This document shows, one piece after another, positions 1 to 64,000 of a DNA stretch of 64,000 nucleotides; the stretch's first letter is position 1, and each line of letters opens with the position of its first letter. The stretch lies in IMG/VR virus record IMGVR_UViG_3300045988_116799, positions 13,506-77,505 of that record; one strand, 5' to 3'. Under the pieces are notes generated by a model, which was not told where the DNA came from, ran no database searches, and saw only the letters and a program-made list of their open reading frames with translations. The translations under genes and the position numbers were made by a program. The stretch comes from a virus.

Positions 1-6
1 ATACTA

Positions 7-354
7 TCATTTCTTATGGGTCTTTCTTATAAACGGCAGTATGTCCCATTTCTTCCACCATCTAACATGACCTCCTACGTCTTGCTGTCCGTTTGGAATA
101 TCTCCTCTTTTTACCATTCTGTTGAGTGTAGCTTCACTGACACCAAGCTTACGTTGTACTTCTTCTTTAGACATCATAGGATTCATCAGATTCGGAAGAT
201 AGTCTTCGCATAATTCTTCTATATCTTCATCTGACATTCCACAAGCTGTTACCTTTTCTCCGTTTTTCTGTTGTTCCCACGCTTTCATACAGCTCTCATA
301 CAGAGATTTCAGAATTTGAGCCAAGGTGTAGTAATTAAAAACTTTCCTTTTCAT
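7..354 (-). CDS. HTH DNA-binding protein (excisionase/MerR-like)
   Basis: 115-aa ORF; C-terminal SKEEVQRKLGVSEATLNRMVKRGDIP..RWWKKWDI resembles an HTH_17/excisionase-type motif; motif-level call only. Confidence 0.5.
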   Translation of the reverse strand: MKRKVFNYYTLAQILKSLYESCMKAWEQQKNGEKVTACGMSDEDIEELCEDYLPNLMNPMMSKEEVQRKLGVSEATLNRMVKRGDIPNGQQDVGGHVRWWKKWDILPFIRKTHKK

Positions 355-365
355 ATTTTTCGCAT

Positions 366-872
366 TTAGAAGAAAATTCTTTTGCCTATCCTTGTTCTTG
401 TTAAGAACCAGTCAATCGTCCAATACAGGTAGAATACTCCTGTCATCACTATTATAGACATACATGACATTACCATTTCATTTGTGGTATACCACGACCA
501 GTACGTAAGGTGTATTGCATTGACACCGAAGTAGTAAAAGAACGGAATCCTGTACACCCAACACAGCCAGAAGAATCTACTGAATAGTATAAGCAAAATC
601 GGCAGCACATACAGTAACACATATATAAATGTGTAGCTGGGCCAATGCTCTGAATGCACGATAAACATTTCTCGTGGATTTTGCGAGAAGTCCCACATAG
701 CAAAGCTGTGCCACACCATTATACATATAGGTAGCCATTTAGTTATCCATTTAATAAATTTCAACAGCCTTCTTGAATAGCTGTTGCCGCTCATAATTAA
801 CAGCGAGATTACCTCGCTCACGTCCATTCCATCCATGACAGAAAGGAGTGTCTTTTTCTTTTCATCTGTCAT
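366..872 (-). CDS. Multi-pass membrane protein, function unknown
   Basis: 168-aa ORF with several long hydrophobic, Trp/Phe/Tyr-rich segments; ends 12 nt upstream of the HTH gene. Confidence 0.5.
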   Translation of the reverse strand: MTDEKKKTLLSVMDGMDVSEVISLLIMSGNSYSRRLLKFIKWITKWLPICIMVWHSFAMWDFSQNPREMFIVHSEHWPSYTFIYVLLYVLPILLILFSRFFWLCWVYRIPFFYYFGVNAIHLTYWSWYTTNEMVMSCMSIIVMTGVFYLYWTIDWFLTRTRIGKRIFF

Positions 873-890
873 AATCGTTTTGTTTATTAT

Positions 891-923
891 CTGACATCGT
901 GCAAATATAACAAAAAATGTCAG
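891..923 (-). promoter_or_regulatory. Putative promoter with flanking operator-like inverted repeat
   Basis: Minus-strand TATATTTG (plus 902-909) fits the Bacteroidetes -7 consensus TAnnTTTG ~30 nt upstream of the ATG at 872; it is bracketed by CTGACAT (891-897) / ATGTCAG (917-923). Confidence 0.3.
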
Positions 924-1020
924 AATGCAGTTATTTTGATTGTTAATTTTTCGAATTGTTAGTATATACTTGATTTATGTGATAAAAAAATACACAAAAG
1001 AGGTTTATTGTAACAATTTG

Positions 1021-1060
1021 GAAATAAAAGCCTTGCCTATCTATCACAGACAAGCAAGGC
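1021..1060 (-). terminator. Rho-independent terminator at the end of the late/lysis operon
   Basis: 7-bp stem GCCTTGC (1030-1036) / GCAAGGC (1054-1060); on the minus strand it is followed by TTTTATTTC (1029-1021). Confidence 0.55.
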
Positions 1061-1094
1061 ACATCCTAAAACAATCTAATTACCTAAAACATAC

Positions 1095-1253
1095 CTAATT
1101 ATTCCTTTTTTCAGTTGTTAAGCGTTTCTTAATAACTGAATGTTTCTTGTCAGTTGTCAAATTATCTTTGACAACTTGGCTATTTTCATACTTTGGCATA
1201 AATGCCGAGATAACAGCAAAGATACCAAAAAATATCAATATTACGTATTTCAT
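1095..1253 (-). CDS. Small single-pass membrane protein
   Basis: ORF track 1095..1292; the ATG at 1253 (MKYVILIFFGIFAVISAF...) lies just after the stop of the upstream ORF; one hydrophobic helix plus a basic tail. Confidence 0.35.
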   Translation of the reverse strand: MKYVILIFFGIFAVISAFMPKYENSQVVKDNLTTDKKHSVIKKRLTTEKRNN

Positions 1254-1254
1254 A

Positions 1255-1755
1255 TTACTTACCGAATGAAAATAGTTTATACCCGACACCAACGCCTATA
1301 TAAGGCTGTAAGCCGTTATAGGGAGTAAGCCCATAGCCAATGTTTAAGCTAATCACAAACCTATTAGGAGGTTCTTTTATTATCTTGCTTACCGTCACCA
1401 CCTCTCGTTTCTTATACACCCTTATACTATCCAATGATGGTTCATATCCGCTCACCCAGGCAGTATAGGTGCTGTCGCAATACTGTTTCTGAATGATAGG
1501 TATATTAACACCAGCACTATCTATACAGATAGGGTGCACTGTATCATGTACAATAGGCAGTTTCTTGGTCACATACCTCACCACCACGCTGTCCCTCGCT
1601 ACAGGCTTCATGTAGGGGACAGTGTCCACCACCGTCACCCTCGTTGTGTCCGTTTTTATCCGCCCTTCTATCCGCCCTTTGCCATTTTCGCAGTATAAAA
1701 GCCAATTCAGGCACAGCGAACACACCAGCACAAAGCACACAATCCACTTTTTCAT
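1255..1755 (-). CDS. Putative lipoprotein of the lysis cassette (o-spanin-like candidate)
   Basis: 166-aa ORF; N-terminal MKKWIVCFVLVCSLC looks like a signal peptide with a lipobox Cys; lies downstream of the endolysin and a TM/coiled-coil protein. Confidence 0.4.
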   Translation of the reverse strand: MKKWIVCFVLVCSLCLNWLLYCENGKGRIEGRIKTDTTRVTVVDTVPYMKPVARDSVVVRYVTKKLPIVHDTVHPICIDSAGVNIPIIQKQYCDSTYTAWVSGYEPSLDSIRVYKKREVVTVSKIIKEPPNRFVISLNIGYGLTPYNGLQPYIGVGVGYKLFSFGK

Positions 1756-1764
1756 ACCTTCTGA

Positions 1765-2151
1765 TTAATAACCATTTTGTGGGTCACGTTTCATGCAACC
1801 CTTAATTACACACTTATAGCGCTGTAGTTCAAGTTCTAACTGCGCCTTTTCCTTATTTATCTGCAAAATATCTAAATTCTGCTTTCTCACCAAATCGGTC
1901 TGTTCTGCAAACCGTTGCTCTTTCTCTTTGAGCTGTGTTTGCAAAAAGTCCATAGCCTCTCGTAAAACGTTAAATTCCACGTTGTCGGCTTCGGCTTCCT
2001 CCTTTCGGCGGTTGGTCTTTCTGTTCATGCAGTACTTAATCATTTCCCAACCACCCAAAGCAGTTATGACCGATACTACAATTTCTACTACTTGCATATT
2101 CTCCATTCCTTTTTCTAAATGATTAATTATTAATGTCATTCCCTCTGCCAC
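1765..2151 (-). CDS. TM plus coiled-coil protein (i-spanin-like candidate)
   Basis: 128-aa ORF; hydrophobic VVEIVVSVITALGGW segment followed by a charged coiled-coil-like stretch; immediately downstream of the endolysin. Confidence 0.4.
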   Translation of the reverse strand: MAEGMTLIINHLEKGMENMQVVEIVVSVITALGGWEMIKYCMNRKTNRRKEEAEADNVEFNVLREAMDFLQTQLKEKEQRFAEQTDLVRKQNLDILQINKEKAQLELELQRYKCVIKGCMKRDPQNGY

Positions 2152-2170
2152 ACCTACACCATTCTAACTC

Positions 2171-2734
2171 TCACTTGCATATCCCCAACGCTCTCTTCGC
2201 TCTCGCCAGATACCCGCACCGTTCCTTCAATCCGTTCTGACCGCCGTTTATCTTCTTCGTGATTTTCACCACGTCGTCGTTGTCTGCAAGTATGTTCAGA
2301 CCGTGCGTCTTCCACCACCACATCGAGCTTTTCACCGCACCCAAAGGCTTCTCCAGCAGCTCAGGATTCGCCATCACGTCGCCCTTGCAGTAAGCTGAGC
2401 GGTTATAAGCGTCATAATTCGAGCGTCCAGTAATCTGAATCAGACCCCTGCCACGGTACTTGTAGCCGTCGCCGTCCCTCTGTGGAGTGTTCCCAAGCAT
2501 CTTCGCCAGTTTCCCCGTATCGTACTTGTCAAAGTAGCCCTTGCTGCCCTGTTCCACCGTCCACCTCAGCTCACCGCTCTCATGTGCTATCTGAGCCAAG
2601 TAGTGAGCCATGCGCAGATAAGTGTCAATCTCGAACACTTCCGCATAGCTGTTGATATACGAGAGGAATTTGTCAATCCTGCTCGCAGCTGTAGGCATAA
2701 TCTGCAACAGCTGCACCTTAGTAACCTTTACCAT
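2171..2734 (-). CDS. Endolysin, glycoside hydrolase family 19 / chitinase-like lysozyme
   Basis: 187-aa ORF with LAQIAHESGEL..YRGRGLIQITGRSNY, motifs typical of GH19-type phage lysins. Confidence 0.8.
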   Translation of the reverse strand: MVKVTKVQLLQIMPTAASRIDKFLSYINSYAEVFEIDTYLRMAHYLAQIAHESGELRWTVEQGSKGYFDKYDTGKLAKMLGNTPQRDGDGYKYRGRGLIQITGRSNYDAYNRSAYCKGDVMANPELLEKPLGAVKSSMWWWKTHGLNILADNDDVVKITKKINGGQNGLKERCGYLARAKRALGICK

Positions 2735-2756
2735 TCTCTTTTCTTTTTTAAATATT

Positions 2757-3089
2757 TCACTTTTTTACTATATATTCTCTCCATGCATATTTGTTCCTCA
2801 GATCCAAATATATCAAGTTAGGCTCGTAAGTGTATGCCTCCCTTTCGAAAGAGACGGCTCTGTAAGCCTTGTGGCAGTCTCTGAGCATTGCCAACTTGAT
2901 TAGCCACTCCACCAGATACCAAACGTAATACAACACATACCCCATTTCCTTCATCTGGGCAGTATGTATCATTTCGTGGTTGATGTCCGTCTCCCTCATC
3001 GTGCATCCCTTGCGCACGAACAGCACTCCAAACAGGTTAATCGCCTTGAAGCCCGGAAAGGGAATGATGCTGTTATATATCACCTTCAT
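2757..3089 (-). CDS. Small HExxH-motif protein (putative zinc metallopeptidase-like)
   Basis: 110-aa ORF containing HEMIH followed by FEREAY; motif only. Confidence 0.45.
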   Translation of the reverse strand: MKVIYNSIIPFPGFKAINLFGVLFVRKGCTMRETDINHEMIHTAQMKEMGYVLYYVWYLVEWLIKLAMLRDCHKAYRAVSFEREAYTYEPNLIYLDLRNKYAWREYIVKK

Positions 3090-3141
3090 AACTCAACATT
3101 TAACATTTAACATTTAACACTCAACATTTAACATCCAACAC
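3090..3141. repeat. Intergenic heptamer tandem repeat (AACATTT-like units)
   Basis: actcaacatttaacatttaacatttaacactcaacatttaacatccaacac; a related taacatttaaca string recurs at 4305-4331. Confidence 0.5.
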
Positions 3142-3618
3142 TTACCCCACCGTGCTCCAATACGTCAGCAGCACCATCCATATCGCCGTCACCTCCGCCA
3201 TAAGCCACGGATGGTCGTCCTCGCTCCTACATGCCCAGTACACTGCATACCACCCTAATAATGCAACCACAATCCTCCAGTTCACCGTAAGACACCATCC
3301 GACGCTCGCCACAGCCGATATTATAGCACCCGTCTTATGCACCTTCCTCTCGCTCTCATCCAGGAACCTCGGCACAGCACCCACGAACATCAGCCCTGCA
3401 CAAGCCAAGAAAGCAAGGCACTGCACACCCAGTCCGCTGTCAAGCAAGCACACCATCATCATTGCACCGAATGCAATCATCACCAGCTGAAACACCCAAC
3501 CTCTCTTGCCAAGCAAGTAGTAGATAGTGCTCACCATATCCGGCACACCGTACTTATTAATCACCACGCAGAGCATCGCTATAAACAGCAGCTCTGCAAC
3601 AAAACTCAATACTACCAT
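3142..3618 (-). CDS. Multi-pass membrane protein (holin candidate)
   Basis: 158-aa ORF with four to five hydrophobic helices; sits upstream of the endolysin in the same operon. Confidence 0.4.
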   Translation of the reverse strand: MVVLSFVAELLFIAMLCVVINKYGVPDMVSTIYYLLGKRGWVFQLVMIAFGAMMMVCLLDSGLGVQCLAFLACAGLMFVGAVPRFLDESERKVHKTGAIISAVASVGWCLTVNWRIVVALLGWYAVYWACRSEDDHPWLMAEVTAIWMVLLTYWSTVG

Positions 3619-3710
3619 ATTCTTAAAGTTAAAAGTTAAAAGTGAAGAGTGAAAAATCCATGTGCTCTCTTAACTATCGGATTCTTCACTTTTCACTCTT
3701 CGTTTTTCAC

Positions 3711-4304
3711 TTAAACACTCATTTCCAGCATCTTTGGATAGCCTGCGGTATAATCATACCCAAGTACCTCCTCAACCGTGCTCATTTCCGCTACCGCCTT
3801 CTTGTGCGCAGCCGTAACGTTGAAGCACTCAAGGGCATACATCTCCAGTGCCGAGAGCAGCTGTATCGCCTTGTCGCACTCCACCACCAGCTTCACATCG
3901 CCCAGCCACAGCGTCGTTGTAGCCTGTCCCATGGCCTTCGCAATGGTCGTCGAGTTCATCAGTCCTACACGCGTAGCCTTGTCGAGCCACACACGCTGTC
4001 CGTTGAGGATAAAGCCGTTGACGGCAGAAGACGTGTCATGCTTCTCAATCTCCGCAAGCACCATCTTCTGTGCGGCAGCAGTAAGAGCTGCCTCCGAAGT
4101 CATGCCGCCAGTCTCCAGGCGCACACCGTCATACACCCACACCTTGCGTTCCACCACAGCCCACATGTCTTTCAAGTCAGAACTAAAAGTTTCCGGACGT
4201 TCTATTTGCGTCTTCTCCTGACCGTTGATAAGCAGCAACACAACACCATCGCCAACAGTCAATCGTGGCTGTGCCTCGCTAAAATAATATTTCTCCATAA
4301 TCAA
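3711..4304 (-). CDS. Tail-fibre-associated protein (DUF4376-like C-terminus)
   Basis: 197-aa ORF; LSALEMYALECFNVTAAHK..YDYTAGYP resembles the DUF4376-type domain seen next to phage fibre genes; recalled similarity, not searched. Confidence 0.4.
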   Translation of the reverse strand: MIMEKYYFSEAQPRLTVGDGVVLLLINGQEKTQIERPETFSSDLKDMWAVVERKVWVYDGVRLETGGMTSEAALTAAAQKMVLAEIEKHDTSSAVNGFILNGQRVWLDKATRVGLMNSTTIAKAMGQATTTLWLGDVKLVVECDKAIQLLSALEMYALECFNVTAAHKKAVAEMSTVEEVLGYDYTAGYPKMLEMSV

Positions 4305-4331
4305 AATAATTTAACATTTAACACTTAAAAT

Positions 4332-5717
4332 TCAGCATTCGATATACTCCATCTGATTAGTCGAGCCTTCAAAGATATATCCGCACTCGTCCACAATCCT
4401 CACGTCCTCCAACGGCAGCAAGGTCTTCTTGCCATATTCCTTCTCTGCTTCCACCATCCACGCCACGATACCCATCATGCCACCATGCACCTCTCTGGCT
4501 ATTGTCTTGCCCGTCAGCTCACCATCAGCAGTCACCTCCGGCATACCGATAAGCATCTTTATCCAATTAGGTTCGCCCGTTTTCTCGCTCTTGCGTATCT
4601 CGTAGTCGAAGACAGTGAACGCCTGTCCGCTACGTGCCAACTCCAGTGGCTTTATATTCGGAGCGTCCATCTTGCGGTCTATGCGTATCTTCTTTGTCAG
4701 TTCTCGTAGCTTCATATCTTTCTCAATTTTCACCATCTCTCCGAATCCGTCAGTATGACGCATCAGTCCGAAGTAGCTGCCCCACGAATTATCGTTATTG
4801 CACATTCTCGCTCTCAATAGCGTGTCTTTGCGTATAAGGCAATAGCCCTTGTTCGAGTCCGTCACGCTCTTGTCGTTGTTGCGTATCACCCTATAACCGC
4901 AGAAGTCAATCCCTCGCTTGTCGTTGATGTCGGTAATCCTTGTATCGCCACGCTTCGCCCTCATCTTCAGCTCATACCACCAGTACTGCCTTATCCTCCA
5001 CTTCATCCGTTGCGCTTCCTCCCTTGTTCGGCAAGCCACCATGCAATTATCTGCATAGCACAATCGCCATTCAGTGTTTCGGCACAGCCACTCATGGAAT
5101 CTCAGCATCAGTATATGGTGAGCAAGCGGACTCGTCGGTGTGCCTACAGGCAGTTGCCCGTCAACAAAGCACAACTCCACGGCAAAGTCTATCAGCCACT
5201 TGTCACCAATAAGGTATTTCAGCTCCTTGCGCAGCACGCTCGGCTTCACGTGCATATAGCATTTTCGTTGATCGGCAGTCACTACCCAGTCCATTTCGCG
5301 CAGATCGTAAAACAGGTGCTTCACTCTTGGAAGAACATAGTTGCTTTTCAGCTCCTTGTGCTTTGCCGACGGAGTAATACCGCACCCTTCCTTGCAGTTA
5401 AGCGACACCAACGGGTCGCGTCTGCGGTATATCGGCTCCAACTTGTTCTTCAGCAGATGTTCATACACTAAAGTTCTGAACGTAGGCGCGTCGATATGCC
5501 TCACCTTCTTGTTGTTGTTCACCTTGGTCAGCTTCCAGTACTTGATGTCCTCATGCCAGCTTCCATCTTTGAGATGTTGTTCAATACTTGCGCATAGCCC
5601 TTTTACATCCTTCAATGCCTCCGCCACCTCTGGGCGTTTCTTTCTGCCCTTAGCGGCACTCTCCACTGCTCTGAGGTAGTCGTCAGCAACGAAGGGTATG
5701 TAGTTGGGTCTATGCAC
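4332..5717 (-). CDS. DGR reverse transcriptase
   Basis: 461-aa ORF with a GTG start. RT motifs: TADQRKCYMHV (A), GQLPVGTPTSPLAHHILM (B), RLCYADNCMVA (C), DFCGYRV (E). Lies 226 nt downstream of the TR on the same strand. Confidence 0.9.
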   Translation of the reverse strand: MHRPNYIPFVADDYLRAVESAAKGRKKRPEVAEALKDVKGLCASIEQHLKDGSWHEDIKYWKLTKVNNNKKVRHIDAPTFRTLVYEHLLKNKLEPIYRRRDPLVSLNCKEGCGITPSAKHKELKSNYVLPRVKHLFYDLREMDWVVTADQRKCYMHVKPSVLRKELKYLIGDKWLIDFAVELCFVDGQLPVGTPTSPLAHHILMLRFHEWLCRNTEWRLCYADNCMVACRTREEAQRMKWRIRQYWWYELKMRAKRGDTRITDINDKRGIDFCGYRVIRNNDKSVTDSNKGYCLIRKDTLLRARMCNNDNSWGSYFGLMRHTDGFGEMVKIEKDMKLRELTKKIRIDRKMDAPNIKPLELARSGQAFTVFDYEIRKSEKTGEPNWIKMLIGMPEVTADGELTGKTIAREVHGGMMGIVAWMVEAEKEYGKKTLLPLEDVRIVDECGYIFEGSTNQMEYIEC

Positions 5718-5943
5718 GTTAATAATATGTTTTGTGCGGATTGCTCCGTTGTTAATAATCAGTGTCGGGCTAAAAAGTTGACGGAACTGTCTGCCCGTCA
5801 GAATGTCTCTCGGTCACGTTCGCCGCATCACGTACAGCCATCGTGCTACGCTCACATCCCTTGTCTTTGATATTTTCTGCTTCTCCTGAGCGAGAGTGGT
5901 GTTCCCGTGTTATTGGTTCTGCATCATTTATGATGCCCGACGT

Positions 5944-6051
5944 TGGGCAGAACCGCCATTATTCACGTTCGTATTAGCAGCCGAGTTGTTCGCATTCAGA
6001 TACCGAGGCGAACAATTCGCATTATTCGCATTGCCACGAAAGCGCACGGCT
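5944..6051 (-). repeat. DGR template repeat (TR)
   Basis: 108-nt gap-free alignment to 6310-6417; all 12 mismatches are plus-strand T in the TR (A on the transcribed minus strand). Confidence 0.9.
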
Positions 6052-6238
6052 CGGAGACACCAACCTCTTTAGCCATCATCTATATGGATAGCGTCACCTC
6101 TCATGCAGGCTTCAGAGGCTTCGGCCCTCATGCCGAGCTTGTTCTGGTTTTGAGGAAATATTTTGTCTTGATTCATTTTATTCTATCTTTTAAACCACTA
6201 TAAAGTTACTAATTTTGTTTCTGATTGCCAAAGACATG

Positions 6239-6255
6239 GCGCGGTTGCACCGCGC
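6239..6255 (-). promoter_or_regulatory. GC-rich hairpin downstream of the VR (candidate DGR target-recognition structure)
   Basis: GCGCGGT tgc ACCGCGC: 7-bp stem, 3-nt loop, ~36 nt past the target-gene stop; no U-tract follows on the minus strand. Confidence 0.5.
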
Positions 6256-6290
6256 TGCACAACGTTGCACTAAGTTGCACCCGGCTGCGC

Positions 6291-9167
6291 CTATTGCACG
6301 ATGCGACACTGGGCAGAACCGCCATAAAACACGTGCGGAATAGCAGCCGAGTGGTTCGCATTCAGAAACCGAGGCGAACAATACGCATGACTCGCATCGC
6401 CACGAAAGCGCACGGCTATGCGCACGCGCTGGTTGAGAGTAGAACTCCAGTACGGAAATGCCCACGAGTAGAAGCATTGCCAACTGCTAAGATTTCCTCC
6501 ATCGGCAATCTTGTATGGGATATACCCAAGTCTATTCTTACAGTAACCGTCCGACAAGATAGGAGAACCGAAAGTACCAATCTTACCATACGTAGACTCG
6601 AAGCCGAATGTGCCAAGATTGTTCTTGCTGACACCAGACTCATTCACCCACTTTGACTGGTTGGGTTCAAGATAGAAATCTATGTAGTTCTTTAACAGCT
6701 GCTCGGCATTGTAGCTGCCGTTGGTCTGCACCTTGTTAGTGCCCACCATCTCACAGCCGCCTCCCCAATAAGCAAAGACATCACCACTGACGTTCATGCC
6801 GTGCATGAGACTCATTCTAAGACTTAGCTCAAGGTCGTATGTAGCAAGCGTGTTAGCGTCTTTGTAGCCCTTACAAGTGCCAATCTTCTTGCGATACACC
6901 TTACAGTTCATCACTCCGTCAGCCAAGCCCTTTACGCCCGTTATGTTCTTATAGCGGTACGTTACGCCATACGCCTCATACTCGGTGTTCTCAGCAATTC
7001 CGAACTCTGCTGCCCACGATGCTGCCATCTGGCTCTCCATGCACTGCTCCTTTGAACGATATAAATTCACGAACCACGAAAAGTTATTCTTTTCCAACTT
7101 TTCGTTATGTCCAAATGGTGTGCTATCGCCAAATCCGCGATATGTCCATTCTTCCGTACCCTGTTCCTTGCATCGCACACCGCCATTGTCGAGCCATGTA
7201 TTCTCCGAGTTGCAAGCGTCATTGCTTGATATGCCCGAACCAAACAAATTATTGTCGTGCAAGTACTTTGTTCCATACAGCAGCTCCATACACAGTATAA
7301 AGGTGTTGACACCATGAAAACCTCCTTCGGCAAAGGGCAGTGGCGCATTGGTGTCAGCATTGTTGGCACGAGCCTTTTGCATGTTGCTCACCTGAGTCAT
7401 ATCCGATATACGAGGATATGTTCTACCATCGTTTACGTACATCGAACACATATTCTCGCCTGCTCCGCTCGGTCCGTTGGTGGTGTTTGTGTCACCCACG
7501 GCATAGACGTAGAAGAAGTTGCGTGTCTTGTTGCCTACCGTAGTAACAGGACAAGGAGACAGAGCCGTTCCAAGCAGAGGGTATCTGCCAGTATCAATGC
7601 CATCATAGCGCACCTGACGCTTGAAGATGCCCGTCAACACCTTACCGCTATCGCCAGTCTGACGGTCTACTGGATATAGGGTGTCGTAGCGACCGATCAT
7701 CACCGAATACTTTGTCTCTGTGGTCTCCCAAGGCAACAGCTGACGCACCTTGTTACCCTCTCCGTCGTACAAGTCTACCAAACCAAGCGAGTTGTACACC
7801 TCTGTTGCATCGTAAGGATGTGCGCCAGCCTTATCTGTCACAACAACACCATTTTTCAGCGTCAATGGAGTTGTGTGCTCGGCATCGGTATAGAGTTGTA
7901 CATCACACGCAGCACGCATCGCCTCCGTAATACCCACGGTAGGCGCAAACGCACCCGACACAAAGCGGAAGTGATTATTGTCCATCAACTGACCTACAGG
8001 GTGTGTAGCCTCGCCAGTGTTGTCGGTTTGGTCGATAAGGTACGGATGCCAATCGCCCAAGAACTCCTTGTTTCCCTTGCAGTTCTTGAAGTGAGGGTCG
8101 CCCGTCACCTCGTCGTTCTCGCCTACATAGTAATCCTTAACGTTCTCCTTCAGTTCGGCAATGTCAGCAGCGTTCTGTGCCACAGCCTCCTTAGTCTCCT
8201 TCATGTCCACTACAAGCTGATTCACCTTCTCGCCCTCACCGACTTTCACACTCTTGCTTTCACCCTCGCGATTGGTAACAGTCAGCAATCCGTCGTCGGC
8301 AAGAGTGGCATTGACGTTCTCGGCTGCTCTCACCGCATCCACTGTCGAGGCCGCACCCTTGTTGGCAGCATCAGCAGCAGCGTTGGCAGTGTCAGCAGCC
8401 GACTGTGCAGACATCACAGCCTGCTGGCTGGCATCAGCACGCTCCTGCTCAGCCGATACTCGCAGCTTCTCGTTAGCCATACGTCGCGCCTCCGCTTCCG
8501 CTCTCAGCTTCTCGTCGTTGCCTCGTGTGTTCTCAGCCTCCGTGCGGTTCGTCTCGTTGCTCGCACGCTGCGTCTCAGCCTCCGTGCGCTGAGTTTCAGC
8601 CTCTGCACGCTCATGCTCAGCCTTCACGCGCTCCTGCTCATTAGCTGTTGCCGTATTGTTAATAGCCACAGCCTTATCCACCTCCGCCTTAGCCTTACGC
8701 AGCGTGTCGGTAAGCTGTAGGTTGAGAGCTTCGCCCTGCTCAGCAGCCTCCTGCGCACGACTCGCCTGAGCCTGTGCCGATGCCGATGCCGAAGTCGCAG
8801 CCGTAGCCGCTGCATCCACCTTGTCCAAAGCAGCCTGTAGCCCAGCCGTAGCTGTAGTCACGCTCTCCGCAGCCTTAGCCGCTTCCGCTGCCTTGTCGTT
8901 AGCAGTTTTAGCAGCAGCGTTGGCAGCCGTAGCAGCCTCCTGCGCACTCTGAGCACCGTCGTGAGCGCTCTTAGCGTCCACGAGCAGGCTCCACCACTCG
9001 TCCTCACCCACAGGCTCGTGCCCGATGTTGCCGTCCGCCTTGCTCAGATAGGTGTTGCCGCCGTGCGTCACAAGCTGTAGCTTACAGTAAGTCACACTCG
9101 CGTCGTATGCCCCTTTAGGGTGCATGCCGACACTACCCATGTCAATGTACTTCTTTTCCATATTCAC
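6291..9167 (-). CDS. DGR target protein: receptor-binding tail fibre
   Basis: 958-aa ORF (GTG at 9167; the ATG at 9161 is a more likely start). Long Ala/Glu-rich coiled-coil N-terminal part, globular C-terminal part ending in the VR. Confidence 0.85.
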   Translation of the reverse strand: MNMEKKYIDMGSVGMHPKGAYDASVTYCKLQLVTHGGNTYLSKADGNIGHEPVGEDEWWSLLVDAKSAHDGAQSAQEAATAANAAAKTANDKAAEAAKAAESVTTATAGLQAALDKVDAAATAATSASASAQAQASRAQEAAEQGEALNLQLTDTLRKAKAEVDKAVAINNTATANEQERVKAEHERAEAETQRTEAETQRASNETNRTEAENTRGNDEKLRAEAEARRMANEKLRVSAEQERADASQQAVMSAQSAADTANAAADAANKGAASTVDAVRAAENVNATLADDGLLTVTNREGESKSVKVGEGEKVNQLVVDMKETKEAVAQNAADIAELKENVKDYYVGENDEVTGDPHFKNCKGNKEFLGDWHPYLIDQTDNTGEATHPVGQLMDNNHFRFVSGAFAPTVGITEAMRAACDVQLYTDAEHTTPLTLKNGVVVTDKAGAHPYDATEVYNSLGLVDLYDGEGNKVRQLLPWETTETKYSVMIGRYDTLYPVDRQTGDSGKVLTGIFKRQVRYDGIDTGRYPLLGTALSPCPVTTVGNKTRNFFYVYAVGDTNTTNGPSGAGENMCSMYVNDGRTYPRISDMTQVSNMQKARANNADTNAPLPFAEGGFHGVNTFILCMELLYGTKYLHDNNLFGSGISSNDACNSENTWLDNGGVRCKEQGTEEWTYRGFGDSTPFGHNEKLEKNNFSWFVNLYRSKEQCMESQMAASWAAEFGIAENTEYEAYGVTYRYKNITGVKGLADGVMNCKVYRKKIGTCKGYKDANTLATYDLELSLRMSLMHGMNVSGDVFAYWGGGCEMVGTNKVQTNGSYNAEQLLKNYIDFYLEPNQSKWVNESGVSKNNLGTFGFESTYGKIGTFGSPILSDGYCKNRLGYIPYKIADGGNLSSWQCFYSWAFPYWSSTLNQRVRIAVRFRGDASHAYCSPRFLNANHSAAIPHVFYGGSAQCRIVQ
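6310..6417 (-). repeat. DGR variable repeat (VR) in the C-terminus of the tail-fibre gene
   Basis: Matches the TR except at TR adenines; encodes ...RFRGDASHAYCSPRFLNANHSAAIPHVFYGGSAQ, ending about five codons before the stop. Confidence 0.9.
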
Positions 9168-9194
9168 TTGTTATTATAAAAATCGTTCTTCGTA

Positions 9195-9977
9195 TTAGTT
9201 CTGTGCTACGAGCAGATGTCCTTCTTCCGACAATTTGAATCTGTCCATATCGCCCTCCGTGATACAGGCAATCAGCTTACCTTCTACCACGTCAAACGTC
9301 GGGTAATCAAACGAACCCTTGGAGTATTTGTCTGTTTTTTCATATTCTCCCGTCTCCTCATTCCACTTCATCCAATATCCGTCCTCACCGATGATGTTCG
9401 GATGGTCAGCCAGCGCCTTGGCACGGTCGCCCTGCTCGTTAGCATATCCGGCAGCGGTATTAGCCGATATGGTAGCAGCGCCAGCATCCCCTACAGCCTT
9501 GTCTATGCGCACGTCCACCTCGCTCAGTTTAGCGTCCACATTGCCGATAGCCTCGCCAGCGCTCTCAATCAGCTTGCCCAGCTCCACGCTCGGAGGCAGC
9601 ACAACGATAGCCGTGTCCATCTCCACCGAGTCCTCGCCCTCTATCACCTCGCCAAACGCCGTATCACCCTTTGCATTATTGTCCACGAGCATAATCTGCT
9701 CATACTCGTTACTGCGCCAAGAACAGCCGAACAGCTTTCCGTGTACCTCCAGGGCGTATGAGCCGAGTGCCATTTCCGAGCTTCGCACCGTAGCCTCTAT
9801 CAGCGAGTCGTCTTCCGCACTAATCGCGAACGTCAGCTTTCTGCGCCTGAAGGCATTCACAAGATTCACCTCCACCTCCTCACAGGCAGGCAACGGAAAC
9901 TTCTCCGTCTGTCCGCCCACGATTTTACGCACCGGGATGCGAAGCGTAAAATCATTACCTCTTACAATCTTTTTCAT
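9195..9977 (-). CDS. Tail/baseplate-associated structural protein
   Basis: 260-aa ORF between the Tal-like protein and the fibre; assigned by position only. Confidence 0.45.
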   Translation of the reverse strand: MKKIVRGNDFTLRIPVRKIVGGQTEKFPLPACEEVEVNLVNAFRRRKLTFAISAEDDSLIEATVRSSEMALGSYALEVHGKLFGCSWRSNEYEQIMLVDNNAKGDTAFGEVIEGEDSVEMDTAIVVLPPSVELGKLIESAGEAIGNVDAKLSEVDVRIDKAVGDAGAATISANTAAGYANEQGDRAKALADHPNIIGEDGYWMKWNEETGEYEKTDKYSKGSFDYPTFDVVEGKLIACITEGDMDRFKLSEEGHLLVAQN

Positions 9978-10000
9978 AGTTCCATCATTTATAAATAGCC

Positions 10001-13000
10001 TTAATACTCACTCATTCGGCCTGTAATGTACGTGCAATTCCAATCCGTGCCGTCATAGATAAACAGAGATATTTGTCCTCGCGAGTTAGACAGACGCTGT
10101 TGCGTCACATCTGTTCCTCCTGCGGTTCGGATATTCTTTTTGTTGCTCTTTATGTAGACCTTTCCGCCACCCTTCTGTATCACTGTCACCTGCTGACCTG
10201 CGATTGGTTGTGTCGGTAACGATACGGTGATTGCGTAACTTTCATTTTTAGCTACCACAAGCCCCGTACTGTTGCCCATGCCCGAATCACTTCCGGTGTC
10301 ATGCACATGATTTACAAACACACCACGGATAGCCGCATTAGTCTCCATCACGATGCCTCCTTGAGGTTTGTAAAGATATACTGCCGGAGTCTCACCCCCG
10401 AATGGCGAATATACATAAGCAGTCAGTTGTGCTGTACCAAACGTAGCACCGGGTATCGCGTAGCCCGTCGGCAAGCCCCAATCGTTTGTGGCGCCTCTTG
10501 CAACGGTGTAAGCCGACTTGCCCAGCCAGATGCCAGTATAATTGCCGGCACCGTCACCACAACCGAACTCAGTCACCTGTGCTCCAGTACGCATATATCC
10601 TGAAATTGGGTTGCCGCTGCGCACAAAAGCAGGTGTGTACTGTATCATGCTGCCGCTTATATTTACGTTTCCTACTGTCGTGTCGTTAGCTGTGATAATG
10701 TCGCAACCAAGATTTTCATCGTGCTCAATCGCCCAAATTCCGAATCTACTGCTGCCTGTCACATTCAGATTCCCTGCTTCCACGCTCTCGGTTCTCAGAG
10801 TGTCGATTACCGCTTGCTTAGCTTTTATAAGATTAGCATTAATAGCACCGTCCTTGAACACAGCGGTCTCTTTACCGCTTTGGTCTCTGAACACCGTCTT
10901 GTCTGCCGTCAGCGTTATCTGCTTGCTGTTAATATCAATGCCAGCAGCAAGCAGTCGCGACGACATAGAGCGACTTGTCGTGTACTCCGTCACCGTAGCG
11001 CCGTATTCCAGCTTCGGCTGAGATACATAGAGGTCACAACCCTGCATACAGCGTATAAGCACGTATTTAGGCAGATTGCCGCCTACCACTCTCCAGTGCA
11101 CCCAGTATCGTTTCCATACATAGTCTTCCTTAAACTCCACCTGAGCGTTGCCGTCTGCTGCTTGATGTTGATTAGGACCGTCTACTCTGTCTAATACCTC
11201 AGTATATACAACTTGATTACCGTCTTTGTATAAGTACGCTACGAACTTACCTCCGATATTACCCTTTGCCATAAACGAGAGCATATAGTCCTGTCCTTTT
11301 TTCACCACATCGTCACCTAAAGTCCACTCCAGCATATTAATGCTATTGACATTAGTAGCATTTCTAATGTCAGTATTCAGCGTAGGCAGACCGTTATACG
11401 TCTGCCTAATTTTTTCGTCAGCGCTGTCATTTTTAGGATGTAGAGTCGAATAGCTTTCATCACGCCAAGTCAGATTGCCTCCTACATGCAACGTATCAGT
11501 ATTATCAAGCAAATTGCCCCCGACATAATCCGCATCCTCCTTCGACAGCGACCAACCTACATATTCGTCGCCCTCGACGAGCATAGGCTGGCTGAGGTAA
11601 AATGCGCCATCTTTATCAAGATTTGTAAGTATGTCTACCTGTATGTATTCATAAGGAGCATCAGGTTGCACTGTTATAACTCCTTCAATACGTTCCCATT
11701 GTGTTCCAACCGTTTTCTGCGCCACAAAGCCACTGCCATTAGGCCCTTTATATCCTTCTGCCGAATCGACACTTGTAGCATTCTTTGTCCAAACCGCCTC
11801 TAATGCCACAGTAATGGGTGTCGTCGCTTTTGCCATCACGGAAAAATGGTATTTCTTACCCTTTTCGACTTTGATATTACGACCGCCTACATACGTATTA
11901 TAACACCATTTTAGGCCGGTGAAACCTTTTTTTGAACAACAACACGAATTAACTCCGTTATATTGTTCAAGTATAGAAATAAAGGAATCACCAACGAGAA
12001 ACACTCCTTCACCCTGCCTTCTCAGCGCACTCCCAACAAGCAAATTCTTCCTGCCCACAGCCGTTTCGCTCACCTTCAGCGAAATATCCCGTGCCGTCTG
12101 CTTGATAGTCGAAGTGTAGTCCGTCAGCTCGCCCTGTGTCTTCAGAGGTAGGTTATTGTATTTGTTGCTAATCTCAGAGAAACTACTTGTCAACCCGTAC
12201 ATATTCATCTCGATGCCGCCCCACACCGCCGACACTTCAATGTCCACCTTCAGCGTGGTATAGATATAGCTGTCCGTACCATCAGCAGCTTTATACCTCG
12301 CAGCTAAAGTGACACTCGCAGTAGTCACTGGCACCAGAATGGTCGTGCCGTCAGATGCCGTGACAGTATGTTGAAAGACATCCTTGATACGGACGTAAAA
12401 ACCATCGTTGTCTGCTTCCACTACCGCGTCACAACCTCTCGGTTGCGCGGAAGGGTAGCCGAGAATATGACTCATACCCCAGTCCTCACCGTCACGACTG
12501 AATTTTACCCGTGCTACACTGTCCGAATCTATCACAGCAGACACATTGCCGTCGCTGTCCCGTTCAGTAGAGAGTACGAGAGGATTAGGATTCCATAACG
12601 CAACAATAGCGCTCTCACCGTCCTTACCTGGTTTGCCTTGCGCTCCTGGTTGTCCGTCCGCTCCTGGCTCTCCTTGCGCTCCCTGAGGGCCACGGTCGCC
12701 AGTATCACCCTTCTCGCCCTTCTCCGCCTTCATCACCAGCTGCCAGTCGGCGTTGCCCTCCTTAGGCTCCGTAGTGCTGCCCTCGCTGTTAGTACACAGC
12801 CACACACCGTTATTATGCGAAACCTGGTCATAATAGCTGTAGCTCACACCATTCTGCCACTCGCCTCTGTAGTTCACAATGTGTATCGTGTCACCAGTAG
12901 GCGACACCCACTCAAACGACGTAGACACAAACTTACAGCCATCAGGCGAAACATAGAACACCTCGCAGCCCTCATGCGAATATCCCAAAACACCCTTATA

Positions 13001-15604
13001 CGCCACAATACGAGGAGTGCCAGGCCCCGTCGTCTCCAGTATCATCACGCCCTGGCGGTCACGCTCGTTAGGATTCTGATTGCCGTCAAGCACAATTGTG
13101 TCGCCAGCCATCGGCACGTCGCTGCCCAGCTCGCAGTTGTCCTTGGCTATCTCTATCCACCCGAACTTCTTGCCGTCATACAGCACATTGCCTTCCTCGT
13201 CAGTCAGCGCCACATTCTCATCGCTCACAGCCGTCACCAGTCGCCACCACGAGCGCGTCGGCTTCTGCTTGTTGGCAAGCCCGAACGTCTGGCAGCGGGC
13301 CTGGTCGCCCACACGCCACAAGTTCTGCGTAGCCGTAGTGCCGTCGTCGGCCAGCAGCCAGCAGCGCCAGCCTTTCAGCACGCCAGCCTCTATCAGCTCC
13401 TCAGTCTTGAATATCTTGCCGCCCGAACCGCTCAGGTACACATTGCCACCGGCATACGACAGCTTCCTCACCTCTAACTCTTGGAAAATAGCCTTGCCCC
13501 ACACCTGTAGTTCGTGAATGTCAAGCCTATACTTGCCGTCGCCACGGTCTACGATGCCAAACCCCTGCTGTGTCGCCCCGTTATAGCCCAGTGACACGAT
13601 ACGTCGCAGCACAGCGTTGCCCAACACTGCATTACCCTCCGCATCGACACCCTTTTCACCGTCACCTATCTTAAGACCCTTCATAAAGCGTATCTGTCCC
13701 TGAGCAATATCGTCATATTGCTTCGACAGAAAGTACTTGCTGCCATATTTAGAGACGATACTATTAAATTGTGAACCAGAATAGCTACTGCCGTTACCAT
13801 TTGAACTATTAGCAATGATTGTCTGCACATCATCTTTTAATTGTGTGACAGTTCCCTTGTTCGCCTGATTGCCGACTGTGATTTCTTGAATAAAATCATA
13901 ATCCAGATTGGTCGTTACCTTTAAAATTCGAGTGTCAAGTGTATAACCTTGACCATCGCTATATTTTACCTTTTGTCCAATTTGTAATCTCGGATTATTT
14001 GCTTCAAACACCTGCGGATATACAGAAAATTCGTAGTTGTTTAAATCTGAATTTAACCGTTCAATTTCTTTTATCGCTTTGTTCAACAATTTTTCTTGTG
14101 CGTCTTTCTGATATTGTTCAGACATCGCGATATTGTACAGGACAGTAATATTACAGCTTAAATTTGGCAAAGATTCGCCACGAGGTATCAACCTTTCATT
14201 TTCATTTGTCGGTATTATAAGATTATTCTCTTCTTGATAAATTATCTCATAGTCACCGCTCAAAATATTAAAATTGGCTGAATCTACATCATCAGAATCA
14301 TGCGCTGAATAATTGTCCTTGTGATATTTCAGCTCAAAACCAACATGCTCTCCATTTGTTCCACGACCTGCCAACGGGGTAGACAATGCATTAATGTTCG
14401 TATTCGCTTCGAATGAGCATGACAATGTTTTGCCGTTAACAATTAAATTGTCGGTTATTTCAAAGTCATACCAATAATGTGTTACCCCATCGTCTACAGT
14501 TTTATTCACAAGTTTTTTGGTCTTGTCTTCTGTATTTGTGCAGTACGCAAGGCGCATATACCACACCGTGAAGGTTTTATACGTTGCAACACTGCCGTCA
14601 GCATTATATGTAAGTGGTATTTTCTTTTTCGTAGTATCATCAAGAACATATTTTTGTCTTCCTCTAACTTTGTAAACATAAGTGTTTAGCGAAGGGAAAA
14701 CGTCAGAGAAATTCAGTACTTTTGTCAGCAAAGGTTCTTTGGTCTTGTCTTTGCGCAAGTCTATCGTAGAGAAATCGTCTACAGTGTATTCAACTTCTTT
14801 ACCGTTAATGCTGACAATCCCTTTTCCGCTTGCTAATTGCAATCGTATATCACTTGAAGAAACGTTCTCTCCTAAACTGTTTGTCTGTGTAATATTACGT
14901 GTACCACCAAACACGGTGTATGCATTATAGTAATTCTCTTTGCTTTCTGTGACAGATGGAGTTCCTATATTTCTTCCTACTTCTAACGGCACAGCAACTT
15001 CATCCAAGACAACTTTGCCAAGATAAATGTCTTCGTTGTCGTAATCTATATGCCATTCACACGTATCTCCTTCCGCATTTGCTATAGAAGACAAAGCAGA
15101 CAATACGTCATTATCAGAAAACGATACGGATAAAGAATTTTTTAATTCACCAGACAAAACTGACTTCCATCCGCATTTGCCAAACTGAATATCATTGTTT
15201 AGGAAATCGCATATTTTACCCATTATAACATCAGGCGTACCAACGAAAGTCCAGTTAGTCTGTTTTATGGTCTCGTTTTGCGAGTTTTTTGTTTTTATAT
15301 AGAAAGGTATTTTGCCTAACAACATTTTCGGATGCTGAAACTCCGGCGTATACTTCCACGACATTTCGTCAGTTTGCACTGGCTCGTAAGGTTCAAGCAG
15401 AGAAAAACGCTGTGTCACCTTGCGTGTCTGGTCTATATAATACGTGTGTACAATGTAAGCTCCGACGGGTAAAATGATTTTACAAGCAGCACTAAAAGAC
15501 AACGAGATAAAGTCGGACTTTGAAAGCTCTTCTTCTCGTTGTGCTTCTTTTGTGATAGGCGCTTGCATTATTATCTCGCCGTCAAGATTGTATATGTTTA
15601 TCAT
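10001..15604 (-). CDS. Large tail tip protein (Tal-like host-specificity protein) with collagen-like repeat
   Basis: 1867-aa ORF directly after the Dit-like gene. Contains a Gly-X-Y run GEKGDTGDRGPQGAQGEPGADGQPGAQGKPGKDGE (~12618-12725). ATGA overlap with the upstream gene. Confidence 0.75.
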   Translation of the reverse strand: MINIYNLDGEIIMQAPITKEAQREEELSKSDFISLSFSAACKIILPVGAYIVHTYYIDQTRKVTQRFSLLEPYEPVQTDEMSWKYTPEFQHPKMLLGKIPFYIKTKNSQNETIKQTNWTFVGTPDVIMGKICDFLNNDIQFGKCGWKSVLSGELKNSLSVSFSDNDVLSALSSIANAEGDTCEWHIDYDNEDIYLGKVVLDEVAVPLEVGRNIGTPSVTESKENYYNAYTVFGGTRNITQTNSLGENVSSSDIRLQLASGKGIVSINGKEVEYTVDDFSTIDLRKDKTKEPLLTKVLNFSDVFPSLNTYVYKVRGRQKYVLDDTTKKKIPLTYNADGSVATYKTFTVWYMRLAYCTNTEDKTKKLVNKTVDDGVTHYWYDFEITDNLIVNGKTLSCSFEANTNINALSTPLAGRGTNGEHVGFELKYHKDNYSAHDSDDVDSANFNILSGDYEIIYQEENNLIIPTNENERLIPRGESLPNLSCNITVLYNIAMSEQYQKDAQEKLLNKAIKEIERLNSDLNNYEFSVYPQVFEANNPRLQIGQKVKYSDGQGYTLDTRILKVTTNLDYDFIQEITVGNQANKGTVTQLKDDVQTIIANSSNGNGSSYSGSQFNSIVSKYGSKYFLSKQYDDIAQGQIRFMKGLKIGDGEKGVDAEGNAVLGNAVLRRIVSLGYNGATQQGFGIVDRGDGKYRLDIHELQVWGKAIFQELEVRKLSYAGGNVYLSGSGGKIFKTEELIEAGVLKGWRCWLLADDGTTATQNLWRVGDQARCQTFGLANKQKPTRSWWRLVTAVSDENVALTDEEGNVLYDGKKFGWIEIAKDNCELGSDVPMAGDTIVLDGNQNPNERDRQGVMILETTGPGTPRIVAYKGVLGYSHEGCEVFYVSPDGCKFVSTSFEWVSPTGDTIHIVNYRGEWQNGVSYSYYDQVSHNNGVWLCTNSEGSTTEPKEGNADWQLVMKAEKGEKGDTGDRGPQGAQGEPGADGQPGAQGKPGKDGESAIVALWNPNPLVLSTERDSDGNVSAVIDSDSVARVKFSRDGEDWGMSHILGYPSAQPRGCDAVVEADNDGFYVRIKDVFQHTVTASDGTTILVPVTTASVTLAARYKAADGTDSYIYTTLKVDIEVSAVWGGIEMNMYGLTSSFSEISNKYNNLPLKTQGELTDYTSTIKQTARDISLKVSETAVGRKNLLVGSALRRQGEGVFLVGDSFISILEQYNGVNSCCCSKKGFTGLKWCYNTYVGGRNIKVEKGKKYHFSVMAKATTPITVALEAVWTKNATSVDSAEGYKGPNGSGFVAQKTVGTQWERIEGVITVQPDAPYEYIQVDILTNLDKDGAFYLSQPMLVEGDEYVGWSLSKEDADYVGGNLLDNTDTLHVGGNLTWRDESYSTLHPKNDSADEKIRQTYNGLPTLNTDIRNATNVNSINMLEWTLGDDVVKKGQDYMLSFMAKGNIGGKFVAYLYKDGNQVVYTEVLDRVDGPNQHQAADGNAQVEFKEDYVWKRYWVHWRVVGGNLPKYVLIRCMQGCDLYVSQPKLEYGATVTEYTTSRSMSSRLLAAGIDINSKQITLTADKTVFRDQSGKETAVFKDGAINANLIKAKQAVIDTLRTESVEAGNLNVTGSSRFGIWAIEHDENLGCDIITANDTTVGNVNISGSMIQYTPAFVRSGNPISGYMRTGAQVTEFGCGDGAGNYTGIWLGKSAYTVARGATNDWGLPTGYAIPGATFGTAQLTAYVYSPFGGETPAVYLYKPQGGIVMETNAAIRGVFVNHVHDTGSDSGMGNSTGLVVAKNESYAITVSLPTQPIAGQQVTVIQKGGGKVYIKSNKKNIRTAGGTDVTQQRLSNSRGQISLFIYDGTDWNCTYITGRMSEY

Positions 15605-16047
15605 ATTTTTTCTCTGTCGTTAGGGTTGTTTTCCGTTAATCGCAATGTAAAGTTACTTTTTTTCAAGCCGTAATCCCCATATTTTGAGCATTGCGAATAA
15701 ACAAACTTAAAGACACGTTTTAGACAAGGTACTTTTAGACAAAATTCTCCACTGTAAGCTATTTTGTCAAGAAAAGCTTCGTATTTGTCGAGATAATCTT
15801 CTTGTGTCGAACCTTCTAAAAAGAAAGATAGACTAACCTCCCGTTTGTCTTTCTTTGCATATTTTGCAGCTGCCAACACTGACACTCCATTTTCTAAACG
15901 ACTATCGTTCGAGACGAATGATTTTACAGGAGGAGGAGTAAGCAGAGCTTCCCTCCATCCTCTTGTTAATGTTACACCGTAGGTAGATATGTCGATATAA
16001 GCATCATTATTTTCGCTTACCAATTTTATAAATGCTTGATTTTTCAT
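15601..16047 (-). CDS. Distal tail protein (Dit-like)
   Basis: 148-aa ORF between the tape measure and the Tal-like gene; positional call. Confidence 0.45.
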   Translation of the reverse strand: MKNQAFIKLVSENNDAYIDISTYGVTLTRGWREALLTPPPVKSFVSNDSRLENGVSVLAAAKYAKKDKREVSLSFFLEGSTQEDYLDKYEAFLDKIAYSGEFCLKVPCLKRVFKFVYSQCSKYGDYGLKKSNFTLRLTENNPNDREKI

Positions 16048-16048
16048 T

Positions 16049-19000
16049 TTAATAATTTTTCTTCATTAAGTTATACATGTTCGCAATATCCTCACGTATC
16101 AGTATGATAGGAGCTGTATTTTTTACTATTTGTTGTAACTGCCCAAGACCTTCATATTGAATGTCACGCATTTCGGTCATATTTACAGCCATATTTTCAG
16201 CAAAGCTGCGCATTACACTTATATCTGCACATATCTGCGCTCTTGTCTCATTTCCTTGTTCAACTGCTATTTGCATAGCATAGCCAATTCCAATCAACGT
16301 GCTTGCTTGGTCAGCTGTTATTGCTTCGATAGCTTTGTTTGTAGCTGACTGGGAAGACACTTCTGCGTACCCAGTTATCTTAGCTGCTTCGTCACGATAT
16401 TGCATTCCTTTCTGAACAATGTCGTTATACTTCTTGTTAAGTTGAGATATTTCGTCAGAAGTAAGCCCGTTTTCTGCCATTTTTGCCCATTCATCATAGA
16501 AACTTTGCAATTCATTGTCAAGCAAATCTCCGATTTTAGCATCCATGACGGCATCAAAAAGGTAACCACTGAAATCATCAGCGAAATCCTTGGCACTCTT
16601 GCTCATATCTTTCAACGTGTTCTTGAAGTTACTTTTCAAATCATCGAATGACATGTTTGTAAGTCGTCCTGTCATTTGTTCATCAAGTTTCTTTTGAGCA
16701 TTTTCGTAGTTCTTGATGTAACTCAATACCATATCTGGTATCTCGCCAGACTTTCCGTTTTTACCTCCTTCCTTACGATATTCGTTCAATATTTTGTTCA
16801 AAGTCTCACCTTGGTCATAATCTCGGATTTTTGCCATTTCTTCAGCGGAAAGGTGTAGGAAGTCCCAACTTGACTTTACTGTTCTACCAAGTAGTGATGA
16901 AACTGTCGACATCGCTGTCTTCCATCCTTTGTTGTCCTCAACTGACTTGTTTAACGAAACTCTCCATCTTCCATGTTTCTCTGCTTCATAGTACATCTTG
17001 TTCTGCTCGTTAGCTTCGCTCTGTGCTGTTAGCTTTTTAGCATCTTCGTATGCAGCCTGTGCCTTGTATAGAGAACTATTCTGTATCGTATCGTTAAGAT
17101 TATCCAAGCATTGGGCAAGGACGTTGTTCTTCTGCGTCAATGCATCAATGCTATTTTGCATTTTCGCTGTGTTGTCACCGCCTATGCCGAGAACAGAGGT
17201 AAATCCTTGTATTGCCGATACTCCCTTTGTAAGAGCACCGACATAATTCCCTGTTGCAAAATCAGCTGCTGCTCCCGAAGCATCGTTGAATGCTGATAAA
17301 CCTTCAGAAGCTTTCTTTGCAACACCGCTCATTCCGAGATTTTCAAACAGTCCTGGTAGCTCGTCGATTCCCTTCTTAGTGATAAATTCCTGCGCATTAG
17401 TGAACCAATCAGCTACGCTCTGCGCTGATGAGCGTTTCGCTCCGTCCTCTTTGTTCTTAGCTTCTGCTGTAGCTTTTGCTGTCTTTTTTCTCGCTTCTGC
17501 CAACTTCCCTTCGAGTACTGCAAGTTTGGAAAGAAGTGTAGACATTTCATTGTATTCCTTGGTTGACTTATCTATACCGAACTTGTCAAGGTTGGATTGT
17601 ATGTCTGCCGTATCATCACCGATAGCACGTACCCCAAGGTCTGTAGCTTTGTAGTTTGCTGCTCTCAATGCCTCTTCATACTGTTTTTCAATATCTGCTT
17701 CCTTGGATTTTGCAGCGTTGAGTGCTTCTTGTGCTTCCTTAGCTTCATTGATGCGACGTATATGTTCTTGTTGCTTCTCACCAACAAAATCAAAAAGACC
17801 TCCTTGTTTGCTTATCTCAGAGTTGATGTCATTTATTTTTTCCTGTACTTTTGCTATATCCTCAATGTCTGTCAGCTTGCCACTTTTTAGCAACGTTTGA
17901 AGCTGATTGCGCAATGATTCAAGATATTTTTTAGTATGCGAAGATAAGTCGGAAAAAACATTCTCCCAATCTATCTGTTCGAAGATGTTTTCTTTGTTAA
18001 TACTACGCAGTTCGTTGTCTCTTTGTTGTTCAAGAGAAGCCTTTTGATAAGCATTTTCTGCTTTTGCAATCTTGTCTGCATACTCTTCTGTTATAGCAAG
18101 TTTCTTATCTTGTATGTCGCCGTATTCTTTCAAGAAGGCATACAATCCCGACTTCTCGCTTTCTATTAAGTCGTTGTTTAGCTTCTCTATCTTTTTACTT
18201 CTATCTTGACTTGCAAGTGTTTTCGACTCTTCAATAGCTTTTGATTGCGCATCCGTTAACGTTGCTCCTTTTCCTGCTTCTTTGTTCTTTTTACGGAATT
18301 CGTCTTCTTGTTTTTCAATTTCAGCAAGACGCTTCTTATAGTCGTTGTCTATTTCTTTTAACTTCTTTTCTGTACCTTCTTGCATAAGTGCAATGGTCGC
18401 GTCGATGTTCTTCTGTTCAAGTTCCAGTAACATCTTATTTAATTCTTCTTGCGCCTTCTTTTGCTTTTCTACTGTCTTGTTTTTTTCTTGCGTTCCTTCT
18501 ATACCTCCGAGCTTAACATCAGTATTGATAGTTTTCTGTTGCATCGCATAAGTACTTCTTCGCTGTCTTGATAAGAAATCATCCAAAATATCAGTATTGA
18601 ATTCTGAATATTTATTACCAGACTTTTTCAGTACATTTCTGACAACATTTTCGCCAGCATTGGCGAGTGCTACAGAACTTGCATTTTTATAACGACGTTT
18701 GGCTGCATTTACACCTGCTTCGTACCATTTCTGTAGTCTGTCTCTTTGCTTCCTGTATAGCTCGAGGTTTTCTTTTTTATTACTTTGATAAGATTCGTTT
18801 GCGCCCATGGCTACGACTGCACTTTCAGGGAAAGCTCCCATTCCAGATGTTGCCGAATCGACATATTTCGCACTTTTTCTTGAGCCTTTATGATTCTTGT
18901 CGTAATTTTTAAGATAATTGAGTTCGTCCGCAGTTCGTGAAGCTCCTCCAATTATCCTATTAAAGAAACGCAAGATGTTTGTCAATACAGGCGTTAAGTT

Positions 19001-21574
19001 GGCATTTAATGATGTCAGAAAACCGTTCCATGCGTTGTTTAACTTCTTAAGGTTTACGTCTGCACGTGTGTTTATGTCAGCTAACAGTTCTTCTTTGGTT
19101 GCTGCGTTACCAATTGTCTTTGTGTATTTTTCTATTGCTTCGGCATTTTTGATAAAATACATAGCCGTAGCTCTATTACGAGCCATGAACTTTTCTCCGA
19201 CATTTTCACCTCTATCATATGCTTCTTTAAGGTTTTTAAGTGCCGTAACCATGCCAACCATCGAAGGGTTGTATTCTTTCTGCAATTTTGACATGCTCAT
19301 CAAAAGCATAGAAAATTTTGACGCAGCCTTAGAAGCACCACCGAACTGATTGCTTGAGAATCCTATCAGTGACGACATTTCCTTGAAACTTATTCCATAA
19401 AGAGACGCGGTAGAACCAGCGGACTTTATGGCTTCTGCCATTTCTCCGAATGACGATGTTGTATTGCGAGAAGCCGTAGCAATAACGTTAGACATTTTCG
19501 TAGCTTCATCTGCCGTTAAATGGTATTCGCCAGATATTTCAGCAATGCTTTTTGCCGACTCCGCAGATGTCTTGCCTGTCAAAGCTCCAAATTCATTAGC
19601 TGCTTTAATCATTCGCGTCAAGGCTTCGGGAGAATCATTCAGACCATCCCACACCTTTACAAACTGAGTAGCTGATTGCGCCATATCCACACAGCTTTTT
19701 GAAGTCGTTGCGGATAATGCGAGAATATTCTGTCGGAGGTCTTTTATCTTGTCGGAATCCATATAGTGGTCAAGCGGTTGTAATGACACACGGAAAGCTT
19801 CTGAAGCCTTAGACATATCATACAATCCTTTGCCTACAGCAGCTATTGCTGCTCCCCAAGCTCCGATTTTTCCAACAAACCCAAACAACGCAGAAAAATC
19901 ACCTTTCATCAATCCGGCAAAAGAACTCTTCAATCCCCCGAATATTCCCTTTACTTTCTTTCCTGCTGCTTCGGCTTCTTTTCCTATGTTTTGCGTTTCT
20001 TTCGCACTCTTTTTTGCTTCTTCGGTAACATCTTTGTAAGATGCACCCATTTCGCGCAATTTTTCTTTACCTTGGATTATTTCACGGGTTATTTCATCTT
20101 GTTTCTGTTTGTTTTCATTTGCCTTGTCACTATTCTTTCCATAAACCTGCGCAATTTCCGAATACTCGTTTTTAAGTATCTTCAATTGGTTTATATCTTC
20201 TTGTATTACGGTTGCAATGTCGTTCTTTGACATTCCGCTCCACATATCGGTGGATGCTGTTTTTGTTTCTTCTGTAGCAGTGCGCAACTTTTCTAACTGT
20301 GCCGTAACTTCGGCAATTTGCTGTTGCTTTTCCTTGATTGCGTCACCTTCGGCAAAATAGTCTTTGATTGTTGTAAATGGGTTGTCCCCTTTGCGCATAG
20401 TAGAAATGAAGTCACCGCCCCATCCGTTGGCGTGGTGGGCTTGCATCTGCTCCAGTTGCTCGTTTAGCTTCTTTAATTCGTCTTCTTTAGCTCGTATTGC
20501 ATCAAGTGTTTTGTTTGTGCTTTCGGTTTCTCGCTTTTGCTCGGTTTCTGCTTTTTGCGCTGTTGAAGTATATGCGTCAGAAAGTCGCTGTAAGCTACTT
20601 GCAATTTCGTTTGCTTCAGTTTTAAGTTTGTTGGCACGTTCCAGAAGGGCATCGGCAGCACGTGCGTTCATTTCGTTGTTGTTATCCACGATGTTGCCAT
20701 CAACAATTTTAAATGTAGTTGCCGCTTCTCTTGCCTTCTTCTCTTTTTCTAACAAATCCGTTTGCTCGGACATTAATTGGCGATAACGTGCTTCTGCGCT
20801 TTCTTTGGCTTTAATGTATTCCTCTTCACTTGTCTTGCCTTGCAATATCCGTTCCGTAAGTTTGTCAAGTGCTGCCGCTTCTGCGTTTGCCGTTTCAGTT
20901 CGTTGTTGGTTTGCTTCTACCGCTTTCTGGTATGCTTGTGTATTATCTTTTACCGCCTGTGTTTCTGTGCCTATTTTCTCGGCATTAACACCGTGCGCCA
21001 CACTTTCTGTGCCTACGGCTGCTGCCGCCCCAGCGTGAACAGTCGCATTTGCGCCAGTTGCTGCCGTTGATATAGAACGACCTGCATTCAAGGTATCAAT
21101 AGCAGCATTGAGAGTACCAACATACTGCTGAGTACTGCCAAATGTACCCAACATTGATAAATATTCGTTGTTAAGTTTCTCTACTAAACTCTGTTGAGAC
21201 TTCAATTGTTCATTAATCTCATTCCATTTCTGAGAACCTTCGGTTGTTTCCGATAGTCTTTTTTGGAGCTTATCAATGGTTGCCTCCGCAGTCTGAGCCT
21301 CCGATGCAAGTTTCTTTAATGCTTCGGGCGTATCGGCAAGTGATTTGTTGATTTCTTCGATACCTTGCTTCAAGGTATGCACGGATTGCTTTGTCTTTTC
21401 GCTGTCAGATGCAGAACTTTGTGCAATATCATTCAATGCCTTAGTCATCTTAGAGCTGACTTCATCCGTTTTTACCCCGAGTAAATTAAGGTCATTTATC
21501 AGCTTATCTAATGACTGCTGTATGTCGGAAATATCCATTTGTCCGCTTATTCCAAGTATCTCGTCTGCTGCCAT
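16049..21574 (-). CDS. Tail tape measure protein
   Basis: 1841-aa ORF, highly helical/coiled-coil. Its core TSSFGEMAEAIKSAGSTASLYGISFKEMSSLIGF resembles the TP901-type TMP core. Canonical position after the chaperones. Confidence 0.9.
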   Translation of the reverse strand: MAADEILGISGQMDISDIQQSLDKLINDLNLLGVKTDEVSSKMTKALNDIAQSSASDSEKTKQSVHTLKQGIEEINKSLADTPEALKKLASEAQTAEATIDKLQKRLSETTEGSQKWNEINEQLKSQQSLVEKLNNEYLSMLGTFGSTQQYVGTLNAAIDTLNAGRSISTAATGANATVHAGAAAAVGTESVAHGVNAEKIGTETQAVKDNTQAYQKAVEANQQRTETANAEAAALDKLTERILQGKTSEEEYIKAKESAEARYRQLMSEQTDLLEKEKKAREAATTFKIVDGNIVDNNNEMNARAADALLERANKLKTEANEIASSLQRLSDAYTSTAQKAETEQKRETESTNKTLDAIRAKEDELKKLNEQLEQMQAHHANGWGGDFISTMRKGDNPFTTIKDYFAEGDAIKEKQQQIAEVTAQLEKLRTATEETKTASTDMWSGMSKNDIATVIQEDINQLKILKNEYSEIAQVYGKNSDKANENKQKQDEITREIIQGKEKLREMGASYKDVTEEAKKSAKETQNIGKEAEAAGKKVKGIFGGLKSSFAGLMKGDFSALFGFVGKIGAWGAAIAAVGKGLYDMSKASEAFRVSLQPLDHYMDSDKIKDLRQNILALSATTSKSCVDMAQSATQFVKVWDGLNDSPEALTRMIKAANEFGALTGKTSAESAKSIAEISGEYHLTADEATKMSNVIATASRNTTSSFGEMAEAIKSAGSTASLYGISFKEMSSLIGFSSNQFGGASKAASKFSMLLMSMSKLQKEYNPSMVGMVTALKNLKEAYDRGENVGEKFMARNRATAMYFIKNAEAIEKYTKTIGNAATKEELLADINTRADVNLKKLNNAWNGFLTSLNANLTPVLTNILRFFNRIIGGASRTADELNYLKNYDKNHKGSRKSAKYVDSATSGMGAFPESAVVAMGANESYQSNKKENLELYRKQRDRLQKWYEAGVNAAKRRYKNASSVALANAGENVVRNVLKKSGNKYSEFNTDILDDFLSRQRRSTYAMQQKTINTDVKLGGIEGTQEKNKTVEKQKKAQEELNKMLLELEQKNIDATIALMQEGTEKKLKEIDNDYKKRLAEIEKQEDEFRKKNKEAGKGATLTDAQSKAIEESKTLASQDRSKKIEKLNNDLIESEKSGLYAFLKEYGDIQDKKLAITEEYADKIAKAENAYQKASLEQQRDNELRSINKENIFEQIDWENVFSDLSSHTKKYLESLRNQLQTLLKSGKLTDIEDIAKVQEKINDINSEISKQGGLFDFVGEKQQEHIRRINEAKEAQEALNAAKSKEADIEKQYEEALRAANYKATDLGVRAIGDDTADIQSNLDKFGIDKSTKEYNEMSTLLSKLAVLEGKLAEARKKTAKATAEAKNKEDGAKRSSAQSVADWFTNAQEFITKKGIDELPGLFENLGMSGVAKKASEGLSAFNDASGAAADFATGNYVGALTKGVSAIQGFTSVLGIGGDNTAKMQNSIDALTQKNNVLAQCLDNLNDTIQNSSLYKAQAAYEDAKKLTAQSEANEQNKMYYEAEKHGRWRVSLNKSVEDNKGWKTAMSTVSSLLGRTVKSSWDFLHLSAEEMAKIRDYDQGETLNKILNEYRKEGGKNGKSGEIPDMVLSYIKNYENAQKKLDEQMTGRLTNMSFDDLKSNFKNTLKDMSKSAKDFADDFSGYLFDAVMDAKIGDLLDNELQSFYDEWAKMAENGLTSDEISQLNKKYNDIVQKGMQYRDEAAKITGYAEVSSQSATNKAIEAITADQASTLIGIGYAMQIAVEQGNETRAQICADISVMRSFAENMAVNMTEMRDIQYEGLGQLQQIVKNTAPIILIREDIANMYNLMKKNY

Positions 21575-21587
21575 ATTGTATATTATT

Positions 21588-21884
21588 TTAGCCCATCATA
21601 TCCATAAAGAAATCGGATGCGTGTATTGACTTTTTTATAGATTGAGGTTTGTTTTCATTTTGTTTTATGCCATCATGCCCCATATCAATATTCTCATTTG
21701 AACCAAATGTCGGGATAGAACGATTGAGGAGCATAATGTTAAGGTATGAGCGCTTAAATACGACCTCCTCGTAACTCATACGAAAATACTTCATTACTCC
21801 TCCGATTGTTGCCCAGGGGGAGTCGTTAACGGCTCCGTTATCGTCAACACTTGGGTGAGGAAAGTTATAGAGGTTAAGAAAAAA
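21588..21884 (-). CDS. -1 frame extension of the tail assembly chaperone (GT-like frameshift product)
   Basis: The -1 frame opens at a TAA two codons upstream of the slippery site (21893-21891) and stays open to 21588. The track ORF 21588..21794 is its distal part. Confidence 0.5.
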   Translation of the reverse strand, partial: FFLNLYNFPHPSVDDNGAVNDSPWATIGGVMKYFRMSYEEVVFKRSYLNIMLLNRSIPTFGSNENIDMGHDGIKQNENKPQSIKKSIHASDFFMDMMG

Positions 21885-22276
21885 TTTGCATTAAACGAAC
21901 GACTTACGAATTTTACAAGTTCGTTGAAGGCGATAATATCCAAGTTCTTTCGGATATAACGTCCCCATAGCCAACGTTTCCATGTCTTTCTGAATGCGCA
22001 TTTTATAAATATTTCATTCATGAGACGTGCATCGTTGCCGTGTTCTGCAAGAGCTTTGAATATATTAATTTTGTCTCCTTCACCCCATGATGGTTTTTTG
22101 ATATCATTAGCGTACACGGACATTTCCCATATTTGACCGAACGTCAAGGGCTTAACTTTAAATCTAAACCACCCAACTTTAATCTTGACACTTTCTTCCA
22201 AGATTGTGTCTGCCGTTATTTTCTTGTCTTTTGTTTTCATACCTATAAAATAAAAAAGCGGTGCGGTTTGGGTCAT
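21794..22276 (-). CDS. Tail assembly chaperone (G-like, zero-frame product)
   Basis: 160-aa ORF between the major tail and tape measure genes; contains the slippery heptamer at codons 131-133. Confidence 0.6.
   Translation of the reverse strand: MTQTAPLFYFIGMKTKDKKITADTILEESVKIKVGWFRFKVKPLTFGQIWEMSVYANDIKKPSWGEGDKINIFKALAEHGNDARLMNEIFIKCAFRKTWKRWLWGRYIRKNLDIIAFNELVKFVSRSFNANFFLTSITFLTQVLTITEPLTTPPGQQSEE
21878..21884 (-). promoter_or_regulatory. Programmed -1 ribosomal frameshift slippery heptamer T_TTT_TTC
   Basis: Minus strand reads AAT TTT TTC in the zero frame (codons N131 F132 F133); plus strand gaaaaaa at 21878-21884. Confidence 0.55.
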
Positions 22277-22292
22277 GCCCTTACCTCACCGC
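22255..22292 (-). terminator. Terminator-like hairpin after the major tail gene, overlapping the chaperone start
   Basis: Minus strand GCGGTG...CACCGC followed by TTTTTTATTTT; the chaperone ATG (22276) lies in the loop. Confidence 0.4.
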
Positions 22293-22312
22293 ATATCGAA
22301 GATTTGTGCTGA

Positions 22313-22882
22313 TTATACTTCCTTATCGATGTCTGCTTTTACATCTTCGAGCAAGGCCCAACGATGTCCGCTTACTTTTTCACCGCTTGCGTTGAACACA
22401 GCCATCTGGCGGAACTCAATGTTCAGGTTTGGAAGACCTGTCTTACCGATAGAACCGCTGCGAGTAACAGTCAGTTTCATTTTTGAGAACTGGAATACCT
22501 TAGCTGGTATGTCGTCAAGAACCTTGGTCTTAATCTGTACTGCCTTGTAGATTTGGTTATCAGTCGGGAGTTCTTCATTCCACTTGCTGTCAGTGGACGA
22601 CGTATAGCCGAGGATAGCCTTGAAAGTTTCAGCGGACAAGTCGTAGGTCTGTACCGTGAAGCCTTTGGTTGCTGCCGATGATGGAAGCACTGCATACGGG
22701 TCTTCTGAGTCTTCTATTTCTACGTCGCTCGTTGACGCTGCGCTATCATTGAATGTCAAAGAGCCAGACACGATAGCCTTGAACTTGAACGGAAAGTTAG
22801 TCGGATAGCCACCATTCGCTACAGGGTCGGCAATGGCAAATTCCTCAATGCCGTAAACACCATTTTTTCCTGTTTTTGCCAT
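22313..22882 (-). CDS. Major tail protein
   Basis: 189-aa ORF immediately upstream of the chaperone pair; positional call. Confidence 0.55.
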   Translation of the reverse strand: MAKTGKNGVYGIEEFAIADPVANGGYPTNFPFKFKAIVSGSLTFNDSAASTSDVEIEDSEDPYAVLPSSAATKGFTVQTYDLSAETFKAILGYTSSTDSKWNEELPTDNQIYKAVQIKTKVLDDIPAKVFQFSKMKLTVTRSGSIGKTGLPNLNIEFRQMAVFNASGEKVSGHRWALLEDVKADIDKEV

Positions 22883-22886
22883 ATCG

Positions 22887-23291
22887 TTAATTCTTTAAAT
22901 TGTTAAATATTACGTGGAATTTCAAATTAATGTAGTAAGTATTGTCGTTGTCGGGTGTCGGTCGTGAATCGGAATAGAATTCAAAATACGCCCCTTCGAG
23001 ATATGTGTTATCTTCGAAAAAAGCGAGCAGATTCTTTGCTATTGTAATTAGTCTTCGTGTGTTGGGTTCGTCATTGGCGGTACGTTTAACATGTATGTTA
23101 ACATTTACAACGCCTTCGTTTATTGTATCTTGCTGTACAAAAGGCAGATGGTTTATGACGACATATTCATTCAAGCTTGATTTCTTGGGGATTTCATACT
23201 TGAAGACCCCTTGCTTATTTATGCCGATTTTTTTACATTCCTTTTTTAAAAGCTTATACATTGCACTTACAGCGTCATCCCCTAATGTCAT
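22887..23291 (-). CDS. Tail terminator/completion protein (positional)
   Basis: 134-aa ORF between the connector genes and the major tail gene. Confidence 0.35.
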   Translation of the reverse strand: MTLGDDAVSAMYKLLKKECKKIGINKQGVFKYEIPKKSSLNEYVVINHLPFVQQDTINEGVVNVNIHVKRTANDEPNTRRLITIAKNLLAFFEDNTYLEGAYFEFYSDSRPTPDNDNTYYINLKFHVIFNNLKN

Positions 23292-23310
23292 ACCTTACGT
23301 TTTTTTATTG

Positions 23311-23736
23311 TTAGAGCCACAATTTGAGGTATCGTCTTTTGTATGTTGTAAAGCCTTTTACCTCCATAGCTTTATTGATTGTACCGTCCTTTTTTATTAT
23401 CATTACCTTGTCACCTTCACGAGGTAGTATTTTATACTTGTGTTTGGAAAGAGGAGCAATTACTTCATACGAGTAAGCATACCGTTGCCCGTCATTCAAA
23501 CTTACAAGCTTTGCACTGGTGTTAGGATAAATAAGGCATTTGCCGAATTCTAAAAATCTTGTTGCAGTCGCTTCTACAGGATTTCCATCCTCGTCATAAC
23601 CGCCACCAATATTTTCGTGTTCCACTTCAAAATTAGGCTCTCCATTGTCGTTCATGTCAAAGAACCTGTCTCCAACCTGAACATAGCCAACATCGTAAAC
23701 CTTAATCTGTACCTGTAGCTTATCCTCAAAGTTCAT
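23311..23736 (-). CDS. Head-tail joining protein (positional)
   Basis: 141-aa ORF in the connector block. Confidence 0.35.
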   Translation of the reverse strand: MNFEDKLQVQIKVYDVGYVQVGDRFFDMNDNGEPNFEVEHENIGGGYDEDGNPVEATATRFLEFGKCLIYPNTSAKLVSLNDGQRYAYSYEVIAPLSKHKYKILPREGDKVMIIKKDGTINKAMEVKGFTTYKRRYLKLWL

Positions 23737-23749
23737 GTCTTACCCTCCT

Positions 23750-24103
23750 TTACCAAACGCTTACACTTCGCAACCAATAATCGTCCGAATCTTCATTAAG
23801 AACAAGGTCAGCATCCAATCCAGCGTCTTTGGCGATAGATTTAATCATATCGTCAATCAAGCTGTTCTTATCCTTATAGCCTTGTGATATGCCGCCCACA
23901 TTCTCGCTTGAAAGCACACGCATCTTATACAAAATGCGCATTGCAGCATAAGCTACAGGCTTCTTTACAGGCACTGAATATGTATCATCAACACTTGCCG
24001 ATGTGCTATACTTGTCGGCTGCGTCGATAAACATTTTCTCTATTGCTTCGTCAGAAGTAGAGAATGGCTGTATTTCACTTGCAATAGCTTCCGAGATTGT
24101 CAT
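23750..24103 (-). CDS. Head-tail connector/adaptor protein (positional)
   Basis: 117-aa ORF directly downstream of the capsid gene. Confidence 0.35.
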   Translation of the reverse strand: MTISEAIASEIQPFSTSDEAIEKMFIDAADKYSTSASVDDTYSVPVKKPVAYAAMRILYKMRVLSSENVGGISQGYKDKNSLIDDMIKSIAKDAGLDADLVLNEDSDDYWLRSVSVW

Positions 24104-24110
24104 GCTGTCC

Positions 24111-24155
24111 TTGTCTTAATGTTACAACTTACTACATTTAGAGTTCTTAAGACAA
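24111..24155 (-). promoter_or_regulatory. Stem-loop after the major capsid gene
   Basis: 9-bp inverted repeat TTGTCTTAA (24111-24119) / TTAAGACAA (24147-24155); no U-tract follows. Confidence 0.3.
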
Positions 24156-24159
24156 CCTT

Positions 24160-25251
24160 TTACTTGGTTGTCTTGAGAATAAAGAGGTCGTTCAAGCCGT
24201 TAAAAACAGGCTGCGCCCACATATCGTAGTTTACATGATAGCCTGTATTGTCACGCCAATAACCTACAAGGTTGTCGTCGTGAGAAGAATATGAGACGTT
24301 CGGAATTGGGTCTACCAACTCCAATGGGTCGGAGATCTTCATTATTGCTACCGTTTCAGTACACTGTGCTACAACACGGTCGTCAACGATTAGATTGACT
24401 GTTGAGCCGTCTGCAAGAGTTACGAACTGGTTTTCGTCAATCTGTATTGCGGGCAGCAGAACAGAGCGCAGATAAGTGTTTACTTGGTCTACTGTAAGCA
24501 TCGGCACGGCAGGGTTAATCTGTACAGTGCCAAGGTTAAGCTTGAACGTGTCCTTGATTTCCTTCGCCTTACACATCTTGTAGAATGTGTTTTCAGACAT
24601 ACGGAGCTTCATAATCTTGCGACCCTTCTTCGTTGCCTCGTCCTTAAGCATCATGATGTCGGCAATTGGCGTTGCTGTCTCTGTACCCCAGTTGTTGGTA
24701 ACGGAAAGCTCCTTGATGCCGAGGTCGAAGGTGTAGGACACGTTTGCCTTTGCGTTGTTGGTGCGAGAGACAGTTTGTTTGCCCGTGTATAATCCTTCAT
24801 AATAAAGCATATCAAGACGTTTGTGTGGTGCAATAACAGCACGCTCAAACGGACGGAAAGAAAACTCTATAAGTTTGTCGTAATGTGCATTGAGTTGTTC
24901 CTGCGTATAATCACGGCCTTCAGCGTCACGATAACGACCTTCAAGCTGATGCAGCTGGTCAAGATAATTGTTGTCAAGCTCCCACTCATCACCATAGCGA
25001 CCAATAGAGCCAGTCAACTGACCAAAGTCAGGCATATGATGTACAGGCTTCTCAGCGTTCTGGGCGATAACAGAACCAACCATGGCAGCAGTGTATTCTG
25101 CGAGATTAGCCTGATAAACCTTTGCAGCACAATATTCTACCTCTTTAATCTCGTTCTTCCACAAAGCTTTATAAGTGGAGGTCTTCATGCTTTTGTCAAT
25201 ATAGCTCTGAAAAGATTTTGGGTCTAATAGCTGTTTTAGAATACTATTCAT
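24160..25251 (-). CDS. Major capsid protein (lambda gpE-like by size and position)
   Basis: 363-aa ORF following the scaffold and decoration-like genes, matching the lambda Nu3-D-E order. Confidence 0.7.
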   Translation of the reverse strand: MNSILKQLLDPKSFQSYIDKSMKTSTYKALWKNEIKEVEYCAAKVYQANLAEYTAAMVGSVIAQNAEKPVHHMPDFGQLTGSIGRYGDEWELDNNYLDQLHQLEGRYRDAEGRDYTQEQLNAHYDKLIEFSFRPFERAVIAPHKRLDMLYYEGLYTGKQTVSRTNNAKANVSYTFDLGIKELSVTNNWGTETATPIADIMMLKDEATKKGRKIMKLRMSENTFYKMCKAKEIKDTFKLNLGTVQINPAVPMLTVDQVNTYLRSVLLPAIQIDENQFVTLADGSTVNLIVDDRVVAQCTETVAIMKISDPLELVDPIPNVSYSSHDDNLVGYWRDNTGYHVNYDMWAQPVFNGLNDLFILKTTK

Positions 25252-25301
25252 ACCTTTCTATATTTTGTGTTATTGTTATCCTGTTAATAAATAACTTGCT
25301 G

Positions 25302-25880
25302 TTACTGAATCTTGAACAACGCAATACCATTAGCGTTCAAGCCTGCCTTGATGTCTGCGTTAATAGGGTAGGGAAGTGAAGCTTCCTCAACCTCCATAAC
25401 ACGAAGTGTAGGCTCAACCTGCTGCGAAGCGTCCTTGTCAAGTTCCTTAGTTGCGTAGGTAAAGCCAAGGATTACGTCAGAGTCCTTGTTGTAGTCAGTA
25501 ACAATGTCGTTTGCATTGATAGCAGCGTCGAGTCCTGCTGAAAGCGTCACAGTGTCAAGTGTAGCAGTTCTTGCGATAGATGAGATTTTCTTGCCGCCAA
25601 TGGTGTCACCCTCCTTAAAGAGAGAACCATGTGCGAGTTTCACTGTTTTGGCAGCAGCTTCAGCCTTTTCTGTAACCTTTGCAGTCTTTACAGCGACAGC
25701 CTTGCCACCTGTGCCAAGCTTAACAACCGTACCCTTAGGCAACCATTTTAGTTCGGCTGGCAGATTGCTCTGGTCAAGGTCATAGCCGCCCTGTCTTACA
25801 ACGCACTGCTCTTCCCACCAAGAACCTTCCTTAATGTCGGTAGGCACGGTCTTTTTGAGGTACATTCCTTTATAAGCCAT
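25302..25880 (-). CDS. Head decoration-like protein
   Basis: 192-aa ORF between the scaffold and capsid genes; positional call. Confidence 0.45.
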   Translation of the reverse strand: MAYKGMYLKKTVPTDIKEGSWWEEQCVVRQGGYDLDQSNLPAELKWLPKGTVVKLGTGGKAVAVKTAKVTEKAEAAAKTVKLAHGSLFKEGDTIGGKKISSIARTATLDTVTLSAGLDAAINANDIVTDYNKDSDVILGFTYATKELDKDASQQVEPTLRVMEVEEASLPYPINADIKAGLNANGIALFKIQ

Positions 25881-25909
25881 ACTTTACTAATTTTAAATTT
25901 TACAATTGA

Positions 25910-26599
25910 TTACTTTGTAGCACCTTCGGGCTTCGGAGCGTTACGTTCAGCAAAACCCTCCATGCGCTTGATAAAATCGTCCTGCTCGCTCTGTGGAGTA
26001 CTTGTTGTCGGAGCTGTGACGAATGTGCCGTTTGCGACAAGCGACTGCTTCAATGCGGTATAATCGCTTGTTATCTGTTCAACGACATTATTAAGATTCT
26101 CCTCGTTGTCGAGCGTGTAACGTGAACGGAATATTTCGGGAACGTCCTTGAGCTTTTCGTTGCTTTGCAGCAAAGCGGACAATCTTGCCTTTTCCTCTCG
26201 TTCTTTGTATGGTGCAAGAGCAGCGGCAACAGCGTCTGAGATAGCTTTCTGTTGGTTTGCATTAGATTCGGCAATCATCTTCGCCACGGCATCCGCTGTA
26301 AGTGGTGCATCTGTCGGAGGTGTTGGAGGTGTGGGTGGTACTGGAGGGTCAGTAGGTTTAACCCAACCTTTGTACTTCGACTCTGTCTCACTGACCGCAC
26401 GATTGAATGACGATTGCATCATGCCTACATAAGGCTCGACCGCTGTGATAGCTTTGGTAACGTCCTCGTCTGTTGACTCATCTGTTAGGCCACGACTTGC
26501 GATAATCTGGTCTACCAGCTTTGAAAGTTCATCCTTCTTCAAACCGTACTTCGCGAATGACGTTTTGCAAGAAGCAAGCACTTTTTCTTTTATTGCCAT
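25910..26599 (-). CDS. Head scaffolding protein
   Basis: 229-aa helical, charged ORF with a PTDPPVPPTPPTPPTDAP linker; immediately upstream of the decoration and capsid genes. Confidence 0.55.
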   Translation of the reverse strand: MAIKEKVLASCKTSFAKYGLKKDELSKLVDQIIASRGLTDESTDEDVTKAITAVEPYVGMMQSSFNRAVSETESKYKGWVKPTDPPVPPTPPTPPTDAPLTADAVAKMIAESNANQQKAISDAVAAALAPYKEREEKARLSALLQSNEKLKDVPEIFRSRYTLDNEENLNNVVEQITSDYTALKQSLVANGTFVTAPTTSTPQSEQDDFIKRMEGFAERNAPKPEGATK

Positions 26600-26642
26600 A
26601 GTGTAATTCTGTTTAAACGTTAATGAAAATTTTATCTAACAA

Positions 26643-26699
26643 CAAAATTACATCATAAATGAATGCGTATAAAGAAATTTAAAAAGGCTGTGTAAACAA
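26643..26699 (-). promoter_or_regulatory. Late promoter: -7 box TAATTTTG plus upstream TTGTTTACACAG motif
   Basis: -7 box is plus 26643-26650; motif is plus ctgtgtaaacaa at 26688-26699, 37 nt upstream; drives the scaffold-to-lysis operon. Confidence 0.5.
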
Positions 26700-26792
26700 T
26701 TTTTGTTTTAGCGTGTTTTTCTTTGGTTTTGAATGATGTTTTATGTGTCTGTGTATAAGTTTACATAAATGAAAAGATATTGCATTAGATAC

Positions 26793-26834
26793 AAAATAAA
26801 ACAGGGCACAACGCATTTGTTAGCGTTATACCCC
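26793..26834 (-). terminator. Putative terminator after antirepressor module 1
   Basis: Imperfect stem GGGCACAACGC / GCGTTATACCCC followed on the minus strand by a T-rich tract (26803-26793). Confidence 0.35.
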
Positions 26835-26871
26835 GTAATAATGTGTTATATACAAGCTTCTATAAACTTGT

Positions 26872-27117
26872 TTATATCGTAGTGTTGTCTAAATTCTCAA
26901 TATTCTGTTCTATGTTAACAGCAACAGCGTCACGTATTGCGCGAACTGTATCGACTGTCGCATCAATCACGTTTTCTCCTCCTTCTTTATCTCCAAACAG
27001 GCGTATAGCCCGCTCTTGCAATTTTAAAAAATCCCGAAGTAGGTTTAACATTTCTGATGTGGTGTTGCTTACTGTGAATACTATCTCGCTGTTGTTTGTT
27101 GATTTATTGTCGTTCAT
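26872..27117 (-). CDS. Small conserved protein, paralog of 56160..56402
   Basis: 81 aa; MLNLLRDFLKLQERAIRLFGDKEGGENVIDA aligns with MLALLRDFIQLQNRLIVVYDGEVGGKNVIEA in the paralog. Confidence 0.55.
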   Translation of the reverse strand: MNDNKSTNNSEIVFTVSNTTSEMLNLLRDFLKLQERAIRLFGDKEGGENVIDATVDTVRAIRDAVAVNIEQNIENLDNTTI

Positions 27118-27144
27118 AATTTACTCTGATTTTAATAGTTCGTG

Positions 27145-27996
27145 TTACTTGTTTTTGTTTTCTCCGTTAATTTCGGCAATGGCTTGCTTTACATTAAAAT
27201 CGTTGCCGTAAAGCGCAATAATAAAGCGTTTGCCACGCTGATTCCATACAAGGGTTGTACTGGTTGATATTTCACCATTGCTTGACTGATAGTTGTAGGT
27301 GCGTGTACCTGCCAAGTTCCAACCTTTATAAGGCATCTTTAAGTGCCATTGTCCCGATTGCGAGTAAATTATACCTAATTCTTTTAGCTTGGCGTTGAGC
27401 GAGCGTGCCGTAATGTGCAAGTCGTCGGCAACTTGCGTTGTTGTAATGCAAGTTGTTGAAGCAAGTGTGTTGTCGTAGTATTCTGCTTTAGGTGCTGCGA
27501 TTTTGATTTGCTTGTCTTGCGCATCTATCTGTGCGTCTTTTTGTTCGATAACTATTTCTTGATAACGACCTTGTTCTTCAAGCTCTTTAATGCGCTTTTC
27601 GTGCTCGGCAATAACCTTGTCAGCAACTTTCATTGCACGTGCTAAAATTGTTGCAGGAGTGTCATTCTGTGTTGTTGCAATATAGCCACCTTTGGTGCGA
27701 ATTTCGTGAAGGATTTTCTTTACACCTTTCTTGAACTGCTTAGCAATTGGTTTGCGTGATTGCATAAGCAATTCATAAACACCTTCCTCTGTTAAGAACC
27801 ACATACTGCCACCACGACTTAACTTTAAATTAAGTCGTTCGTCCTCGTCAACATTGGCAACAGCACGTGACACATTCTTTAAACCAAGCCAATTCTGTAC
27901 ATCATTAGCCCGAAATAACGGGTTTTCAACAGACCCCCATACATCAATTTCCTTATCAAGGAAGGTTGATTTACTAATAATTCTGATTTCTTCCAT
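27145..27996 (-). CDS. Bro-N / KilAC-type phage antirepressor-like protein
   Basis: 283 aa. N-terminus has a Bro-N-like NPLFRANDVQNWLG...WFLTEEGVYELLMQSRKPIAKQF. C-terminus is KilAC-like: APKAEYYDNTLAS...TTTQVADDLHITARSLNAKLKELGII. Confidence 0.7.
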   Translation of the reverse strand: MEEIRIISKSTFLDKEIDVWGSVENPLFRANDVQNWLGLKNVSRAVANVDEDERLNLKLSRGGSMWFLTEEGVYELLMQSRKPIAKQFKKGVKKILHEIRTKGGYIATTQNDTPATILARAMKVADKVIAEHEKRIKELEEQGRYQEIVIEQKDAQIDAQDKQIKIAAPKAEYYDNTLASTTCITTTQVADDLHITARSLNAKLKELGIIYSQSGQWHLKMPYKGWNLAGTRTYNYQSSNGEISTSTTLVWNQRGKRFIIALYGNDFNVKQAIAEINGENKNK

Positions 27997-28210
27997 CTTG
28001 TGAACTTTTTAGAAGAATTTAGGCAAACAAAAAGCGGTCGCCATATACGCTGTTCACAAGATGGTAGTCCACTCGTAAGAGCTTCGTTTTTATCTATACG
28101 TATTGGCGACCGTGTATATTTCGGTCTTAAAGAGCATAAAATATGCCTATCCAGACGAATGAGCATTAACCGCTGCTCCCACGTAATGGTTTACCATCAT
28201 CTTGTGAACG
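27997..28210 (-). ncRNA. Structured 5' leader, copy A (candidate cis-regulatory attenuator)
   Basis: A 12-mer occurs three times: 28198-28209, reverse complement at 28052-28063, and 27994-28005 including the ATG. GC helix 28035-28049/28099-28112 is followed by a U-tract. A second copy lies at 57305-57516. Confidence 0.6.
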
Positions 28211-28213
28211 CCA

Positions 28214-28221
28214 CAAAATTA
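28214..28221 (-). promoter_or_regulatory. -7 promoter box TAATTTTG for leader A
   Basis: Plus caaaatta; a second TAATTTTG box with an upstream ACTAATAAA motif lies at 28297-28304. Confidence 0.45.
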
Positions 28222-28451
28222 TAAATTCTTCTGTAATGTACAAAATTTTTTTTGAGATATTTCTTATAATTTATTTTTCTATTATTTTTAACGTTGCAAA
28301 ATTAATAAAAATAGACGTAAAAACCAAGAAAACTAATAAAAATATTAATATTTAATATATATTTTATATTGATATAAATTTGTATAAAAATCATTTTAAT
28401 AATTTACTATTAAACAAAATTTACTACATTTGCAGCATAAAATTATTGCTT

Positions 28452-29171
28452 ATGGAATTTTTAAAAATACTTGAATGTCTTTTGAAACGACGCAGTGTCA
28501 TTAAAACAGAAAATGCATCGTCAGTGTTTAATTCATGTACAGAAGAAAAGCCTGTTGTCGAATCTTCCGTGCCTACTTCGTGTGTGATAGGAAATATGGT
28601 TTTAAATAAAGAATACGATAACGCTATTTTAACAGGAGAAAGGATATTATCAGAATGTCCAGATGATTATTTTGCGCATTGTAATTTAATGGTGGCTTTA
28701 TATAAAGTAGGAGACATAGAAAAATGCAACAAAGAGGCAAAGCTTGCTATCATTAAAGGACATCATACTGGATTTTGTGAAAATAGACTTTCTATAAATC
28801 TATACAAACAAAAAAAATATCATCAGGTTATACAGCTGTCAGATGTTTTAGAAAATTCAAGAGTTGGATTGTTTTTCGAAGATGTTCATAAAAGAAAACT
28901 TAGAGCATTAAAACATATAAAAGAAGCTCTCGACACAGAACATGATATTCTTTTTACAGAAAAAGAAATAGAAGAACTCTATGAAAATGTGGAAAAACTA
29001 AAAAAACTACGCACGTGGTACTTAAATACAAAAAAGAGACTACATGAAATGTGTTATAATGAAGAAAATTATAAACGCTTGTTTGATGGTGATGAAGAAA
29101 CGAAAAAACAAATGGATAAATATCAATCTTTAATAGCAGAATTAGATAGAAAATACGGCTATTTGCAATAA
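28452..29171 (+). CDS. Hypothetical protein in an AT-rich, oppositely oriented accessory gene
   Basis: The track ORF starts at a TTG at 28380; the ATG at 28452 (MEFLKILECLL...) follows a TACATTTG -7 box at 28424-28431. Helical repeat-like sequence, no recognisable motif. Confidence 0.5.
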   Translation: MEFLKILECLLKRRSVIKTENASSVFNSCTEEKPVVESSVPTSCVIGNMVLNKEYDNAILTGERILSECPDDYFAHCNLMVALYKVGDIEKCNKEAKLAIIKGHHTGFCENRLSINLYKQKKYHQVIQLSDVLENSRVGLFFEDVHKRKLRALKHIKEALDTEHDILFTEKEIEELYENVEKLKKLRTWYLNTKKRLHEMCYNEENYKRLFDGDEETKKQMDKYQSLIAELDRKYGYLQ

Positions 29172-29178
29172 TTTAAAT

Positions 29179-29213
29179 TGTTCGAGATGTTGTGTATTAA
29201 TACATCTCGAACA
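29179..29213. terminator. Bidirectional stem-loop terminator between convergent genes
   Basis: 12-bp stem TGTTCGAGATGT / ACATCTCGAACA with an 11-nt loop and T-rich flanks. Confidence 0.6.
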
Positions 29214-29218
29214 GTTTA

Positions 29219-30373
29219 TTATAAAGCTATGTAAGAAACACCTTTCTTCGGATTTTTTGTAGCTCTGTCAAGGCTAATCTTGCCGTGATAAATGCCTTTA
29301 ACAGTAGAATAGAAAGATGTGCGCTTGATGTTATCTCTTTCTACTGTTGGTATTTTGCCAATACGCTCACATTCTACGCCATTGTCGGTAAGTATGATGT
29401 TAATCGTCATAGGACCATAATACGACTCCTCAGTGCGTGTCTGAATAACCTTACCCTCAACCTTTACGTGTGTGCCAGTTTCAAGTTTTGTTTCTGCTTT
29501 CAAGCTGTCCTCGTAATTCTTTACCATAAAGAAAGCATATACCGCTTCATCTATATAGGCATAAAAATCGTTTGCCAATCTGTGTGTTTTATCGGCAAAT
29601 TCTCCGTCGATAGGTTTGCTTAAAGCGTGTTCACATACTTTGTTAACGTACTCGTTGTTGGCGTTGAATTGTTCGCCACAAAGTATTGTTTCGATATTAG
29701 TCAATGTAGGAGAGCGATAGTATGTATCTCTTTCACGATAAGCTTTCTTATAAATAGGGCATTTGTCATATTCAGCTTTTGCCGACATTATCAAATCAGC
29801 TTTCTTGAAAGCATTTTTGTAAATAGCGTTCGGGTTGCCACCCCACATTTTTAACTCGTCTTTGTCTGTTGAGTAAGACAGGCTGTAGTCATAGAGTTTG
29901 TGCAACTCGTCCGTAAACTTTGAGAGGTAATCAAAACTCTTGATACCAAACTTCTTTACGCATTCGCAGCCAACTTGCAATTCCTCGCCTGTTGTTACAT
30001 TCTCTATTACATACGAGTTTTTGCACCAATGTCCGCATACATCACATTTGTTGTAATCTTGTCCGTGAGCAGGATTTTTAAAGATAAGTTCTTTTGAAGT
30101 GTCAACTGGTGTGAATGCTCCGTCTTTAAATGTGCATACAAGCTTCCATCCATTTTCTTCAGGCATATTAACTGTAAGGTCGCATATTTCATGGAAGGCT
30201 TTTATGCATTTGCCTCTCATTCCGTTTTCGTTAATTACAGGATGATAAAATACCTTCATATATGGTTTACCAATTACAAAAGAAAAACCCTCAACATTCT
30301 TCTTTGTCTTGTTGGCAAACTTTTTAAAGCTTTCCACATTATCAGCAGGAATAAAAGTTTTGATAGTGTTCAT
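29219..30373 (-). CDS. Hypothetical protein with Cys-cluster (zinc-finger-like)
   Basis: 384-aa ORF; CDVCGHWCKNSY...VGCECVKKFG cluster; preceded by an early promoter/leader cassette. Confidence 0.5.
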   Translation of the reverse strand: MNTIKTFIPADNVESFKKFANKTKKNVEGFSFVIGKPYMKVFYHPVINENGMRGKCIKAFHEICDLTVNMPEENGWKLVCTFKDGAFTPVDTSKELIFKNPAHGQDYNKCDVCGHWCKNSYVIENVTTGEELQVGCECVKKFGIKSFDYLSKFTDELHKLYDYSLSYSTDKDELKMWGGNPNAIYKNAFKKADLIMSAKAEYDKCPIYKKAYRERDTYYRSPTLTNIETILCGEQFNANNEYVNKVCEHALSKPIDGEFADKTHRLANDFYAYIDEAVYAFFMVKNYEDSLKAETKLETGTHVKVEGKVIQTRTEESYYGPMTINIILTDNGVECERIGKIPTVERDNIKRTSFYSTVKGIYHGKISLDRATKNPKKGVSYIAL

Positions 30374-30480
30374 TGTTGTATCTCCTATATTTATTAGTTG
30401 TTATTAATTTTAACACCACAAAATTAATAACAATTCTTGAAACGACCAAATAAAACTAATAGAAGTATTAATATTTAAGA
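30371..30480 (-). promoter_or_regulatory. Early promoter/leader cassette (copy 1)
   Basis: Minus strand reads TTAAATATTAATACTTCTATTAGTTTT..TTATTAATTTTGTGGTGTTAAAATTAATAAC..AGGAGATACAACAATG. Confidence 0.55.
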
Positions 30481-30531
30481 CATTTTAGGTGATTTCTTGG
30501 GCGTGCAAGTTTTCTTGGAGAATGATAGCAT

Positions 30532-31317
30532 CTATTTTACGGCAGAGGTGTTTTTGAATTTGTTGATAAAATAGCACTGTCCCTTGCCAGTCACCTTTGT
30601 TGTGATTGTTGTATGCATAACGCCATCATTTCCGCTACGCACACCCTTCTTTATCTCGAAAAGTCCTTGCTCGACATATTGTTGGTTGGGGATATTGTAC
30701 CGTTCGCCTTTCTTGCCAAGATAGCCATTGTTCCGCAACCATTCAAACAACTTGTTCTGACCTATTGTAATGCCATTCTGTGTAAGAACTTTTGCAAGTT
30801 CCCCAACAAGACAGCTTGCCTTGCTTCCAACAATAGCATCGGCAAATGTGACCTTAGGCTGCATTTGCATGACCACGCCATTTAAAACAACGATTTCATG
30901 CGCTGATTCTTGCAACGCCTTTTGCTGTCGCTCGATTTTTTCTTGTTGTTCAGCCGCGAGGCGCAGAGCTTCGGCAAATGTCTGTGGCAGTCCATACTTT
31001 CCTGTTTTGCGGATTGAGGGTAATACATCGCCACACACCCAATCTTGGAAAGGCTCTGCGATAGGCTTGTCGGAGCGCATAATTAAACGATAGAGGTTCT
31101 GCTCGTTGATAAAGTGTGCTCTTTGTGTGCGCCCCATAGAATCTATGACCTCGATTGAATCTACCCCATCTTCTTTTAGGCGTTTCTTAGCGTCTGTGGC
31201 GTTGTTTATTCCTAATACTCGACAAATGTCTGCCAAGCAAAACAATGGCTCTTCACTCGTCCCTGCTGTTCTAATCTTTCCGAACGCAGGATTTTCAAAT
31301 ATTTTTATCTCGTTCAT
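30532..31317 (-). CDS. Bro-N / KilAC phage antirepressor (Ant-like)
   Basis: 261 aa. N-terminus FENPAFGKIRTAG..EPLFCLADICRVLG...QNLYRLIMRSDKPIAEPFQDWV. C-terminus PQTFAEALRLAAEQ...KVTGKGQCYFINKF. Confidence 0.8.
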   Translation of the reverse strand: MNEIKIFENPAFGKIRTAGTSEEPLFCLADICRVLGINNATDAKKRLKEDGVDSIEVIDSMGRTQRAHFINEQNLYRLIMRSDKPIAEPFQDWVCGDVLPSIRKTGKYGLPQTFAEALRLAAEQQEKIERQQKALQESAHEIVVLNGVVMQMQPKVTFADAIVGSKASCLVGELAKVLTQNGITIGQNKLFEWLRNNGYLGKKGERYNIPNQQYVEQGLFEIKKGVRSGNDGVMHTTITTKVTGKGQCYFINKFKNTSAVK

Positions 31318-31329
31318 GTTTGTCGCTTT

Positions 31330-31833
31330 TTATTTCGTTCCAGTAGAATTAAATCCGTGTTCACCTCGTTCCGTGTCTTTGTCTATTGTACCGACTTCAA
31401 ACGTCACGCTGGGAACTTGGACAATGCGCATTTGCGCTATCTTCGTGCCAGCAGGAATATATACGCCATGGTTACCTGCATTACATAGTTCTGGCGTAGA
31501 ACCACAACCGACACGCAACAGAGCGCATACCTCACCAGTATAACCACAGTCTACAAGACCGACGAGCACATCTGCATCTATGCGTATGTCAATATCACCG
31601 CTCCGTTTTCTTCCTTTACAAGCCATGCCCTTTAAAGACATTCCGCTACGTGGTTGTATCACGGCAGCGAGGTGCGGCGGCAACTGTATCTTAAAGCCGA
31701 GAGGGATTGCTGTTCGCTGGTAAGGTACAAGTTCTACGTCTTCTCTTGTAAAAACGTCAAATGCCGCATCTGTTGCGTGTGCTTTTTCAGGCATTTTGCC
31801 ACCGCACAATTCAATTTTAATTATCTCGTTCAT
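31330..31833 (-). CDS. dUTP diphosphatase (trimeric dUTPase) with an internal insertion
   Basis: 167 aa; AHATDAAFDV, PRSGMSLKG, GLVDCGYTGEV and RGEHGFNSTG motifs. Confidence 0.8.
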   Translation of the reverse strand: MNEIIKIELCGGKMPEKAHATDAAFDVFTREDVELVPYQRTAIPLGFKIQLPPHLAAVIQPRSGMSLKGMACKGRKRSGDIDIRIDADVLVGLVDCGYTGEVCALLRVGCGSTPELCNAGNHGVYIPAGTKIAQMRIVQVPSVTFEVGTIDKDTERGEHGFNSTGTK

Positions 31834-31855
31834 ATCTATAATTTTGTTTTAATGT

Positions 31856-32215
31856 TTATTTCAGATGTCCACAATGCCATTTAGAGCAGATAGGACAAAT
31901 GTAAATTTTATAATTCAAAGCTTTTAACTTGGGGTTCTGTTGAAGAAACTCTGCCGCTTCTTCTTCGCTTTCGTAGGCGACTTTAGCCTTCCACGAATGC
32001 TGTGCTGCTTTCGAGTCCAATGCCGAGGGTCGGGATGCAACGGTCTTACGTTGTCTTTGTTTCTTATCTTTCTATTTTTCATTGAGTCTGTTTTTTATGA
32101 GTGCAATTTTAGCCTTTACTTTGTTTATGTTCCGTGCATCGTGGTTGCTTAGTCTTACAACGTGATAGCCCATGCGCCAAATGCCTGACGAACGGTTGCC
32201 TATGTAACCTTGTAT
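31856..32215 (-). pseudogene. DUF559-like C-terminal remnant joined in frame, across a TAG, to a small Zn-ribbon-like ORF
   Basis: Minus-strand translation IGNRSSGIWRMGYHVVRLSNHDARNINKVKAKIALIKNRLNEK* aligns with the C-terminus of 32936..33307 and has no start codon. After the TAG (32074-32072) the frame continues to ...AYESEEEAAEFLQQ..YICPICSKWHCGHLK. Confidence 0.35.
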
Positions 32216-32961
32216 CTATACATTGCACGATATACCTCTTTAGAGATTTTACCTTTATATTTTTCAGCAAGGCTTTTTATGTATTCCTCTTTATAGAATT
32301 TATATTTATCGAATGCTTCTTGTGCGGTTTGAAATGTTCCTAAGTCGTATTTTTGAGAATTGATTGTAATGTACGCCTTAAACGTTTTGCCATTACATAC
32401 AACACCTGTTGGACATTTCTTTATTATATTCCGCTTCCTTCGTTCATAAGCTCTATTTATTTCGACAGGAATGAATGCACAGTTTTCCGGCGAATACACC
32501 TTATTTCCTGGTTTTAATACATCTTTATCTAAGACATATCCGTCTATATAGTTATCGTCGAACCATTTTTTAAAGGTACTATAGTACTTCCATTCTTCAC
32601 AGACACCACATCCTATATATGCAGGTTCTTTCCTTAAATAATTTTTATCATAGCATCTTGAAAGCATACTCGCCCATACAGCATAAGACCTTATAAAAAC
32701 GCCTTTATGTCTTATGATGCCTCTGTAATCATTTATTCCCACACCATATATAGGCTTATAGTTTTGTTCTTTTGCACACTTGGGACAGCCCTTGCCTTGC
32801 AAGTGAATGTTTGCCAATTGTGTAAACACACCATGTATAGGACAGCATACGTCTATCTTATGTCTATTGTTTATATAGACTGTATTTGTGTAATCATATT
32901 TATCTCCGTGTACCTCATGGGCTCTTTGGAGAAAATCATTTCTTGTTAATAATCGTCCCAT
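32200..32961 (-). CDS. Homing-endonuclease-like protein with AP2-type DNA-binding domain
   Basis: 253 aa. N-terminal DKYDYTNTVY..CPIHGVFTQ..KGCPKCA Zn-ribbon module; C-terminal GVVCNGKTFKAYITINSQKYDLGTFQTAQEAFDKY is AP2-like. Confidence 0.5.
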   Translation of the reverse strand: MGRLLTRNDFLQRAHEVHGDKYDYTNTVYINNRHKIDVCCPIHGVFTQLANIHLQGKGCPKCAKEQNYKPIYGVGINDYRGIIRHKGVFIRSYAVWASMLSRCYDKNYLRKEPAYIGCGVCEEWKYYSTFKKWFDDNYIDGYVLDKDVLKPGNKVYSPENCAFIPVEINRAYERRKRNIIKKCPTGVVCNGKTFKAYITINSQKYDLGTFQTAQEAFDKYKFYKEEYIKSLAEKYKGKISKEVYRAMYRYKVT

Positions 32962-33307
32962 TCTTTGCTTTATTTATTAACTGTTCTATTTTCTTTATGT
33001 CTCTTGCATTTTTGTTTGTTATATTAAATAAACTGTATCCAAGTCGCCTCACACCTTGACTTCTATTTTTATCTTTCCTTTTCTGATTATCAGTAAAATG
33101 GTAGCCACCGTTTACCTCAATAATCAACTTCAATGATGGAATATAGATGTCGGCAAAGTACAGCTTGCGCCCTGTCGTTATAGGCTGCTGTCTAACAACC
33201 TTATATCCGAGTAGCTCACAGTTGCGTATCGCTGCTTTTTCTGCGTTGCTTGTCTTTGACATAAGGTCTTGACGCATTCTGTTAATTAATGCTTTGCTTG
33301 GCTTCAT
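32936..33307 (-). CDS. DUF559/Vsr-like endonuclease-fold protein
   Basis: 123 aa; FADIYIPSLKLIIEVNGGYH...RLGYSLFNITN pattern. Confidence 0.5.
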   Translation of the reverse strand: MKPSKALINRMRQDLMSKTSNAEKAAIRNCELLGYKVVRQQPITTGRKLYFADIYIPSLKLIIEVNGGYHFTDNQKRKDKNRSQGVRRLGYSLFNITNKNARDIKKIEQLINKAKNGTIINKK

Positions 33308-33317
33308 TGTTGTTTAT

Positions 33318-33593
33318 TTAAAGATTACGAATAATGCGCATAGCGTTGTCAATAGCCCATCCAAACAATGTTGGTGGTGGCATTGTGATATTAGCACCTC
33401 GTCTCCATTTTTGACAATAATGTAACAAACGAAGCGTTTCTTTTCTGGACATGATATACGTGAAATATCGACACAAATCACTACAATGTCCTTCTTTCTT
33501 GCCTATATTGCAATGGCCATATCCTTCTGTGTCTTCGTTTTTAAAGAATGGGCACTCACCGCAATAAACTTCTTTACTTATTTCTTTTTTCAT
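33318..33593 (-). CDS. Small Cys-rich protein
   Basis: 91 aa; CGECPFF..GHCNIG..GHCSDLC. Confidence 0.4.
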   Translation of the reverse strand: MKKEISKEVYCGECPFFKNEDTEGYGHCNIGKKEGHCSDLCRYFTYIMSRKETLRLLHYCQKWRRGANITMPPPTLFGWAIDNAMRIIRNL

Positions 33594-33942
33594 TTTTCAA
33601 AGCCTCCTTTTTACGCTGCTGCTTCTCAAAAAGCCTTTGCTGCTTCACCATTGAATCGTATATCGTGTTATATACTTTCTCGATAACAAATTTTGGTGTG
33701 TCACTTTTGCGGATAAATACCGGGTGATAGCCATATTTGTGCCTACGGTAGAAAATCTCGTCATCATCGCCTTCAATCTTTACCGATACTTTAGCAGCTA
33801 TAACATAAAGGTCACAATGCCCATTTCTGTGCTTGCGACGACACTTGTACGAGACATTGTTCTCGTCAAGATGTTTTTTTAGTTTTTCGAGCTTTGTGGA
33901 ATTTTTCATATGTCTATATTTTTTACAATCTATATATACCAA
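33574..33942 (-). CDS. Hypothetical protein (possible endonuclease-fold)
   Basis: 122 aa; CDLYVIAAKVSVKIEGDDD resembles the D..E.xG core of the neighbouring DUF559-like gene; weak. Confidence 0.35.
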   Translation of the reverse strand: MVYIDCKKYRHMKNSTKLEKLKKHLDENNVSYKCRRKHRNGHCDLYVIAAKVSVKIEGDDDEIFYRRHKYGYHPVFIRKSDTPKFVIEKVYNTIYDSMVKQQRLFEKQQRKKEALKNEKRNK

Positions 33943-33945
33943 GCA

Positions 33946-34683
33946 TTAGCGCAAGGGGATGGCGCGATTTTCTTTGTTGTTGAATATTTTACTTATAATT
34001 GTATATGTGTTAGAAGTTACGTTATAAGCGAAGTTATGTGTTGTAAATATATACCCAGGTACAGGGTATCCTCCCACCTTAGGCATAAAGGTAGAACGAA
34101 AATGACTTTGTAAAGCAACAAAACCCTTTTCCACGGCATATCTCACGTAATTGAATGCTGTCTTTAACGAAACTCCAAAATTTCGCGCAATTCTTTTATA
34201 CGATAATCCTTTCTCATTGTAAGAATCTCCGTAACCATACTTCCTTTTAAGTGCGCGAGCTTTTTTGACAACACTAATTTGTCTCGCCTCACGTGCTTGT
34301 AGAATGGTACGCTTACAGAAATCTTTATGAGATTGGATTATGCACAAAAGAATGGCGTATAATGATTTTTCTACGTCTTTAATTGTGTCATAACAAATAT
34401 CTGTAATATTAATATTTCTGCCTTTATGCTTCGCAACGACTGAAAGAAAAACAAGTGAAGAACCTTCGATTTTAGCAAAGCCGAGTTGAATAAGCGTATT
34501 TATGCGTTTCTTTATAGTGTACGCATGTACGCCTGTAATGTTAGCAACCTTATTGACTGACCAGTTCTTCAATACATTTTTATTGTGTTTATGGTAAAAA
34601 TACAGCAACAAGGCTATAGCTTTCAGAGAAGCTTTATCTCTGAAAAGGCTGTTAGCTATGTTGTATCGTAGGTTTTTTACCAT
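33946..34683 (-). CDS. Winged-helix/HTH DNA-binding protein, paralog of 60183..60920
   Basis: 245 aa; KNWSVNKVANITGVHAYTIKKRINTLIQLGF and GLSYKRIARNFGVSLKTAFNYVRYAVEKGF; same architecture as the 60183 gene. Confidence 0.55.
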   Translation of the reverse strand: MVKNLRYNIANSLFRDKASLKAIALLLYFYHKHNKNVLKNWSVNKVANITGVHAYTIKKRINTLIQLGFAKIEGSSLVFLSVVAKHKGRNINITDICYDTIKDVEKSLYAILLCIIQSHKDFCKRTILQAREARQISVVKKARALKRKYGYGDSYNEKGLSYKRIARNFGVSLKTAFNYVRYAVEKGFVALQSHFRSTFMPKVGGYPVPGYIFTTHNFAYNVTSNTYTIISKIFNNKENRAIPLR

Positions 34684-34815
34684 AATGTTCTAAAAAAGAA
34701 ACTCCCAATGTACAGCGGACTAGGCAACACTGACAATGGGAGTTATTGTATATTTAGACCCTTTTCTATTCAGATAGGGAAATTGTTCTTTTAGTGCCTT
34801 GTCATTTGAACGCCA

Positions 34816-34823
34816 CAAAATTA
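34816..34823 (-). promoter_or_regulatory. -7 box TAATTTTG for the 33946..34683 gene (~130-nt leader)
   Basis: Plus gaacgccacaaaattaataa, the same context as the leader A promoter. Confidence 0.4.
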
Positions 34824-34873
34824 ATAAATTATTAGCGTGTATGCACGTTTAAAATATTAAAATATATTAAAGA

Positions 34874-34976
34874 CTAATAGAAAAATAAGAATACTCTTTG
34901 TTGTTTGAAAATAAATTATTAACTTTGTGGTGTTAAAATTAATAGATAACTAATAAATACAGGAGATACAACAATG
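34874..34976 (+). promoter_or_regulatory. Early promoter/leader cassette (copy 2)
   Basis: ACTAATAGAA..TTATTAACTTTGTGGTGTTAAAATTAATAGATAACTAATAAATACAGGAGATACAACAATG; -7 box at 34920-34927. Confidence 0.55.
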
Positions 34977-35108
34977 AAGAATATGTATGGAGAAACAGTC
35001 AAACCACAATATGAGGTGGCACAGAAATTCCAAATGGGAAAGATAGATATATCTTTAAATGGAAAGACCATAATTCTTATAAGTTGGTTAGAGGTAAAGA
35101 ATGGGTAG
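34974..35108 (+). CDS. Small ORF (44 aa) at the head of the early operon
   Basis: The ATG is preceded by the conserved AGGAGATACAACA leader; too short for the ORF track; no homology recognised. Confidence 0.3.
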   Translation: MKNMYGETVKPQYEVAQKFQMGKIDISLNGKTIILISWLEVKNG

Positions 35109-35404
35109 AAAACCGTTTGCAATCCCCAACAGGATTTAAGAATCATATAGAACGGTGGGCTTATATAAAAGACCTTGAATCTATTTGTGAGCAACTTCAG
35201 CAAGAGCCAATTGACTGGGAGCAGCGCAGATACGAGATAGCTAAGGAAATGCTTCGCACTATCTACATAGAAGATGGTAAAGAGAAACGCAGCACAAACC
35301 CAGGCATTGAGTTTGAGTATCAAAGTTTGGAGGGCAATGCAAGGGAAGCCGTCAGATACGCTAACGTACTTATTGAAGAACTAAAAAAGCAAAATCATGG
35401 ATAG
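35084..35404 (+). CDS. Hypothetical protein (start uncertain)
   Basis: 106-aa ORF with a TTG start and no in-frame ATG near the 5' end; overlaps the small ORF in another frame. Confidence 0.4.
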   Translation: MVRGKEWVENRLQSPTGFKNHIERWAYIKDLESICEQLQQEPIDWEQRRYEIAKEMLRTIYIEDGKEKRSTNPGIEFEYQSLEGNAREAVRYANVLIEELKKQNHG

Positions 35405-35843
35405 AAAACTTTTCTTTCACACCGTTTGTCTTATGCGCACAGCACAGCGTGAATATTTCAAGACGCGAAGTAGCGTAGCACTTGCTCAAAGTAAGTTGCT
35501 GGAGAAAACGATTGACGATGAAATAAAGCGAGTCAGGGCAGTAATGGCTGCGAAAGCAAAGCCTTTCTATGAACTCGTGGATGTAGATTTGCGGATGGGG
35601 CAAGAATGGATTAATAACCATGTCGTAGCAAGCCTTGATGATTTTTTCTGTGATGTGACCATTCAACATCAAAATATGTTGGGCATTCATCTTTTCGACC
35701 ACGGGTATTGCAATGCATACGATTTTCCCACACTCGTTATTAACGATGTAGGTGATGTTTCAGGTGATGATATACTTGAATTTAAGTTCGAATGTAATAA
35801 TGGTAAATATAACGTATCGTTCTTACACGTACTGAAAGGTTAA
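35397..35843 (+). CDS. Hypothetical protein
   Basis: 148-aa ORF, tightly packed in the operon. Confidence 0.5.
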   Translation: MDRKLFFHTVCLMRTAQREYFKTRSSVALAQSKLLEKTIDDEIKRVRAVMAAKAKPFYELVDVDLRMGQEWINNHVVASLDDFFCDVTIQHQNMLGIHLFDHGYCNAYDFPTLVINDVGDVSGDDILEFKFECNNGKYNVSFLHVLKG

Positions 35844-35858
35844 CAAAAACATATAAAA

Positions 35859-36254
35859 ATGGAAAATGATAATTATGGAATTCATTTTAACGCTCTGAAA
35901 TATGTAAATTCAGGTGTTTTAAACATTAAAGGGCGCTCAGAAACAAAACGTTGTCTTGTCGTGCCTATAGAAGACAACCATCTATTTGAGAGCGTAAACG
36001 AAGATGGCTCACCAAAGGCAGTCTATTTGGATTTAAATGCTTTTGCTCTGCGCGAGCCAAAATACGAACAGACGCATATTGTCAAGCAATCCCTGCCTAA
36101 GGACGTTCGCGAAAGCATGACAAAGGAACAGCTGGATGCTATGCCTATACTTGGAGGCATGAAACCGCTTGTTAATCCTTCAGCTAATGCTGCTACAGCA
36201 AGCAATGTTCCGTTTGCACAGCCAACGGAAGATGACAGTGATTTACCGTTTTAA
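35859..36254 (+). CDS. Putative ssDNA-binding protein (SSB-like acidic C-terminal tip)
   Basis: 131 aa ending EDDSDLPF, like the DDDIPF tip of bacterial SSBs. Confidence 0.45.
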   Translation: MENDNYGIHFNALKYVNSGVLNIKGRSETKRCLVVPIEDNHLFESVNEDGSPKAVYLDLNAFALREPKYEQTHIVKQSLPKDVRESMTKEQLDAMPILGGMKPLVNPSANAATASNVPFAQPTEDDSDLPF

Positions 36255-36265
36255 ATATTAAGAAT

Positions 36266-36715
36266 ATGGGAAGATACAGTAAAAAATCAGAACAGGAAGC
36301 TCAGAACAACGAAGCTCCTCAGTTTATTCCACCGTTGGAACAAGTCGAAAACGAAGAACAGGAAGCTCAGAACAACCAAAAGTTTCAGCGTATAATTCCG
36401 CTTATTGCGAGTGAAGACGTAGTGTTACATAAAGGTGGCGTGCTTGTACCTACTGTTAATAAACTAACAGGTTTTGAAGGCGCAATTGTTATGTCAACAC
36501 AAGACAATGCTATCAATGGGCTACTCGTAGAAGACAACAAACGTCTTACGTCTTCATTCGTTGTGCCAATGTCAATAATGGCAGACAGCGAAGTAAACGT
36601 TGTTGTCAACGTTGTTGACGAGGTTAATATCCTTCGACAAACGCAATATGGCACACGCATGGATAACCTTATTATCCCAGCCGGAACTCATATTGCCGAC
36701 CTCGTTGTATTTTAA
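36266..36715 (+). CDS. Hypothetical protein with short N-terminal EQEAQNN repeat
   Basis: 149-aa ORF; acaggaagctcagaacaac occurs twice. Confidence 0.45.
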   Translation: MGRYSKKSEQEAQNNEAPQFIPPLEQVENEEQEAQNNQKFQRIIPLIASEDVVLHKGGVLVPTVNKLTGFEGAIVMSTQDNAINGLLVEDNKRLTSSFVVPMSIMADSEVNVVVNVVDEVNILRQTQYGTRMDNLIIPAGTHIADLVVF

Positions 36716-36768
36716 ACACAATCTTGGGTGCTACAAATTTAAAGTAGCACCCTTATAAAAGAATATAG

Positions 36769-36963
36769 ATGTCAAGAATTGAAAGTAACAGAAGCTTAAA
36801 CGCTCAATATCGAGAATTACGCAAAGGTGAACTCGTATACCGAGTTGAGTTGTACGCTACCAATGGCGTTCATGGCATTGGCAATCGTGAAGTAATAAAC
36901 AAAATCGTGGACTTGCTTATTAACGAGTCGCAGAAACAAATAGAAAAGGAGGTGAATGAATGA
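36769..36963 (+). CDS. Hypothetical small protein
   Basis: 64-aa ORF; 4-nt overlap with the next gene. Confidence 0.4.
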   Translation: MSRIESNRSLNAQYRELRKGELVYRVELYATNGVHGIGNREVINKIVDLLINESQKQIEKEVNE

Positions 36964-37202
36964 CAAGTAAAATCAAACATCCTCGCAAGCGTATCGTTGT
37001 GCTTGAGCTTAAAAAAGAAAAAGAAACACTCGTATATAGTACGTGCGCAGAGCTTGCTGTCGCAAACGGCAAGAACAAAATAGGCATTGAATTAGGAGCC
37101 CTTTGGAATGCACTTGCCAAAAACGATGGTGTCTACGAAAATGATTTGTGTAAGATTTACTATCGCAAGATAGAAAACAATAAGAACCCAGAATGGAAAT
37201 AA
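36960..37202 (+). CDS. Hypothetical small protein
   Basis: 80-aa ORF in the operon. Confidence 0.4.
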   Translation: MTSKIKHPRKRIVVLELKKEKETLVYSTCAELAVANGKNKIGIELGALWNALAKNDGVYENDLCKIYYRKIENNKNPEWK

Positions 37203-37205
37203 TAT

Positions 37206-37442
37206 ATGGACAATATAATTATAGAAACTGATAAAGACCGTAAAAACAGTTTTACTGTTCGTCAAGGCGATAAATATAGCGACGGACTAACGTATGACGA
37301 AATGCTCGGTACGATTAGTGCTTTAACTATGCCTACAGAACGTCCTTGTATTCATTGGATGAAGACAGAAGAACAATGGAAGGATTTCTTTGCAAATGTA
37401 TTATCAGCAAAAAAAAATAGGCATATTAAGAATGAAGTTTGA
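37206..37442 (+). CDS. Hypothetical small protein
   Basis: 78-aa ORF in the operon. Confidence 0.4.
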   Translation: MDNIIIETDKDRKNSFTVRQGDKYSDGLTYDEMLGTISALTMPTERPCIHWMKTEEQWKDFFANVLSAKKNRHIKNEV

Positions 37443-37827
37443 TAATTTCTTAAAACAGCAACAGCACACGAAACGAAAACCACGGCACGATGAATCTAAG
37501 ATACAAAAATCTGTTGTTAGGTGGTTTCGCTTGCAATATCCTCAGTATATTATCGCTGCTGTACCTAATGGAGGGTATCGCAATCCCAAAGAAGCTGCAA
37601 TCATGCAATGTGAAGGAGTTCTTGCTGGCTTTGCCGACCTTATAATAATAGCGCAGCGCAATGTTCTGTTTTTAGAAATGAAGACAGAAAAAGGCCGTCA
37701 GTCAGAGAAGCAGAAAGAGTTTCAGAACAAGGTCAGTAAACTTGGCTTTGAGTACGTGATATGCCGCTCTTTTGACCAGTCCGTTCTTGCAATAGAACGG
37801 TGGATTAAAATCATAACAATCAAATAA
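37432..37827 (+). CDS. VRR-NUC domain nuclease
   Basis: GVLAGFADLIIIAQRNVLFLEMKTEKGRQSEKQKEFQ matches the VRR-NUC D..ExK..Q pattern; the track ORF begins at 37390, the ATG at 37432 is more likely. Confidence 0.65.
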   Translation: MKFDNFLKQQQHTKRKPRHDESKIQKSVVRWFRLQYPQYIIAAVPNGGYRNPKEAAIMQCEGVLAGFADLIIIAQRNVLFLEMKTEKGRQSEKQKEFQNKVSKLGFEYVICRSFDQSVLAIERWIKIITIK

Positions 37828-37846
37828 CTTAAAAAGGAGATACACA

Positions 37847-38170
37847 ATGACAGGTCTGAATTATGTAATTGAAGCGAAAGGAGAAATACCTTACTTTGTC
37901 AAAACCAACGATGGTTGCGAACTTTTGTCTAATGATAGAAATTTGAAAATTATCATCAAGCATAGAAAAGTGTTTAACAACAATAATAATACACAACAGG
38001 AAGTCTGTACCACTGCTTGCTGGGTAGCTTCACACAGTATATGGGAGAGGGGTAATATTTCCTCTACAATTTGCTCTATAGACGAGTACATCAAAAGTCT
38101 TGATGCGTCTCCTTACTTTACAAAAGCTACTAACGAATATCGCCAATATTTAAACACAGATATAAAATGA
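37847..38170 (+). CDS. Hypothetical protein
   Basis: 107-aa ORF preceded by GGAGATACACAATG. Confidence 0.45.
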   Translation: MTGLNYVIEAKGEIPYFVKTNDGCELLSNDRNLKIIIKHRKVFNNNNNTQQEVCTTACWVASHSIWERGNISSTICSIDEYIKSLDASPYFTKATNEYRQYLNTDIK

Positions 38171-38361
38171 TAGAAATTGGTATAGTCACGCTGATTATGA
38201 CGGTAGTGATGTTCGTCTTATGTATGCTGAATTTTCTGCTTGGGAAAGAAAGCACTTATGTGTTTTCACAGTCAATACAGAAGTGGTATCTCGTATTGTC
38301 ATTGGCATATATCTTACTTTCGTTGTATTACATTTACAAGACCGCTTTACTTTTAAATTAA
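38167..38361 (+). CDS. Small two-pass membrane protein
   Basis: 64-aa ORF with two hydrophobic helices. Confidence 0.4.
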   Translation: MIEIGIVTLIMTVVMFVLCMLNFLLGKESTYVFSQSIQKWYLVLSLAYILLSLYYIYKTALLLN

Positions 38362-38366
38362 CTAAA

Positions 38367-39185
38367 ATGGAAACTCCTATTAAATGTTTTGCCGTTGAAT
38401 CTTTCGGCAATAGTTACAAGGTTTTTGCCGACCAAACAGTAGATTCATTATATGTGCAAGAAACGCTAAACATCGCAAAGGTGTCAGTATTTCAATTTCT
38501 CTACACCGAATATCTTATCACAGATAATTGGATGTATTCAATGGAGTGGTACTTGAAAAAGAAAGGCATCTTGCGCTTTGAACTAAAAAAGAAGTTCAAC
38601 GAAGCAAAGCAATCCTTACGCAAGATAATAGAACTTGTAGAAAGCAACTCGCAGGACACATATTGCAACGAGTATGCAAGCCAACTGGATGATATGGCTT
38701 TGCCAACATTGAAAAAACTTCGTGACCAGATTGCTGAGAAGTTACAGAATCTTGGCGTGCCACGTGCAGGCGTGTGTGCTACTATGATAGTCCTTCAGAA
38801 TCTTATATGCATGTCGGTTGATACTCATAAACATATATTCAAGCGCATATACGAAATACGCCACATTGACATCAAGAAGTGCTTTGAGAAGGTCTATCCT
38901 GAGACCGCAATCAAACAAATAGACGAGATGCTTGCACTTGTTATGGGTGACGATAGGCAGAAGTATCAGAACAATATCGTCAACAACAAGACTATTAAGC
39001 AGCTGTTTGATAAATATGCGGTAACCATTTACGACCAGAATAATATCAAAAAAGCAAGCATTGCAGCGTATGAAGCCATGCCTGAAACGGAACGTGAAAG
39101 ATATATGTTGCTTGAAGACGGTGCTTGTATCCTTAAAGATAGTTACAATGGCAAGAAAAATGAAAACGACCGCAAAGCTGGTTGA
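38367..39185 (+). CDS. Hypothetical protein
   Basis: The track ORF starts at 38220; the ATG at 38367 (METPIKCF...) follows the stop of the previous gene. Confidence 0.5.
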   Translation: METPIKCFAVESFGNSYKVFADQTVDSLYVQETLNIAKVSVFQFLYTEYLITDNWMYSMEWYLKKKGILRFELKKKFNEAKQSLRKIIELVESNSQDTYCNEYASQLDDMALPTLKKLRDQIAEKLQNLGVPRAGVCATMIVLQNLICMSVDTHKHIFKRIYEIRHIDIKKCFEKVYPETAIKQIDEMLALVMGDDRQKYQNNIVNNKTIKQLFDKYAVTIYDQNNIKKASIAAYEAMPETERERYMLLEDGACILKDSYNGKKNENDRKAG

Positions 39186-39537
39186 CGCATTGACAAAAAA
39201 GGACTGTGCGGATAATGGTAGCGTTTGGGCTAAAGATTATCCGCTCAATCTTTTTAGTGGAGATGCTAAAGAATGTCAGTTTACTCGTGAGGACTTGCGT
39301 TCCTCGTTCGTAGCAGGAATAAAAGGTTATTTGCAAATCATATGGCATGACCCCAATAAAGAACTTTCAAATGACGGTGAGTGGTGTTTGTTACATACAA
39401 CAAGTGGCTTTCGACTTGCTGTTCGTCGAGAAACGCAATCGGGTGTACATAAATGGTGGCTTATGGATTATTCACTTTATGACGGCAAAGGACTCATACG
39501 ATGGGCGTATGTCAGCGACCTTGTGCTGTACAAATAA
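39148..39537 (+). CDS. Hypothetical protein
   Basis: The track ORF starts at 39061; the ATG at 39148 (MARKMKTT...) is more likely. Confidence 0.45.
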   Translation: MARKMKTTAKLVDALTKKDCADNGSVWAKDYPLNLFSGDAKECQFTREDLRSSFVAGIKGYLQIIWHDPNKELSNDGEWCLLHTTSGFRLAVRRETQSGVHKWWLMDYSLYDGKGLIRWAYVSDLVLYK

Positions 39538-39628
39538 TTGCTCGATGCCCTTACTACAAGTAACCCCATTGCACAATAACAGAATACTAATTTTCTGTCT
39601 GTAACACATAAATCTTAACAAAAATCAC

Positions 39629-40477
39629 ATGGCAAATTTGAAATTAACAAAAGAGAGTACGAATAGTGAAATCAAGGAGTATTTTACCGCAGTGTTAAAC
39701 CTTTCACAGTCCAACAGGGAATTTCCTGTAAGTATTGATGATGTATGGCCGCTTGTATATGGCAAGAAATCGGATGCTGTAGAAGCACTCATTAATAATG
39801 AGCAGTTCATAAAAGATGTTGACTATCAAGTTTTGCGGAAAAATCCGCAAAACCCCAAAGGGGGTAGACCTACAATAGAATACTACCTTACGACTTCTTG
39901 TCTTGAATATTTTATTGCCCGGAAAATCCGTAGTGTATTCGAGGTCTACCGGCAAGTCTTTCATAAAGCGGTACAAGCTATTGCTGTTCCTCAGACTTTT
40001 GCCGAAGCGTTGATGCTCGCCGCTAAACAACAGCAGGCTATTGAGGAAAAACAACGGCTAATAGAGCAAAAGAATACAGAGATAGAACAAAAGAACACAG
40101 AAATAGTTGAACTTTCAACCGCTATCACAGAAATGCAGCCTAAAGTCAGCTATGTAGACACTATTCTCCAGTGTAAAGATACTGTACAGGTGACACTTAT
40201 TGCACAAGATTATGGGAAATCAGCAAAAGCGTTCAATGTACTTCTTCGCAATATGCAAATACAGCGCAAGGTTGGCACAACATGGGTTGTACGTGCTAAA
40301 TATCTACAATGTGGTTATGTTCAGTCGGAAACATTTGAATATCCGCATAGTGACGGTACAAAAGGCGCGCGTGTCTATACGAAATGGACACAAAAGGGTC
40401 GATTGTTCTTATACGAAACATTAAAAAAGCATGGTATTCTACCACTTGTCGAACAAACAGAGCAAGCAAAGAAATAA
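39629..40477 (+). CDS. KilAC-domain antirepressor-like protein with a distinct N-terminal domain
   Basis: 282 aa; PQTFAEALMLAAKQQ...MQPKVSYVDTIL...TKWTQKGRLFLYETLKK parallels the C-terminus of 30532..31317. Confidence 0.65.
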   Translation: MANLKLTKESTNSEIKEYFTAVLNLSQSNREFPVSIDDVWPLVYGKKSDAVEALINNEQFIKDVDYQVLRKNPQNPKGGRPTIEYYLTTSCLEYFIARKIRSVFEVYRQVFHKAVQAIAVPQTFAEALMLAAKQQQAIEEKQRLIEQKNTEIEQKNTEIVELSTAITEMQPKVSYVDTILQCKDTVQVTLIAQDYGKSAKAFNVLLRNMQIQRKVGTTWVVRAKYLQCGYVQSETFEYPHSDGTKGARVYTKWTQKGRLFLYETLKKHGILPLVEQTEQAKK

Positions 40478-40580
40478 TCAACTTGTAATAAATGGAGTGG
40501 GGCGGCAGCGTTCCACTCTTTTATTTGTTAAAACCCTGTTATTTTTCTGTTATTTACAGGGAAAACATTATCTTTGTGCA

Positions 40581-41057
40581 ATGGCAAAGGTAACTATCAA
40601 AATAAAAGGTATAGAAGCTTTAAAGGAAAAGCTCATGGAAAAGAAACAAGCTGTGGATAATGTCTTAAAAACGGCATTGCCTGAGCTTGGGGAAAAGGCT
40701 GTGACCTATTCCAAAGAGAATAAAGGTTATCAAGACCAAACGGCAAATCTTAAGAACTCAATTTCTTTTGCCGTTTTCTTTGACGGTAAGCTCATAAACA
40801 CTACCATAGGCAAGATACCCGAGCCTGACAAGGTTAAAGGCGGACAATCGCAAGTGCAAAGCGCATTAGAAGAATATGCTTCCAAACCTGGAGTTGTCGC
40901 TCCTAAAGGTTATACAATAATAGTCGTTGCTGGAATGGTGTATGGCAAATATGTCGAAGACAAAGGTTACAATGTGCTGTATCTTACGAAACATTATTTG
41001 CACAATGGTATGAAAGATATATACCAGATGATTTTTGACTTGTTAAAAGAAAAGTGA
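40581..41057 (+). CDS. HK97 gp10-like tail-component family protein, displaced from the structural module
   Basis: The ATG at 40581 gives MAKVTIKIKGIEALKEKL...; overall pattern recalled as the gp10 family; low-moderate certainty. Confidence 0.4.
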   Translation: MAKVTIKIKGIEALKEKLMEKKQAVDNVLKTALPELGEKAVTYSKENKGYQDQTANLKNSISFAVFFDGKLINTTIGKIPEPDKVKGGQSQVQSALEEYASKPGVVAPKGYTIIVVAGMVYGKYVEDKGYNVLYLTKHYLHNGMKDIYQMIFDLLKEK

Positions 41058-41078
41058 GGTTGTTACGCCTCACTTTTA
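41051..41078. terminator. Bidirectional terminator
   Basis: 10-bp stem AAAAGTGAGG / CCTCACTTTT with an 8-nt loop, between convergent genes. Confidence 0.6.
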
Positions 41079-41085
41079 ATCTTTT

Positions 41086-41847
41086 CTATGTATGGTGCAA
41101 AGACTTGACAGAATTTACTATTGGATTATAGTCAATTGTGATATTTTGTCCATCTTGAGACAATAAGCCTTTAAATGTTTCTCTTTGCCCGTTTTTGTCG
41201 TAAGTAAACGTTATCTGGTTGTTTGATATTTGATAGTCTGCCGCGATTGTGTATTCCTTCATATCTTCATCAAAAGCCTGTTTGTCTGTATAGGCATAAT
41301 CGGTTTCATACACAACGCTTCCTTTGCCATTGAGAGGAATGAAAAGTGTCCCATCAGCTCGATATACTCCATAGCTATTGACGGAAATAGATTCGTAGTA
41401 GTTACTATATCCAATTCTCACAACGTATGAACCTTCTGTAAACTTGTAAAGTTTCTCTGTTTTTGTGAGTTTTGCTTTTACTCTCGAACGAGACACTTTT
41501 ACATGGAAAAGACATCTGTCAGAACTAAATGACGCAGTCATAACAGAATCGCAGCCGTGTTTTTCTATTTCACATAAATCCCAGAACCAATCTTGTGCGT
41601 TTGTGTTTGATTCTTTAGCATACTCCAATCCTTGTAGTTCTCCTATTTTTGTCAGTATAATGGAGTTTTCTTCAACTTTATCGACCGCAACGTTATCGGC
41701 ATTATGAAAATTGTATTTTACAGGTTTCCAATTGGTGTTTTCTAATTTTTTATTCTCTGTATTTGAATCATTGTCGTTGCAGCAAGAAGTGCTTAACATC
41801 GCTAAGAAGGCAAATACTAATGTGGTAATACTTGTTTTTGTTTTCAT
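41086..41847 (-). CDS. Lipoprotein (accessory gene/moron)
   Basis: 253 aa; MKTKTSITTLVFAFLAMLSTSCCNDND is a signal peptide with a lipobox Cys; reverse-oriented inside the early region. Confidence 0.6.
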   Translation of the reverse strand: MKTKTSITTLVFAFLAMLSTSCCNDNDSNTENKKLENTNWKPVKYNFHNADNVAVDKVEENSIILTKIGELQGLEYAKESNTNAQDWFWDLCEIEKHGCDSVMTASFSSDRCLFHVKVSRSRVKAKLTKTEKLYKFTEGSYVVRIGYSNYYESISVNSYGVYRADGTLFIPLNGKGSVVYETDYAYTDKQAFDEDMKEYTIAADYQISNNQITFTYDKNGQRETFKGLLSQDGQNITIDYNPIVNSVKSLHHT

Positions 41848-41852
41848 TTTTA

Positions 41853-42083
41853 TTATGCTAATTTAAAAATAGTACTATATCTGTTTATAATATGTTTGGC
41901 TCTTATTTCATCCCCGTGACATACACACATTGCCGCCAGCCGTAAATATTCACGCCGTCGTAAACTTCCAAGCCACAGCAATCGTTCGTAACATTGTATA
42001 GCTCGGCTTATCACCCCTAACTCCATGTATTGCTTTATAAGCTCACGGATTTCTTTAGTTGACATATTGTATATCTGTTTCAT
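41853..42083 (-). CDS. Hypothetical small protein co-transcribed with the lipoprotein
   Basis: 76-aa ORF; a TATCTTTG -7 box lies on the minus strand at 42103-42110. Confidence 0.4.
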   Translation of the reverse strand: MKQIYNMSTKEIRELIKQYMELGVISRAIQCYERLLWLGSLRRREYLRLAAMCVCHGDEIRAKHIINRYSTIFKLA

Positions 42084-42189
42084 AAACCTTGGGTTTTGAT
42101 TGCAAAGATAGTCTTTTCCCCTGTTTTAACGCTATATTTTTATATATTTATTTATAGTATTTAGCCAAACGATTAAATAATACTAAATA

Positions 42190-42292
42190 CTAATAGAAAG
42201 TTAATAGTTAACTTTGCTGTTTGAAGATTTATTATTAACTTTGCGGTGTTAAAACTAATAAATAATTAACAAATACAGGAGATACAACAATG
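42190..42292 (+). promoter_or_regulatory. Early promoter/leader cassette (copy 3)
   Basis: ACTAATAGAA..TTATTAACTTTGCGGTGTTAAAACTAATAAATAATTAACAAATACAGGAGATACAACAATG; -7 box at 42236-42243. Confidence 0.55.
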
Positions 42293-42673
42293 ACAAAACA
42301 AGAAGAAATTAAAGTATTGCAATCACTTAAAGGTGATACTTATTTTGCACAGAAATTTGGTGCTGACATTGACACAATGTGCGAGAATATAAAGAATGAT
42401 TTTGCAATTGAATGCGGTTGTACATTCAACAAAGAAACTGAGGTTTTGCGCAAAGAAATAGAAAGCGTTAAAACGGTAGCGAAAGATATGATTACAATTT
42501 TTGCGCACAACATAATCGTTGCTCTTGACAAAGGCAATGATACGGATGCTATGGCTTACCAAGCTGTGGAAGAAGTAATCGGAATAAAAGAGATAATCAA
42601 ATTCAAACATTCTCAGAATATTGAATTATCGGACAGCGAAATTAAGTATCTGGTAGAAAGTTTGGACAAATGA
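42290..42673 (+). CDS. Hypothetical protein
   Basis: 127-aa ORF behind the cassette. Confidence 0.5.
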   Translation: MTKQEEIKVLQSLKGDTYFAQKFGADIDTMCENIKNDFAIECGCTFNKETEVLRKEIESVKTVAKDMITIFAHNIIVALDKGNDTDAMAYQAVEEVIGIKEIIKFKHSQNIELSDSEIKYLVESLDK

Positions 42674-42897
42674 TAAAAATTAACGGTATCACCTACGAGG
42701 TAGGTTTGTCAATGGAAGTGGCAGGAACGATGTGGTTCTTTCGTAAGAAAGTAGAATGGCGAGAGACCACACGCCACTTTTGGACAAAGCAGGCTCTTGA
42801 GAAATACCTCCGCACCCTGCCGAACAGGCTTATCAAGCGTGAGGTTCTTGCAATGTTAAGGCAGACGCACGGCAGGGCAGCAGCCATAAGGCGATAA
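42670..42897 (+). CDS. Hypothetical small protein
   Basis: 75-aa ORF; ATGA overlap. Confidence 0.4.
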   Translation: MIKINGITYEVGLSMEVAGTMWFFRKKVEWRETTRHFWTKQALEKYLRTLPNRLIKREVLAMLRQTHGRAAAIRR

Positions 42898-42951
42898 TAC
42901 GTTGGGTGAAACGTAAAGCGCAACTTTTATTAATAAAAAACAAAGAATAAT

Positions 42952-43233
42952 ATGATAGAAATTCCAAAATCAAACGCAATAGAAGAACAAGAGAATGAAC
43001 TTGCACAGTGGGTTCTTGACAATCTTAAAGACAGAAAGGAAGTACAGATACTTCAGCGAACCGAAGGCTGCTGTGCTGGCAACTGGGTCGGGAGTCTGCC
43101 AAATGAAAAATGGCACGTGTCTTCGTTTGAAGCGGTAAATAATGTTGTACGAGCGTTTCGCCGACAAGGATATGCCGTCACAGAGCATTGCTCGGCTCGT
43201 TACCCAACTGCGTATATAAACTTTAGAAAGTAA
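42952..43233 (+). CDS. Hypothetical protein
   Basis: 93-aa ORF. Confidence 0.4.
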   Translation: MIEIPKSNAIEEQENELAQWVLDNLKDRKEVQILQRTEGCCAGNWVGSLPNEKWHVSSFEAVNNVVRAFRRQGYAVTEHCSARYPTAYINFRK

Positions 43234-43245
43234 AAACTGTGTATT

Positions 43246-43692
43246 ATGAACTTATTTTCAAACAATCCCGATTTTTACCCTACACCAAATGAGGTTATAG
43301 AGCAAATGATGTTAGGGGAAGATTATGTAGGCAAGACCGTATTAGAGCCTTCTGCTGGTAGCGGCAATATTGTCAAATGGCTAAAACTAAATGGCAGTTG
43401 TAATGTCGTTGCTTGTGAGAATGACCTTACTCTACGAAATTTGCTCGGCAACGTTTGCCCTCTTATTGGCGATGATTTTCTCAAGCTAACAGCTGAACAA
43501 GTTAGCTATGTTGACCTTATAGTAATGAATCCGCCATTCAGCCATGGGGCGGAGCATATTATGCACGCTTGGGAGATAGCTCCGTCCGGATGCACAATAA
43601 TTGCCTTGTGTAACAGCACAAATGTCAATGCTACTTGTTATAGAGAGTACCGTAAATTGCAAGAGGTAGTCGAGCTGTATGGCAGTTCCTAA
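43246..43692 (+). CDS. N6-adenine DNA methyltransferase domain (ends at an in-frame TAA)
   Basis: VLEPSAGSGNI (SAM-binding motif I) and VMNPPFS (NPPF catalytic motif). Confidence 0.7.
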   Translation: MNLFSNNPDFYPTPNEVIEQMMLGEDYVGKTVLEPSAGSGNIVKWLKLNGSCNVVACENDLTLRNLLGNVCPLIGDDFLKLTAEQVSYVDLIVMNPPFSHGAEHIMHAWEIAPSGCTIIALCNSTNVNATCYREYRKLQEVVELYGSS

Positions 43693-43695
43693 TTT

Positions 43696-44673
43696 TTGGG
43701 AGACGTATTCAGCACGTCTGAGCGTAAAACAAATGTAAATGTGTCGCTTGTGAAGCTCTATAAACAAGCAGATGGTGAAGATGAATTTTCAGGTTACTTT
43801 TTCTCGCAAGAGGATGAAGATGCCGTCAACCAGAACACCAAAGAAGGTCTGATGCCATATAATGTTGTGCGTGACTTGGTTAATCGCTATATTTCTGCTG
43901 TTAAACTTTTTGATAGCGTAATGGAAGTGTCAAATCAGATTAATGAAATAGCAAAGGTAGAAAAATTCAGCTTGCCTATATATTTCACTGCCGTCAACGC
44001 AGAAGACCGTTCTACAACAATCACAAGAGCGCAGTACAAAAAAGAGTTGCAAAAATACTACTGGAGGGTTATTTTCAGAAAGTTAAACATGGAGAAGTTT
44101 GCAACTTCTAAATTGCATCAACAGATTAACCGTTTTGTTGAGAAACAAAGTAATGTCCCGTTCACTATGAAGAACGTGTATAGCGTGCTTAATATGGTCA
44201 TACAGACTACTGGGCAGCGTATGAGAACAGCTTTATCTGAAGCATTCGACCTTATATGTTCCTTGTCGGCAGAAAACAGCACAGCTGGTGAGACATGGAA
44301 GACAAATGCGAACTACATGGTTAACAGAAAATTCATCGTGTCTTGGATTACTGAATACGACACACGCTGGCCGAATCCTTTTGTTAGGCTAAAAATAGGA
44401 GGTAATAAAGACAGAATTGAAGATGTGTGCAAAGCATTATGTTTTCTAACCGGTACAGATTACAACAACATGGAAAGCCTAAGCTCCTTTGTGGGAGAAA
44501 ATCAATTAGCATGGGGAGGTTGGTTTGATTGGGGATTTTTCCGTTGTAGAGCGTACAAAAAGGGAATTATGCACTTTGAGTTTAAAGACGAAAAAGTGTG
44601 GATGATGTTCAACCAAGAAGTAGCCAAAGAACGAGGCTGGAGCTTACCTAAAAAAACAAACAAAAACAAATAA
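43696..44673 (+). CDS. DUF4942-like domain protein, in frame with the upstream methyltransferase
   Basis: Same reading frame as 43246..43692, separated only by TAA-TTT. Starts at a TTG; LGDVFSTSERKTNVNV.. continues the usual MTase-DUF4942 fusion architecture (recalled). Confidence 0.55.
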   Translation: MGDVFSTSERKTNVNVSLVKLYKQADGEDEFSGYFFSQEDEDAVNQNTKEGLMPYNVVRDLVNRYISAVKLFDSVMEVSNQINEIAKVEKFSLPIYFTAVNAEDRSTTITRAQYKKELQKYYWRVIFRKLNMEKFATSKLHQQINRFVEKQSNVPFTMKNVYSVLNMVIQTTGQRMRTALSEAFDLICSLSAENSTAGETWKTNANYMVNRKFIVSWITEYDTRWPNPFVRLKIGGNKDRIEDVCKALCFLTGTDYNNMESLSSFVGENQLAWGGWFDWGFFRCRAYKKGIMHFEFKDEKVWMMFNQEVAKERGWSLPKKTNKNK

Positions 44674-44674
44674 T

Positions 44675-45073
44675 ATGGAACAAAATAAAATATTGACTCA
44701 CGTCTATATTGTAGAGGTTGAGTCGAAAGAGCAAGACAAAGACAATAGTAATGATGTTTGTGACATCCATTCAGGTGTTCTCCGTGTCTTTGCAAATAAA
44801 GAGGATGCGTCAGCTTACATGCGAGAATACTATGATAAATGTGAGTTGACAAGTAAGAGTATCGAAACCTTTGAGAGCGGCAACGGCGGCTTTTCAATTA
44901 AAGTAGATACCAGAAGTGAAAACATTCCTGGTTCTGTGTCTATGAGTGGTGAGAAGTTAGAAAACAGAATATGTAAAATGAAAGTCAGTTGTTATGCAAC
45001 GGAAATAACAACCAGCTTTGACAAGGAAAGAATTTCTTTTGATAATGATTACTACGATGAATTTTTTGGATAA
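44675..45073 (+). CDS. Hypothetical protein
   Basis: 132-aa ORF. Confidence 0.45.
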   Translation: MEQNKILTHVYIVEVESKEQDKDNSNDVCDIHSGVLRVFANKEDASAYMREYYDKCELTSKSIETFESGNGGFSIKVDTRSENIPGSVSMSGEKLENRICKMKVSCYATEITTSFDKERISFDNDYYDEFFG

Positions 45074-45076
45074 GAC

Positions 45077-45346
45077 ATGAGCGTATACACAGAAGCGATG
45101 TTGGCAAGTTTGTTTAATGTTACAACAACTTCGCCTTATGAATGCGATTTAGAGAACCCCGTGCCTGTCAAAGGCAGGAAGTCGTACCGCAACGCAATGG
45201 CGGTATCAATACGCGTTTCAGAAAATAAAGCGTTTGGGTATGCTGTGTCGATTATGCTTTTCGTGGACGAACACTATCGTAAAATACAATGGAGAGTACT
45301 CTCAGACGAAGAGAAGAAAAACATACAAGATGCGTTGGGTATATGA
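45077..45346 (+). CDS. Hypothetical protein
   Basis: 89-aa ORF. Confidence 0.45.
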   Translation: MSVYTEAMLASLFNVTTTSPYECDLENPVPVKGRKSYRNAMAVSIRVSENKAFGYAVSIMLFVDEHYRKIQWRVLSDEEKKNIQDALGI

Positions 45347-45355
45347 ACAGAAAAA

Positions 45356-45388
45356 ACCGCTGCCTGTGGAGATACGGATGGCAGCGGT
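45356..45388 (+). terminator. Stem-loop after the early operon
   Basis: 9-bp stem ACCGCTGCC / GGCAGCGGT with a 15-nt loop; weak T-tract. Confidence 0.4.
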
Positions 45389-45512
45389 CAATTTGGAGTT
45401 TAACGTAATATCTCGTTAGAGATACAACAATGTGGTACAAAGGTAGCTTTTTTATTTGGTCAGACAAAACATAAAATGTAAATTTGCATATTATTAACTA
45501 AAACAAATAAGC

Positions 45513-45797
45513 ATGACAGCGGAAGACATCTTGAAATATTGTCATTTCTATAAAGGTGAGGTGCTAATGCCTGATTCTTTAGAAGAAACAAATGAAGGTC
45601 AGCTATGGCTGGCTGAAAAAACAGTATGCGAGGAATTCGTAAATGACATTCATGTTGACACAGCACAAAAAGACGTTGCTTCTATTGTTGCTGCCTATGT
45701 TGGGAAATGGAATCCTTATGAATTGTCGGATGTTATGAACACGTACCTTACAAAGGTTCCAGAGGTTGAAACCTTCATAAGGCAAGTGTATTTATAG
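45513..45797 (+). CDS. Hypothetical protein
   Basis: 94-aa ORF; a TAAATTTG -7 box lies at 45479-45486; converges on the MuF-like gene with a 6-nt overlap. Confidence 0.45.
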   Translation: MTAEDILKYCHFYKGEVLMPDSLEETNEGQLWLAEKTVCEEFVNDIHVDTAQKDVASIVAAYVGKWNPYELSDVMNTYLTKVPEVETFIRQVYL

Positions 45798-48700
45798 TTC
45801 AAATAAGGCGTTTCCTTTGATATAATAAATGGATGCGCCTTTCTTTTTAAATTCCTTGGCAATCTTTAAAATTTTATCGTGAGAACCATCTAAAATATCG
45901 TATGGATAAGTTATGGATTCAATACAATCAATTGTAAGCTGCCCGTGGTATTGTAGTTCTAGATACGAAGATATATGTTCTTTTTTAAATTCTACGAGGT
46001 TTGTTGTTTGTATGTCTATTGATGTTGGTGTATTATAAAAATCATCAAACGAGCACGCTTTGGGGTCGCTAACGAGAGACGGCTGATATCTAACCCCTAA
46101 AGAATCTCCTGCCGTCCACGTTGCGACAACTTTGTCTTTCTTAAAACGGACTTCCACGTTACCATAACTTCTTGCTGTGTTGTTTTGCATTGAGCGCAGT
46201 ATATTGTGGTCAAGAAGGTTTCCGTATTTCTCATATTCTTTTCTGTCTAATTGCTGAACTGCAAGGTCTTTTCGCGGAAGGCCAAACATCTTATGGGCGG
46301 CACTTAAACGTGAATGTGTAGGACTAATTTTTCCTGTTGTGGACGTAGAACCTAAATAACCTCCGGATGAGCCAGTCTCGAAAGTGTTCATAAATTTTGA
46401 ATTTAAGACCTTTTCGAGTATGGAATCTTTTATATTCATTCCTAAATCATGCTCACTGAACACTTTTTGCATCAGTAATTCTATCTCATTCTTATGCGTT
46501 TTTGCTGTGACACCATAATAACGGCTGTTCTTCTCGTATTCGCTTATTGCATCTTCAAGATATTCAAGAGTCTTTGGAAATTTCGTACCAAGGCGTTTTT
46601 TCAAGTCTTCTATTGTTTCGTGATTAACTGCTGTTTCTTTTAATAGCTTTGGCGATTTCAATTTGTTTTTTAATAGTTGCTGATATTTTCTATTAATCTC
46701 CTGCGCTTTGCTTTTTGCCAAATCCAAGTCAACATTTCTCCGTGTCAGTATATGATTTATCTCTGATGCCAGTTCTTTGATTTTTCTACTTTTTGATAGA
46801 GTAGCATATGCGAGTGCATCGCTGACACTGTCGGCAACGGCTTTAATGTCAATCTTTCTCTCTACTATACGTAATTCTTTCTTATACGCATCTTGAGCAA
46901 CTTTCCATGTATCGTATTTTTTATGTTCTTCAACCCATTTAATCTCAGATTCCAGAAAGCGTTTCCTTGGAAGTAATTCAACGCTTTCTCTTGCCAGTCT
47001 TGCTTCAATAGCTTTGTTAATTGCAATAGCTTCTGACATTGAGTAATTGCGAGCGACAAGGATAGGATTTTCAAGGCGTGACAGAGATAAAATCTTTTTC
47101 CCTTGTTCTTTCAATGCTTTGGCTTCTTCATAAATATTTACATAATCTCTTGCTTCAAGAGCTGTCTTTAATGCCGATGTGTCCACATCTTTAATGCCAT
47201 TCATATAGCGTAAGACGCTTTCGCCATAATGAACGTAAGCTCTTTCTGTTGCAAGTCGTCTTTGTCGTTGTTCGGCTCTTCTTTTGATTGATTCTGCGTC
47301 TCGCTTTGCGTGTCGTGCCTTAGCAATCTCTTGTATGGCATCACGGCGTGACATTGCGTCAGCACCCATTTGTTTGCGCTGTGTTGCATCCAAAAACTTC
47401 ACCCAATAACTTTTATTGTTTGCCAAGTGCCACGCCAACTTGTCCCGTTTATAAGCGTCCACGATTTTGTTTGCATTATCCTCAATGTACCGTTTATATT
47501 GGTCGGGCATATCTTTAATACGGTTAGGAGATACGTAATTGGACATATCTTCTCCGTTGAACAGCCGTTTGTAGAATTGCTTGCGTTCTTCGCCACTTAT
47601 CATTATAGGGTCACTGGTACACATGCAGTTTGAGCCCCAAAAGCATTTGCCGTCTTTCTGTATATACATGATGTGATTGTTCTCAAGTGTAACGTCGTAC
47701 ACAAAGCCGATGTATTCAACTTTCTCCTTGTTAAATACAGTGGCGGTTGCTGAATCGCATTCACTTATTCTGTAACAGTCATATCGCTGCTTTATAACTG
47801 TACCATCTTTTTTGACAGTATTTTTAGGTGACATTATTCTATATGACGGTCGATGTCCTACTTTTAACAATAGCAAACCTATTTCAGCTGCCATTTGAGG
47901 AGAAGATGTAAAATACATTCTTTCTCCATGATTTGGAGTACATACATGACCTCTGTTGCCCATAAAAGGACGTGGCTTCTTGATATGTCCGTCGCACACA
48001 ATAAAAGCATCAAGAAATATTTGGATTTGTCTCTTTGATGCATTTAAAATTTCTTGTGGTATATATTTATAATGTGCAGTTCCGTATTTTAAAAGCTCTT
48101 GACCAAAAGCACGGTGATATAAAACAATGGTGCTTTTATAAACGTGTGGCGTAAAACCCATCTTCTTGATACAAGTTTGCATACGTTTCCAAGCAGGCTG
48201 TCCTTTTTCTTGCGACAAAACAATACCGTAGTCATGTTGCATACTACCGTCTGCAAGGTAATACCCCATAAATTCACAATACACATCAAAAGGTATATTT
48301 TTGTCGCCAAACATAATGTTCGTGCGGTCTTTGGCGGTATTGACAGCGGAACGATAGAAAGCCCCCATACTTGGCTTGTATTCCGTAGCGTTGCATTTTT
48401 TTATTTCGTGAGCACCGCTTTTGCTGATATACACCATTTGATGTTCTGGAGTAACAAGACATTCCAATGAACGGTTAAAAAAGTGTATAAGTTCTCCATT
48501 GTAAGGGTATTTTTGTACTCCTACAATATTTGTTTCTTCTATTTCACGTGTCTGTGGATTTAAAGAATATACAACATCCTGAGTCGTAACATCTTTAAAT
48601 TCTTTCCATCCTTTTGTAGTCAGAACCTGAGTACCTTCGGCATAACATTGAGGGTGCCAGCCATTCCACACAAAGCCTTTAGGATAGTACCCTTCAAGCT

Positions 48701-49550
48701 CGTCGCAAATGTCAGCATCTTCGTCTGGGTCGTGCTGTGGAGATACGTGTATATGCTGCCCTATGACGAAAGGCTCGTTTGCCCAACGCTCGTTCCTTGC
48801 TGTGTGGTATGCTGCATTGATTTCGGTACGAGCCACACGTAAAGCATTCTTTCTTGCGGAGCGATATACGCCCAGCCCTACATGTTCGAGCGGTTCTTCT
48901 ACAAAGCGTACACGTCCGTCAATAATGCGCTTCCTGCGCCAAGTGACAATATCTTTCTTCTGTCCGTTCTTTAACACTTTTACTGTGTGGTAACGACGAT
49001 ACATCATATCCGGGTTATTCAAATATTGTCGTATTCTTCTACCCACTTCCTCTGCGGATTCACCCTTTCCCAGTCCGTCGGCTATCACGTTAGACATCGC
49101 CATCTCGAACTCTGCTTTTGTTTGCTGACAGTAGTTCCATACGGACCGCGCGAGGTTCAAGCCTATCTTAGAATTGAGTCTATTGGCTATGAACGTCGCA
49201 GCAGCCGTTTTTCTTGCGGTTTCTAATGCTTTGTCTGTTAGCACAGAGAATTGCCCTATTGTATCATTGTCGTGCGCATACGCAAGAGAAACGCCGCTTG
49301 TTATGCCGCTTTTGTAGCATAACATGCTATTTTGGAAATAGTCGTTAAATATGTCTTCAAGTCGAGCTTTAAGCAAAGGAAAATTGTCAAAATTGAAAAG
49401 AGCGTCATTTTCGAGCACGTCTTCGCTATAGCCAAGAGCGAGCAGCTTCCTGACATAACTTCCGTACAACATGCCAAGTCGGCGGTTGTATTCGGCGAAT
49501 AGCCTGTTTAAATCTTCCTTTCGCTTTTTAGCTGTAAGTTTTTCTGCCAT
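45792..49550 (-). CDS. Head morphogenesis protein (MuF/SPP1 gp7-like) with an intein and a ~600-aa C-terminal extension
   Basis: 1252 aa, directly downstream of the portal gene. The N-terminal ~300 aa are gp7/MuF-like. The WHPQ|C...N|CMC junction restores an HPxCxC-type motif once residues 302-641 are removed. Confidence 0.75.
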   Translation of the reverse strand: MAEKLTAKKRKEDLNRLFAEYNRRLGMLYGSYVRKLLALGYSEDVLENDALFNFDNFPLLKARLEDIFNDYFQNSMLCYKSGITSGVSLAYAHDNDTIGQFSVLTDKALETARKTAAATFIANRLNSKIGLNLARSVWNYCQQTKAEFEMAMSNVIADGLGKGESAEEVGRRIRQYLNNPDMMYRRYHTVKVLKNGQKKDIVTWRRKRIIDGRVRFVEEPLEHVGLGVYRSARKNALRVARTEINAAYHTARNERWANEPFVIGQHIHVSPQHDPDEDADICDELEGYYPKGFVWNGWHPQCYAEGTQVLTTKGWKEFKDVTTQDVVYSLNPQTREIEETNIVGVQKYPYNGELIHFFNRSLECLVTPEHQMVYISKSGAHEIKKCNATEYKPSMGAFYRSAVNTAKDRTNIMFGDKNIPFDVYCEFMGYYLADGSMQHDYGIVLSQEKGQPAWKRMQTCIKKMGFTPHVYKSTIVLYHRAFGQELLKYGTAHYKYIPQEILNASKRQIQIFLDAFIVCDGHIKKPRPFMGNRGHVCTPNHGERMYFTSSPQMAAEIGLLLLKVGHRPSYRIMSPKNTVKKDGTVIKQRYDCYRISECDSATATVFNKEKVEYIGFVYDVTLENNHIMYIQKDGKCFWGSNCMCTSDPIMISGEERKQFYKRLFNGEDMSNYVSPNRIKDMPDQYKRYIEDNANKIVDAYKRDKLAWHLANNKSYWVKFLDATQRKQMGADAMSRRDAIQEIAKARHAKRDAESIKRRAEQRQRRLATERAYVHYGESVLRYMNGIKDVDTSALKTALEARDYVNIYEEAKALKEQGKKILSLSRLENPILVARNYSMSEAIAINKAIEARLARESVELLPRKRFLESEIKWVEEHKKYDTWKVAQDAYKKELRIVERKIDIKAVADSVSDALAYATLSKSRKIKELASEINHILTRRNVDLDLAKSKAQEINRKYQQLLKNKLKSPKLLKETAVNHETIEDLKKRLGTKFPKTLEYLEDAISEYEKNSRYYGVTAKTHKNEIELLMQKVFSEHDLGMNIKDSILEKVLNSKFMNTFETGSSGGYLGSTSTTGKISPTHSRLSAAHKMFGLPRKDLAVQQLDRKEYEKYGNLLDHNILRSMQNNTARSYGNVEVRFKKDKVVATWTAGDSLGVRYQPSLVSDPKACSFDDFYNTPTSIDIQTTNLVEFKKEHISSYLELQYHGQLTIDCIESITYPYDILDGSHDKILKIAKEFKKKGASIYYIKGNALFEL
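47628..48647 (-). mobile_element. Intein with LAGLIDADG homing endonuclease (340 aa, residues 302-641)
   Basis: Starts CYAEGTQVLTTKGW (block A). LAGLIDADG-like FMGYYLADGS and FLDAFIVCDGH. Block F/G FVYDVTLENNHIMYI...CFWGSN followed by +1 Cys. Confidence 0.8.
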
Positions 49551-49552
49551 AC

Positions 49553-51046
49553 TTATTCTTCATTCGTCACAGACTGCGATGCGTTCGCCGACTCACCAAC
49601 ACCCATAAACGCCGCCTGTTGCATCATTTCACTTTCCTGCTCTTCTTTCATTTCTTTCTCCACGCTGTCGGCATCATCGTTGAGCGGATTAAGCTCAATA
49701 GAACGACGTTGTGAAGTAGAAGGCTTACCTCCATTGCTCTGTGTGATAAGTTGTAGCAGTTCAACATCATTCTTGGGTATGTAAGGTTCAAACAGGGGCT
49801 CAAAATCAATGTCCTCCGCTACGCTTGCATCAATACCCTTAACGTATATGCCTGCATTGCAAATACCGTTAGCAACGATGTTGCTTCTGCGTGTGAACAT
49901 TTCTCCGTACATTTCAGTTTTGTTGCCGACTTTCATAAATGGGTCGGTAAACATAAGACGTATGGCAGCACCGCTTGTGTTGTTGCCTAATGTCTTCATG
50001 TTTTCAAATGAAATGTCGGGAGTTTGCGTGAACGAGAATATGATATTAAACAGGTAAGCAATCTCGCCTTTCACACTCTCTGGAGAGTGGTCCCATGACA
50101 GCACTCTCATTTCCGTTTCTTTTCCACCTTGGAATACCGAACCTTGCTCGCCTTTTTCGGCAAAACCTTCCAGACGACCTTGAATAAAGTACTTTGGCGT
50201 GCCAAAATAATCGTTCGTGTCGCCCCAGTTCGATATACATTCTTCTACACGGTCGCACGCCCACTGAACATCTGCCCATTCCGATTTGTATTGGTAGTAA
50301 TAAACTACTGGTATCTTCGTGAAGCCATGTGCCTTTGCTTCGGTGAGTGTCCATCCCGAGCCATTATTGATGTACTTATACACGAATCTATCTGTGTAGA
50401 CATCAAAATGCAGCTCTTGTGTTCCAAGCTCGTCAAACGTGTAGTATTCACGTCCGAAACCATCCATCCGATGCCAATCATTAAAATGCGGATATAAATT
50501 ATCTCCATTTGCAGGAGAAAGAAGCTGTACTCGAATTTCACCGCCAAGCCGTCCATTTTCGTCTGTGGTCATGTACCATAGCTCTGCTGCTTCACATTGA
50601 GAAGACACTGTGCGAACAAGCTGCTTGTCAAAATACTTCATTTTGTTGTCGTGATAGCAGTGTGTAATCGCATCGAACAGTAGCTGCTGCTTGTTGTTGA
50701 GTGTCTTAATGTCTACGCCATGAGAATTCGCCTTGTAAGTTACATGGTTTGTGAGCAAAAAGCCCACTAACCTGTCGACTATCACTCTCTGTGTCGGTAA
50801 CGCTATTCTGACGCGGTCAACAAGTTTTGTCTTGTAAATGACCTGCCCTGATAAAGGGTCTTTCTGCTCTGTCGGAACTTTCACCTTCTTTTTCGGACGT
50901 TTTCCCTCGTCAAAGATATCGTGCTTGTAGGCATCCCATTGGCGCATAAGTTCTTCAAAGCTGTTGTGCTGTGGCAGCTTTCGTGCCGTTAGTAACATAT
51001 GTACTGTATTGGCATCGTTTGCGAGTATTTCTGTAATCTTCTTCAT
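49553..51046 (-). CDS. Portal protein
   Basis: 497-aa ORF between the large terminase and the MuF-like gene, with an acidic C-terminus; positional and size call. Confidence 0.7.
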   Translation of the reverse strand: MKKITEILANDANTVHMLLTARKLPQHNSFEELMRQWDAYKHDIFDEGKRPKKKVKVPTEQKDPLSGQVIYKTKLVDRVRIALPTQRVIVDRLVGFLLTNHVTYKANSHGVDIKTLNNKQQLLFDAITHCYHDNKMKYFDKQLVRTVSSQCEAAELWYMTTDENGRLGGEIRVQLLSPANGDNLYPHFNDWHRMDGFGREYYTFDELGTQELHFDVYTDRFVYKYINNGSGWTLTEAKAHGFTKIPVVYYYQYKSEWADVQWACDRVEECISNWGDTNDYFGTPKYFIQGRLEGFAEKGEQGSVFQGGKETEMRVLSWDHSPESVKGEIAYLFNIIFSFTQTPDISFENMKTLGNNTSGAAIRLMFTDPFMKVGNKTEMYGEMFTRRSNIVANGICNAGIYVKGIDASVAEDIDFEPLFEPYIPKNDVELLQLITQSNGGKPSTSQRRSIELNPLNDDADSVEKEMKEEQESEMMQQAAFMGVGESANASQSVTNEE

Positions 51047-51065
51047 ATTTTGCTAACTTTGTTAG

Positions 51066-51123
51066 CAAAGTTATATCATAATATACTATCTTATAACTAT
51101 AATTAGTTATCCTGTGTAAACAA
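51066..51123 (-). promoter_or_regulatory. Late promoter: -7 box TAACTTTG plus upstream TTGTTTACACAG motif
   Basis: -7 box is plus 51066-51073; motif is plus 51112-51123, 38 nt upstream. Confidence 0.5.
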
Positions 51124-51144
51124 AAAAAAACGATACTTATGCTT

Positions 51145-52332
51145 TTATATTATTCCCAATATTTCGCTCGCACTCATGCCGCTGCCGTAAGCACCAAGTA
51201 CTTTGTCAAGTACAACATAACGGATTCCATCTAATCCATGATTCCACATGTCAATTGGTACATTGCGCCACTTTCCTTCTTTGTCCTGTTGCCAAGTATA
51301 GTTGTTGAACTCCTTGCGAATATTCACAGAACGGCTCGTAACATGTATCCTGAATTGTTGCATCTTCATAATGCCTGCGTTTATTGAGCCTTGAAACTTT
51401 GTAACTGGTTTGATATTCAGACCAGCATTGTATATTTCATCAACAAGACGTGGGTCTGCGCTCTCTGATATTATTTCTAAGTCGCCTTTTATAGCTTTAA
51501 GCTCTCTGATTATATCGTCAGTCATCATTTTCGTTCGATAACAACGTTCATCAACATATAGGTCGTTACCCCAAAGATACACTTCAACAATGGCTGTTGG
51601 GTCGTTGGTGTAACCAAAGTCCATGCCAATCCAATGATGTCTATGTGCTTCAACTGGTATGTAATCATCTACAACCACATTCTCAAATACAAGACCCTCA
51701 ACAATAGCACGCTGTCCGAGTCCGTATATGCGCCACAAACTCGGGTTTTTCCACTTCAAGCTTTCAATTTCATCAATAACCTTTTGCTCAAGGAATGGGT
51801 TGTCTTTATATGTGGATATGAACCAGTAAGTATTTTTCTCCTCGTTTACTTGGTTTATCCAGTGTTCTTCTGAGAATGAAGGGTTATAGTCGAGTATGGA
51901 GAACTCTGTAGTACGCATCTGTAGCTGCTGCCATTCTATGAAAGACAGCTCATTTGCCTCATTTACAAACAATATCTTACGCTTAGAACCACGCACCTTT
52001 TGCTCGTTGTCAGTGGAGAAGAACTCAATCCAAGAACCATTAGGAAATGTGTAGACATATTCTGATTTGTTCATTGACTTGTCATTCCACCAACCTAAAG
52101 AAAGCATTACGTTCTTAAAATCGCGGTATACAGTGCGTTTGATTGAGGGCATACCAGCACGTATTATGGAAACTGTTGTTCCGGCGTTATTAAAGCAATA
52201 GATACAAAGAAACTGCACAACCGACCATGTTTTGGCCGAACGCGAGCTTCCTTGTAATGATACGGTAGTAAATCCCGCTTTCTTGGCGGCATCTACTCTC
52301 ATGTAGTTCTTTGCTAAAAATACGTGTGGCAT
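51145..52332 (-). CDS. Terminase large subunit
   Basis: 395 aa; Walker A-like GSSRSAKT, Walker B-like ILFVNEANE, nuclease-half acidic residues; position after the small subunit. Confidence 0.8.
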   Translation of the reverse strand: MPHVFLAKNYMRVDAAKKAGFTTVSLQGSSRSAKTWSVVQFLCIYCFNNAGTTVSIIRAGMPSIKRTVYRDFKNVMLSLGWWNDKSMNKSEYVYTFPNGSWIEFFSTDNEQKVRGSKRKILFVNEANELSFIEWQQLQMRTTEFSILDYNPSFSEEHWINQVNEEKNTYWFISTYKDNPFLEQKVIDEIESLKWKNPSLWRIYGLGQRAIVEGLVFENVVVDDYIPVEAHRHHWIGMDFGYTNDPTAIVEVYLWGNDLYVDERCYRTKMMTDDIIRELKAIKGDLEIISESADPRLVDEIYNAGLNIKPVTKFQGSINAGIMKMQQFRIHVTSRSVNIRKEFNNYTWQQDKEGKWRNVPIDMWNHGLDGIRYVVLDKVLGAYGSGMSASEILGII

Positions 52333-52340
52333 CTGTTTTT

Positions 52341-52835
52341 TTATTCTTTTTCAGGTTGCGCATCCTTGCGTTCTTTCTCTTTCTGAATCTCCGCAAGAAC
52401 TTTATTGTATTCATCTGTATTTGTAACAACGTGCACTTGCAAAGGTTCTTGTCTAAGCTGTTCTCCTTTGCTCGTAAGGTCGATGTGCTGTATCTTGCCA
52501 TAAGCTCTGTCTACGACACGTTCAAGTATATCCATGCCCTTCTTGTCAAGTATACCCTTGGCAACAATTCGCTGCATCATAGGACGTGTCTTGTCGGCAA
52601 GGACAGCCTTAAGCTCGTCCTCGGGCAATGTCGCTATATAGAGAAAAGACTCGGCTATGGTCTGTGCTGTCGGCACTTCGTAGCCTTTTTCCTTCATCTC
52701 GGCGATAAACGCCGTCATCGTCTTAGGCTTAGGCGGTCGCCCTTTGGAATTGGTGATTTCGCCTTTTTTAAACTTGCCTTTTTCAAGATTGGCGAGTTGT
52801 TTTTGACGTTTACTTTCATTTTTTGATAGTGGCAT
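52341..52835 (-). CDS. Terminase small subunit
   Basis: 164 aa, basic N-terminus (KGRPPKPK), immediately upstream of the large subunit. Confidence 0.6.
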   Translation of the reverse strand: MPLSKNESKRQKQLANLEKGKFKKGEITNSKGRPPKPKTMTAFIAEMKEKGYEVPTAQTIAESFLYIATLPEDELKAVLADKTRPMMQRIVAKGILDKKGMDILERVVDRAYGKIQHIDLTSKGEQLRQEPLQVHVVTNTDEYNKVLAEIQKEKERKDAQPEKE

Positions 52836-52887
52836 ATTTTTCTCCTTATTCCTTATATATTGCTTTCATAGTGCGTTTAAAGGCCTT

Positions 52888-53157
52888 TTAAATAAGTTTA
52901 TCGCTGTTTAAAGCCGATTTACGGCACATTTCAAGAATTTGCATATACTCCATCAGTTCACCACGACGGAGTATATTAGCGCATAGGCTGACAAAAGCGG
53001 TCGCTTTGTCGCTCTCGTTTATGCGCCTTATTTCACTTGCGCTCAACGTTAGCAAACACTCCATCACTGCCACCTTATCCTTTGCAGGCAGCGATGATGA
53101 AATGTTTATGTTGAGCGCACGCTCAATGGTTGTTCTGATGGGTAAAGGTTTACTCAT
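52888..53157 (-). CDS. Hypothetical protein
   Basis: 89-aa ORF. Confidence 0.4.
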   Translation of the reverse strand: MSKPLPIRTTIERALNINISSSLPAKDKVAVMECLLTLSASEIRRINESDKATAFVSLCANILRRGELMEYMQILEMCRKSALNSDKLI

Positions 53158-53310
53158 AATTATTTGTCTTTATTCATGTTTTTTGTTTTGCTGTTTGGTT
53201 TATTATTATTATATTTGCAATGATTTATCTGTTGGGGTAACCTGATATGCGGGAGCTCCATTTCGGCATGACAATGCGGATGAATCCGAGTTAGGGAGGC
53301 ATATCCTCCG

Positions 53311-53895
53311 CTAACCATTTAATCTTGATGCTTTTTCTTTTCTTATATCATGTCTATGTACATGCCCATTTGAACCTACAACTATAATCCAATCAATTTT
53401 CTCTAAGGCATTTTTGGGCGATTTCTGTATAAATCCATTTTCCCCATAGATTTGATTTTTCACATAGTCCTTATCAGCCAAAGGATTGTTCTGATACAAA
53501 ACAACCGCTTTCACATTCTGAGTGCTTGCCTTTTCCAGCTGCCTTTTGATAGTGTATTTGCCTGCTTCGTTGATGGTCTTTATATCCATGGGGATGTTGT
53601 AAATACGTCCATCATTATGGGATTCAAACTCTATTGTAGCACGTTCACTGTCAAGATATACTTTGTAGCCTTTATTGGCGAGATATAATGTGGCTTCATT
53701 TTCTTTGTCTTTATTTGTGTCTTTTACTTTATTGTGTTCATTGTTTGTCGCAACAAATCCACCTGATGGGTCGAAGTAGGAGCGTGAAACGTCATAAAAT
53801 TCAGACTGCATAAGACCATCAAATTCTTTTCTTCTCGTTGATAAGGCTTTGGGATTATTTCTGTAATTTCTCGTACCACCACTATTCTTTGCCAT
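53311..53895 (-). CDS. Hypothetical protein with a possible PD-(D/E)xK nuclease-like core
   Basis: 194 aa; NDGRIYNIPMDIKT fits D-x(n)-D-x-K loosely; the N-terminus MAKNSGGTRNY resembles that of 57591..58094. Confidence 0.35.
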   Translation of the reverse strand: MAKNSGGTRNYRNNPKALSTRRKEFDGLMQSEFYDVSRSYFDPSGGFVATNNEHNKVKDTNKDKENEATLYLANKGYKVYLDSERATIEFESHNDGRIYNIPMDIKTINEAGKYTIKRQLEKASTQNVKAVVLYQNNPLADKDYVKNQIYGENGFIQKSPKNALEKIDWIIVVGSNGHVHRHDIRKEKASRLNG

Positions 53896-53907
53896 TGCTA
53901 ATATTTT

Positions 53908-54696
53908 TTAGAATAGCCCCCACTCGGCAAACTTCTCGAATCCGCCTACCTTGTTGATGTAGTCTTTTGCTATCTTAACAATCTCGGAGTACGGCTTGCC
54001 GTCAACAGTTTCGTCACCGATAGCGCAGAACAGTTCTACAGGCTTATGCTCTTTTTGTGCCTTCAGGAAAGCGTAGATATTAACCGAGACATCGGCTTTA
54101 GAAAGGTCTTTCCCGTGCAGTCCACCGCCTGTCACCGACTGAGCCATATCAGAGCCGAGTTTGCGGTTCGTTGCTCCGCTATCTACATCAGTGCCTCCAG
54201 TCCAGTCGCCCAGTGGGTTGATAGTGGCAGTAGGGTAGAGCTTTTTCAGTCCTGATGTCTTTGCGTTACTCTGACATATAACCAACTTTTCTCCGGCAAG
54301 GATGTATTTACCGTCTGTTGGAAAATTTGCGTATATATCGTGGGCTAACTTAGAAAGAGACTTCTCTTCGACCGAGAGGGGCATACCCTTGAAGATTCCG
54401 TTGTCACCGCAACGGATAAAGCCCTCTTGGTTCTTTGCAAGGTGCGCGTCCTGTGGCTTGACTACAAGGTTCAGTCGCAAATTGTCACAATTGGTGATGC
54501 GCTCCACGATTGTATATACTTCTTCTTTAGAGAAAGCTACGCTACTTTCAATAATAACGTTAGCTACGCCATGTCCGATAAGGACTTCAACGGCTATTTT
54601 CGGACTGTCCTGCTTGGTGTAAGCAAGGTCAACGATAGCACCTGCAATGCGGTCTGCTACCTTGTCGGGGTGTTGTGGGTTTACTTTTTCTATCAT
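53908..54696 (-). CDS. Short S-adenosylmethionine synthetase (MetK)-like protein
   Basis: 262 aa. QHPDKVADRIAGAIVD (cf. GHPDKIADQISDAVLD), CGDNGIFKG (cf. GAGDQGLMFG), NPLGDWTGGTDVDSGATNRKLGSD...GGGLHGKDLSKADVS (cf. NPTGRF..GGP.GD.GLTGRKIIVD..GGGAFSGKDPSKVDRS). Confidence 0.7.
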   Translation of the reverse strand: MIEKVNPQHPDKVADRIAGAIVDLAYTKQDSPKIAVEVLIGHGVANVIIESSVAFSKEEVYTIVERITNCDNLRLNLVVKPQDAHLAKNQEGFIRCGDNGIFKGMPLSVEEKSLSKLAHDIYANFPTDGKYILAGEKLVICQSNAKTSGLKKLYPTATINPLGDWTGGTDVDSGATNRKLGSDMAQSVTGGGLHGKDLSKADVSVNIYAFLKAQKEHKPVELFCAIGDETVDGKPYSEIVKIAKDYINKVGGFEKFAEWGLF

Positions 54697-54716
54697 TTCT
54701 AATTTATTTTATGTAG

Positions 54717-56021
54717 TTAAACTTTGATTTTTTCAGCCTTTTTGCCTGTGTAGGTTTCCCAACGGTTGATTATCACATCACAATAATGAGGGTCAAGCTC
54801 CATTGAAAAACCGTTTCTGTTGAGTTGTTCGCACGCCATTATAGTCGTGCCGCTACCACCGAAGCTGTCGTAGACATTCCAGCCTTCCTGCGATGAGTTT
54901 TGAATAAGATATGCGAAAAGTGGAATAGGCTTCATGGTCGGATGTTCGACACTCTTTGTCGGTCGGTCAAACTCCATAACGGTCGTTTGTTTTCTATCAC
55001 TGAACCAATTATGGCTCGCCCCCTTTTTCCAACCATACAGACAAGGTTCATGTCGCCATTGATAGTCTTGTCTTCCGAGCGTCATGGAGTTCTTTACCCA
55101 TATCAAATTCTCTCGCATCTCCAGGTCTACCGTGTTGATAAGGGCTTTTCTAAACCAATAGGAGTAGCCGTCGCTGTGGAATAGATAGAACGAAGCGCCT
55201 TTCTCCATATTAGCATTGGCAGCGTTGAATGCGTTTGTCAAGAACTCCTCGAATTTATCGTTGTCCATTTTGTCATTTAAGACGACCAGTCCATCCTTGC
55301 GATGTTTTTCTGTTACTGCGCCTTCATAACCGTAAGCCACATTATACGGTGGGTCTGTCAAATAGAGTTGGATGTTTGTTCCCCCGAGTAGTTTAGCAAC
55401 TTGCGATGCGTCAGTAGAGTCACCACACATTAGTCTATGTCTGCCGAGCTGCCAAATATCCCCGAGCTTACATTTCGCTTCAATCTCATGCTCGCCCTCA
55501 TCGTATGCGTCGTCTTCCGTTTCTTTTCGCTCTGGCATTTCTTCGACTGGCTCCGTGTCGGTCAAGAACGAGCAATCGACTCCCCATTCCTGCAAATCCT
55601 CTACTTCCCAATCTCCGTTGGCAAGCTCGTCCCAGTCCCAGTTACCAGCCTGTACGTTGTCCTTGATGGCATACTCTTTTATTTTGGCAATGGGCACGTC
55701 CTTGTTGAGTACGAAACAAGGCAGCGCGTCAAAACTTTTTACGCCTTCGTTGTGCAGTTCCTGACAAATACGCAAGCGCATGTTGCCACAGATAACGACA
55801 AACTTGCCACCCTCGGCAGCGTATACCATAAGCGGCTTGTATTGCAGCAGCTCCGGCGAGTCCTTGAGTGACTTTTTTAGCTTGTCATGTTCCTCTCCTT
55901 TGAGATAACGAGGATTCTTTGGGATGCCCACAATCTGCCCTTCATTAAGCTCCAGACAGCTTAGGCTTATTCGTTCTTTAACGCCCAATTCGCTGAGCGT
56001 GTTATTCTGCTTTTTTGCCAT
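54717..56021 (-). CDS. ParB-like nuclease domain fused to an N6/N4 DNA methyltransferase
   Basis: 434 aa; ParB-N-like KPLMVYAAEGGKFVVICGNMRL, then LTDPPYNV (motif IV) and VYDSFGGSGTT (motif I). Confidence 0.8.
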   Translation of the reverse strand: MAKKQNNTLSELGVKERISLSCLELNEGQIVGIPKNPRYLKGEEHDKLKKSLKDSPELLQYKPLMVYAAEGGKFVVICGNMRLRICQELHNEGVKSFDALPCFVLNKDVPIAKIKEYAIKDNVQAGNWDWDELANGDWEVEDLQEWGVDCSFLTDTEPVEEMPERKETEDDAYDEGEHEIEAKCKLGDIWQLGRHRLMCGDSTDASQVAKLLGGTNIQLYLTDPPYNVAYGYEGAVTEKHRKDGLVVLNDKMDNDKFEEFLTNAFNAANANMEKGASFYLFHSDGYSYWFRKALINTVDLEMRENLIWVKNSMTLGRQDYQWRHEPCLYGWKKGASHNWFSDRKQTTVMEFDRPTKSVEHPTMKPIPLFAYLIQNSSQEGWNVYDSFGGSGTTIMACEQLNRNGFSMELDPHYCDVIINRWETYTGKKAEKIKV

Positions 56022-56049
56022 ATTAAACGTGTTTTATAATGATTTAAAG

Positions 56050-56106
56050 CAAAGTTAAGCTGTTTTATCAAGGTTTATAAGGATTTATCAGTTTCCGTGT
56101 AAACAA
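56050..56106 (-). promoter_or_regulatory. Late promoter: -7 box TAACTTTG plus upstream TTGTTTACACGG motif
   Basis: -7 box is plus 56050-56057; motif is plus 56095-56106, 37 nt upstream. Confidence 0.5.
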
Positions 56107-56139
56107 AAAGGGCACGCTACGTTTTTGCCGTGCGCACCC
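56101..56139 (-). terminator. Rho-independent terminator after antirepressor module 2
   Basis: Minus strand GGGUGCGC/GCGUGCCC stem (two G-U pairs) followed by TTTTTGTTT. Confidence 0.5.
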
Positions 56140-56159
56140 TTTAAAATATGTATGTCAGA

Positions 56160-56402
56160 TTACAACTGTGCCACCTGTGTTTCTGTGAGCGTTTCACAGA
56201 TGTTCGCCGTTATTGCGTCTTGCATAAGGCGGTAGAGTTCGGATGAAGCTTCGATTACGTTCTTGCCGCCAACTTCGCCGTCATAAACGACGATTAATCT
56301 GTTTTGTAGTTGTATGAAATCCCGTAACAGGGCAAGCATGTTGTTGGTTGTGTCACTGATTGATGTATTCTCCTTATTGTTGTTTATAGAGTTCTTTTCC
56401 AT
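56160..56402 (-). CDS. Small conserved protein, paralog of 26872..27117
   Basis: 80 aa; shared LLRDF(I/L)(Q/K)LQ..GG(K/E)NVI(E/D)A core. Confidence 0.55.
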   Translation of the reverse strand: MEKNSINNNKENTSISDTTNNMLALLRDFIQLQNRLIVVYDGEVGGKNVIEASSELYRLMQDAITANICETLTETQVAQL

Positions 56403-56438
56403 TGTTATGTGTTTTTAAAGGGTTGATGTGTGTGGATT

Positions 56439-57304
56439 TTATTTAACGGTTTTACCGTTGATGTTAGAAATAGCGAGCTTTACATTAAAATTGTTTTTGT
56501 AAAGTGCGAGAATAAAACGTCTGCCTCGTTGACTCCAAACCAGATATGGCTTGGCATAAGTTACGTCTTTGTGTCTGTCGTAATAGGTGTAGGTTCGTGT
56601 GCCGTGCAAATTCCATGTGCTGTAAGGCTTGTTCATCAGCCATTGGTTGGATTGACGGAAAATGATTTTGAGTTGCTGCAATTTGTTGTGTAACTCATTA
56701 GGTGTTATGCCAAGCTCGTTTGCGATTTGCCGTGTGGTGAGCATGTTCTCGGCAGCAAGCGTCTGCTCGTAGTATTCTACCTTTGGTGCATCCTTGGCGA
56801 TACGCTCGCTTTGTACTTCGATAACTTGTTTGCTTTGGCTGTTTTCGCATTCAAGTTCTTTGATACGCTGCTCACGTCGTGCGAGTGCTGTCTTGGCTGC
56901 TATCAAGCCACGGGCAATTATGTCTTCCTCGCTGTCTTCTTCTTTAGTCACAACGTATGCGCCTGTTGTGCGAAGCGAGGGCAGAACTTCGTTGAATACC
57001 CAATCTTGAAAAGCAATAGCATTCTTTTTGTTAGAGCGAAAAATACAACGATAGAAGCCAGGTTCTGAAATAAAATACATTTCTTCATCTTTAAAGATGC
57101 CTGTTTTTTGCCGTGTGCAACAACCTCTTTTGAGACCTTAATAATACTTAGGTCTCTAATTAAGCGTTCTTTCGTTATACTTGGGTTGGATAATCCTAAA
57201 GCCTTGCATACATCAGAAAGGCAAAATAAAGGTTCTCCGTTTTTGCTTAACGCTGTACGGAGTTCTCCAAACATTGGAGAATTGAAAATTTTTACATCGT
57301 TCAT
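56439..57304 (-). pseudogene. Bro-N / KilAC antirepressor-like gene split by a frameshift in an A6 run
   Basis: ORFs 56948..57304 (Bro-N N-terminal half) and 56439..57080 (rest of Bro-N plus KilAC) overlap. One extra A in the run at 57104-57109 would fuse them into ...VAHGKKTGIFKDEEMYFISEPGFY... Confidence 0.6.
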
Positions 57305-57516
57305 CTTTGAGCATTTATAAGATGATTATAGGCAAACAAAAAGCGGTCGCCATATACGCTGCTCAAAGATGACAGTCCACCCATAGGGCTTCGTTTTTAT
57401 CTTACGTATAGGCGACCGTGTATAATACGGTCTTGATGGGCATAAAATATGCCCATTCGGACGAATGAGCAATAACCGTTGCCCCTCCGGGATAGACTAC
57501 TATCATCTTTGAGCAC
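57305..57516 (-). ncRNA. Structured 5' leader, copy B
   Basis: The 12-mer CATCTTTGAGCA lies at 57504-57515 and at 57302-57313 (includes the ATG), with its reverse complement at 57360-57371. Central domain and terminator-like block are nearly identical to copy A. The TAATTTTG box lies at 57519-57526. Confidence 0.6.
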
Positions 57517-57590
57517 CACAAAATTATAAAATCTTCTGTGATGCACAAAACATTTCTTGAGATATTTTATCTTTTTAGCATAGTTAAGTT

Positions 57591-58094
57591 TTAAAAGCCT
57601 TTTAATTTCTTTTTTATGTGTGCTTTTGCCGCATTCAGACTGCCCCATTTTGTATCTTTCCAACTGTTGTATGTGGCATTCCATACGTGTGTATTATAGG
57701 TCGTATCTCCAAAAGAATCCGTTTCGGCTTCGATTTGTCCTCCACCGACTTTTGTGTTAATTGTATAAACTCCGCCTCCTTCGTTTGTGAACCTCATTCT
57801 GTCAACCTGTTTTATAAATTGAGAATTCTGGCGCATCAGTCTTGTTTGAATACCATCCATAAAGAGGTCTCTCGGTGTATCTTCTCTCAATCTTTCTGTT
57901 TTGGCGGCACCATACACTACAGTGCCATTAATAACTATATTGTCGTTTATGTTTTTTATTGGGGACTCTCCTTTTATACTTTTTATATTTATGCTGTTCT
58001 TGTTATTCGCAAGAACAACTTTTTCGGTAATTATTCTGCTCGCGCTTGCGTTAGAGCTGTTTACCGTTCTTGTTGAACCTCCACCTTTTGCCAT
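57591..58094 (-). CDS. Hypothetical protein
   Basis: 167 aa; N-terminus MAKGGGSTRTV resembles that of 53311..53895. Confidence 0.4.
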   Translation of the reverse strand: MAKGGGSTRTVNSSNASASRIITEKVVLANNKNSINIKSIKGESPIKNINDNIVINGTVVYGAAKTERLREDTPRDLFMDGIQTRLMRQNSQFIKQVDRMRFTNEGGGVYTINTKVGGGQIEAETDSFGDTTYNTHVWNATYNSWKDTKWGSLNAAKAHIKKKLKGF

Positions 58095-58116
58095 AATATT
58101 TTGTTTTTTTTATTTG

Positions 58117-58175
58117 CAAAGTTAATGATTTATGTAATCGGGGGGGGTAAATATTATCTACCCCCGTATAAACAA
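58117..58175 (-). promoter_or_regulatory. Promoter: -7 box TAACTTTG plus variant upstream motif TTGTTTATACGG
   Basis: -7 box is plus 58117-58124; motif is plus 58164-58175, 39 nt upstream; one mismatch to the late-promoter motif. Confidence 0.4.
58139..58166 (-). terminator. Stem-loop after 58176..58571
   Basis: CGGGGG / CCCCCG stem with an AT-rich loop. Confidence 0.35.
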
Positions 58176-58571
58176 TTAATCCTCCTCGTCGTCGCGTTCA
58201 AGTTCTGCGTCAGGATTTTCGGCTTTAAATATTCTCCAAGCTTTGTTGAGTCTGCGACGCTGATATTTAAGGTCGTCTTCAAGTTCTTCCCAACCTATAA
58301 GGTATATATCACCATCTTCTTCTACGTATTCAACTTTGTAATCTAAATCATCTACTGTAGCTTGAAAACCTATAACGTTACCTTCTTTATCTTTGATGTC
58401 GTTAGCTTCAACCATTCCCATTGCGCTGTAACCTATACAGGTACATTCAATGTCGGGTAATGACATATCGCCTGATGCATCAAAATACTCTCTAAGGTCG
58501 TTTTTAAGCTTTTCAACCTTCGCTTTGCGTGTGTTGAGCTTGTTAAGTTCGCTTTTTGTAAGCTGTATCAT
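58176..58571 (-). CDS. Acidic hypothetical protein
   Basis: 131-aa ORF behind an early cassette; very acidic C-terminus (ERDDEED). Confidence 0.45.
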   Translation of the reverse strand: MIQLTKSELNKLNTRKAKVEKLKNDLREYFDASGDMSLPDIECTCIGYSAMGMVEANDIKDKEGNVIGFQATVDDLDYKVEYVEEDGDIYLIGWEELEDDLKYQRRRLNKAWRIFKAENPDAELERDDEED

Positions 58572-58660
58572 TGTTGTATCTCCTATTAGTCGTTATTAAT
58601 TTTACACCGCAAAGTAAATAACTTATCTTTAAACAGTAAAGAGAAAACTAATAAACAATT
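58569..58660 (-). promoter_or_regulatory. Early promoter/leader cassette (copy 4)
   Basis: Minus strand TTATTAGTTTTC..GTTATTTACTTTGCGGTGTAAAATTAATAACGACTAATAGGAGATACAACAATG. Confidence 0.5.
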
Positions 58661-58707
58661 AGTATTTAATATAAATTAATAGTTTACAGCACATGTACGT
58701 TATATAT

Positions 58708-58738
58708 AAAATAAAAGACCGACCCTCGCGGGCCAGCC
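58708..58738 (-). terminator. Rho-independent terminator
   Basis: Minus strand GGCUGGCCC-GCGA-GGGUCGGUC (GNRA loop) followed by TTTTATTTT. Confidence 0.55.
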
Positions 58739-58804
58739 TTCTACTAAAAACCTTTGCTTATGAACAAGACAAAGGTACTTCATTAATTGATAATAATTTA
58801 AGAA

Positions 58805-59590
58805 TCATTTGTCGTTGAATAAACTATCTTTGTTTTCTATGTTTTGTTTACTGTTTGATGAGAAATCCTCTATCTGATGCGTGAACGGTGTGAGCTTTTC
58901 AAGTTCTTTTTTAACTGAAAATTCTTCATTGAAGAAAGCGACGCCTTCCTGTATTTTTTTTACAGCTTCGATTTTTTTCTTTGTTGTAACGACTGGGTTG
59001 ATGTATATACAACCATTCTCCTGGGCGAACCGCCGACATTCGTTGCCGCCACCATATATTACAAACAGAGGAGTTTTGCCTAATGCCCAGTCTCTGGCGA
59101 TTGACAATTCAAAGGCAAGATTATTCAATCGGTCAGAATAACCTCGTGTTGCGAAAGCACGCCAACCACGAGGAACACCAAGCATGTTCAGCTGATACCA
59201 CTTCTGCGCTACATTAAGGTCTACGAATATGCCAATGCCACGTGTCTGCATAGCACGTGCAATCCATCGTTTTTTGTAGAGGGCTTGCATTCCGAATGAT
59301 ATTGGTGTCTCATTGAACAATGAGAAGTTGGGCTCTACGATATTGGCAGGATGGTGTTGCTTGTATATTTTTTCGGGGTGTTCGTATACTGACGTGAAAC
59401 GGTAGTCGTCGGTGTAGAAATGTAGCGTTCCGGCACCATTCATATTATATATACGCTTCTGTTCGCCAAAGCAAAGAAATGGGATTTGGCAGTTCTCAGC
59501 TTGCATATTAATGTCGAGTGTAGGTATTTCCAGTTCGTTGTCGCTTGGGAACAGCATATCTGGAATTGTAACATCATAGTCTTTTCTCAT
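58805..59590 (-). CDS. DUF4417-like protein
   Basis: 261 aa; GTLHFYTDDYRFTSVYEHPEK pattern recalled for DUF4417. Confidence 0.5.
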   Translation of the reverse strand: MRKDYDVTIPDMLFPSDNELEIPTLDINMQAENCQIPFLCFGEQKRIYNMNGAGTLHFYTDDYRFTSVYEHPEKIYKQHHPANIVEPNFSLFNETPISFGMQALYKKRWIARAMQTRGIGIFVDLNVAQKWYQLNMLGVPRGWRAFATRGYSDRLNNLAFELSIARDWALGKTPLFVIYGGGNECRRFAQENGCIYINPVVTTKKKIEAVKKIQEGVAFFNEEFSVKKELEKLTPFTHQIEDFSSNSKQNIENKDSLFNDK

Positions 59591-59909
59591 TGTCGTATTG
59601 TTTAAGGAGTTCTTTGATTTCGTTGTACAGGTTTACGATTACTTTGTCTTTGGCCTGTAAATACTGCCAATAGCGTCTTGTCTGATTGATAACGTTCTGT
59701 CGGGTGCGCGAGATAAGCAAAGCTGCCCGTTCTGGGTGTACACTATAGTCTCTCGTCAGGACGCAGTACAACCCCCGTAATACATTCGTCTTTACAGTCT
59801 TTGTTTCTGAAACAAGCTGAATGAATGTAACACCGCCAACGGAGCATACAGCATTAAGAATACGGTCTGCCCACATATACTGTTCTGTCTGTGAATATGT
59901 CATAAGCAT
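59574..59909 (-). CDS. Hypothetical protein with a DnaA-C-like HTH
   Basis: 111 aa; LRGLYCVLTRDYSVHPERAALLISRTRQNVINQTRRY resembles the DnaA domain IV HTH; a TATATTTG box lies at 59931-59938. Confidence 0.35.
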   Translation of the reverse strand: MLMTYSQTEQYMWADRILNAVCSVGGVTFIQLVSETKTVKTNVLRGLYCVLTRDYSVHPERAALLISRTRQNVINQTRRYWQYLQAKDKVIVNLYNEIKELLKQYDNEKRL

Positions 59910-59945
59910 AATTTTTATGGTTTAACGCTGCAAATATAGCAAAAA

Positions 59946-60030
59946 CTAATAGAAAACTAAACTTTACTATTAATAAATTATAAAATATTAATCAAACCTA
60001 TTAGTATTACAGAATAATTTATTAATTTTG
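59946..60030 (+). promoter_or_regulatory. Early promoter cassette (copy 5, divergent region)
   Basis: ACTAATAGAA, CCTATTAGTA and TTTATTAATTTTGTGGTGTGAAAA; -7 box at 60023-60030; ~150-nt leader. Confidence 0.45.
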
Positions 60031-60182
60031 TGGTGTGAAAAATAGAAAGTTATTAGTCACCACTAAACGACTTGTGTACATCGTGAAGTGTATAAATGGA
60101 TTTAAGCCGCGTCTTCACCGACGCATTAAATACGAAGCGATAAGGTAAGTACACAACCTTGTCGCTTTTGCTTTTTACAGAC

Positions 60183-60920
60183 ATGAAGATAAAGAGAATT
60201 ATAATAAATCAGATGTATCGCAATTCTCAATTGAGAAAAGCGATAGCATTCTCTTTGTTTGTAAAAGCCCACACTCGCAATTCTATTGTTAAAAATTGGA
60301 GTATCAACAAATTACATGATATTACAGGTGTAAGCGTAAATGCTATCAGAGATAGACTGTTTATCCTTAAAAATATGGAATTGATTGAAGAAACAGGTCT
60401 TGACAACAAGCATCTTGTTTTTAAATCACTGCATAGTCATACAGCACATCGCAACATTGTTATACCTGAGTTTACATTTCAACCTAATACTAACTTAAAA
60501 AAGAATGCTTATGCACAAGAAATAAAAAACATAGAGAATACATTGACCGCTATGTTGCTTGTCGAAATACAACGTCGAAAGAATTTTGCAAAACAAATGA
60601 TTCAGCAAAGACATGAACCGTGCTCGAAAAAAGAATACACGGAAGCTGTCAAGACTTGTAATCGTTTTGGTTATGGCAATAAATTCGTAGACAACGGTAT
60701 TTCGTATAAATATATGGCGGCGAAAATTGGAATGTCTGTTTGCAAATCAATACAGATTGTAAAATTTGCGGTAAAATACAAAATCATAAAGAAGATACGC
60801 AATATCTGTAAGCGTATCGCAATCTGTAGCAAATACACAGAAGACATGCTTATTAACTACACGTATAGTTATCGTAATCATATATATAAAAATTTCGCCA
60901 ACAAATACGTCACCATATGA
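60183..60920 (+). CDS. Winged-helix/HTH DNA-binding protein, paralog of 33946..34683
   Basis: The track ORF starts at a TTG at 60159; ATG at 60183; KNWSINKLHDITGVSVNAIRDRLFILKNMELI and GISYKYMAAKIGMSVCKSIQIVKFAVKYKI. Confidence 0.55.
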   Translation: MKIKRIIINQMYRNSQLRKAIAFSLFVKAHTRNSIVKNWSINKLHDITGVSVNAIRDRLFILKNMELIEETGLDNKHLVFKSLHSHTAHRNIVIPEFTFQPNTNLKKNAYAQEIKNIENTLTAMLLVEIQRRKNFAKQMIQQRHEPCSKKEYTEAVKTCNRFGYGNKFVDNGISYKYMAAKIGMSVCKSIQIVKFAVKYKIIKKIRNICKRIAICSKYTEDMLINYTYSYRNHIYKNFANKYVTI

Positions 60921-60978
60921 TATGGTATATATTTAATTTTAAAAATCTAAGATTGAGTTTAACGTAAAGAATAGAACA

Positions 60979-61275
60979 ATGAAGACAACAACAATTGACT
61001 TTGTAGATAATGCCACGACCAAGGAGGCTGGCATCTACGCAGTAAGGTACGGATGGGCATTCGTAAAGGGTGTGTGTCGTGAAGTGAACGAGTTTGTGCA
61101 TCGGCTGCCATGGGTGTGTGTAGGAGCTGTGCTGATAGCGGCAACGTCAGTGAGCTACGTGTGCATTGCGGAAGCGAGAGCGGAACGTGACAAGGCGAAC
61201 AAGGCGCAGCTGGAACTGCAACAGAAAGTAGAACAGCTCTCATGTGCTGTCGAAGCAGAAAGGAGTGCAAAATGA
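60979..61275 (+). CDS. Membrane-anchored coiled-coil protein
   Basis: 98 aa; a TM helix followed by a helical charged tail. Confidence 0.4.
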   Translation: MKTTTIDFVDNATTKEAGIYAVRYGWAFVKGVCREVNEFVHRLPWVCVGAVLIAATSVSYVCIAEARAERDKANKAQLELQQKVEQLSCAVEAERSAK

Positions 61276-61481
61276 ATCACAATCCATTTATGCTTCGTGA
61301 GCAGCGCACAGCTATCCTCACATTCGACAACGGTCAGCGTGTTCGTGCTGAAATTCTCATTCCCAAGTCAGACCGACCAATCTATCACGACGACCTCGAA
61401 CGTCGCTTCATTGAAGACTTCCACAAGTCGCAGCCTCGGGCTGTACACAAGTTAGTCAAAGTGCATATCCTGCGCAATTAA
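61272..61481 (+). CDS. Hypothetical small protein
   Basis: ATG at 61272 (MNHNPFML...), 4-nt overlap with the upstream gene. Confidence 0.4.
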   Translation: MNHNPFMLREQRTAILTFDNGQRVRAEILIPKSDRPIYHDDLERRFIEDFHKSQPRAVHKLVKVHILRN

Positions 61482-61607
61482 TCAGCGAACATATAAAAAC
61501 GGTAAAAATAACAGAACTATGAAAGAAGAATACACCTCATGGGAGTACTTCAAGGAAGATACTCCTATTACCAACATTCAAGTAAATTCTTAACACTATT
61601 TGTAACT

Positions 61608-61859
61608 ATGAAGAAGAAAATCAAGACATGGCTCATACACCTTCTGGGTGGAGTGACAGTTGCTGAAAGTAGAAAGAAAGGTGAAAAACTTTTCGATTTT
61701 GGTATGCAAGGTGCATGCATCGATATTCGTGACTATGCCGATTCTCTCTACGGCAAGCCTGCCGATGAATGGAGCGAGTTGATGTACGAGTTTATATGTG
61801 GACTACAAGAACGTCTTACCCATGGAGCTGACAAAGAAAGACCAACGGCACATCCGTAA
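61608..61859 (+). CDS. Hypothetical small protein
   Basis: The track ORF starts at 61539; the ATG at 61608 (MKKKIKTWLIHLLGG) is more likely. Confidence 0.35.
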   Translation: MKKKIKTWLIHLLGGVTVAESRKKGEKLFDFGMQGACIDIRDYADSLYGKPADEWSELMYEFICGLQERLTHGADKERPTAHP

Positions 61860-62013
61860 CGTGGCTGCAAGGGACGTGTGGAGCGTTACCGACCATGCTT
61901 CCGAATATGCACAGCTATATAGGATTGCATACTACAAGGAGGTGGTAAAGCACCTGCAAAACAAAATCAACATATTAGAAGAACAATATAAGAAGACGTA
62001 TAACAATGAATAA
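61822..62013 (+). CDS. Hypothetical small protein
   Basis: The track ORF has a GTG at 61798; first ATG at 61822. Confidence 0.35.
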   Translation: MELTKKDQRHIRNVAARDVWSVTDHASEYAQLYRIAYYKEVVKHLQNKINILEEQYKKTYNNE

Positions 62014-62266
62014 ATATTACTACTTCGTTGCGACTGTTCATACTGACACTGACATCAGCTTGTACTGTGGGACGTGGGAAACATCAGACGACGATTTTCC
62101 GTTGATGTATATACGAAAACGTATAGCCAAGCAGTTAAACGTACCAACGAAAAATTGGCATCAGGCAAGCCCAAGACCTACTACCGCACCCGGTACAGCG
62201 AATGGGTCACGGAAAAGACATTTATTACACAATATCAGAAAATCAGAGAAAAATTCTAAGTTATGA
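62006..62266 (+). CDS. Hypothetical protein
   Basis: 86-aa ORF. Confidence 0.4.
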   Translation: MNKYYYFVATVHTDTDISLYCGTWETSDDDFPLMYIRKRIAKQLNVPTKNWHQASPRPTTAPGTANGSRKRHLLHNIRKSEKNSKL

Positions 62267-62469
62267 TAATAGAAATATTGAAAATCATCGCCAGCCTCTC
62301 TATCACCATAGCACTCTTCTATACTTTCTTTAAAGTTGGCAGACTGAGTGCTTACGACCGTCTTATGGAGCATTTTAACGATGCTGTTAAGCTTATTAGC
62401 AAGCAGGAAGTAATAATCCAAACTTACGAACAAAAGCTTAAGGAAATAGAAAAGGAAGCACAGCAATGA
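62263..62469 (+). CDS. Small membrane-anchored protein
   Basis: 68 aa; N-terminal hydrophobic helix. Confidence 0.4.
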   Translation: MIIEILKIIASLSITIALFYTFFKVGRLSAYDRLMEHFNDAVKLISKQEVIIQTYEQKLKEIEKEAQQ

Positions 62470-62687
62470 AAGACGTATTCACAATTCATCAAGCCGACAA
62501 CGGCATCATGCTGAAATCGGACGAATATGTAGAGGTGATAGAGAACAGTCACGAGCCCGACGGCAAGGGTAAGGATAATCTTTATCTCAACCTCGGAAGG
62601 TATCTCTACAGCATGATAGAGTGCGCGATGAACAGAGATATATCGAACAACGTTCAAGTAGAACTCAACATAACGAAAATTGAATAA
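62466..62687 (+). CDS. Hypothetical small protein
   Basis: 73-aa ORF; ATGA overlap. Confidence 0.4.
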   Translation: MKDVFTIHQADNGIMLKSDEYVEVIENSHEPDGKGKDNLYLNLGRYLYSMIECAMNRDISNNVQVELNITKIE

Positions 62688-63015
62688 CATGATAGACGAA
62701 AAGAAAATCACAGAAGCTGTAAACGCATACATCGGCTATGCTAAAGAGATTGACGAGGGTATAGAAACATCTATGAGACGTGATGCTTTCCGTGCTGGAG
62801 TGGAATGGTTCAAGCAAGCTATTTGGTATGACGCAAGCGAGAAACCACAAGGTTCGGCTGCTATTCTTTACCTGTGGCACGACGAGCAAGGTGGTATGGA
62901 CGTTGGTATTGATGGTGTATTCGACGATTTAGAATGGAAGAAATTCGTTGAGTGTAACAAAATCACCAAGTGGTGCTACATCAATAACATATTGCCGAAA
63001 GGAGGTGACAAATGA
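62680..63015 (+). CDS. Hypothetical protein
   Basis: 111-aa ORF. Confidence 0.45.
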   Translation: MNNMIDEKKITEAVNAYIGYAKEIDEGIETSMRRDAFRAGVEWFKQAIWYDASEKPQGSAAILYLWHDEQGGMDVGIDGVFDDLEWKKFVECNKITKWCYINNILPKGGDK

Positions 63016-63434
63016 TTAAAGCAGAAGACCTGAGAATAGGAGACCTTGTTCGTGTCAACAAAAACGACTCTATCAAAAATGGACTTATTGGCAAGGTGAC
63101 TGATATAGACTCACTAAGGGAGTACAAAGAAAAGAAAGGTGCCATTACTCTGAATACCATTGAAGATGATGGTTGGTATTGGGGAGTATGGTGTTGCAAC
63201 ATTGAGCCTATCCCCCTTACTCCCGAAATCCTTGAAAAGAACGGGTGGGAGCGAGATAAACTGGTGACATACATTTATGGTCACGAAGCTCACTACATCG
63301 AAGTTATCTGCACTCCTAATAGCGAATGGGTGTATGTTACTTTTAAAGGTGAAACCATACACAGGATAAAGTACGTCCACGAACTTCAGCGCATACTTTG
63401 GGCGTTGGGCTTGGATGCTAATCTAAAGATATAA
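63012..63434 (+). CDS. Hypothetical protein
   Basis: 140-aa ORF. Confidence 0.45.
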   Translation: MIKAEDLRIGDLVRVNKNDSIKNGLIGKVTDIDSLREYKEKKGAITLNTIEDDGWYWGVWCCNIEPIPLTPEILEKNGWERDKLVTYIYGHEAHYIEVICTPNSEWVYVTFKGETIHRIKYVHELQRILWALGLDANLKI

Positions 63435-63469
63435 ACCAAATCTAACAATTTTTTAAAAACAAAGAAACA

Positions 63470-63753
63470 ATGGAAACAAACATCGGAAAGAAAGTAATTA
63501 TCCGTGGCGACCGCAGCGGAGTAGAGTTCGGAACACTTGTAGCACAGAATGGCAGAGAAGTGACGTTGCACAACGTTCGTCGCCTATGGTATTGGGATGG
63601 TGCGGCTTCATTATCACAGCTTGCCAAGGATGGTACGTCAAACCCTGGGAACTGCAAGTTTACTGTCACGGTTGGTAGTATCACAATACTCGACACAATC
63701 GAGATTATCCCTTGTACAGACAAGGCTATTAAGTCTATAGAGGAGGTAAGAGA

Positions 63754-63766
<13 letters not shown>
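63470..63766 (+). CDS. Conserved phage hypothetical protein
   Basis: 98 aa; RRLWYWDGAASLSQLAKDG...NCKF...IEIIPCT recalled from many phage genomes as an uncharacterised family. Confidence 0.5.

Positions 63767-64000
<234 letters not shown>

Follow-up and report, generated by a model that had tools for sequence, protein, structure and literature searches.

A repeat pair beside a phage reverse transcriptase (RT) gene raises the question of whether it belongs to a working diversity-generating retroelement (DGR), and of what kind. The locus lies in a 64,000-nt stretch of IMG/VR record IMGVR_UViG_3300045988_116799, hereafter the window, and all of the features described below are read on its minus strand. 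Here we report that the cassette is very probably a functional DGR of an uncultivated siphovirus-like phage of gut Bacteroidales. Adenine-only mismatches between the repeats, the codon design, hypervariability and recent activity, homology of the RT to the Bordetella enzyme (bRT) and the absence of Avd are directly supported. The element is atypical in four ways: a GxxxSP motif, a YADN motif, a 132-aa C-terminal RT domain and the lack of an Avd gene.

Adenine-specific differences between the repeats

The template repeat (TR, 5944-6051), which is non-coding and invariant, and the variable repeat (VR, 6310-6417) align without gaps over 108 nt at an offset of 366 nt. They differ at 12 positions (A>T six times, A>C four times, A>G twice), all of them TR adenines, such that 12 of the 26 adenines are mismatched and none of the other 82 bases (one-sided Fisher p = 3.5e-9). 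The original prediction had placed both repeats and counted these mismatches in the same way, and a rigorous alignment, run in search of non-adenine mismatches, found none in the mutagenised stretch. Several of the substituted adenines had also been described as lying in AAY-type codons. Read in the frame of the VR, the TR has 11 AAY codons, one TAT and one ACG. Of its adenines, 12 occupy the first, 13 the second and one the third codon position, and no substitution of a TR adenine can create a stop codon.

Beyond the 108 nt, homology continues for 6 nt in the 3' direction, to 5938 and 6304, and includes two further differences (A>G and C>T; TR ..CCCAACGTCG versus VR ..CCCAGTGTCG). The same two are found in all closely related loci. 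They reflect the IMH/IMH* distinction and not mutagenesis. The IMH-like end of the VR (6304-6323) consists of GGCGGTTCTGCCCA followed by GTGTCG, its first 14 nt shared exactly with the TR and its last 6 nt specific to the VR, while the IMH*-like end of the TR (5938-5957) reads GGCGGTTCTGCCCAACGTCG and includes GGTTCTGC (5947-5954). A scan of both strands of the 64-kb window found no further VR-like copies, leaving a single VR-bearing gene.

A tail-fibre-like target and its neighbour

As had been claimed, the VR lies at the C-terminus of its target, in codons 918-952 of a 958-codon ORF (6291-9167), and five codons remain before the stop. A short domain at the N-terminus of the protein is followed by an Ala-rich coiled coil, which extends to about aa 340, and then by ~670 aa of C-terminal globular region with the VR at its end; no Pfam domain was found in the protein. 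Its gene is part of the tail module, adjoining the tape-measure gene and a gene for an 1867-aa tail protein, and the protein's N-terminus shows weak similarity to a short tail fibre of known structure (8ke9, E = 5.8e-4), which together suggest that the target is a tail fibre. Over residues 285-956, identity to the targets of the other loci is 37-63%, and identity to the RBP of the phage crAssE-Sib is 40% across 685 aligned positions. The latter likeness points to a possible C-type-lectin fold; the published model of the crAssE-Sib RBP resembles TaqVP (PMC11054128).

Directly 3' of the RT lies a gene for a 197-aa DUF4376 protein (3711-4304) with Pfam and PHROG tail-fibre matches. Of 23 dereplicated loci, 11 have a homologue immediately after the RT, a position where the Mu-like and crAss-like hosts among the related loci have none. 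The protein is probably tail-fibre related and often linked to the DGR cassette.

Variation among related loci

TR/VR pairs in 13 closely related IMG/VR loci, and in 38 related loci in all (individually labelled L below), mismatch almost exclusively at adenines. Their repeats are 107-118 nt long, except for one of 78 nt in L011. Where lineages differ at non-adenine positions, the VR of each locus carries the same change as its TR, which shows that TR information is continually copied into the VR. The TR is 100% identical in L001-L003 and their VRs all differ; four loci combine identical TRs with different VRs. L001 matches L002 at every one of the 600 nt preceding the VR, but the two differ at 13 of 27 TR-adenine sites within it.

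In a set of 119 protein homologues with identities of 91% or more, the 13 adenine-containing codons have an entropy of 2.84 bits versus 0.19 elsewhere, and all 13 hypervariable columns lie in the VR, exactly at these codons. Population data had been proposed as a test, and in both the homologues and the related loci the variation is confined to TR-adenine codons. Because adenine-only mismatches, codon design and population variation agree, they argue strongly that the cassette is a real, recently active DGR, and the original interpretation is supported by alignment and population data alike.

An atypical reverse transcriptase

The RT ORF (4332-5717; Pfam RVT_1) encodes 461 aa from a GTG start, is co-oriented with the TR and begins 226 nt from the TR end, the distance originally given. 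Its core (aa 1-329; 4731-5717) is homologous to bRT: the best PDB match of the family profile is bRT itself (8ub7, E = 6e-10, end to end), and the AF2 model (pLDDT 90) matches bRT in Foldseek with a TM of 0.76, normalised to target. Within this core, motif A with D149 falls within 5256-5273, motif 4 reads VGTPTSP (GxxxSP; 5127-5147) in place of the DGR-typical GxxxSQ, and motif C reads YADN (5046-5057) in place of YxDD, the second aspartate of which is regarded as catalytic in other RTs.

Residues 330-461, with the stop codon (4332-4730), form an extra domain of 132 aa that is absent from bRT. It is modelled by AF2 (pLDDT 90.9) as a helix, three long strands, a helix and three short strands, is acidic (pI 5.4) and ends in a conserved CGYIFxGSTNQ. 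Searches gave no PDB structural match at E <= 0.001 and no matching Pfam family, and in BFVD at E <= 0.001 other phage RTs were the sole matches. Only 77 clusters among 1.84e9 representatives contain the domain, located C-terminally in proteins of ~390-610 aa (RT-sized by length) or in short fragments.

Neither the cassette nor the window's 68 small ORFs include an Avd or HRDC gene, and the element appears to work without Avd. The locus had been described as a complete DGR with a classic signature. The TR/VR signature stands, but completeness and typicality were overstated, because Avd is absent, GxxxSQ is missing and the RT carries YADN, not YxDD.

Structured elements flanking the repeats

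Several RNA elements surround the TR. On its 5' side, a hairpin CGGC-ATGAGG-GCCG (6122-6135), conserved in a subset of the family, lies 55-83 nt away from the TR in L019, L024/25/42 and the window's clade, and takes the compensatory form TGGC..GCCA in L010; it is possibly a 5' element of the DGR RNA. Abutting the 5' end of the TR, the strand TGGTGTCTCCG (6052-6062) pairs with CGGGAACACCA (5897-5907) in a long-range "Stop-like" duplex, the window's copy of which has one C-A mismatch. Most relatives have a duplex of 10-15 bp at the same position, formed by unrelated sequences. The longest helix has a median of 10.8, compared with 5.1 for shuffled sequences, and for 14 of the 23 loci none of 200 shuffles reaches the observed value. 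Across the family, a constant spacing of 22-28 nt separates the end of the 3' strand from a downstream AAGAC motif. We propose this duplex as the equivalent of the avd:Sp "cPRT Stop" duplex of Bordetella.

A second hairpin, GCATCAT-AAA-TGATGC (5921-5936), overlaps a primer-like strand, GCAGAACC (5915-5922), that is the perfect complement of the GGTTCTGC of the TR. Members of the window's clade retain these 8 bp, as does L016 by using G-U pairs, and the pairing is proposed as a candidate primer:template duplex, an assignment that is weak outside the clade. Further into the spacer is a conserved RNA core (5863-5891), in which an NGRA tetraloop caps a 4-bp hairpin stem (5879-5891) and an A-rich linker leads to the AAGAC (5863-5867), which is invariant in an alignment of 21 diverse loci. 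RNAalifold and pair counting on these loci found 84 of 84 cells of the hairpin paired, compensatory changes at all four pairs and a score reached by none of 500 shuffles. AAGAC is unchanged even in loci whose RT is only 41-50% identical to the window's. Overall, the RNA architecture flanking the TR parallels that of the Bordetella DGR RNA and is conserved across ~39 related loci.

The 3' side of the VR carries an array of GCA-triloop hairpins (6239-6299). Only two GCA units form perfect hairpins in the window, GGCGCAGCC (6283-6291) and GCGCGGTGCAACCGCGC (6239-6255), and the array also includes five GTGCAR units, four of them at 10-nt spacing. In related loci, GCA hairpins occur within 100 nt after the VR in 39 of 39 cases (1-4 each, mean 3.0), compared with 0.05 following the TR and a background of 0.03 per 105 nt, an enrichment of ~100-fold. 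The loop is invariant (117 GCA versus 0-4 per control loop sequence) while the stems vary. We propose these hairpins as putative target-recognition elements, like the Bordetella GRNA hairpin/cruciform.

Proposed mechanism

An RNA spanning ~6135-5717 would be transcribed, carrying the TR and a structured 220-nt spacer, and the RT would copy the TR into cDNA, misincorporating opposite template adenines. The cDNA would then replace the VR at the 3' end of the tail-fibre-like gene, re-randomising its 13 codons (11 AAY, 1 TAT, 1 ACG) among ~15^11 x 16 (roughly 1e14) reachable protein variants, none with a stop codon, and presumably changing receptor specificity. By analogy with Bordetella, priming may occur in cis, with GCAGAACC in the spacer pairing to GGTTCTGC in the TR, and copying would begin just 5' of this duplex. 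The IMH*-specific bases would then escape copying, and this would account for the two fixed differences between TR and VR. On the same analogy, copying may halt at the 6052-6062/5897-5907 duplex, abutting the 5' end of TR/VR homology, and the GCA hairpins may mark the DNA target.

Alternative explanations

A DGR that once diversified the fibre, and is now dead through the change of YADD to YADN, would leave VR differences as relics. Replacement of the canonical second aspartate and the absence of Avd would fit such a history, as would the existence of decayed cassettes in the family (L042 has 7 non-adenine TR/VR mismatches) and the fragmented RTs reported in epsilon crAss-like phages (PMC11054128). 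However, YADN is conserved in intact-ORF RTs 59-92% identical to that of the window, arises independently in L018, L031, L033 and L044, all four with adenine-only mismatches, and concerns a motif position that naturally varies across the family (D, N, S, M, K, F). YADN loci with identical TRs show different VRs, the 13 differing sites of L001 and L002 stand beside an identical flank, and the window itself is free of non-adenine mismatches where it is mutagenised. We consider this history highly improbable.

Even less probable is diversification of the VR in trans by the DGR of the host or of a co-infecting phage, the adjacent RT having another role, e.g., in defence or retron-like. Remote targets are possible for DGRs (PMC5758913), and the RT has weak matches to retron, group II and defence-RT models, but ~39 loci, from siphovirus-like, Mu-like and crAss-like genomes alike, keep the order target-VR-TR-RT, each locus shows TR and VR varying together, the covarying structured RNA flanks the TR beside the window's RT, and the window contains no Rfam family, group II intron and retron RNA included. 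The least credible reading is an ordinary duplication diverged by point mutation or recombination, with an adenine bias due to chance or composition. It calls for only a direct repeat 366 nt apart, but is refuted by the Fisher test on the window alone, by the same bias arising independently in 38 other loci and by the 119 homologues, whose variable positions are exactly the adenine-containing codons. A functional DGR remains the reading that we prefer.

Comparison with known DGRs

The closest described system is that of crAssE-Sib (OR575929), an epsilon crAss-like phage whose homologous cassette is annotated as a DGR (Viruses 2024, PMC11054128). The RTs are 46% identical over their full length, C-terminal extension included, and both carry GxxxSP, a motif stated in that report to be unseen in known phage and bacterial DGRs. 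myDGR reportedly fails on the crAssE-Sib element because of this motif (PMC11054128), and would therefore probably miss the window's. The two cassettes also share the order target-VR/IMH-TR/IMH*-RT without avd, a 40% identical target, GCA-triloop hairpins in the VR flank and the AAGAC and hairpin motif in the spacer. They differ in that crAssE-Sib is a 151-kb crAss-like phage with YADD in its RT, whereas the window's phage is siphovirus-like, at least 64 kb (the window includes no genome end) and encodes YADN, a target with a long coiled-coil N-terminal part and a DUF4376 gene after the RT. A term search of the crAssE-Sib report found no mention of Avd and no description of the hairpin array, the C-terminal domain of the RT or the architecture of the RNA.

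The prototype, the DGR of Bordetella phage BPP-1 (mtd-avd-TR-brt), similarly transfers adenine-specific changes from TR to VR in the C-terminus of a tail-fibre receptor-binding protein, with AAY codon design, an IMH/IMH* distinction, a homologous RT core and hairpin(s) with a G...A-type loop 3' of the VR (PMC3240598). Its spacer has the same order of a strand complementary to the TR 3' end, a duplex formed with sequence lying 5' of the TR, a short tetraloop hairpin and unpaired adenines (bioRxiv 10.1101/2023.10.23.563531). In contrast, Avd is essential in BPP-1, where bRT is inactive without it, and avd precedes the TR, a place taken in the window by non-coding sequence. bRT has GxxxSQ and YMDD, is 133 aa shorter and lacks the extra domain, and BPP-1 has a single GRNA tetraloop hairpin (PMC3240598) where the window has several GCA triloops.

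Gut Bacteroidales phages with DGRs aimed at C-terminal domains of structural proteins include Hankyphage and Quimbyvirus, Bacteroides phages abundant in human gut metagenomes whose targets are reported as C-type lectin (PMC6199706, PMC8008677). Neither is among the tblastn matches of the window's RT; Hankyphage differs in a small ORF described as Avd-like, and Quimbyvirus in an RT split over three frames and in having two targets to the window's one. DGRs without accessory genes are known as Architecture A and Lineage 3 of Wu et al. 2018, who already inferred an Avd-independent mechanism (PMC5758913). Likened by gene content, these share with the window a TR-RT core and adjacent target, with no avd, HRDC, MSL or CH1 gene. 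The element belongs to a recently noticed, atypical, Avd-less branch of DGRs, and adds to it variant features that were, in part, previously undescribed.

Template and variable repeats

The original prediction, made from the sequence alone, placed a complete diversity-generating retroelement (DGR) at this locus, diversifying the C-terminus of a tail fibre, and our analysis bears out both the finding and its interpretation. A repeat finder returned a single long direct repeat in the minus strand of 4200-9400, with copies at 5938-6051 and 6304-6417 (114 nt, 88% identity). When the template repeat (TR, 5944-6051, minus strand) and the variable repeat (VR, 6310-6417, minus strand) were compared base by base, they aligned without gaps over 108 nt with 12 mismatches, every one at an adenine of the TR strand, just as had been claimed. 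The VR has T at 6 of these sites, C at 4 and G at 2. Substitution affects 12 of the 26 A sites and none of the 82 non-A sites (one-sided Fisher p = 3.5e-9); a check of this stretch for non-adenine mismatches found none. Homology extends 6 bases beyond the 3' end with two differences (TR CCCAACGTCG, VR CCCAGTGTCG); the 3' ends of the VR and TR, designated IMH and IMH*, have GGCGGTTCTGCCCA in common, continued by GTGTCG in the VR and by ACGTCG in the TR, a distinction that all close relatives also show. No third copy or second VR was found in the 64 kb window, also with all A positions masked.

The VR spans codons 918-952 of the 958-codon target ORF (6291-9167, minus strand), and 226 nt separate the TR end from the GTG of a co-oriented 461-aa ORF with a Pfam RVT_1 match (4332-5717, minus strand), the reverse transcriptase (RT); both the C-terminal position in the fibre and the RT distance had been foreseen. 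Read in the VR frame, the TR contains 11 of the AAY-type codons that the prediction had pointed out, together with one TAT and one ACG. Its adenines fall at codon positions 1, 2 and 3 in the ratio 12/13/1, no adenine substitution can reach a stop codon, and the design permits ~15^11 x 16 protein variants. As judged from its sequence, this codon pattern is that of a canonical DGR template.

Diversification in related loci

Databases contain 381 relatives of the RT. We compared the window with 15 loci from IMG/VR, 4 from metagenomic contigs, 24 from Bacteroidales genomes or metagenome-assembled genomes (MAGs), and the cassette of the GenBank phage crAssE-Sib. In 38 of these loci we found a TR/VR pair a short way upstream of the RT, with mismatches almost only at A; the pair measures 78 nt in one locus (L011) and 107-118 nt in the remainder. 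No pair was found within 1.7 kb upstream of the RT in L027, L034, L035, L037 and L038, the first of which ends at a contig end. The pair of L042 (Caecibacteroides pullorum AN421) has 7 non-adenine mismatches, and its cassette may be decaying.

Non-A positions differ among the TRs of different lineages, and each VR matches the version in its own locus; therefore, TR information continually overwrites the VR. In the window and its relatives L001-L003, four loci in all, the TRs are identical and the VRs different. Two of these, L001 and L002, show 0 differences over the 600 nt upstream of the VR, while substitutions separate their VRs at 13 of 27 A sites and at 1 of 87 other sites. The same pattern is seen at the protein level. 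Among 119 proteins at least 91% identical to the window's target, all 13 A-containing TR codons are hypervariable (4-17 residue types, mean entropy 2.84 bits), compared with a mean of 0.19 bits for the remaining columns among the last 120 target residues. Population variation is thus concentrated where the prediction had placed it. With the alignment and the population comparison both upholding the prediction, we conclude from related loci and homologues that the element is a DGR and has been active very recently in this phage lineage.

The reverse transcriptase

The best PDB match of the RT family profile was the Bordetella DGR RT (bRT; 8ub7, E = 6e-10), with profile positions 9-327 aligned to bRT residues 13-322 of 328. 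An AlphaFold model of the window's RT (pLDDT 90) likewise matched bRT in Foldseek with a target-normalised TM of 0.76. Group II RTs stood just behind bRT in the profile search (2.9e-9), and the model also matches GsI-IIC RT. The family's motif 4 has the form GxxxSP, as in group II intron RTs and unlike the DGR signature [LIV]GxxxSQ. The window reads LPVGTPTSP, LP(I/V)GTPTSP is invariant in alignments of 21 and 103 members, and among 120 family members the motif ends in SP in 117, SS in 3 and SQ in 0. A group II intron or retron was rejected, as an Rfam scan of the window at the gathering score found no family, group II intron and retron RNAs included, and the NCBIfam group II and retron models scored far under their cut-offs (54.9 vs 300 and 18.9 vs 235, respectively). 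A tRNA scan of the window was likewise empty. On the basis of the profile and structure matches, the adjacent RT is best described as related to the DGR RT clade.

Motif C of the window's RT is YADN (5046-5057, minus strand). Across the 120 members, YADD occurs in 86, YADN in 21, YADS in 5 and YADM in 3, K and F take the fourth position once each, and 3 have no YAD match; FADD and VADD variants were also found in the family. YADN is seen in the window and in its nearest relatives with identities as low as 59%, and it turns up again, independently, in several distant loci. For the first Asp (D223), the 21-sequence alignment shows no variation and the 103-sequence alignment a conservation of at least 90%. 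In loci with YADN, A-only diversification of the VR is clean, and the substitution is therefore compatible with function.

Residues 330-461 of the RT have no counterpart in bRT. Modelled alone (pLDDT 90.9), they form a helix, three long strands, a second helix and three short strands. This C-terminal domain matched no Pfam family and, in Foldseek searches, nothing in the PDB at E <= 0.001 (best E 0.05, with weak OB/SSB-like hints); in BFVD only other phage RTs matched at the same threshold. An exhaustive search of 1.84 billion representatives placed it in just 77 clusters, at the C-terminus of ~390-610-aa proteins (RT-sized by length alone) or in obvious fragments.

RNA elements around the template repeat

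The elements described here and in the VR flank were revealed solely by comparative analysis, not by single-sequence folds; the fold of the whole TR and spacer RNA, for example, gave a z of -1.5, which is not significant. When the TR-RT spacers of 21 diverse loci are aligned on an anchor, AAGAC is invariant (5863-5867 in the window); upstream of it stands a 4-bp hairpin capped by an NGRA tetraloop (5879-5891). All 4 of the hairpin's pairs show compensatory changes, every one of its 84 cells is paired, and none of 500 shuffles attains its covariation score. This hairpin directly follows the 3' strand of a 10-15-bp duplex whose partner is the ~12 nt abutting the TR 5' end. Although unrelated in sequence among loci, this long-range duplex occupies a fixed position. 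Helix scores have a median of 10.8, compared with 5.1 for shuffled sequences, and for 14 of 23 loci none of 200 shuffles attains the observed value. The duplex, like the hairpin, is thus backed by covariation. In the window, 6052-6062 pairs with 5897-5907 on the minus strand with one mismatch. A primer-like strand, GCAGAACC (5915-5922, minus strand), lies 7 nt 5' of the duplex's 3' strand and is the exact complement of GGTTCTGC (5947-5954) in the TR 3' end, a complementarity kept in the window's clade. Farther out, 55-83 nt 5' of the TR, the hairpin CGGC-ATGAGG-GCCG (6122-6135, minus strand) has been retained in the window's clade as well as in L019 and L024/25/42; L010 carries a compensatory change.

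Cryo-EM of the Bordetella DGR ribonucleoprotein (RNP) has the Sp strand acting as a cis primer, with the avd:Sp duplex as the stop for cDNA synthesis (bioRxiv 10.1101/2023.10.23.563531). The order of elements is the same in our family: template:primer strand, TR-upstream duplex, short tetraloop hairpin and unpaired adenines (bioRxiv 10.1101/2023.10.23.563531). By this parallel we infer that GCAGAACC would prime cDNA in cis on GGTTCTGC of the TR and that the long-range duplex would halt its synthesis. TR/VR homology starts exactly at the edge of the long-range duplex, which the Bordetella analogy would account for, and both fixed TR/VR differences fall beyond the proposed primer duplex on its 3' side, so the cDNA would never copy them.

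Hairpins downstream of the variable repeat

The 100 nt after the VR contain 1-4 perfect hairpins (mean 3.0) in 39 of 39 loci. The loop is always GCA and the closing pair C:G or T:A, and stem sequences differ. By comparison, the mean drops to 0.05 behind the TR and to 0.03 per 105 nt of background sequence, and six control triloop sequences gave 0-4 matches against 117 for GCA. The window has two perfect examples on the minus strand, GGCGCAGCC at 6283-6291 and GCGCGGTGCAACCGCGC at 6239-6255, and its VR flank carries five GTGCAR units, four of them at 10-nt spacing; folded as a single DNA sequence, this flank gave a z of 0.2, which is not significant. Bordetella and other phage DGRs need, for efficient homing, one hairpin 3' of the VR that has a GRNA tetraloop on a GC-rich stem of 7-10 bp (PMC3240598). 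In the window's family, hairpins follow the VR and are absent after the TR, but they form an array of one to four with an invariant GCA triloop instead of a single GRNA tetraloop. The array is most simply read, by analogy, as this RT family's version of the Bordetella homing signal.

Additional repeats were noted between the VR hairpins and the TR: tandem 8-nt TTAGGAR repeats ~60-110 nt after the VR in L001, L002, L004, L007, L009, L011 and L013, and 7-nt AGTGAAG repeats in L006, L008 and L012. Neither type is present in this interval of the window, which contains TTTG-N20-TAACTTTA at 6201-6232 (minus strand). Bacteroides promoters have a -33/-7 consensus of TTTG ... TAnnTTTG. We take the window's motif to resemble this consensus, and such a candidate promoter could drive the TR-RT transcript.

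Absence of an accessory gene

No accessory gene (Avd, the DGR helper protein, or HRDC, MSL or CH1) lies between target and RT in the window, no gene is called there in its relatives, and Pfam returned 0 Avd or HRDC matches among the window's 68 small ORFs. DGRs lacking accessory genes make up 29% of the set of Wu et al., who inferred an Avd-independent mechanism (PMC5758913). With ~29% of known DGRs devoid of accessory genes, a missing Avd is a known variant and therefore does not exclude membership.

Other candidates for the accessory role were considered. The sole ORF between VR and TR (35 aa, 6069-6176, minus strand) is non-conserved and has no Pfam match; its DNA is partly the conserved hairpin at 6122-6135, and it was set aside as an accessory gene. 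The gene directly after the RT (3711-4304, minus strand) encodes a 197-aa DUF4376 protein of pI 4.95 with PHROG tail-fibre matches, and 11 of 23 dereplicated loci have a homologue in this position; it is missing from Mu-like and crAss-like cassettes that still show A-only mismatches, and for this reason we rejected it as an accessory factor and consider it more likely to be tail related. The helix-strand-strand-strand-helix order of the RT's own C-terminal domain had raised the suspicion of a dsRBD-like or Avd-like identity. That identity was rejected in view of the PDB and BFVD results and of charge, the domain being acidic (pI 5.4) and Avd basic. Substitution of this domain for Avd is accordingly no longer claimed and is kept as a hypothesis.

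Phage context and distribution

The window encodes a tape-measure protein (16049-21574), a major head protein (24160-25251) and a portal (49553-51046) that is ~30-34% identical to portals of Porphyromonas and Riemerella phages. Megablast of 4332-9167 and 22000-46000 found no GenBank phage at 85% identity or more; the phage is uncultivated and known from metagenomes only. Further ORFs, on the minus strand, include, at 45792-49550, one for a 1252-aa protein with PHROG matches to both head-morphogenesis (SPP1 gp7-like) and Bxa-type ADP-ribosyltransferase families and, at 54717-56021, one for a 434-aa protein joining a ParB-like N-terminus to a DNA methyltransferase. Antirepressor domains (ANT/KilAC, Bro-N) and several HTH regulators occur among the small ORFs. 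No integrase family appeared among the Pfam matches of the 68 small ORFs; the relative L016 has an integrase 5 kb from its RT.

Cassettes of this family reside in siphovirus-like (the window, L016, L018, L019), Mu-like (L017) and crAss-like (L020) genomes. In the window, GC content is 0.47-0.55 at ~2-14 kb, a region holding the DUF4376 gene, RT, target and a 1867-aa tail protein; most of the rest of the window lies at 0.37-0.47, and three 2-kb bins at 0.33-0.36. The GC-rich region and the range of cassette hosts together suggest that the tail-tip and DGR region is a horizontally exchanged mobile module. Distant RT members (41-49% identity) come from Bacteroides, Parabacteroides, Prevotellaceae and other, mainly Bacteroidales, taxa; the genomes and MAGs concerned derive from the guts of humans, ruminants and horses. 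The closest RT cluster has 1353 member sequences, and the lineage is therefore abundant.

Comparison with known systems

A tail-fibre DGR is expected biology among gut Bacteroidales phages, and the closest described relative is the epsilon crAss-like phage crAssE-Sib (OR575929). Its RT is 46% identical to the window's over 99% of the query (tblastn), and target residues 285-956 are 40% identical to its receptor-binding protein (RBP). The two cassettes have the same order, target-VR-TR-RT without avd, and the window resembles crAssE-Sib in its full-length RT with GxxxSP and a C-terminal extension as well as in its homologous target. The authors of the crAssE-Sib study described a DGR whose GxxxSP motif they had not expected, and in their hands myDGR missed the cassette unless the motif was altered in silico (PMC11054128). 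Their AlphaFold model of the RBP resembles TaqVP, a DGR variable protein with a C-type-lectin fold (PMC11054128), and by homology we infer the same fold for the window's target. Searches of the target by sequence gave no lectin match in Pfam, NCBIfam or the PDB, with the single sequence or a 102-sequence profile, and returned low-complexity noise alone, from the coiled-coil part.

A standard detector is thus reportedly blind to the GxxxSP branch (PMC11054128), though the branch is very abundant in gut metagenomes. Since it is reportedly missed yet abundant, and found in siphovirus-like, Mu-like and crAss-like phages, DGR censuses may undercount it. The family also offers a natural, clearly active case of Avd-independent mutagenic retrohoming, an acknowledged open mechanistic question (PMC5758913), in a compact cassette with its candidate cis elements mapped. 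Variation at a supposedly catalytic RT position can be tested in vitro and is relevant to the engineering of DGR-based diversifiers.

Taken jointly, these features admit a reading that we offer tentatively and regard as rather less probable than otherwise. The RT family would be a self-sufficient DGR of one protein and one RNA, in which the 132-aa C-terminal domain, for which no structural relative is known, and the conserved spacer RNA would position the template:primer duplex without Avd; loss of the second YxDD Asp (YADN/S/M) would be tolerated, and the tandem GCA hairpins would form a distinct target code. If true, this would be the first natural RT lineage shown to be functional with a second-Asp substitution. 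In the literature searched there is no earlier description of a variable fourth YxDD position, of the family-specific RT C-terminal domain, of a GCA-triloop hairpin array, or of a conserved Bordetella-like RNA architecture in an Avd-less system. The element itself is a DGR, a well-known system, and adds a member to an atypical branch that has been described once, in 2024.

Follow-up and report, generated by a model that had tools for sequence, protein, structure and literature searches.

Organization of the DGR cassette

The analysed DNA, a stretch of 64 kb referred to here as the window, covers about two-thirds of a phage genome of ~100 kb. All features described below are located on the minus strand. 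The target gene (6291..9167) lies in the tail-fibre region, next to ORFs of 1867 and 1841 aa and lysis genes, and encodes a product of 958 aa for which no Pfam match was obtained. Its last ~40 codons form the variable repeat (VR, 6304..6417, 114 nt), which is 88% identical to the template repeat (TR, 5938..6051, 114 nt). The two repeats differ at 14 positions, and 13 of these differences fall on TR adenines, confirming the view of the first-pass annotation that VR has clearly been mutagenised. TR contains 27 adenines, 25 of which occupy codon positions 1 or 2. A GC-rich element, GGCGGTTCTGCCCA, is identical at the 3' end of TR (5944..5957, IMH* side) and at the 3' end of VR (6310..6323, IMH side), and the sequences part after it. 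By comparison with known DGRs, GGCGGTTCTGCCCA would serve as the IMH/IMH* element. The one difference outside the TR adenines belongs to the terminal stretch that sets IMH apart from IMH*. Adenine-specific TR/VR differences, a VR at the 3' end of the target gene and TR adenines in codon positions 1 and 2 are hallmarks of DGRs, and judged by this defining behaviour, as read from the sequence, the locus is a DGR. The same adenine-specific pattern was observed in relatives with enough upstream sequence, except for two loci with a degenerate TR (L011 and L037).

TR is separated from the start of the reverse transcriptase (RT) gene by a spacer of 220 nt (5718..5937). In an alignment of 11 loci the spacer had a mean column identity of 80%, and it was more conserved than the synonymous sites of the RT gene. 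RNAalifold predicted a structured RNA with six helices comprising 38 pairs, 18 of which showed compensatory changes. Controls with shuffled or slid alignments yielded 6.0 ± 1.9 and 1 to 7 compensatory pairs, respectively. No Rfam family matched the TR/spacer/VR region (5600-6500). Comparison with the Sp region in the DGR RNA of Bordetella makes it likely that the spacer is a priming and recognition element.

A single ORF of 35 codons is situated between VR and TR (6069..6176), as had been annotated before. It is intact in 14 out of 14 close genomes and has no Pfam match. Variable sites were distributed evenly over the three codon positions (13, 15 and 15), and pN/pS was 0.53. This pattern is untypical of coding DNA and suggests a conserved nucleotide element rather than a protein; an assignment as a miniature Avd was rejected on the same grounds. 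The conservation of the ORF probably reflects a nucleotide-level element on the 5' side of the TR transcript.

The RT belongs to a phage family with a GxxxSP motif

The RT gene (4332..5717) encodes a protein of 461 aa. In the ORF listing its GTG is the first possible start codon past an in-frame stop. GTG is used in all 13 close IMG/VR relatives, and in L011 an in-frame stop is found just 5 codons upstream of it. The GTG of the window lines up exactly with the ATG-encoded methionine of remoter homologues (P0006-P0009, 'MHRPSYLP'). The genes of remoter homologues start with ATG, in one case with TTG. Taken over these alignments, the GTG is the real start of the RT gene.

RVT_1 was the sole Pfam family seen in the protein (2.6e-9). 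The best solved relative by sequence is the Bordetella RT, bRT (8ub7_A, E 6.4e-11). An AF2 model of the full-length protein reached a pLDDT of 88.7, and the bRT structure matched it with a TM score of 0.78 on target; the core of the model resembles both bRT and group II intron RTs. A DGR-related RT is thus found adjacent to the repeats, by sequence as well as by structure. The catalytic aspartate of motif A (D149, codon GAT, 5271..5273) lies in an invariant column, and in the alignment of 68 family members both D149 and D223, the first aspartate of motif C, are invariant. Motif C reads LCYADNCMV (residues 219-227), with the core Y221 A222 D223 N224 encoded by TAT GCA GAT AAT (5046..5057). Motif B, also termed RT motif 4, reads VGTPTSP (residues 191-197, 5127..5147). 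The ORF with its GTG start, both motifs and the observation that AAT is a single G-to-A transition away from the aspartate codon GAT had been part of the first-pass annotation and were all reproduced. Two of the usual DGR motifs are altered in this enzyme: motif 4 has the form VGTPTSP instead of [LIV]GxxxSQ, and motif 5 reads YADN instead of YxDD with two aspartates.

A search of deposited phages at the DNA level with 4200-6500 gave no match, and relatives were therefore collected via the RT protein. The protein search found 381 homologues, 120 of which were listed. All full-length homologues among these 120 align through the C-terminal ~150 residues, and nearly all of the 120 carry the motif [IV]GTP[TSA]SP. 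A single cluster of the family at 90% identity comprises 1353 member sequences. The RT of phage crAssE-Sib (OR575929) is 46% identical over 99% of the window RT. Homology over the full length, including the C-terminal domain, together with GTPxSP places the window RT in the crAssE-Sib-like family of GxxxSP phage DGR RTs, which on these alignments is a large one.

Motif B had been described earlier as an intermediate between DGR and group II intron forms. As a description this is fair, but the motif is a family-wide trait that was already published: a GxxxSP DGR RT has been reported for crAssE-Sib (PMC11054128), and SP variants of motif B were listed as early as 2012 (PMC3521204). The DGRs recorded with such SP variants look functional (PMC3521204, PMC11054128). 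It is because of GxxxSP that the myDGR program misses the family (PMC11054128). An assignment as group II intron RT or maturase was rejected. The QGxxxSP signature is absent, with valine or isoleucine in place of glutamine, no Rfam family including group II introns was matched at 5600-6500, and the RT adjoins a TR/VR pair.

The RT carries an acidic C-terminal domain of its own

The RT continues far beyond the conserved core. When the thumb boundary was placed by aligning bRT (328 aa) to profile positions 6-329, the extension measured ~130 aa past the thumb and ~184 aa past motif E. A long extension is hence real, as annotated before, but it exceeds the ~150 aa beyond motif E that had been estimated. 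In the model of the full RT, residues ~348-455 fold as a separate domain, joined to the core by a low-confidence linker. In the AF2 prediction, the extra domain (residues 345-461, 4335..4685) combines one long helix with three long beta strands and a small beta unit; modelled alone it had a pLDDT of 89. It is acidic (pI 4.86), whereas the pI of the core is 9.47.

Comparison of the domain with the PDB gave no significant match (best E 0.08, with weak, non-significant matches to SSB/OB folds). In BFVD the significant matches were other phage RTs only. The first-pass annotation had asked if the extension mimics the helical bundle of Avd. The modelled structure does not support this idea: a beta-rich, acidic domain with one long helix and no significant PDB match does not resemble a basic helical bundle, and the assignment was rejected. 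A free-standing accessory protein was also considered and rejected. Short library proteins that match only the C-terminal domain all derive from decayed RT genes, and either start at an internal methionine or have internal deletions joining the RT N-terminus to the C-terminal domain. Extensions as such are known: in ~20% of DGR RTs the thumb is followed by as many as ~150 aa with no recognised motif (PMC5758913).

No Avd gene was found in the cassette or in the surrounding ORFs

We searched for Avd with PF05635. Around the cassette, 10 small ORFs gave no match at E ≤ 5. A further 20 larger ORFs, together with the majority of the remaining 80-200-aa ORFs of the window, were negative at E ≤ 0.01. 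The scan of the small ORFs for Avd and RT covered all but a few spurious-looking ones. Avd was likewise not seen among the precomputed Pfam matches of the genes that flank 10 related RTs. Avd proteins are poorly conserved, and a very divergent Avd could therefore escape a PF05635 search. The claim of the first-pass annotation that no Avd ORF lies between the target gene and TR holds, and none turned up elsewhere among the window ORFs scanned; an Avd gene there would have weakened its point. An avd gene in the cassette is typical for DGRs (~74%) and not obligatory: 26% of curated DGRs have none, and DGR Lineage 3 is wholly without avd, with Lineage 3A restricted to Bacteroides and relatives (PMC5758913). 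The text of this study makes no mention of YxDD, motif 4 or GxxxSQ.

Asparagine in motif C is fixed under purifying selection and of repeated origin

In the closest clade among the listed homologues (P0001-P0014, 58-93% identity), YADN is present in every member of the alignment, while most of the listed homologues beyond this clade have YADD. All 13 IMG/VR relatives whose RT is 83-94% identical carry YADN as well. Most of these close relatives stem from one IMG/VR dataset (3300045988) and hence are not independent samples. The first-pass annotation had proposed to look in related phages for GAT GAT at this codon, and had reasoned that a lone YADN variant among YADD relatives would speak against a working enzyme. 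The opposite was observed, with asparagine present throughout the clade.

The asparagine codon itself varies. The window, L004, L006 and L007 use AAT and the remaining relatives (9-10) use AAC, so that the residue was kept through synonymous change. Pairwise dN/dS between the window and the 13 relatives (dS 0.45-1.5) was 0.05-0.11 for the RT core and 0.03-0.08 for the C-terminal domain. By these ratios the RT is under strong purifying selection.

The exchange occurred more than once. In a quick, rough neighbour-joining tree of 120 clusters, parsimony placed aspartate at the root and 21 asparagine clusters in five separate clades, corresponding to at least five D-to-N origins. As to how often YxDN occurs, which had been raised as a check, YADN was found in 8 of 43 representatives of the RT family at 50% identity, and in the library at 50% identity YxDN was present in 7 of 57 remoter RTs, a set in which most have a canonical SQ-type motif B. 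Both YxDD aspartates had been reported to be 100% conserved in 155 DGR RTs (PMC3521204). The YxDN enzymes found here contradict this statement at the level of sequence. A literature search for YxDN-type motifs in DGR RTs retrieved no report, and only the YVDN of belpaoviruses turned up. DGR RTs that apparently work with a conserved, recurrent YxDN active site thus seem to be undescribed so far.

Variable repeats diversified while YADN was already in place

TR is the same in the window and in two relatives (L002 and L003), but their VRs diverge from one another at TR adenines. Where other genomes have TR changes at non-adenine positions, the same changes are mirrored in the cognate VR. Both observations indicate that TR was copied into VR since these phages diverged, when all of them already had YADN. 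A comparable pair, L016 and L017, comes from two samples: the RT protein (P0006) and TR are identical and the VRs are different. Continuing mutagenic retrohoming, a further hallmark of DGRs, is thereby documented by indirect comparison, that is by different VRs beside identical TRs.

Adenine-specific TR/VR differences were also present in other, remoter YADN lineages (loci L018, L019, L021, L022 and L024; RTs P0008, P0009, P0112, P0068 and P0120). In L023, one of the remoter YxDN cases counted above, which combines YMDN with an SQ-type motif B, 24 out of 24 TR/VR mismatches are at TR adenines. For 74 further IMG/VR loci of the RT family we determined what proportion of the TR adenines was altered in VR. 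This proportion was 0.50 for YADN (13 loci) and 0.48 for YADD (61 loci; Mann-Whitney p = 0.70). Active DGRs have been reported to show an adenine-change density of ~50% (bioRxiv 10.1101/2024.11.15.621889), and the YADN value is close to it. A search with Pfam found no second RT among the scanned ORFs of the 64-kb window.

A probably working DGR with an altered active site

We propose that the locus is, very probably, a functional Avd-less DGR of a tailed gut phage. A transcript spanning TR and the structured 3' spacer would be copied by the adjacent RT. Template adenines would be misread during copying, and the cDNA would replace VR at the 3' end of the 958-aa tail-region gene. In this RT family the second YxDD aspartate would be dispensable, with asparagine as a stable, selected state that supports mutagenic cDNA synthesis. 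The task that Avd performs in Bordetella may be taken over by the spacer RNA, the C-terminal domain or both.

The first-pass annotation had left three options for the asparagine: YADN supports catalysis, the exchange is a recent inactivation, or another RT acts in trans. The comparative data strongly favour the first. Fixation in the clade, synonymous asparagine codons, purifying selection, recent diversification of VR and a YADD-like adenine density argue that YADN is, in all likelihood, a catalytically competent natural variant, conserved and not a sign of damage. We infer that the YADN enzyme itself is the DGR polymerase.

Recent inactivation by mutation, or an error in sequencing, with the mutagenised VR as a relic of earlier activity, would agree with the single transition that separates AAT from GAT, with the reported complete conservation of both aspartates in 155 DGR RTs (PMC3521204) and with the decayed DGRs with deleted RTs that exist in this RT family, both among the library proteins and in the literature (PMC11054128). 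But asparagine is fixed down to 58% identity with AAT/AAC variation, dN/dS of the RT is 0.05-0.11, and VRs differ among genomes with YADN RTs whose TRs are identical. This explanation is therefore highly improbable, and as an account of the window it can be regarded as refuted. More weight, though still little, is due to the idea that the YADN RT is dead and kept for RNA binding or cDNA targeting, while an RT of the host or of a co-resident phage makes the cDNA in trans. Substitution of the second aspartate kills retroviral RTs, as cited in the Ty1 work (PMC2148107), gut Bacteroides carry many DGRs (bioRxiv 10.1101/2024.11.15.621889), and our RT scan was confined to the phage, of whose genome it covered two-thirds. 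Among the scanned ORFs of the 64-kb window no second RT was detected, however, and D149, D223 and the whole palm are conserved under purifying selection. VR changes specific to adenines are seen in each of at least five independent YADN lineages, which belong to different phages, and their density is YADD-like; a foreign RT would have to recognise the co-evolving TR and spacer RNA of each lineage. Supply in trans is accordingly unlikely.

A different question is how well the YADN enzyme works. It may be active but slower or Mn2+-dependent, so that YADN marks low-activity DGRs selected to tune down or alter mutagenesis. This is a possibility that we take seriously without favouring it. It draws on the Ty1 mutant D211N, which had a 223-fold reduced kpol and preferred Mn2+ (PMC2148107), and on the strikingly low catalytic efficiency of bRT-Avd, which has been linked to low fidelity (PMC7826257). 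The share of adenines changed per VR is equal in YADN and YADD relatives and speaks against it, but adenine density reflects the outcome of each homing event and not the frequency of such events, and hence hardly tests this reading. By analogy with Ty1, an effect of the asparagine on rate or metal use is plausible. Returning to the functional Avd-less DGR, one may go further and regard the cassette as a self-sufficient, Avd-independent engine. The acidic C-terminal domain and the six-helix spacer RNA would jointly take the place of Avd when the template is selected and primed. The active site would operate with two carboxylates instead of three, and the recurrent asparagine would possibly be an adaptation that adjusts the speed, metal use or fidelity of mutagenic cDNA synthesis. 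We put forward this extended version tentatively and consider it rather doubtful in its entirety.

Both aspartates of YxDD are taken to be invariant in active RTs and serve as markers of them, and automated DGR finders as well as 'dead RT' calls rely on them and on SQ. Natural, selected YxDN enzymes appear to sustain the usual adenine density, which suggests that the second carboxylate is dispensable in such a setting. The wild type and an N-to-D counterpart would form a convenient tool to study the part of this residue in the rate, metal choice and fidelity of a low-fidelity RT. Moreover, the analysis flags a large, abundant family of gut-phage DGRs without Avd, in which the spacer RNA is structured and the RT bears an uncharacterised domain of its own.

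Comparison with known systems

An analogous case among RNA polymerases is the GDN motif C of mononegavirus L polymerases. Among RTs, the mutant D211N of Ty1, affecting the second aspartate of YXDD, retains polymerase activity (PMC2148107). Besides the loss in kpol and the shift to Mn2+ described above, transposition in vivo is abolished in this mutant (PMC2148107). In retroviral RTs, activity is lost when these aspartates are changed, according to work cited there (PMC2148107). In view of these costs and losses, activity of a YADN enzyme is not a given. Nematode belpaoviruses have a natural YVDN as a lineage trait (bioRxiv 10.1101/2021.11.23.469668). In Ty1 D211N and in the belpaoviruses the very same residue is asparagine as in the window RT, but both are RTs of eukaryotic LTR retroelements with an unrelated biology. 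In addition, D211N was engineered into Ty1 and prevents its transposition, whereas the asparagine of the window is natural, recurrent and found in a domesticated mutagenic RT.

The DGR of crAssE-Sib, an epsilon crAss-like phage, shares with the window the RT family, the GTPxSP form of motif B and the order target-TR-RT. The published account of its cassette names no Avd (PMC11054128), and none was found in the window. The crAssE-Sib RT was described with a normal YxDD (PMC11054128), while the clade of the window has YADN. The phages differ as well: that of the window has ~100 kb, an SPP1-type portal and a Terminase_3 large subunit. The Avd-less lineages and the extended RTs described by Wu et al. 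2018 (PMC5758913) each correspond to a trait of the window RT, which has both. Overall, the window lacks three typical sequence features of DGRs, namely the SQ motif, YxDD and Avd, and the departures in SQ and Avd are already documented.

The best characterised counterpart for comparison is the DGR of Bordetella phage BPP-1 (bRT, Avd and TR-Sp RNA; PDB 8ub7 series). The gene order, with VR at the 3' end of the target gene followed by TR and RT, is the same in BPP-1 and in the window. Both have adenine-specific TR/VR differences, a GC-rich element at the repeat ends and a structured non-coding stretch from TR to RT, and bRT is the closest solved structure by sequence to the core of the window RT. 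BPP-1 has Avd, whereas no Avd gene was found in the window. Motif B is IGSLTSQ in bRT and VGTPTSP in the window RT, and motif C is YMDD and YADN, respectively. Compared with BPP-1, the window is further distinguished by the extra acidic C-terminal domain of ~115 aa and by its spacer of 220 nt.

Elements flanking the DGR reverse transcriptase

The spacer between the template repeat (TR) and the reverse transcriptase (RT) gene (5718-5937, minus strand) carries a conserved structured RNA of six helices, in which 18 of the 38 pairs show compensatory changes. A search of Rfam gave no match to this RNA. Between the variable repeat (VR) and the TR, the usual place of the accessory gene avd in DGRs, lies an open reading frame of 35 codons (6069-6176, minus strand). 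Its ATG and frame are intact in all 14 close genomes (the window and 13 relatives). The nucleotide sequence of its core hardly varies among these genomes, the substitutions fall about equally on the three codon positions (13/15/15) and pN/pS is 0.53. This even spread and the pN/pS value suggest that what is conserved here is a DNA or RNA element rather than a peptide.

The next gene 3' of the RT gene starts with TTG and encodes a DUF4376 protein of 197 aa (3711-4304, minus strand). In related phages this position is occupied by unrelated-looking ORFs of 126-148 aa, which speaks against the gene being a conserved accessory of the DGR. Shortly 3' of the target-gene stop, four repeats of ∼10 nt, each starting with GTGCA(A/G)C, were read from the window sequence alone (6239-6280, minus strand). 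The fourth repeat continues into a perfect hairpin, GCGCGG-TGCAA-CCGCGC (6239-6255). DGRs often carry a homing-enhancing hairpin just downstream of the target gene, and this candidate hairpin occupies that spot.

Other genes of the phage

Four paralogous genes of the window encode KilAC (ANT) antirepressor domains (27145-27996, 30532-31317, 39629-40477 and 56439-57080), three of them together with Bro-N. Two related contigs (L016 and L025) encode a phage integrase, which hints at a temperate lifestyle. The portal gene is adjoined by an ORF of 1252 aa (45792-49550, minus strand), whose sole Pfam match is a weak one to LAGLIDADG_3 (residues 429-473, E 0.0076). This match could indicate an inserted homing-endonuclease or intein-like segment. 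A gene encoding a 262-aa protein that matches S-adenosylmethionine synthetase in the N-terminal domain only (53908-54696, minus strand) directly adjoins an N6/N4 DNA methylase gene (54717-56021, minus strand).

Distant and decayed relatives of the RT

A DGR with a more distant RT was found on contig L023 (4000-6467 of that contig). Its RT has a canonical SQ in motif B (PLGSYLSQL), yet motif C reads YMDN. All 24 mismatches of its TR/VR pair fall at TR adenines. An ORF of 109 aa lies between VR and TR, at the usual avd position, and had no match in Pfam.

Among the RT homologues, several were decayed (P0181, P0182, P0184, P0199, P0212 and P0186). In the decayed RTs, an internal deletion puts ∼40 N-terminal residues directly before the C-terminal domain, and one product of 549 aa consists of target-protein-like sequence fused to RT remnants. 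These decayed relatives agree with the fragmented RTs reported for epsilon crAss-like phages (PMC11054128).

Follow-up and report, generated by a model that had tools for sequence, protein, structure and literature searches.

Two copies, A and B, of a structured 5' leader lie on the minus strand of the 64-kb window, the whole stretch of DNA analysed here, and in each of them a single short word stands at the predicted start of the RNA, recurs further down as its reverse complement and is repeated over the start codon of the gene behind. Both copies belong to a large family of ~185-190-nt 5'-leader RNAs of temperate Bacteroidales phages. The preferred reading, put forward with moderate confidence, is that the leader is a switch gating the operon behind it, in most cases one with an antirepressor-family gene, and that the variable word is its specificity address. 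The features drawn from sequence analysis are three pairings with their conservation and covariation, a terminator, an energetic preference and an association with particular genes. Table 1 lists the parts of the two copies.

Table 1. Parts of leader copies A and B and the genes that they would control, by position in the window.
Feature	Sequence	Position	Strand	Remarks
Copy A promoter, -33 element	TTTG	28241-28244	minus	19 nt upstream of -7 box
Copy A promoter, -7 box	TAATTTTG	28214-28221	minus	fits Bacteroides TAnnTTTG consensus
Copy A word 1 (segment 1)	GTTCACAAGATG / GUUCACAAGAUG	28198-28209	minus	5'-terminal address copy
Copy A P2 hairpin	GAUGG-UAAA-CCAUU	28185-28198	minus	5' arm can lengthen P1 instead
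Copy A P3 hairpin	GAGCA-GCGGUUAA-UGCUC	28161-28178	minus	loop and 3' strand near-invariant family-wide
Copy A P4 hairpin	family consensus GGGCuUUUUUUAuGCCC	28133-28148	minus	within invariant core
Copy A terminator 5' arm	CGGTCGCCAATACGT / CGGUCGCCAAUACGU	28098-28112	minus	pairs with 28035-28051
Copy A P5, small hairpin in terminator loop		28071-28082	minus	cUUCGg-type loop in most members
Copy A word 2 (segment 2)	CATCTTGTGAAC / CAUCUUGUGAAC	28052-28063	minus	antisense copy, reverse complement of word 1
Copy A terminator 3' arm	AGCGTATATGGCGACCG / AGCGUAUAUGGCGACCG	28035-28051	minus	pairs with 28098-28112
Copy A U-tract	CTTTTTGTTTG / CUUUUUGUUUG	28024-28034	minus	directly after terminator 3' arm
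Copy A word 3 (segment 3)	GTTCACAAGATG / GUUCACAAGAUG	27994-28005	minus	contains start codon AUG, 27994-27996
Controlled gene A		27145-27996	minus	283-aa Bro-N + KilAC (ANT) antirepressor-family protein
Copy B -7 box		57519-57526	minus	
Copy B word 1	TGCTCAAAGATGA	57503-57515	minus	
Copy B P2		57491-57504	minus	
Copy B P3		57467-57484	minus	
Copy B P4		57436-57456	minus	
Copy B terminator 5' arm		57404-57418	minus	
Copy B P5		57379-57389	minus	
Copy B word 2	TCATCTTTGAGCA	57360-57372	minus	
Copy B terminator 3' arm		57344-57360	minus	
Copy B U-tract		57333-57343	minus	
Copy B word 3	TGCTCAAAGATGA	57301-57313	minus	
Copy B start codon	ATG	57302-57304	minus	
Controlled gene B		56439-57304	minus	Bro-N + KilAC antirepressor-family; two overlapping ORFs, 56948-57304 and 56439-57080

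A preliminary description of copy A had reported the -7 box, the 12-mer, its complement and the repeat over the ATG, and all of these sequence statements were confirmed on the minus strand. The motif to which the -7 box conforms, TAnnTTTG, is the -7 consensus of Bacteroides (PMC4747536). Behind copy A, the encoded protein matches the Pfam families PF02498 (6.5e-15) and PF03374 (7.3e-22). Copy B (57301-57526, minus strand) is 83% identical to copy A and is recovered by the covariance model at E = 1e-30; relative to copy A, words 1, 2 and 3 are all altered in concert. When both strands of the 64-kb window were searched for word, reverse complement and word at this spacing, copies A and B were the only triples found, each as a run of overlapping 9-mers. 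Since block shuffles yielded a mean of 0.14 single 9-mer triples against these two loci, the arrangement is not a product of chance. Extra targets of the words were sought in 900 kb of neighbouring DNA, where 10 further 10-mer matches are about what chance would give. Within the window there is no tRNA or tmRNA, and megablast of the 10 kb around copy A against INPHARED returned no relatives. An ORF at 27879-28166 was considered as a gene and is unlikely to be one, given that homologues differ in length by amounts not divisible by three and that conservation tracks the helices.

Homologues of the leader are plentiful, both on IMG/VR contigs and among the genomes and phages of Bacteroidales, with carriers among gut and oral phages of Bacteroides, Phocaeicola, Parabacteroides, Prevotella and Porphyromonas. 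Loci of the family are present in Phocaeicola vulgatus ATCC 8482. The triple is preserved in two Porphyromonas phages, in at least 117 IMG/VR stretches retrieved by the terminator pattern and, among the matches listed, in a second, unbiased collection retrieved by a core-domain pattern. A genome scan located the leader almost exclusively in Bacteroidales contigs. Two carriers are short contigs binned as Clostridia and are probably mis-binned, while pattern matches in non-Bacteroidales phyla are without the triple. Several leaders lie within chromosome-sized bacterial contigs and therefore belong to prophages. The genes behind the leaders mostly encode Bro-N, Rha or AntA-like + KilAC antirepressor-family proteins, the others being small early-operon ORFs; in one subfamily the first genes downstream are small ORFs without a PHROG match. 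On the upstream side the genes are mutually unrelated, and the search for a conserved partner gene near the leaders found none. Many of these upstream genes resemble lipoprotein-like cargo genes.

In 74 of 86 family members, the -33 and -7 elements are spaced by 19-20 nt. In 91 of 96 leaders only 3-5 nt separate the end of a Bacteroides-type -7 box from word 1, so word 1 is likely to form the 5' end of the RNA. The family is previously undescribed and is missing from Rfam: cmscan of the window with Rfam 15 at the gathering score gave zero family matches, permissive scans of both copies (E up to 10) gave chance-level snoRNA and lncRNA matches only, and a literature search found no description of such an RNA from Bacteroides or Bacteroidales phages.

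Retention of the three-segment arrangement in homologues had been named beforehand as the test on which the preliminary description should stand or fall, and the homologues bear it out. Among the 90 covariance-model matches, the pairing of word 1 with word 2 is preserved in 87 and that of word 2 with word 3 in 88. With few exceptions, the end of the word 3 match falls between -6 and +4 nt relative to the ATG, in keeping with the earlier proposal that the second pairing would bury the start codon. At least 96 distinct word sets occur, always co-varying, with 3-5 base-pair types per position. The 96 distinct triples are 97-100% paired, compared with 45-70% when partners are shuffled. At the covariance-model positions, the median energies of cognate duplexes are -23.8 and -25.3 kcal/mol, versus -8.5 and -12.9 kcal/mol for non-cognate ones, and 87 of 90 word 1:word 2 duplexes lie past the 1st percentile of non-cognate combinations. 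Leader-peptide attenuation was rejected as a general mechanism because the ATG that lies in word 1 of copies A and B is lacking in most family members.

Repeats of this kind might also arise at the level of DNA, as an invertible segment, as the duplicated target site of a small insertion or as retron-like a1/a2 repeats. The layout, with inverted repeats around ~130 bp and direct repeats around ~190 bp, would suit such an origin, and invertons are abundant in Bacteroides genomes (PMC4747536; general knowledge). Nevertheless, this explanation is very improbable. All 90 covariance-model matches are full length and in one orientation relative to the gene, and among the matches listed no inverted or 'empty' variant occurs in ~250 loci. 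While the recombinase sites of an inverton would be conserved, these repeats are hypervariable, as the number of word sets attests. Target-site duplication leaves the internal complementary copy and the overlap with the start codon unaccounted for. A retron fits poorly with adjacent genes that are antirepressor-type, and the sole reverse transcriptase of the window, at 4332-5717, is ~22 kb away. In addition, G-U pairs are tolerated in the word pairings, which points to RNA rather than DNA.

The remaining helices are supported to differing degrees. For the stem that the preliminary description had taken for an intrinsic terminator upstream of the ORF, compensatory changes are found at 10 of 14 pairs, 98-99% of cells are paired and conservation of the T run that follows reaches at least 90% across 52 diverse members. 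The assignment stands in these respects, but the structure is not a textbook terminator. In copy A it encloses ~47 nt, made up of a small hairpin and word 2, and for that reason it was absent from the output of a simple terminator scan with a loop limit of 8 nt. A terminator enclosing at least ~47 nt is atypical and its efficiency may be lowered. Compensatory changes are also present at all five pairs of P2 (95% of cells paired), at all four pairs of P5 (91%) and at four pairs of P4 (80%). P3 is a different matter, with columns CGGT and TGCTC invariant and of low entropy and 62% of cells paired in the modelled register. Since its strands are near-invariant and MAFFT set the helix in three different registers, P3 is without covariation support.

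Folding agrees family-wide with the earlier suggestion that segments 1 and 2 pair as an antiterminator. In unconstrained minimum-energy folds P1 is present in 83 of 86 leaders, and this fold is better by 8.8 kcal/mol on average than the best fold without word 1. When word 1 is blocked, the terminator folds in 81 of the 86. When it is absent, the 3' part of word 2 is accessible, with an unpaired probability of 0.8-0.9. Word 2 occupies the loop of the terminator, immediately next to the 3' arm, so from RNA geometry P1 and the terminator should be unable to coexist. In the folding models, antiterminator and intrinsic terminator are accordingly mutually exclusive, as they share a strand region.

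The preferred reading of the leader as an address-coded switch combines these features with steps that we infer, namely a start site at word 1, action in trans, which way the control runs and whatever part the P3-P4 core plays. The RNA would begin at or beside word 1, an address word of 10-20 nt, and three mutually exclusive pairings would define two states. In the ON state, word 1 would join word 2 in the antiterminator helix P1, the terminator would be blocked, polymerase would read through and the start codon would be free. In the OFF state, word 1 would be unavailable, the terminator would form and an RNA of ~185 nt would be released; in transcripts that read through, word 2, presented in the terminator loop, would pair with word 3 and hide the start codon. 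Word 1 could be made unavailable by word 2 of terminated leader RNAs, which would occupy it in trans. The locus would thereby produce its own antisense repressor, one that would block word 3 too. By analogy with P4 CI and P1 c4, the terminated leader probably doubles as an antisense immunity RNA. The address word would decide which leader answers which RNA, so that immunity would be specific and several copies could work orthogonally in the same genome. The terminated RNA retains its own word 1, and since the self-paired P1 fold is predicted to be more stable, a free word 2 would require kinetic trapping or 5' processing.

A broader proposal, held more tentatively than the switch itself, is that temperate phages of Bacteroidales possess an RNA-only, address-coded form of immunity. 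The loop word of the ~185-nt terminated RNA that each leader makes would act in trans on the 5' end and the start codon of cognate transcripts and so silence both elongation and translation of antirepressor or early operons, and fast evolution of a 10-20-nt word would generate new immunity types and allow several orthogonal switches per genome. The P3-P4 core would be a separate module for a host factor, polymerase or ligand that couples the switch to the state of the cell. To our knowledge, the combination of address-coded RNA immunity and a separate core module is undescribed in any phylum.

The turnover of the words bears on action in trans. In the family alignment, the words vary as much as linkers under no constraint, and the core is invariant. 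Around the leader, 023a and 024a, two phages of P. gingivalis, have 97% identity; their 112-nt core is unchanged, but coordinated changes are found in all three words. In a Prevotella genome two units stand in tandem. Apart from the words, the terminator loop and P2 they are more than 95% identical, and the three words carry matching C>G / G>C / C>G substitutions. Among the matches listed, the word differs between leader copies of one genome in every case. Since the words vary like linkers and differ between paralogues and between near-identical phages, the term 'cis-regulatory' used in the preliminary description is probably incomplete: the cis pairings are upheld, while the variation of the words fits antisense or immunity specificity.

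Variability alone, however, is no proof of a trans role, because P2, an ordinary cis helix, equals the words in this respect and demonstrates that a cis helix in this setting can do so. The leader could be purely cis-acting, with a P3-P4 core whose ligand is a metabolite, RNA polymerase or a protein of phage or host origin, and with words that are merely structural. The binding event would then decide whether word 1 meets word 2, and no trans RNA would be involved. Identical pairings and energetics suit such a switch, kinetics favour pairing in cis, and no other part of the leader comes close to the core in conservation, as expected of an aptamer or protein site. A three-way structural constraint should slow change, yet the words differ in near-identical phages and tandem paralogues with unchanged flanks. 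Furthermore, Rfam gives no aptamer match, no conserved neighbour gene is available to encode a dedicated binding protein, and the genes downstream are phage regulators, not metabolic genes. On balance, a leader acting only in cis is unlikely, although it is the most probable of the alternatives weighed here. A ligand sensor in the ~130-nt domain, as put forward in the preliminary description, is unsupported, although a novel aptamer class within the P3-P4 core is conceivable. The switch model does not itself reach as far as the P3-P4 core, and this, together with the lack of a conserved partner gene nearby and of extra target sites beyond chance in the neighbouring DNA, counts against that model.

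The word 1:word 2 helix, of 12-35 bp, could instead serve as a processing signal. Cut by a double-strand RNase of the RNase III type, it would release the structured core, which would persist as a stable small RNA, and the remaining mRNA, now lacking word 2, would be licensed for translation by the cleavage. Control could also be by activation, as for IsrK of Gifsy-1, whose terminated leader acts on its own read-through mRNA and is a precedent for positive control (PMC4825925). The predicted helix of copy A extends to ~35 bp, and family members have perfect duplexes as long as 16-20 bp. Across the family, though, P1 pairing reaches to an offset of ~14 and is kept inconsistently beyond ~15 bp. 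Processing alone also gives no reason for word 3 to match word 2 or for a terminator with a conserved U-tract to surround word 2. As a replacement for the switch it is improbable; it is compatible with that reading and may add to it.

Among known systems, the closest in logic are the immunity RNAs of phages P4 and P1, to which the leader is analogous and not homologous. The CI RNA of the satellite phage P4 is ~70 nt long, compared with ~185 nt for the leader, and has no homology to it in sequence or structure by Rfam matching. CI is cut out by processing, whereas the antisense word of the leader is looped out by an intrinsic terminator, which would itself make the 3' end. Unlike in P4, a phage of enterobacteria, the upstream copy in these leaders of Bacteroidales can pair in cis as an antiterminator. 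Both systems have their antisense element in the untranslated leader that precedes the operon under control, with complementary copies upstream (seqA in P4) and downstream (seqC) of it (seqB) in the same transcript. In P4, and as proposed for the leader, premature termination abolishes downstream expression and short complementary words set specificity (PMC4825925). In the immI region of P1 and P7 (c4-icd-ant), c4 likewise controls an antirepressor gene, ant, from within its own transcript (PMC8201110), and its target reaches into the translation start of the operon's first gene. Heteroimmune relatives carry matched changes in antisense and target (Citron and Schuster 1990, via PMC8201110). 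Unlike the leader, c4 uses two short loop sequences (a' and b'), is released by RNase P and targets translation, with polarity as a consequence; it has no built-in choice of terminator and antiterminator and forms a separate RNA family. The Rfam 'C4' covariance model, which covers c4, CI and IsrK, matches neither copy even with E raised to 10, so the resemblance is confined to logic. The preliminary description, which had recognised no known riboswitch or leader, was right as regards Rfam, but its logic has known analogues in P4 CI and P1 c4. As in c4, CI and IsrK, the antisense segment of the leader lies between upstream and downstream complementary copies in one transcript, and the downstream target overlaps the site at which translation of a phage regulatory operon begins, in its first gene. 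The heteroimmunity pattern of that group is found at the sequence level in 023a and 024a, in the tandem Prevotella units and in copies A and B.

Other regulators share individual elements. As proposed for the leader, IsrK of Gifsy-1 exists both as a short RNA that ends at an intrinsic terminator and as a read-through mRNA; by pairing with the mRNA, the short RNA controls translation of the genes behind it, an antirepressor-like gene among them (PMC4825925). Unlike the leader, IsrK activates, is related in structure to the P4 family and has neither a three-copy word nor a 5'-terminal antiterminator strand. In the countertranscript-driven attenuation of the plasmids pT181 and pIP501, binding of an antisense RNA to the nascent 5' leader bars antiterminator pairing and an intrinsic terminator forms, as proposed here, but the antisense RNA comes from the opposite DNA strand and no copy lies at a start codon. 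In the leaders, no conserved promoter on the opposite strand was noticed. Riboswitch platforms also set a 5' strand against a terminator for a shared 3' segment and control both transcription and translation; the leader differs in having no described aptamer class, no metabolic genes and hypervariable switching strands. Finally, the lambdoid PR' leader (6S RNA / StxS) is a terminated RNA of similar size upstream of a phage operon and can act as a small RNA (PMC7547250). Its read-through depends on the Q protein acting on polymerase and not on alternative RNA pairings.

The control of lysogeny and lytic growth in temperate phages of Bacteroides, Phocaeicola, Prevotella and Porphyromonas has been very little characterised. 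The leader family flags a control point before antirepressor-type and early genes in hundreds of gut and oral phage genomes, and it supplies a concrete, testable mechanism for the control of those genes. It is also a clean natural case of three-way covariation and a sizeable addition to the RNAs that Rfam lacks. For Bacteroides, where genetic tools are scarce, three co-rewritable words on a fixed scaffold would amount to a programmable orthogonal switch. If the word is indeed an immunity address, superinfection immunity groups would become readable from sequence, and the address would account for near-identical prophages that differ at exactly these bases.

Two leaders in the window, copy A and copy B, share an arrangement in which a short word near the 5' end (word 1) is followed by its complement in a terminator loop (word 2) and by a further copy at the start codon (word 3). 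For copy A, the three segments on the minus strand, the GC-rich helix around the middle one and the ensuing U-tract reported in the preliminary description were all recovered at the same positions (table below). When both strands of the 64-kb window were scanned, triples of word, reverse complement and word at this spacing occurred only in copy A and at 57301-57515, compared to a mean of 0.14 single 9-mer triples in shuffled sequence. Copy B is 83% identical to copy A, and its words are all altered jointly (TGCTCAAAGATGA / TCATCTTTGAGCA / TGCTCAAAGATGA). Matches of a covariance model in the window were exactly copies B and A (E = 1e-30 and 2e-27, respectively).

Features of the two leaders, recurring promoter cores and downstream genes
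Feature	Position	Strand	Remark
Copy A -33 element TTTG	28241-28244	minus	19 nt upstream of TAATTTTG
Copy A -7 box TAATTTTG	28214-28221	minus	4 nt before word 1
Copy A word 1 GTTCACAAGATG	28198-28209	minus	4 nt after the -7 box
Copy A terminator 5' arm CGGTCGCCAATACGT	28098-28112	minus	pairs with AGCGTATATGGCGACCG
Copy A word 2 CATCTTGTGAAC	28052-28063	minus	~134 nt after word 1
Copy A terminator 3' arm AGCGTATATGGCGACCG	28035-28051	minus	immediately after word 2; pairs with CGGTCGCCAATACGT
Copy A U-tract CTTTTTGTTTG	28024-28034	minus	after terminator 3' arm
Copy A word 3 GTTCACAAGATG	27994-28005	minus	its ATG starts ORF 27145-27996
Promoter core	28211-28226	minus	leader copy A follows
Promoter core	57516-57531	minus	leader copy B follows
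Promoter core	about 60015-60035	plus	no leader downstream
Promoter core	about 30385-30405	minus	no leader downstream
Promoter core	about 34810-34830	minus	no leader downstream
Gene A, Bro-N + KilAC protein	27145-27996	minus	behind copy A
Gene B, Bro-N + KilAC type, frameshifted	56439-57304	minus	behind copy B

In two Porphyromonas gingivalis phages, a distant BLAST search matched the 3' half of the leader; each phage has the complete arrangement with words of its own, GCTACAAGAT and GTTCACAGAT. In IMG/VR, a pattern built on the terminator 3' arm matched at least 117 stretches, and nearly all of the 65 unique leaders among them have the three words at fixed positions. A second pattern was taken from the central domain and is hence unbiased towards terminator or words; its listed matches include a large second subfamily in which the terminator arm differs (GACACGGGAAATGGCAGCCGTTTTT) and the words reach at least 20 nt (e.g. 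GCTAAACAATCAAACAGT), again in three copies. Among bacteria, surveyed at one genome per species, the true members come almost entirely from Bacteroidales, represented by Bacteroides, Phocaeicola (including P. vulgatus ATCC 8482), Parabacteroides, Prevotella, Hoylesella, Mediterranea and Rikenellaceae, with a pattern match alone at the edge of a Muribaculaceae contig. Several leaders sit on chromosome-sized contigs and are therefore in prophages. Two full triples come from short contigs assigned to Lachnospiraceae and Ruminococcaceae, probably through mis-binning. The words are missing from the pattern matches in other phyla, which were discarded as chance.

The 76 representative leaders at <85% identity span 173-255 nt, with a mode near 190 nt. 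Insertions of 35-65 nt, such as an additional GC-rich hairpin 3' of the P4 hairpin, occur in L018, L048, L050 and others (e.g. L140, L185, L245), extending the RNA to as much as 255 nt with all three words intact. On a P. gingivalis prophage contig (L029), word 3 is deleted and the terminator is fused to the interior of the downstream ORF, a natural variant without the start-codon copy. Some genomes have tandem or multiple leaders, as in a Prevotella MAG (L230, 6196-6560 and 6584-6948) and in L229, L228 and L002.

Across 96 distinct word sets, word 1:word 2 is paired in 97-100% and word 3:word 2 in 89-100% of cases at positions 0-10, with 3-5 pair types at every word position and 45-70% pairing in partner-shuffled controls; the register came from the longest exact match, which forces pairing at the first nine positions. 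In an unbiased duplex test, the covariance model alone fixed the positions compared. Duplexes between the first 23 nt and the 24 nt preceding the terminator 3' arm had a median of -23.8 kcal/mol when cognate and -8.5 kcal/mol when non-cognate. Those between these 24 nt and the downstream 140 nt had -25.3 and -12.9 kcal/mol, respectively, with all cognate duplexes except two at or below -18 kcal/mol. As the preliminary description had proposed, a covariance model and homologue search were run, and the three-segment arrangement is kept, with 87/90 word 1:word 2 region duplexes past the 1st percentile of non-cognate pairs. A conserved switch with three pairings at the RNA level very probably exists.

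In a structure-guided alignment of 90 members, which was fitted to the covariance model and so favours its own structure, compensatory changes appear in 5/5 pairs of P2 (the hairpin directly after word 1), 4/8 pairs of the P4 hairpin and 4/4 pairs of P5, a small hairpin capped by a UUCG-type loop and enclosed in the unusually large terminator loop. The terminator stem is paired in 98-99% of cells with both-side changes in 10/14 pairs, and P3 is unsupported in the register modelled. Run on plain MAFFT alignments, RNAalifold gave independent predictions of P2, the P4 hairpin and the terminator. Conservation and pairing variability run in opposite directions. Almost no change is seen in the P3 loop and 3' strand (CGGUU..UGCUCA), the P4 hairpin (GGGC..GCCC) or the outer terminator stem; the words, P2 and terminator-loop linker vary as much as unconstrained spacers. 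In most members the terminator 5' arm reads GGCGGUUGCC, versus CACGGUCGCC in copy A, and its 5' part repeats the invariant hexamer GCGGUU of the P3 loop (P3 of copy A, 28161-28178). The P3 loop could therefore form an alternative pairing with the terminator 3' arm (..ACCGC), to which covariation in the family alignments (A4/A5) is blind because all partners are invariant.

Word 2 adjoins the terminator 3' arm within a few nucleotides. By general RNA geometry, a word 1:word 2 helix of at least 12 bp would exclude the terminator stem, while the terminator and word 2:word 3 would be compatible in a classical H-type pseudoknot layout. Folding agrees with the exclusion. Forcing the terminator costs 7.7 (copy A) and 14 kcal/mol (copy B) relative to the word 1:word 2 fold, and the word 1:word 2 helix is in the minimum-energy fold of 83/86 leaders (average advantage 8.8 kcal/mol). 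With the 12 nt of word 1 unavailable, 81/86 form the terminator. If word 1 is absent, the 3' part of word 2 is predicted to be highly accessible. The suggested burial of the start codon by the second and third segments fits a word 3 match ending -6 to +4 nt from that codon in nearly every leader. Family pairings and folding together support the antiterminator, terminator and start-codon sequestor first proposed. Given the folding preference, the default state would be word 1:word 2 pairing, read-through and an exposed start codon; occupation of word 1 by anything would cause termination, and transcripts that escaped would have their start codon hidden.

By comparison with the Bacteroides consensus (PMC4747536), a predicted Bacteroides-type promoter lies ahead of the leader. 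An nAnnTTTG box ends 3-5 nt upstream of word 1 in 91/96 leaders, with TTTG 19-20 nt further upstream in 74/86, and the RNA would therefore begin right at word 1. The phage has at least five occurrences of the core TTTA(T)TAATTTTGTGGYG, of which only two have a leader downstream; this recurrence suggests a co-regulated promoter class.

The commonest first gene in the family encodes an antirepressor-family protein with an N-terminal Bro-N, Rha or AntA-like part and a C-terminal KilAC part; 49 first-gene proteins form a single cluster. Leaders of the second subfamily precede operons made up of small ORFs that have no known relatives. No conserved partner gene was found near the leaders. Gene B comprises two overlapping minus-strand ORFs, 56948-57304 (118 aa, N-terminal part of Bro-N) and 56439-57080 (213 aa, remaining Bro-N and KilAC), and is a pseudogene, a sequencing error or a programmed frameshift; intact homologues exist (e.g. 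at locus L008, 284 aa). The phage has two further antirepressor-family genes, both leaderless, at 39629-40477 and, 12 nt after a dUTPase gene, at 30532-31317. The window is a phage genome encoding terminase, portal, major head, tape measure and tail-fibre proteins and a DGR-like reverse transcriptase, and both leader-antirepressor units head long same-strand packaging or structural clusters. The reverse transcriptase gene (4332-5717, minus; PHROG 1423) and a nearby gene for a 1867-aa protein similar to tail fibres or collagen-like proteins (10001-15604, minus) look like a diversity-generating retroelement. A 1252-aa head-morphogenesis-type protein (45792-49550, minus) contains a region matching a Bxa ADP-ribosyltransferase PHROG (E = 3e-79).

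The leader element represents a new RNA family with no entry in Rfam 15. No match was obtained at gathering scores, and searches of copies A and B at E up to 10 returned chance-level matches only, consistent with the initial failure to recognise a known riboswitch or leader. No tRNA or tmRNA was found in the window, and literature searches turned up no account of this kind of element from Bacteroides or Bacteroidales phages.

A purely structural three-way constraint should change slowly. Around the leaders of the two P. gingivalis phages, 3.2% of positions differ; the 112-nt core and terminator arm are unchanged, and coordinated changes fall in words 1, 2 and 3 and the P2 partner region. Two tandem Prevotella units, with >95% identity over the stretch from promoter into ORF, show matched word differences (C>G, G>C, C>G; and C>G, G>C, U>G) and also differ in P2, the terminator-loop linker and P5. 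Words always differ between copies in one genome. Since fast coordinated turnover and orthogonal paralogues are typical of specificity determinants, a specificity (antisense) role of the words is favoured on this comparative evidence. Against it, P2, a cis helix, is as variable as the words, and no extra word targets were found in neighbouring DNA. In satellite phage P4, the CI RNA is encoded in the leader and base-pairs with seqA on its upstream side and seqC on its downstream side, leading to premature termination (PMC4825925), and the present layout reproduces an antisense element between upstream and downstream complements. P1/P7 c4 controls an antirepressor operon (PMC8201110), and the leader likewise precedes one. 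It would act like the P4 CI / P1 c4 class without being a member, being built on an intrinsic terminator and a 5'-terminal antiterminator strand. The terminated leader of ~185 nt would be the antisense RNA. As word 1 remains part of this RNA, folding predicts that self-pairing is preferred, and a free word 2 would need kinetic trapping or processing. The full mechanism, trans action included, is plausible but could equally prove wrong; by analogy with IsrK, the direction of control could be positive.
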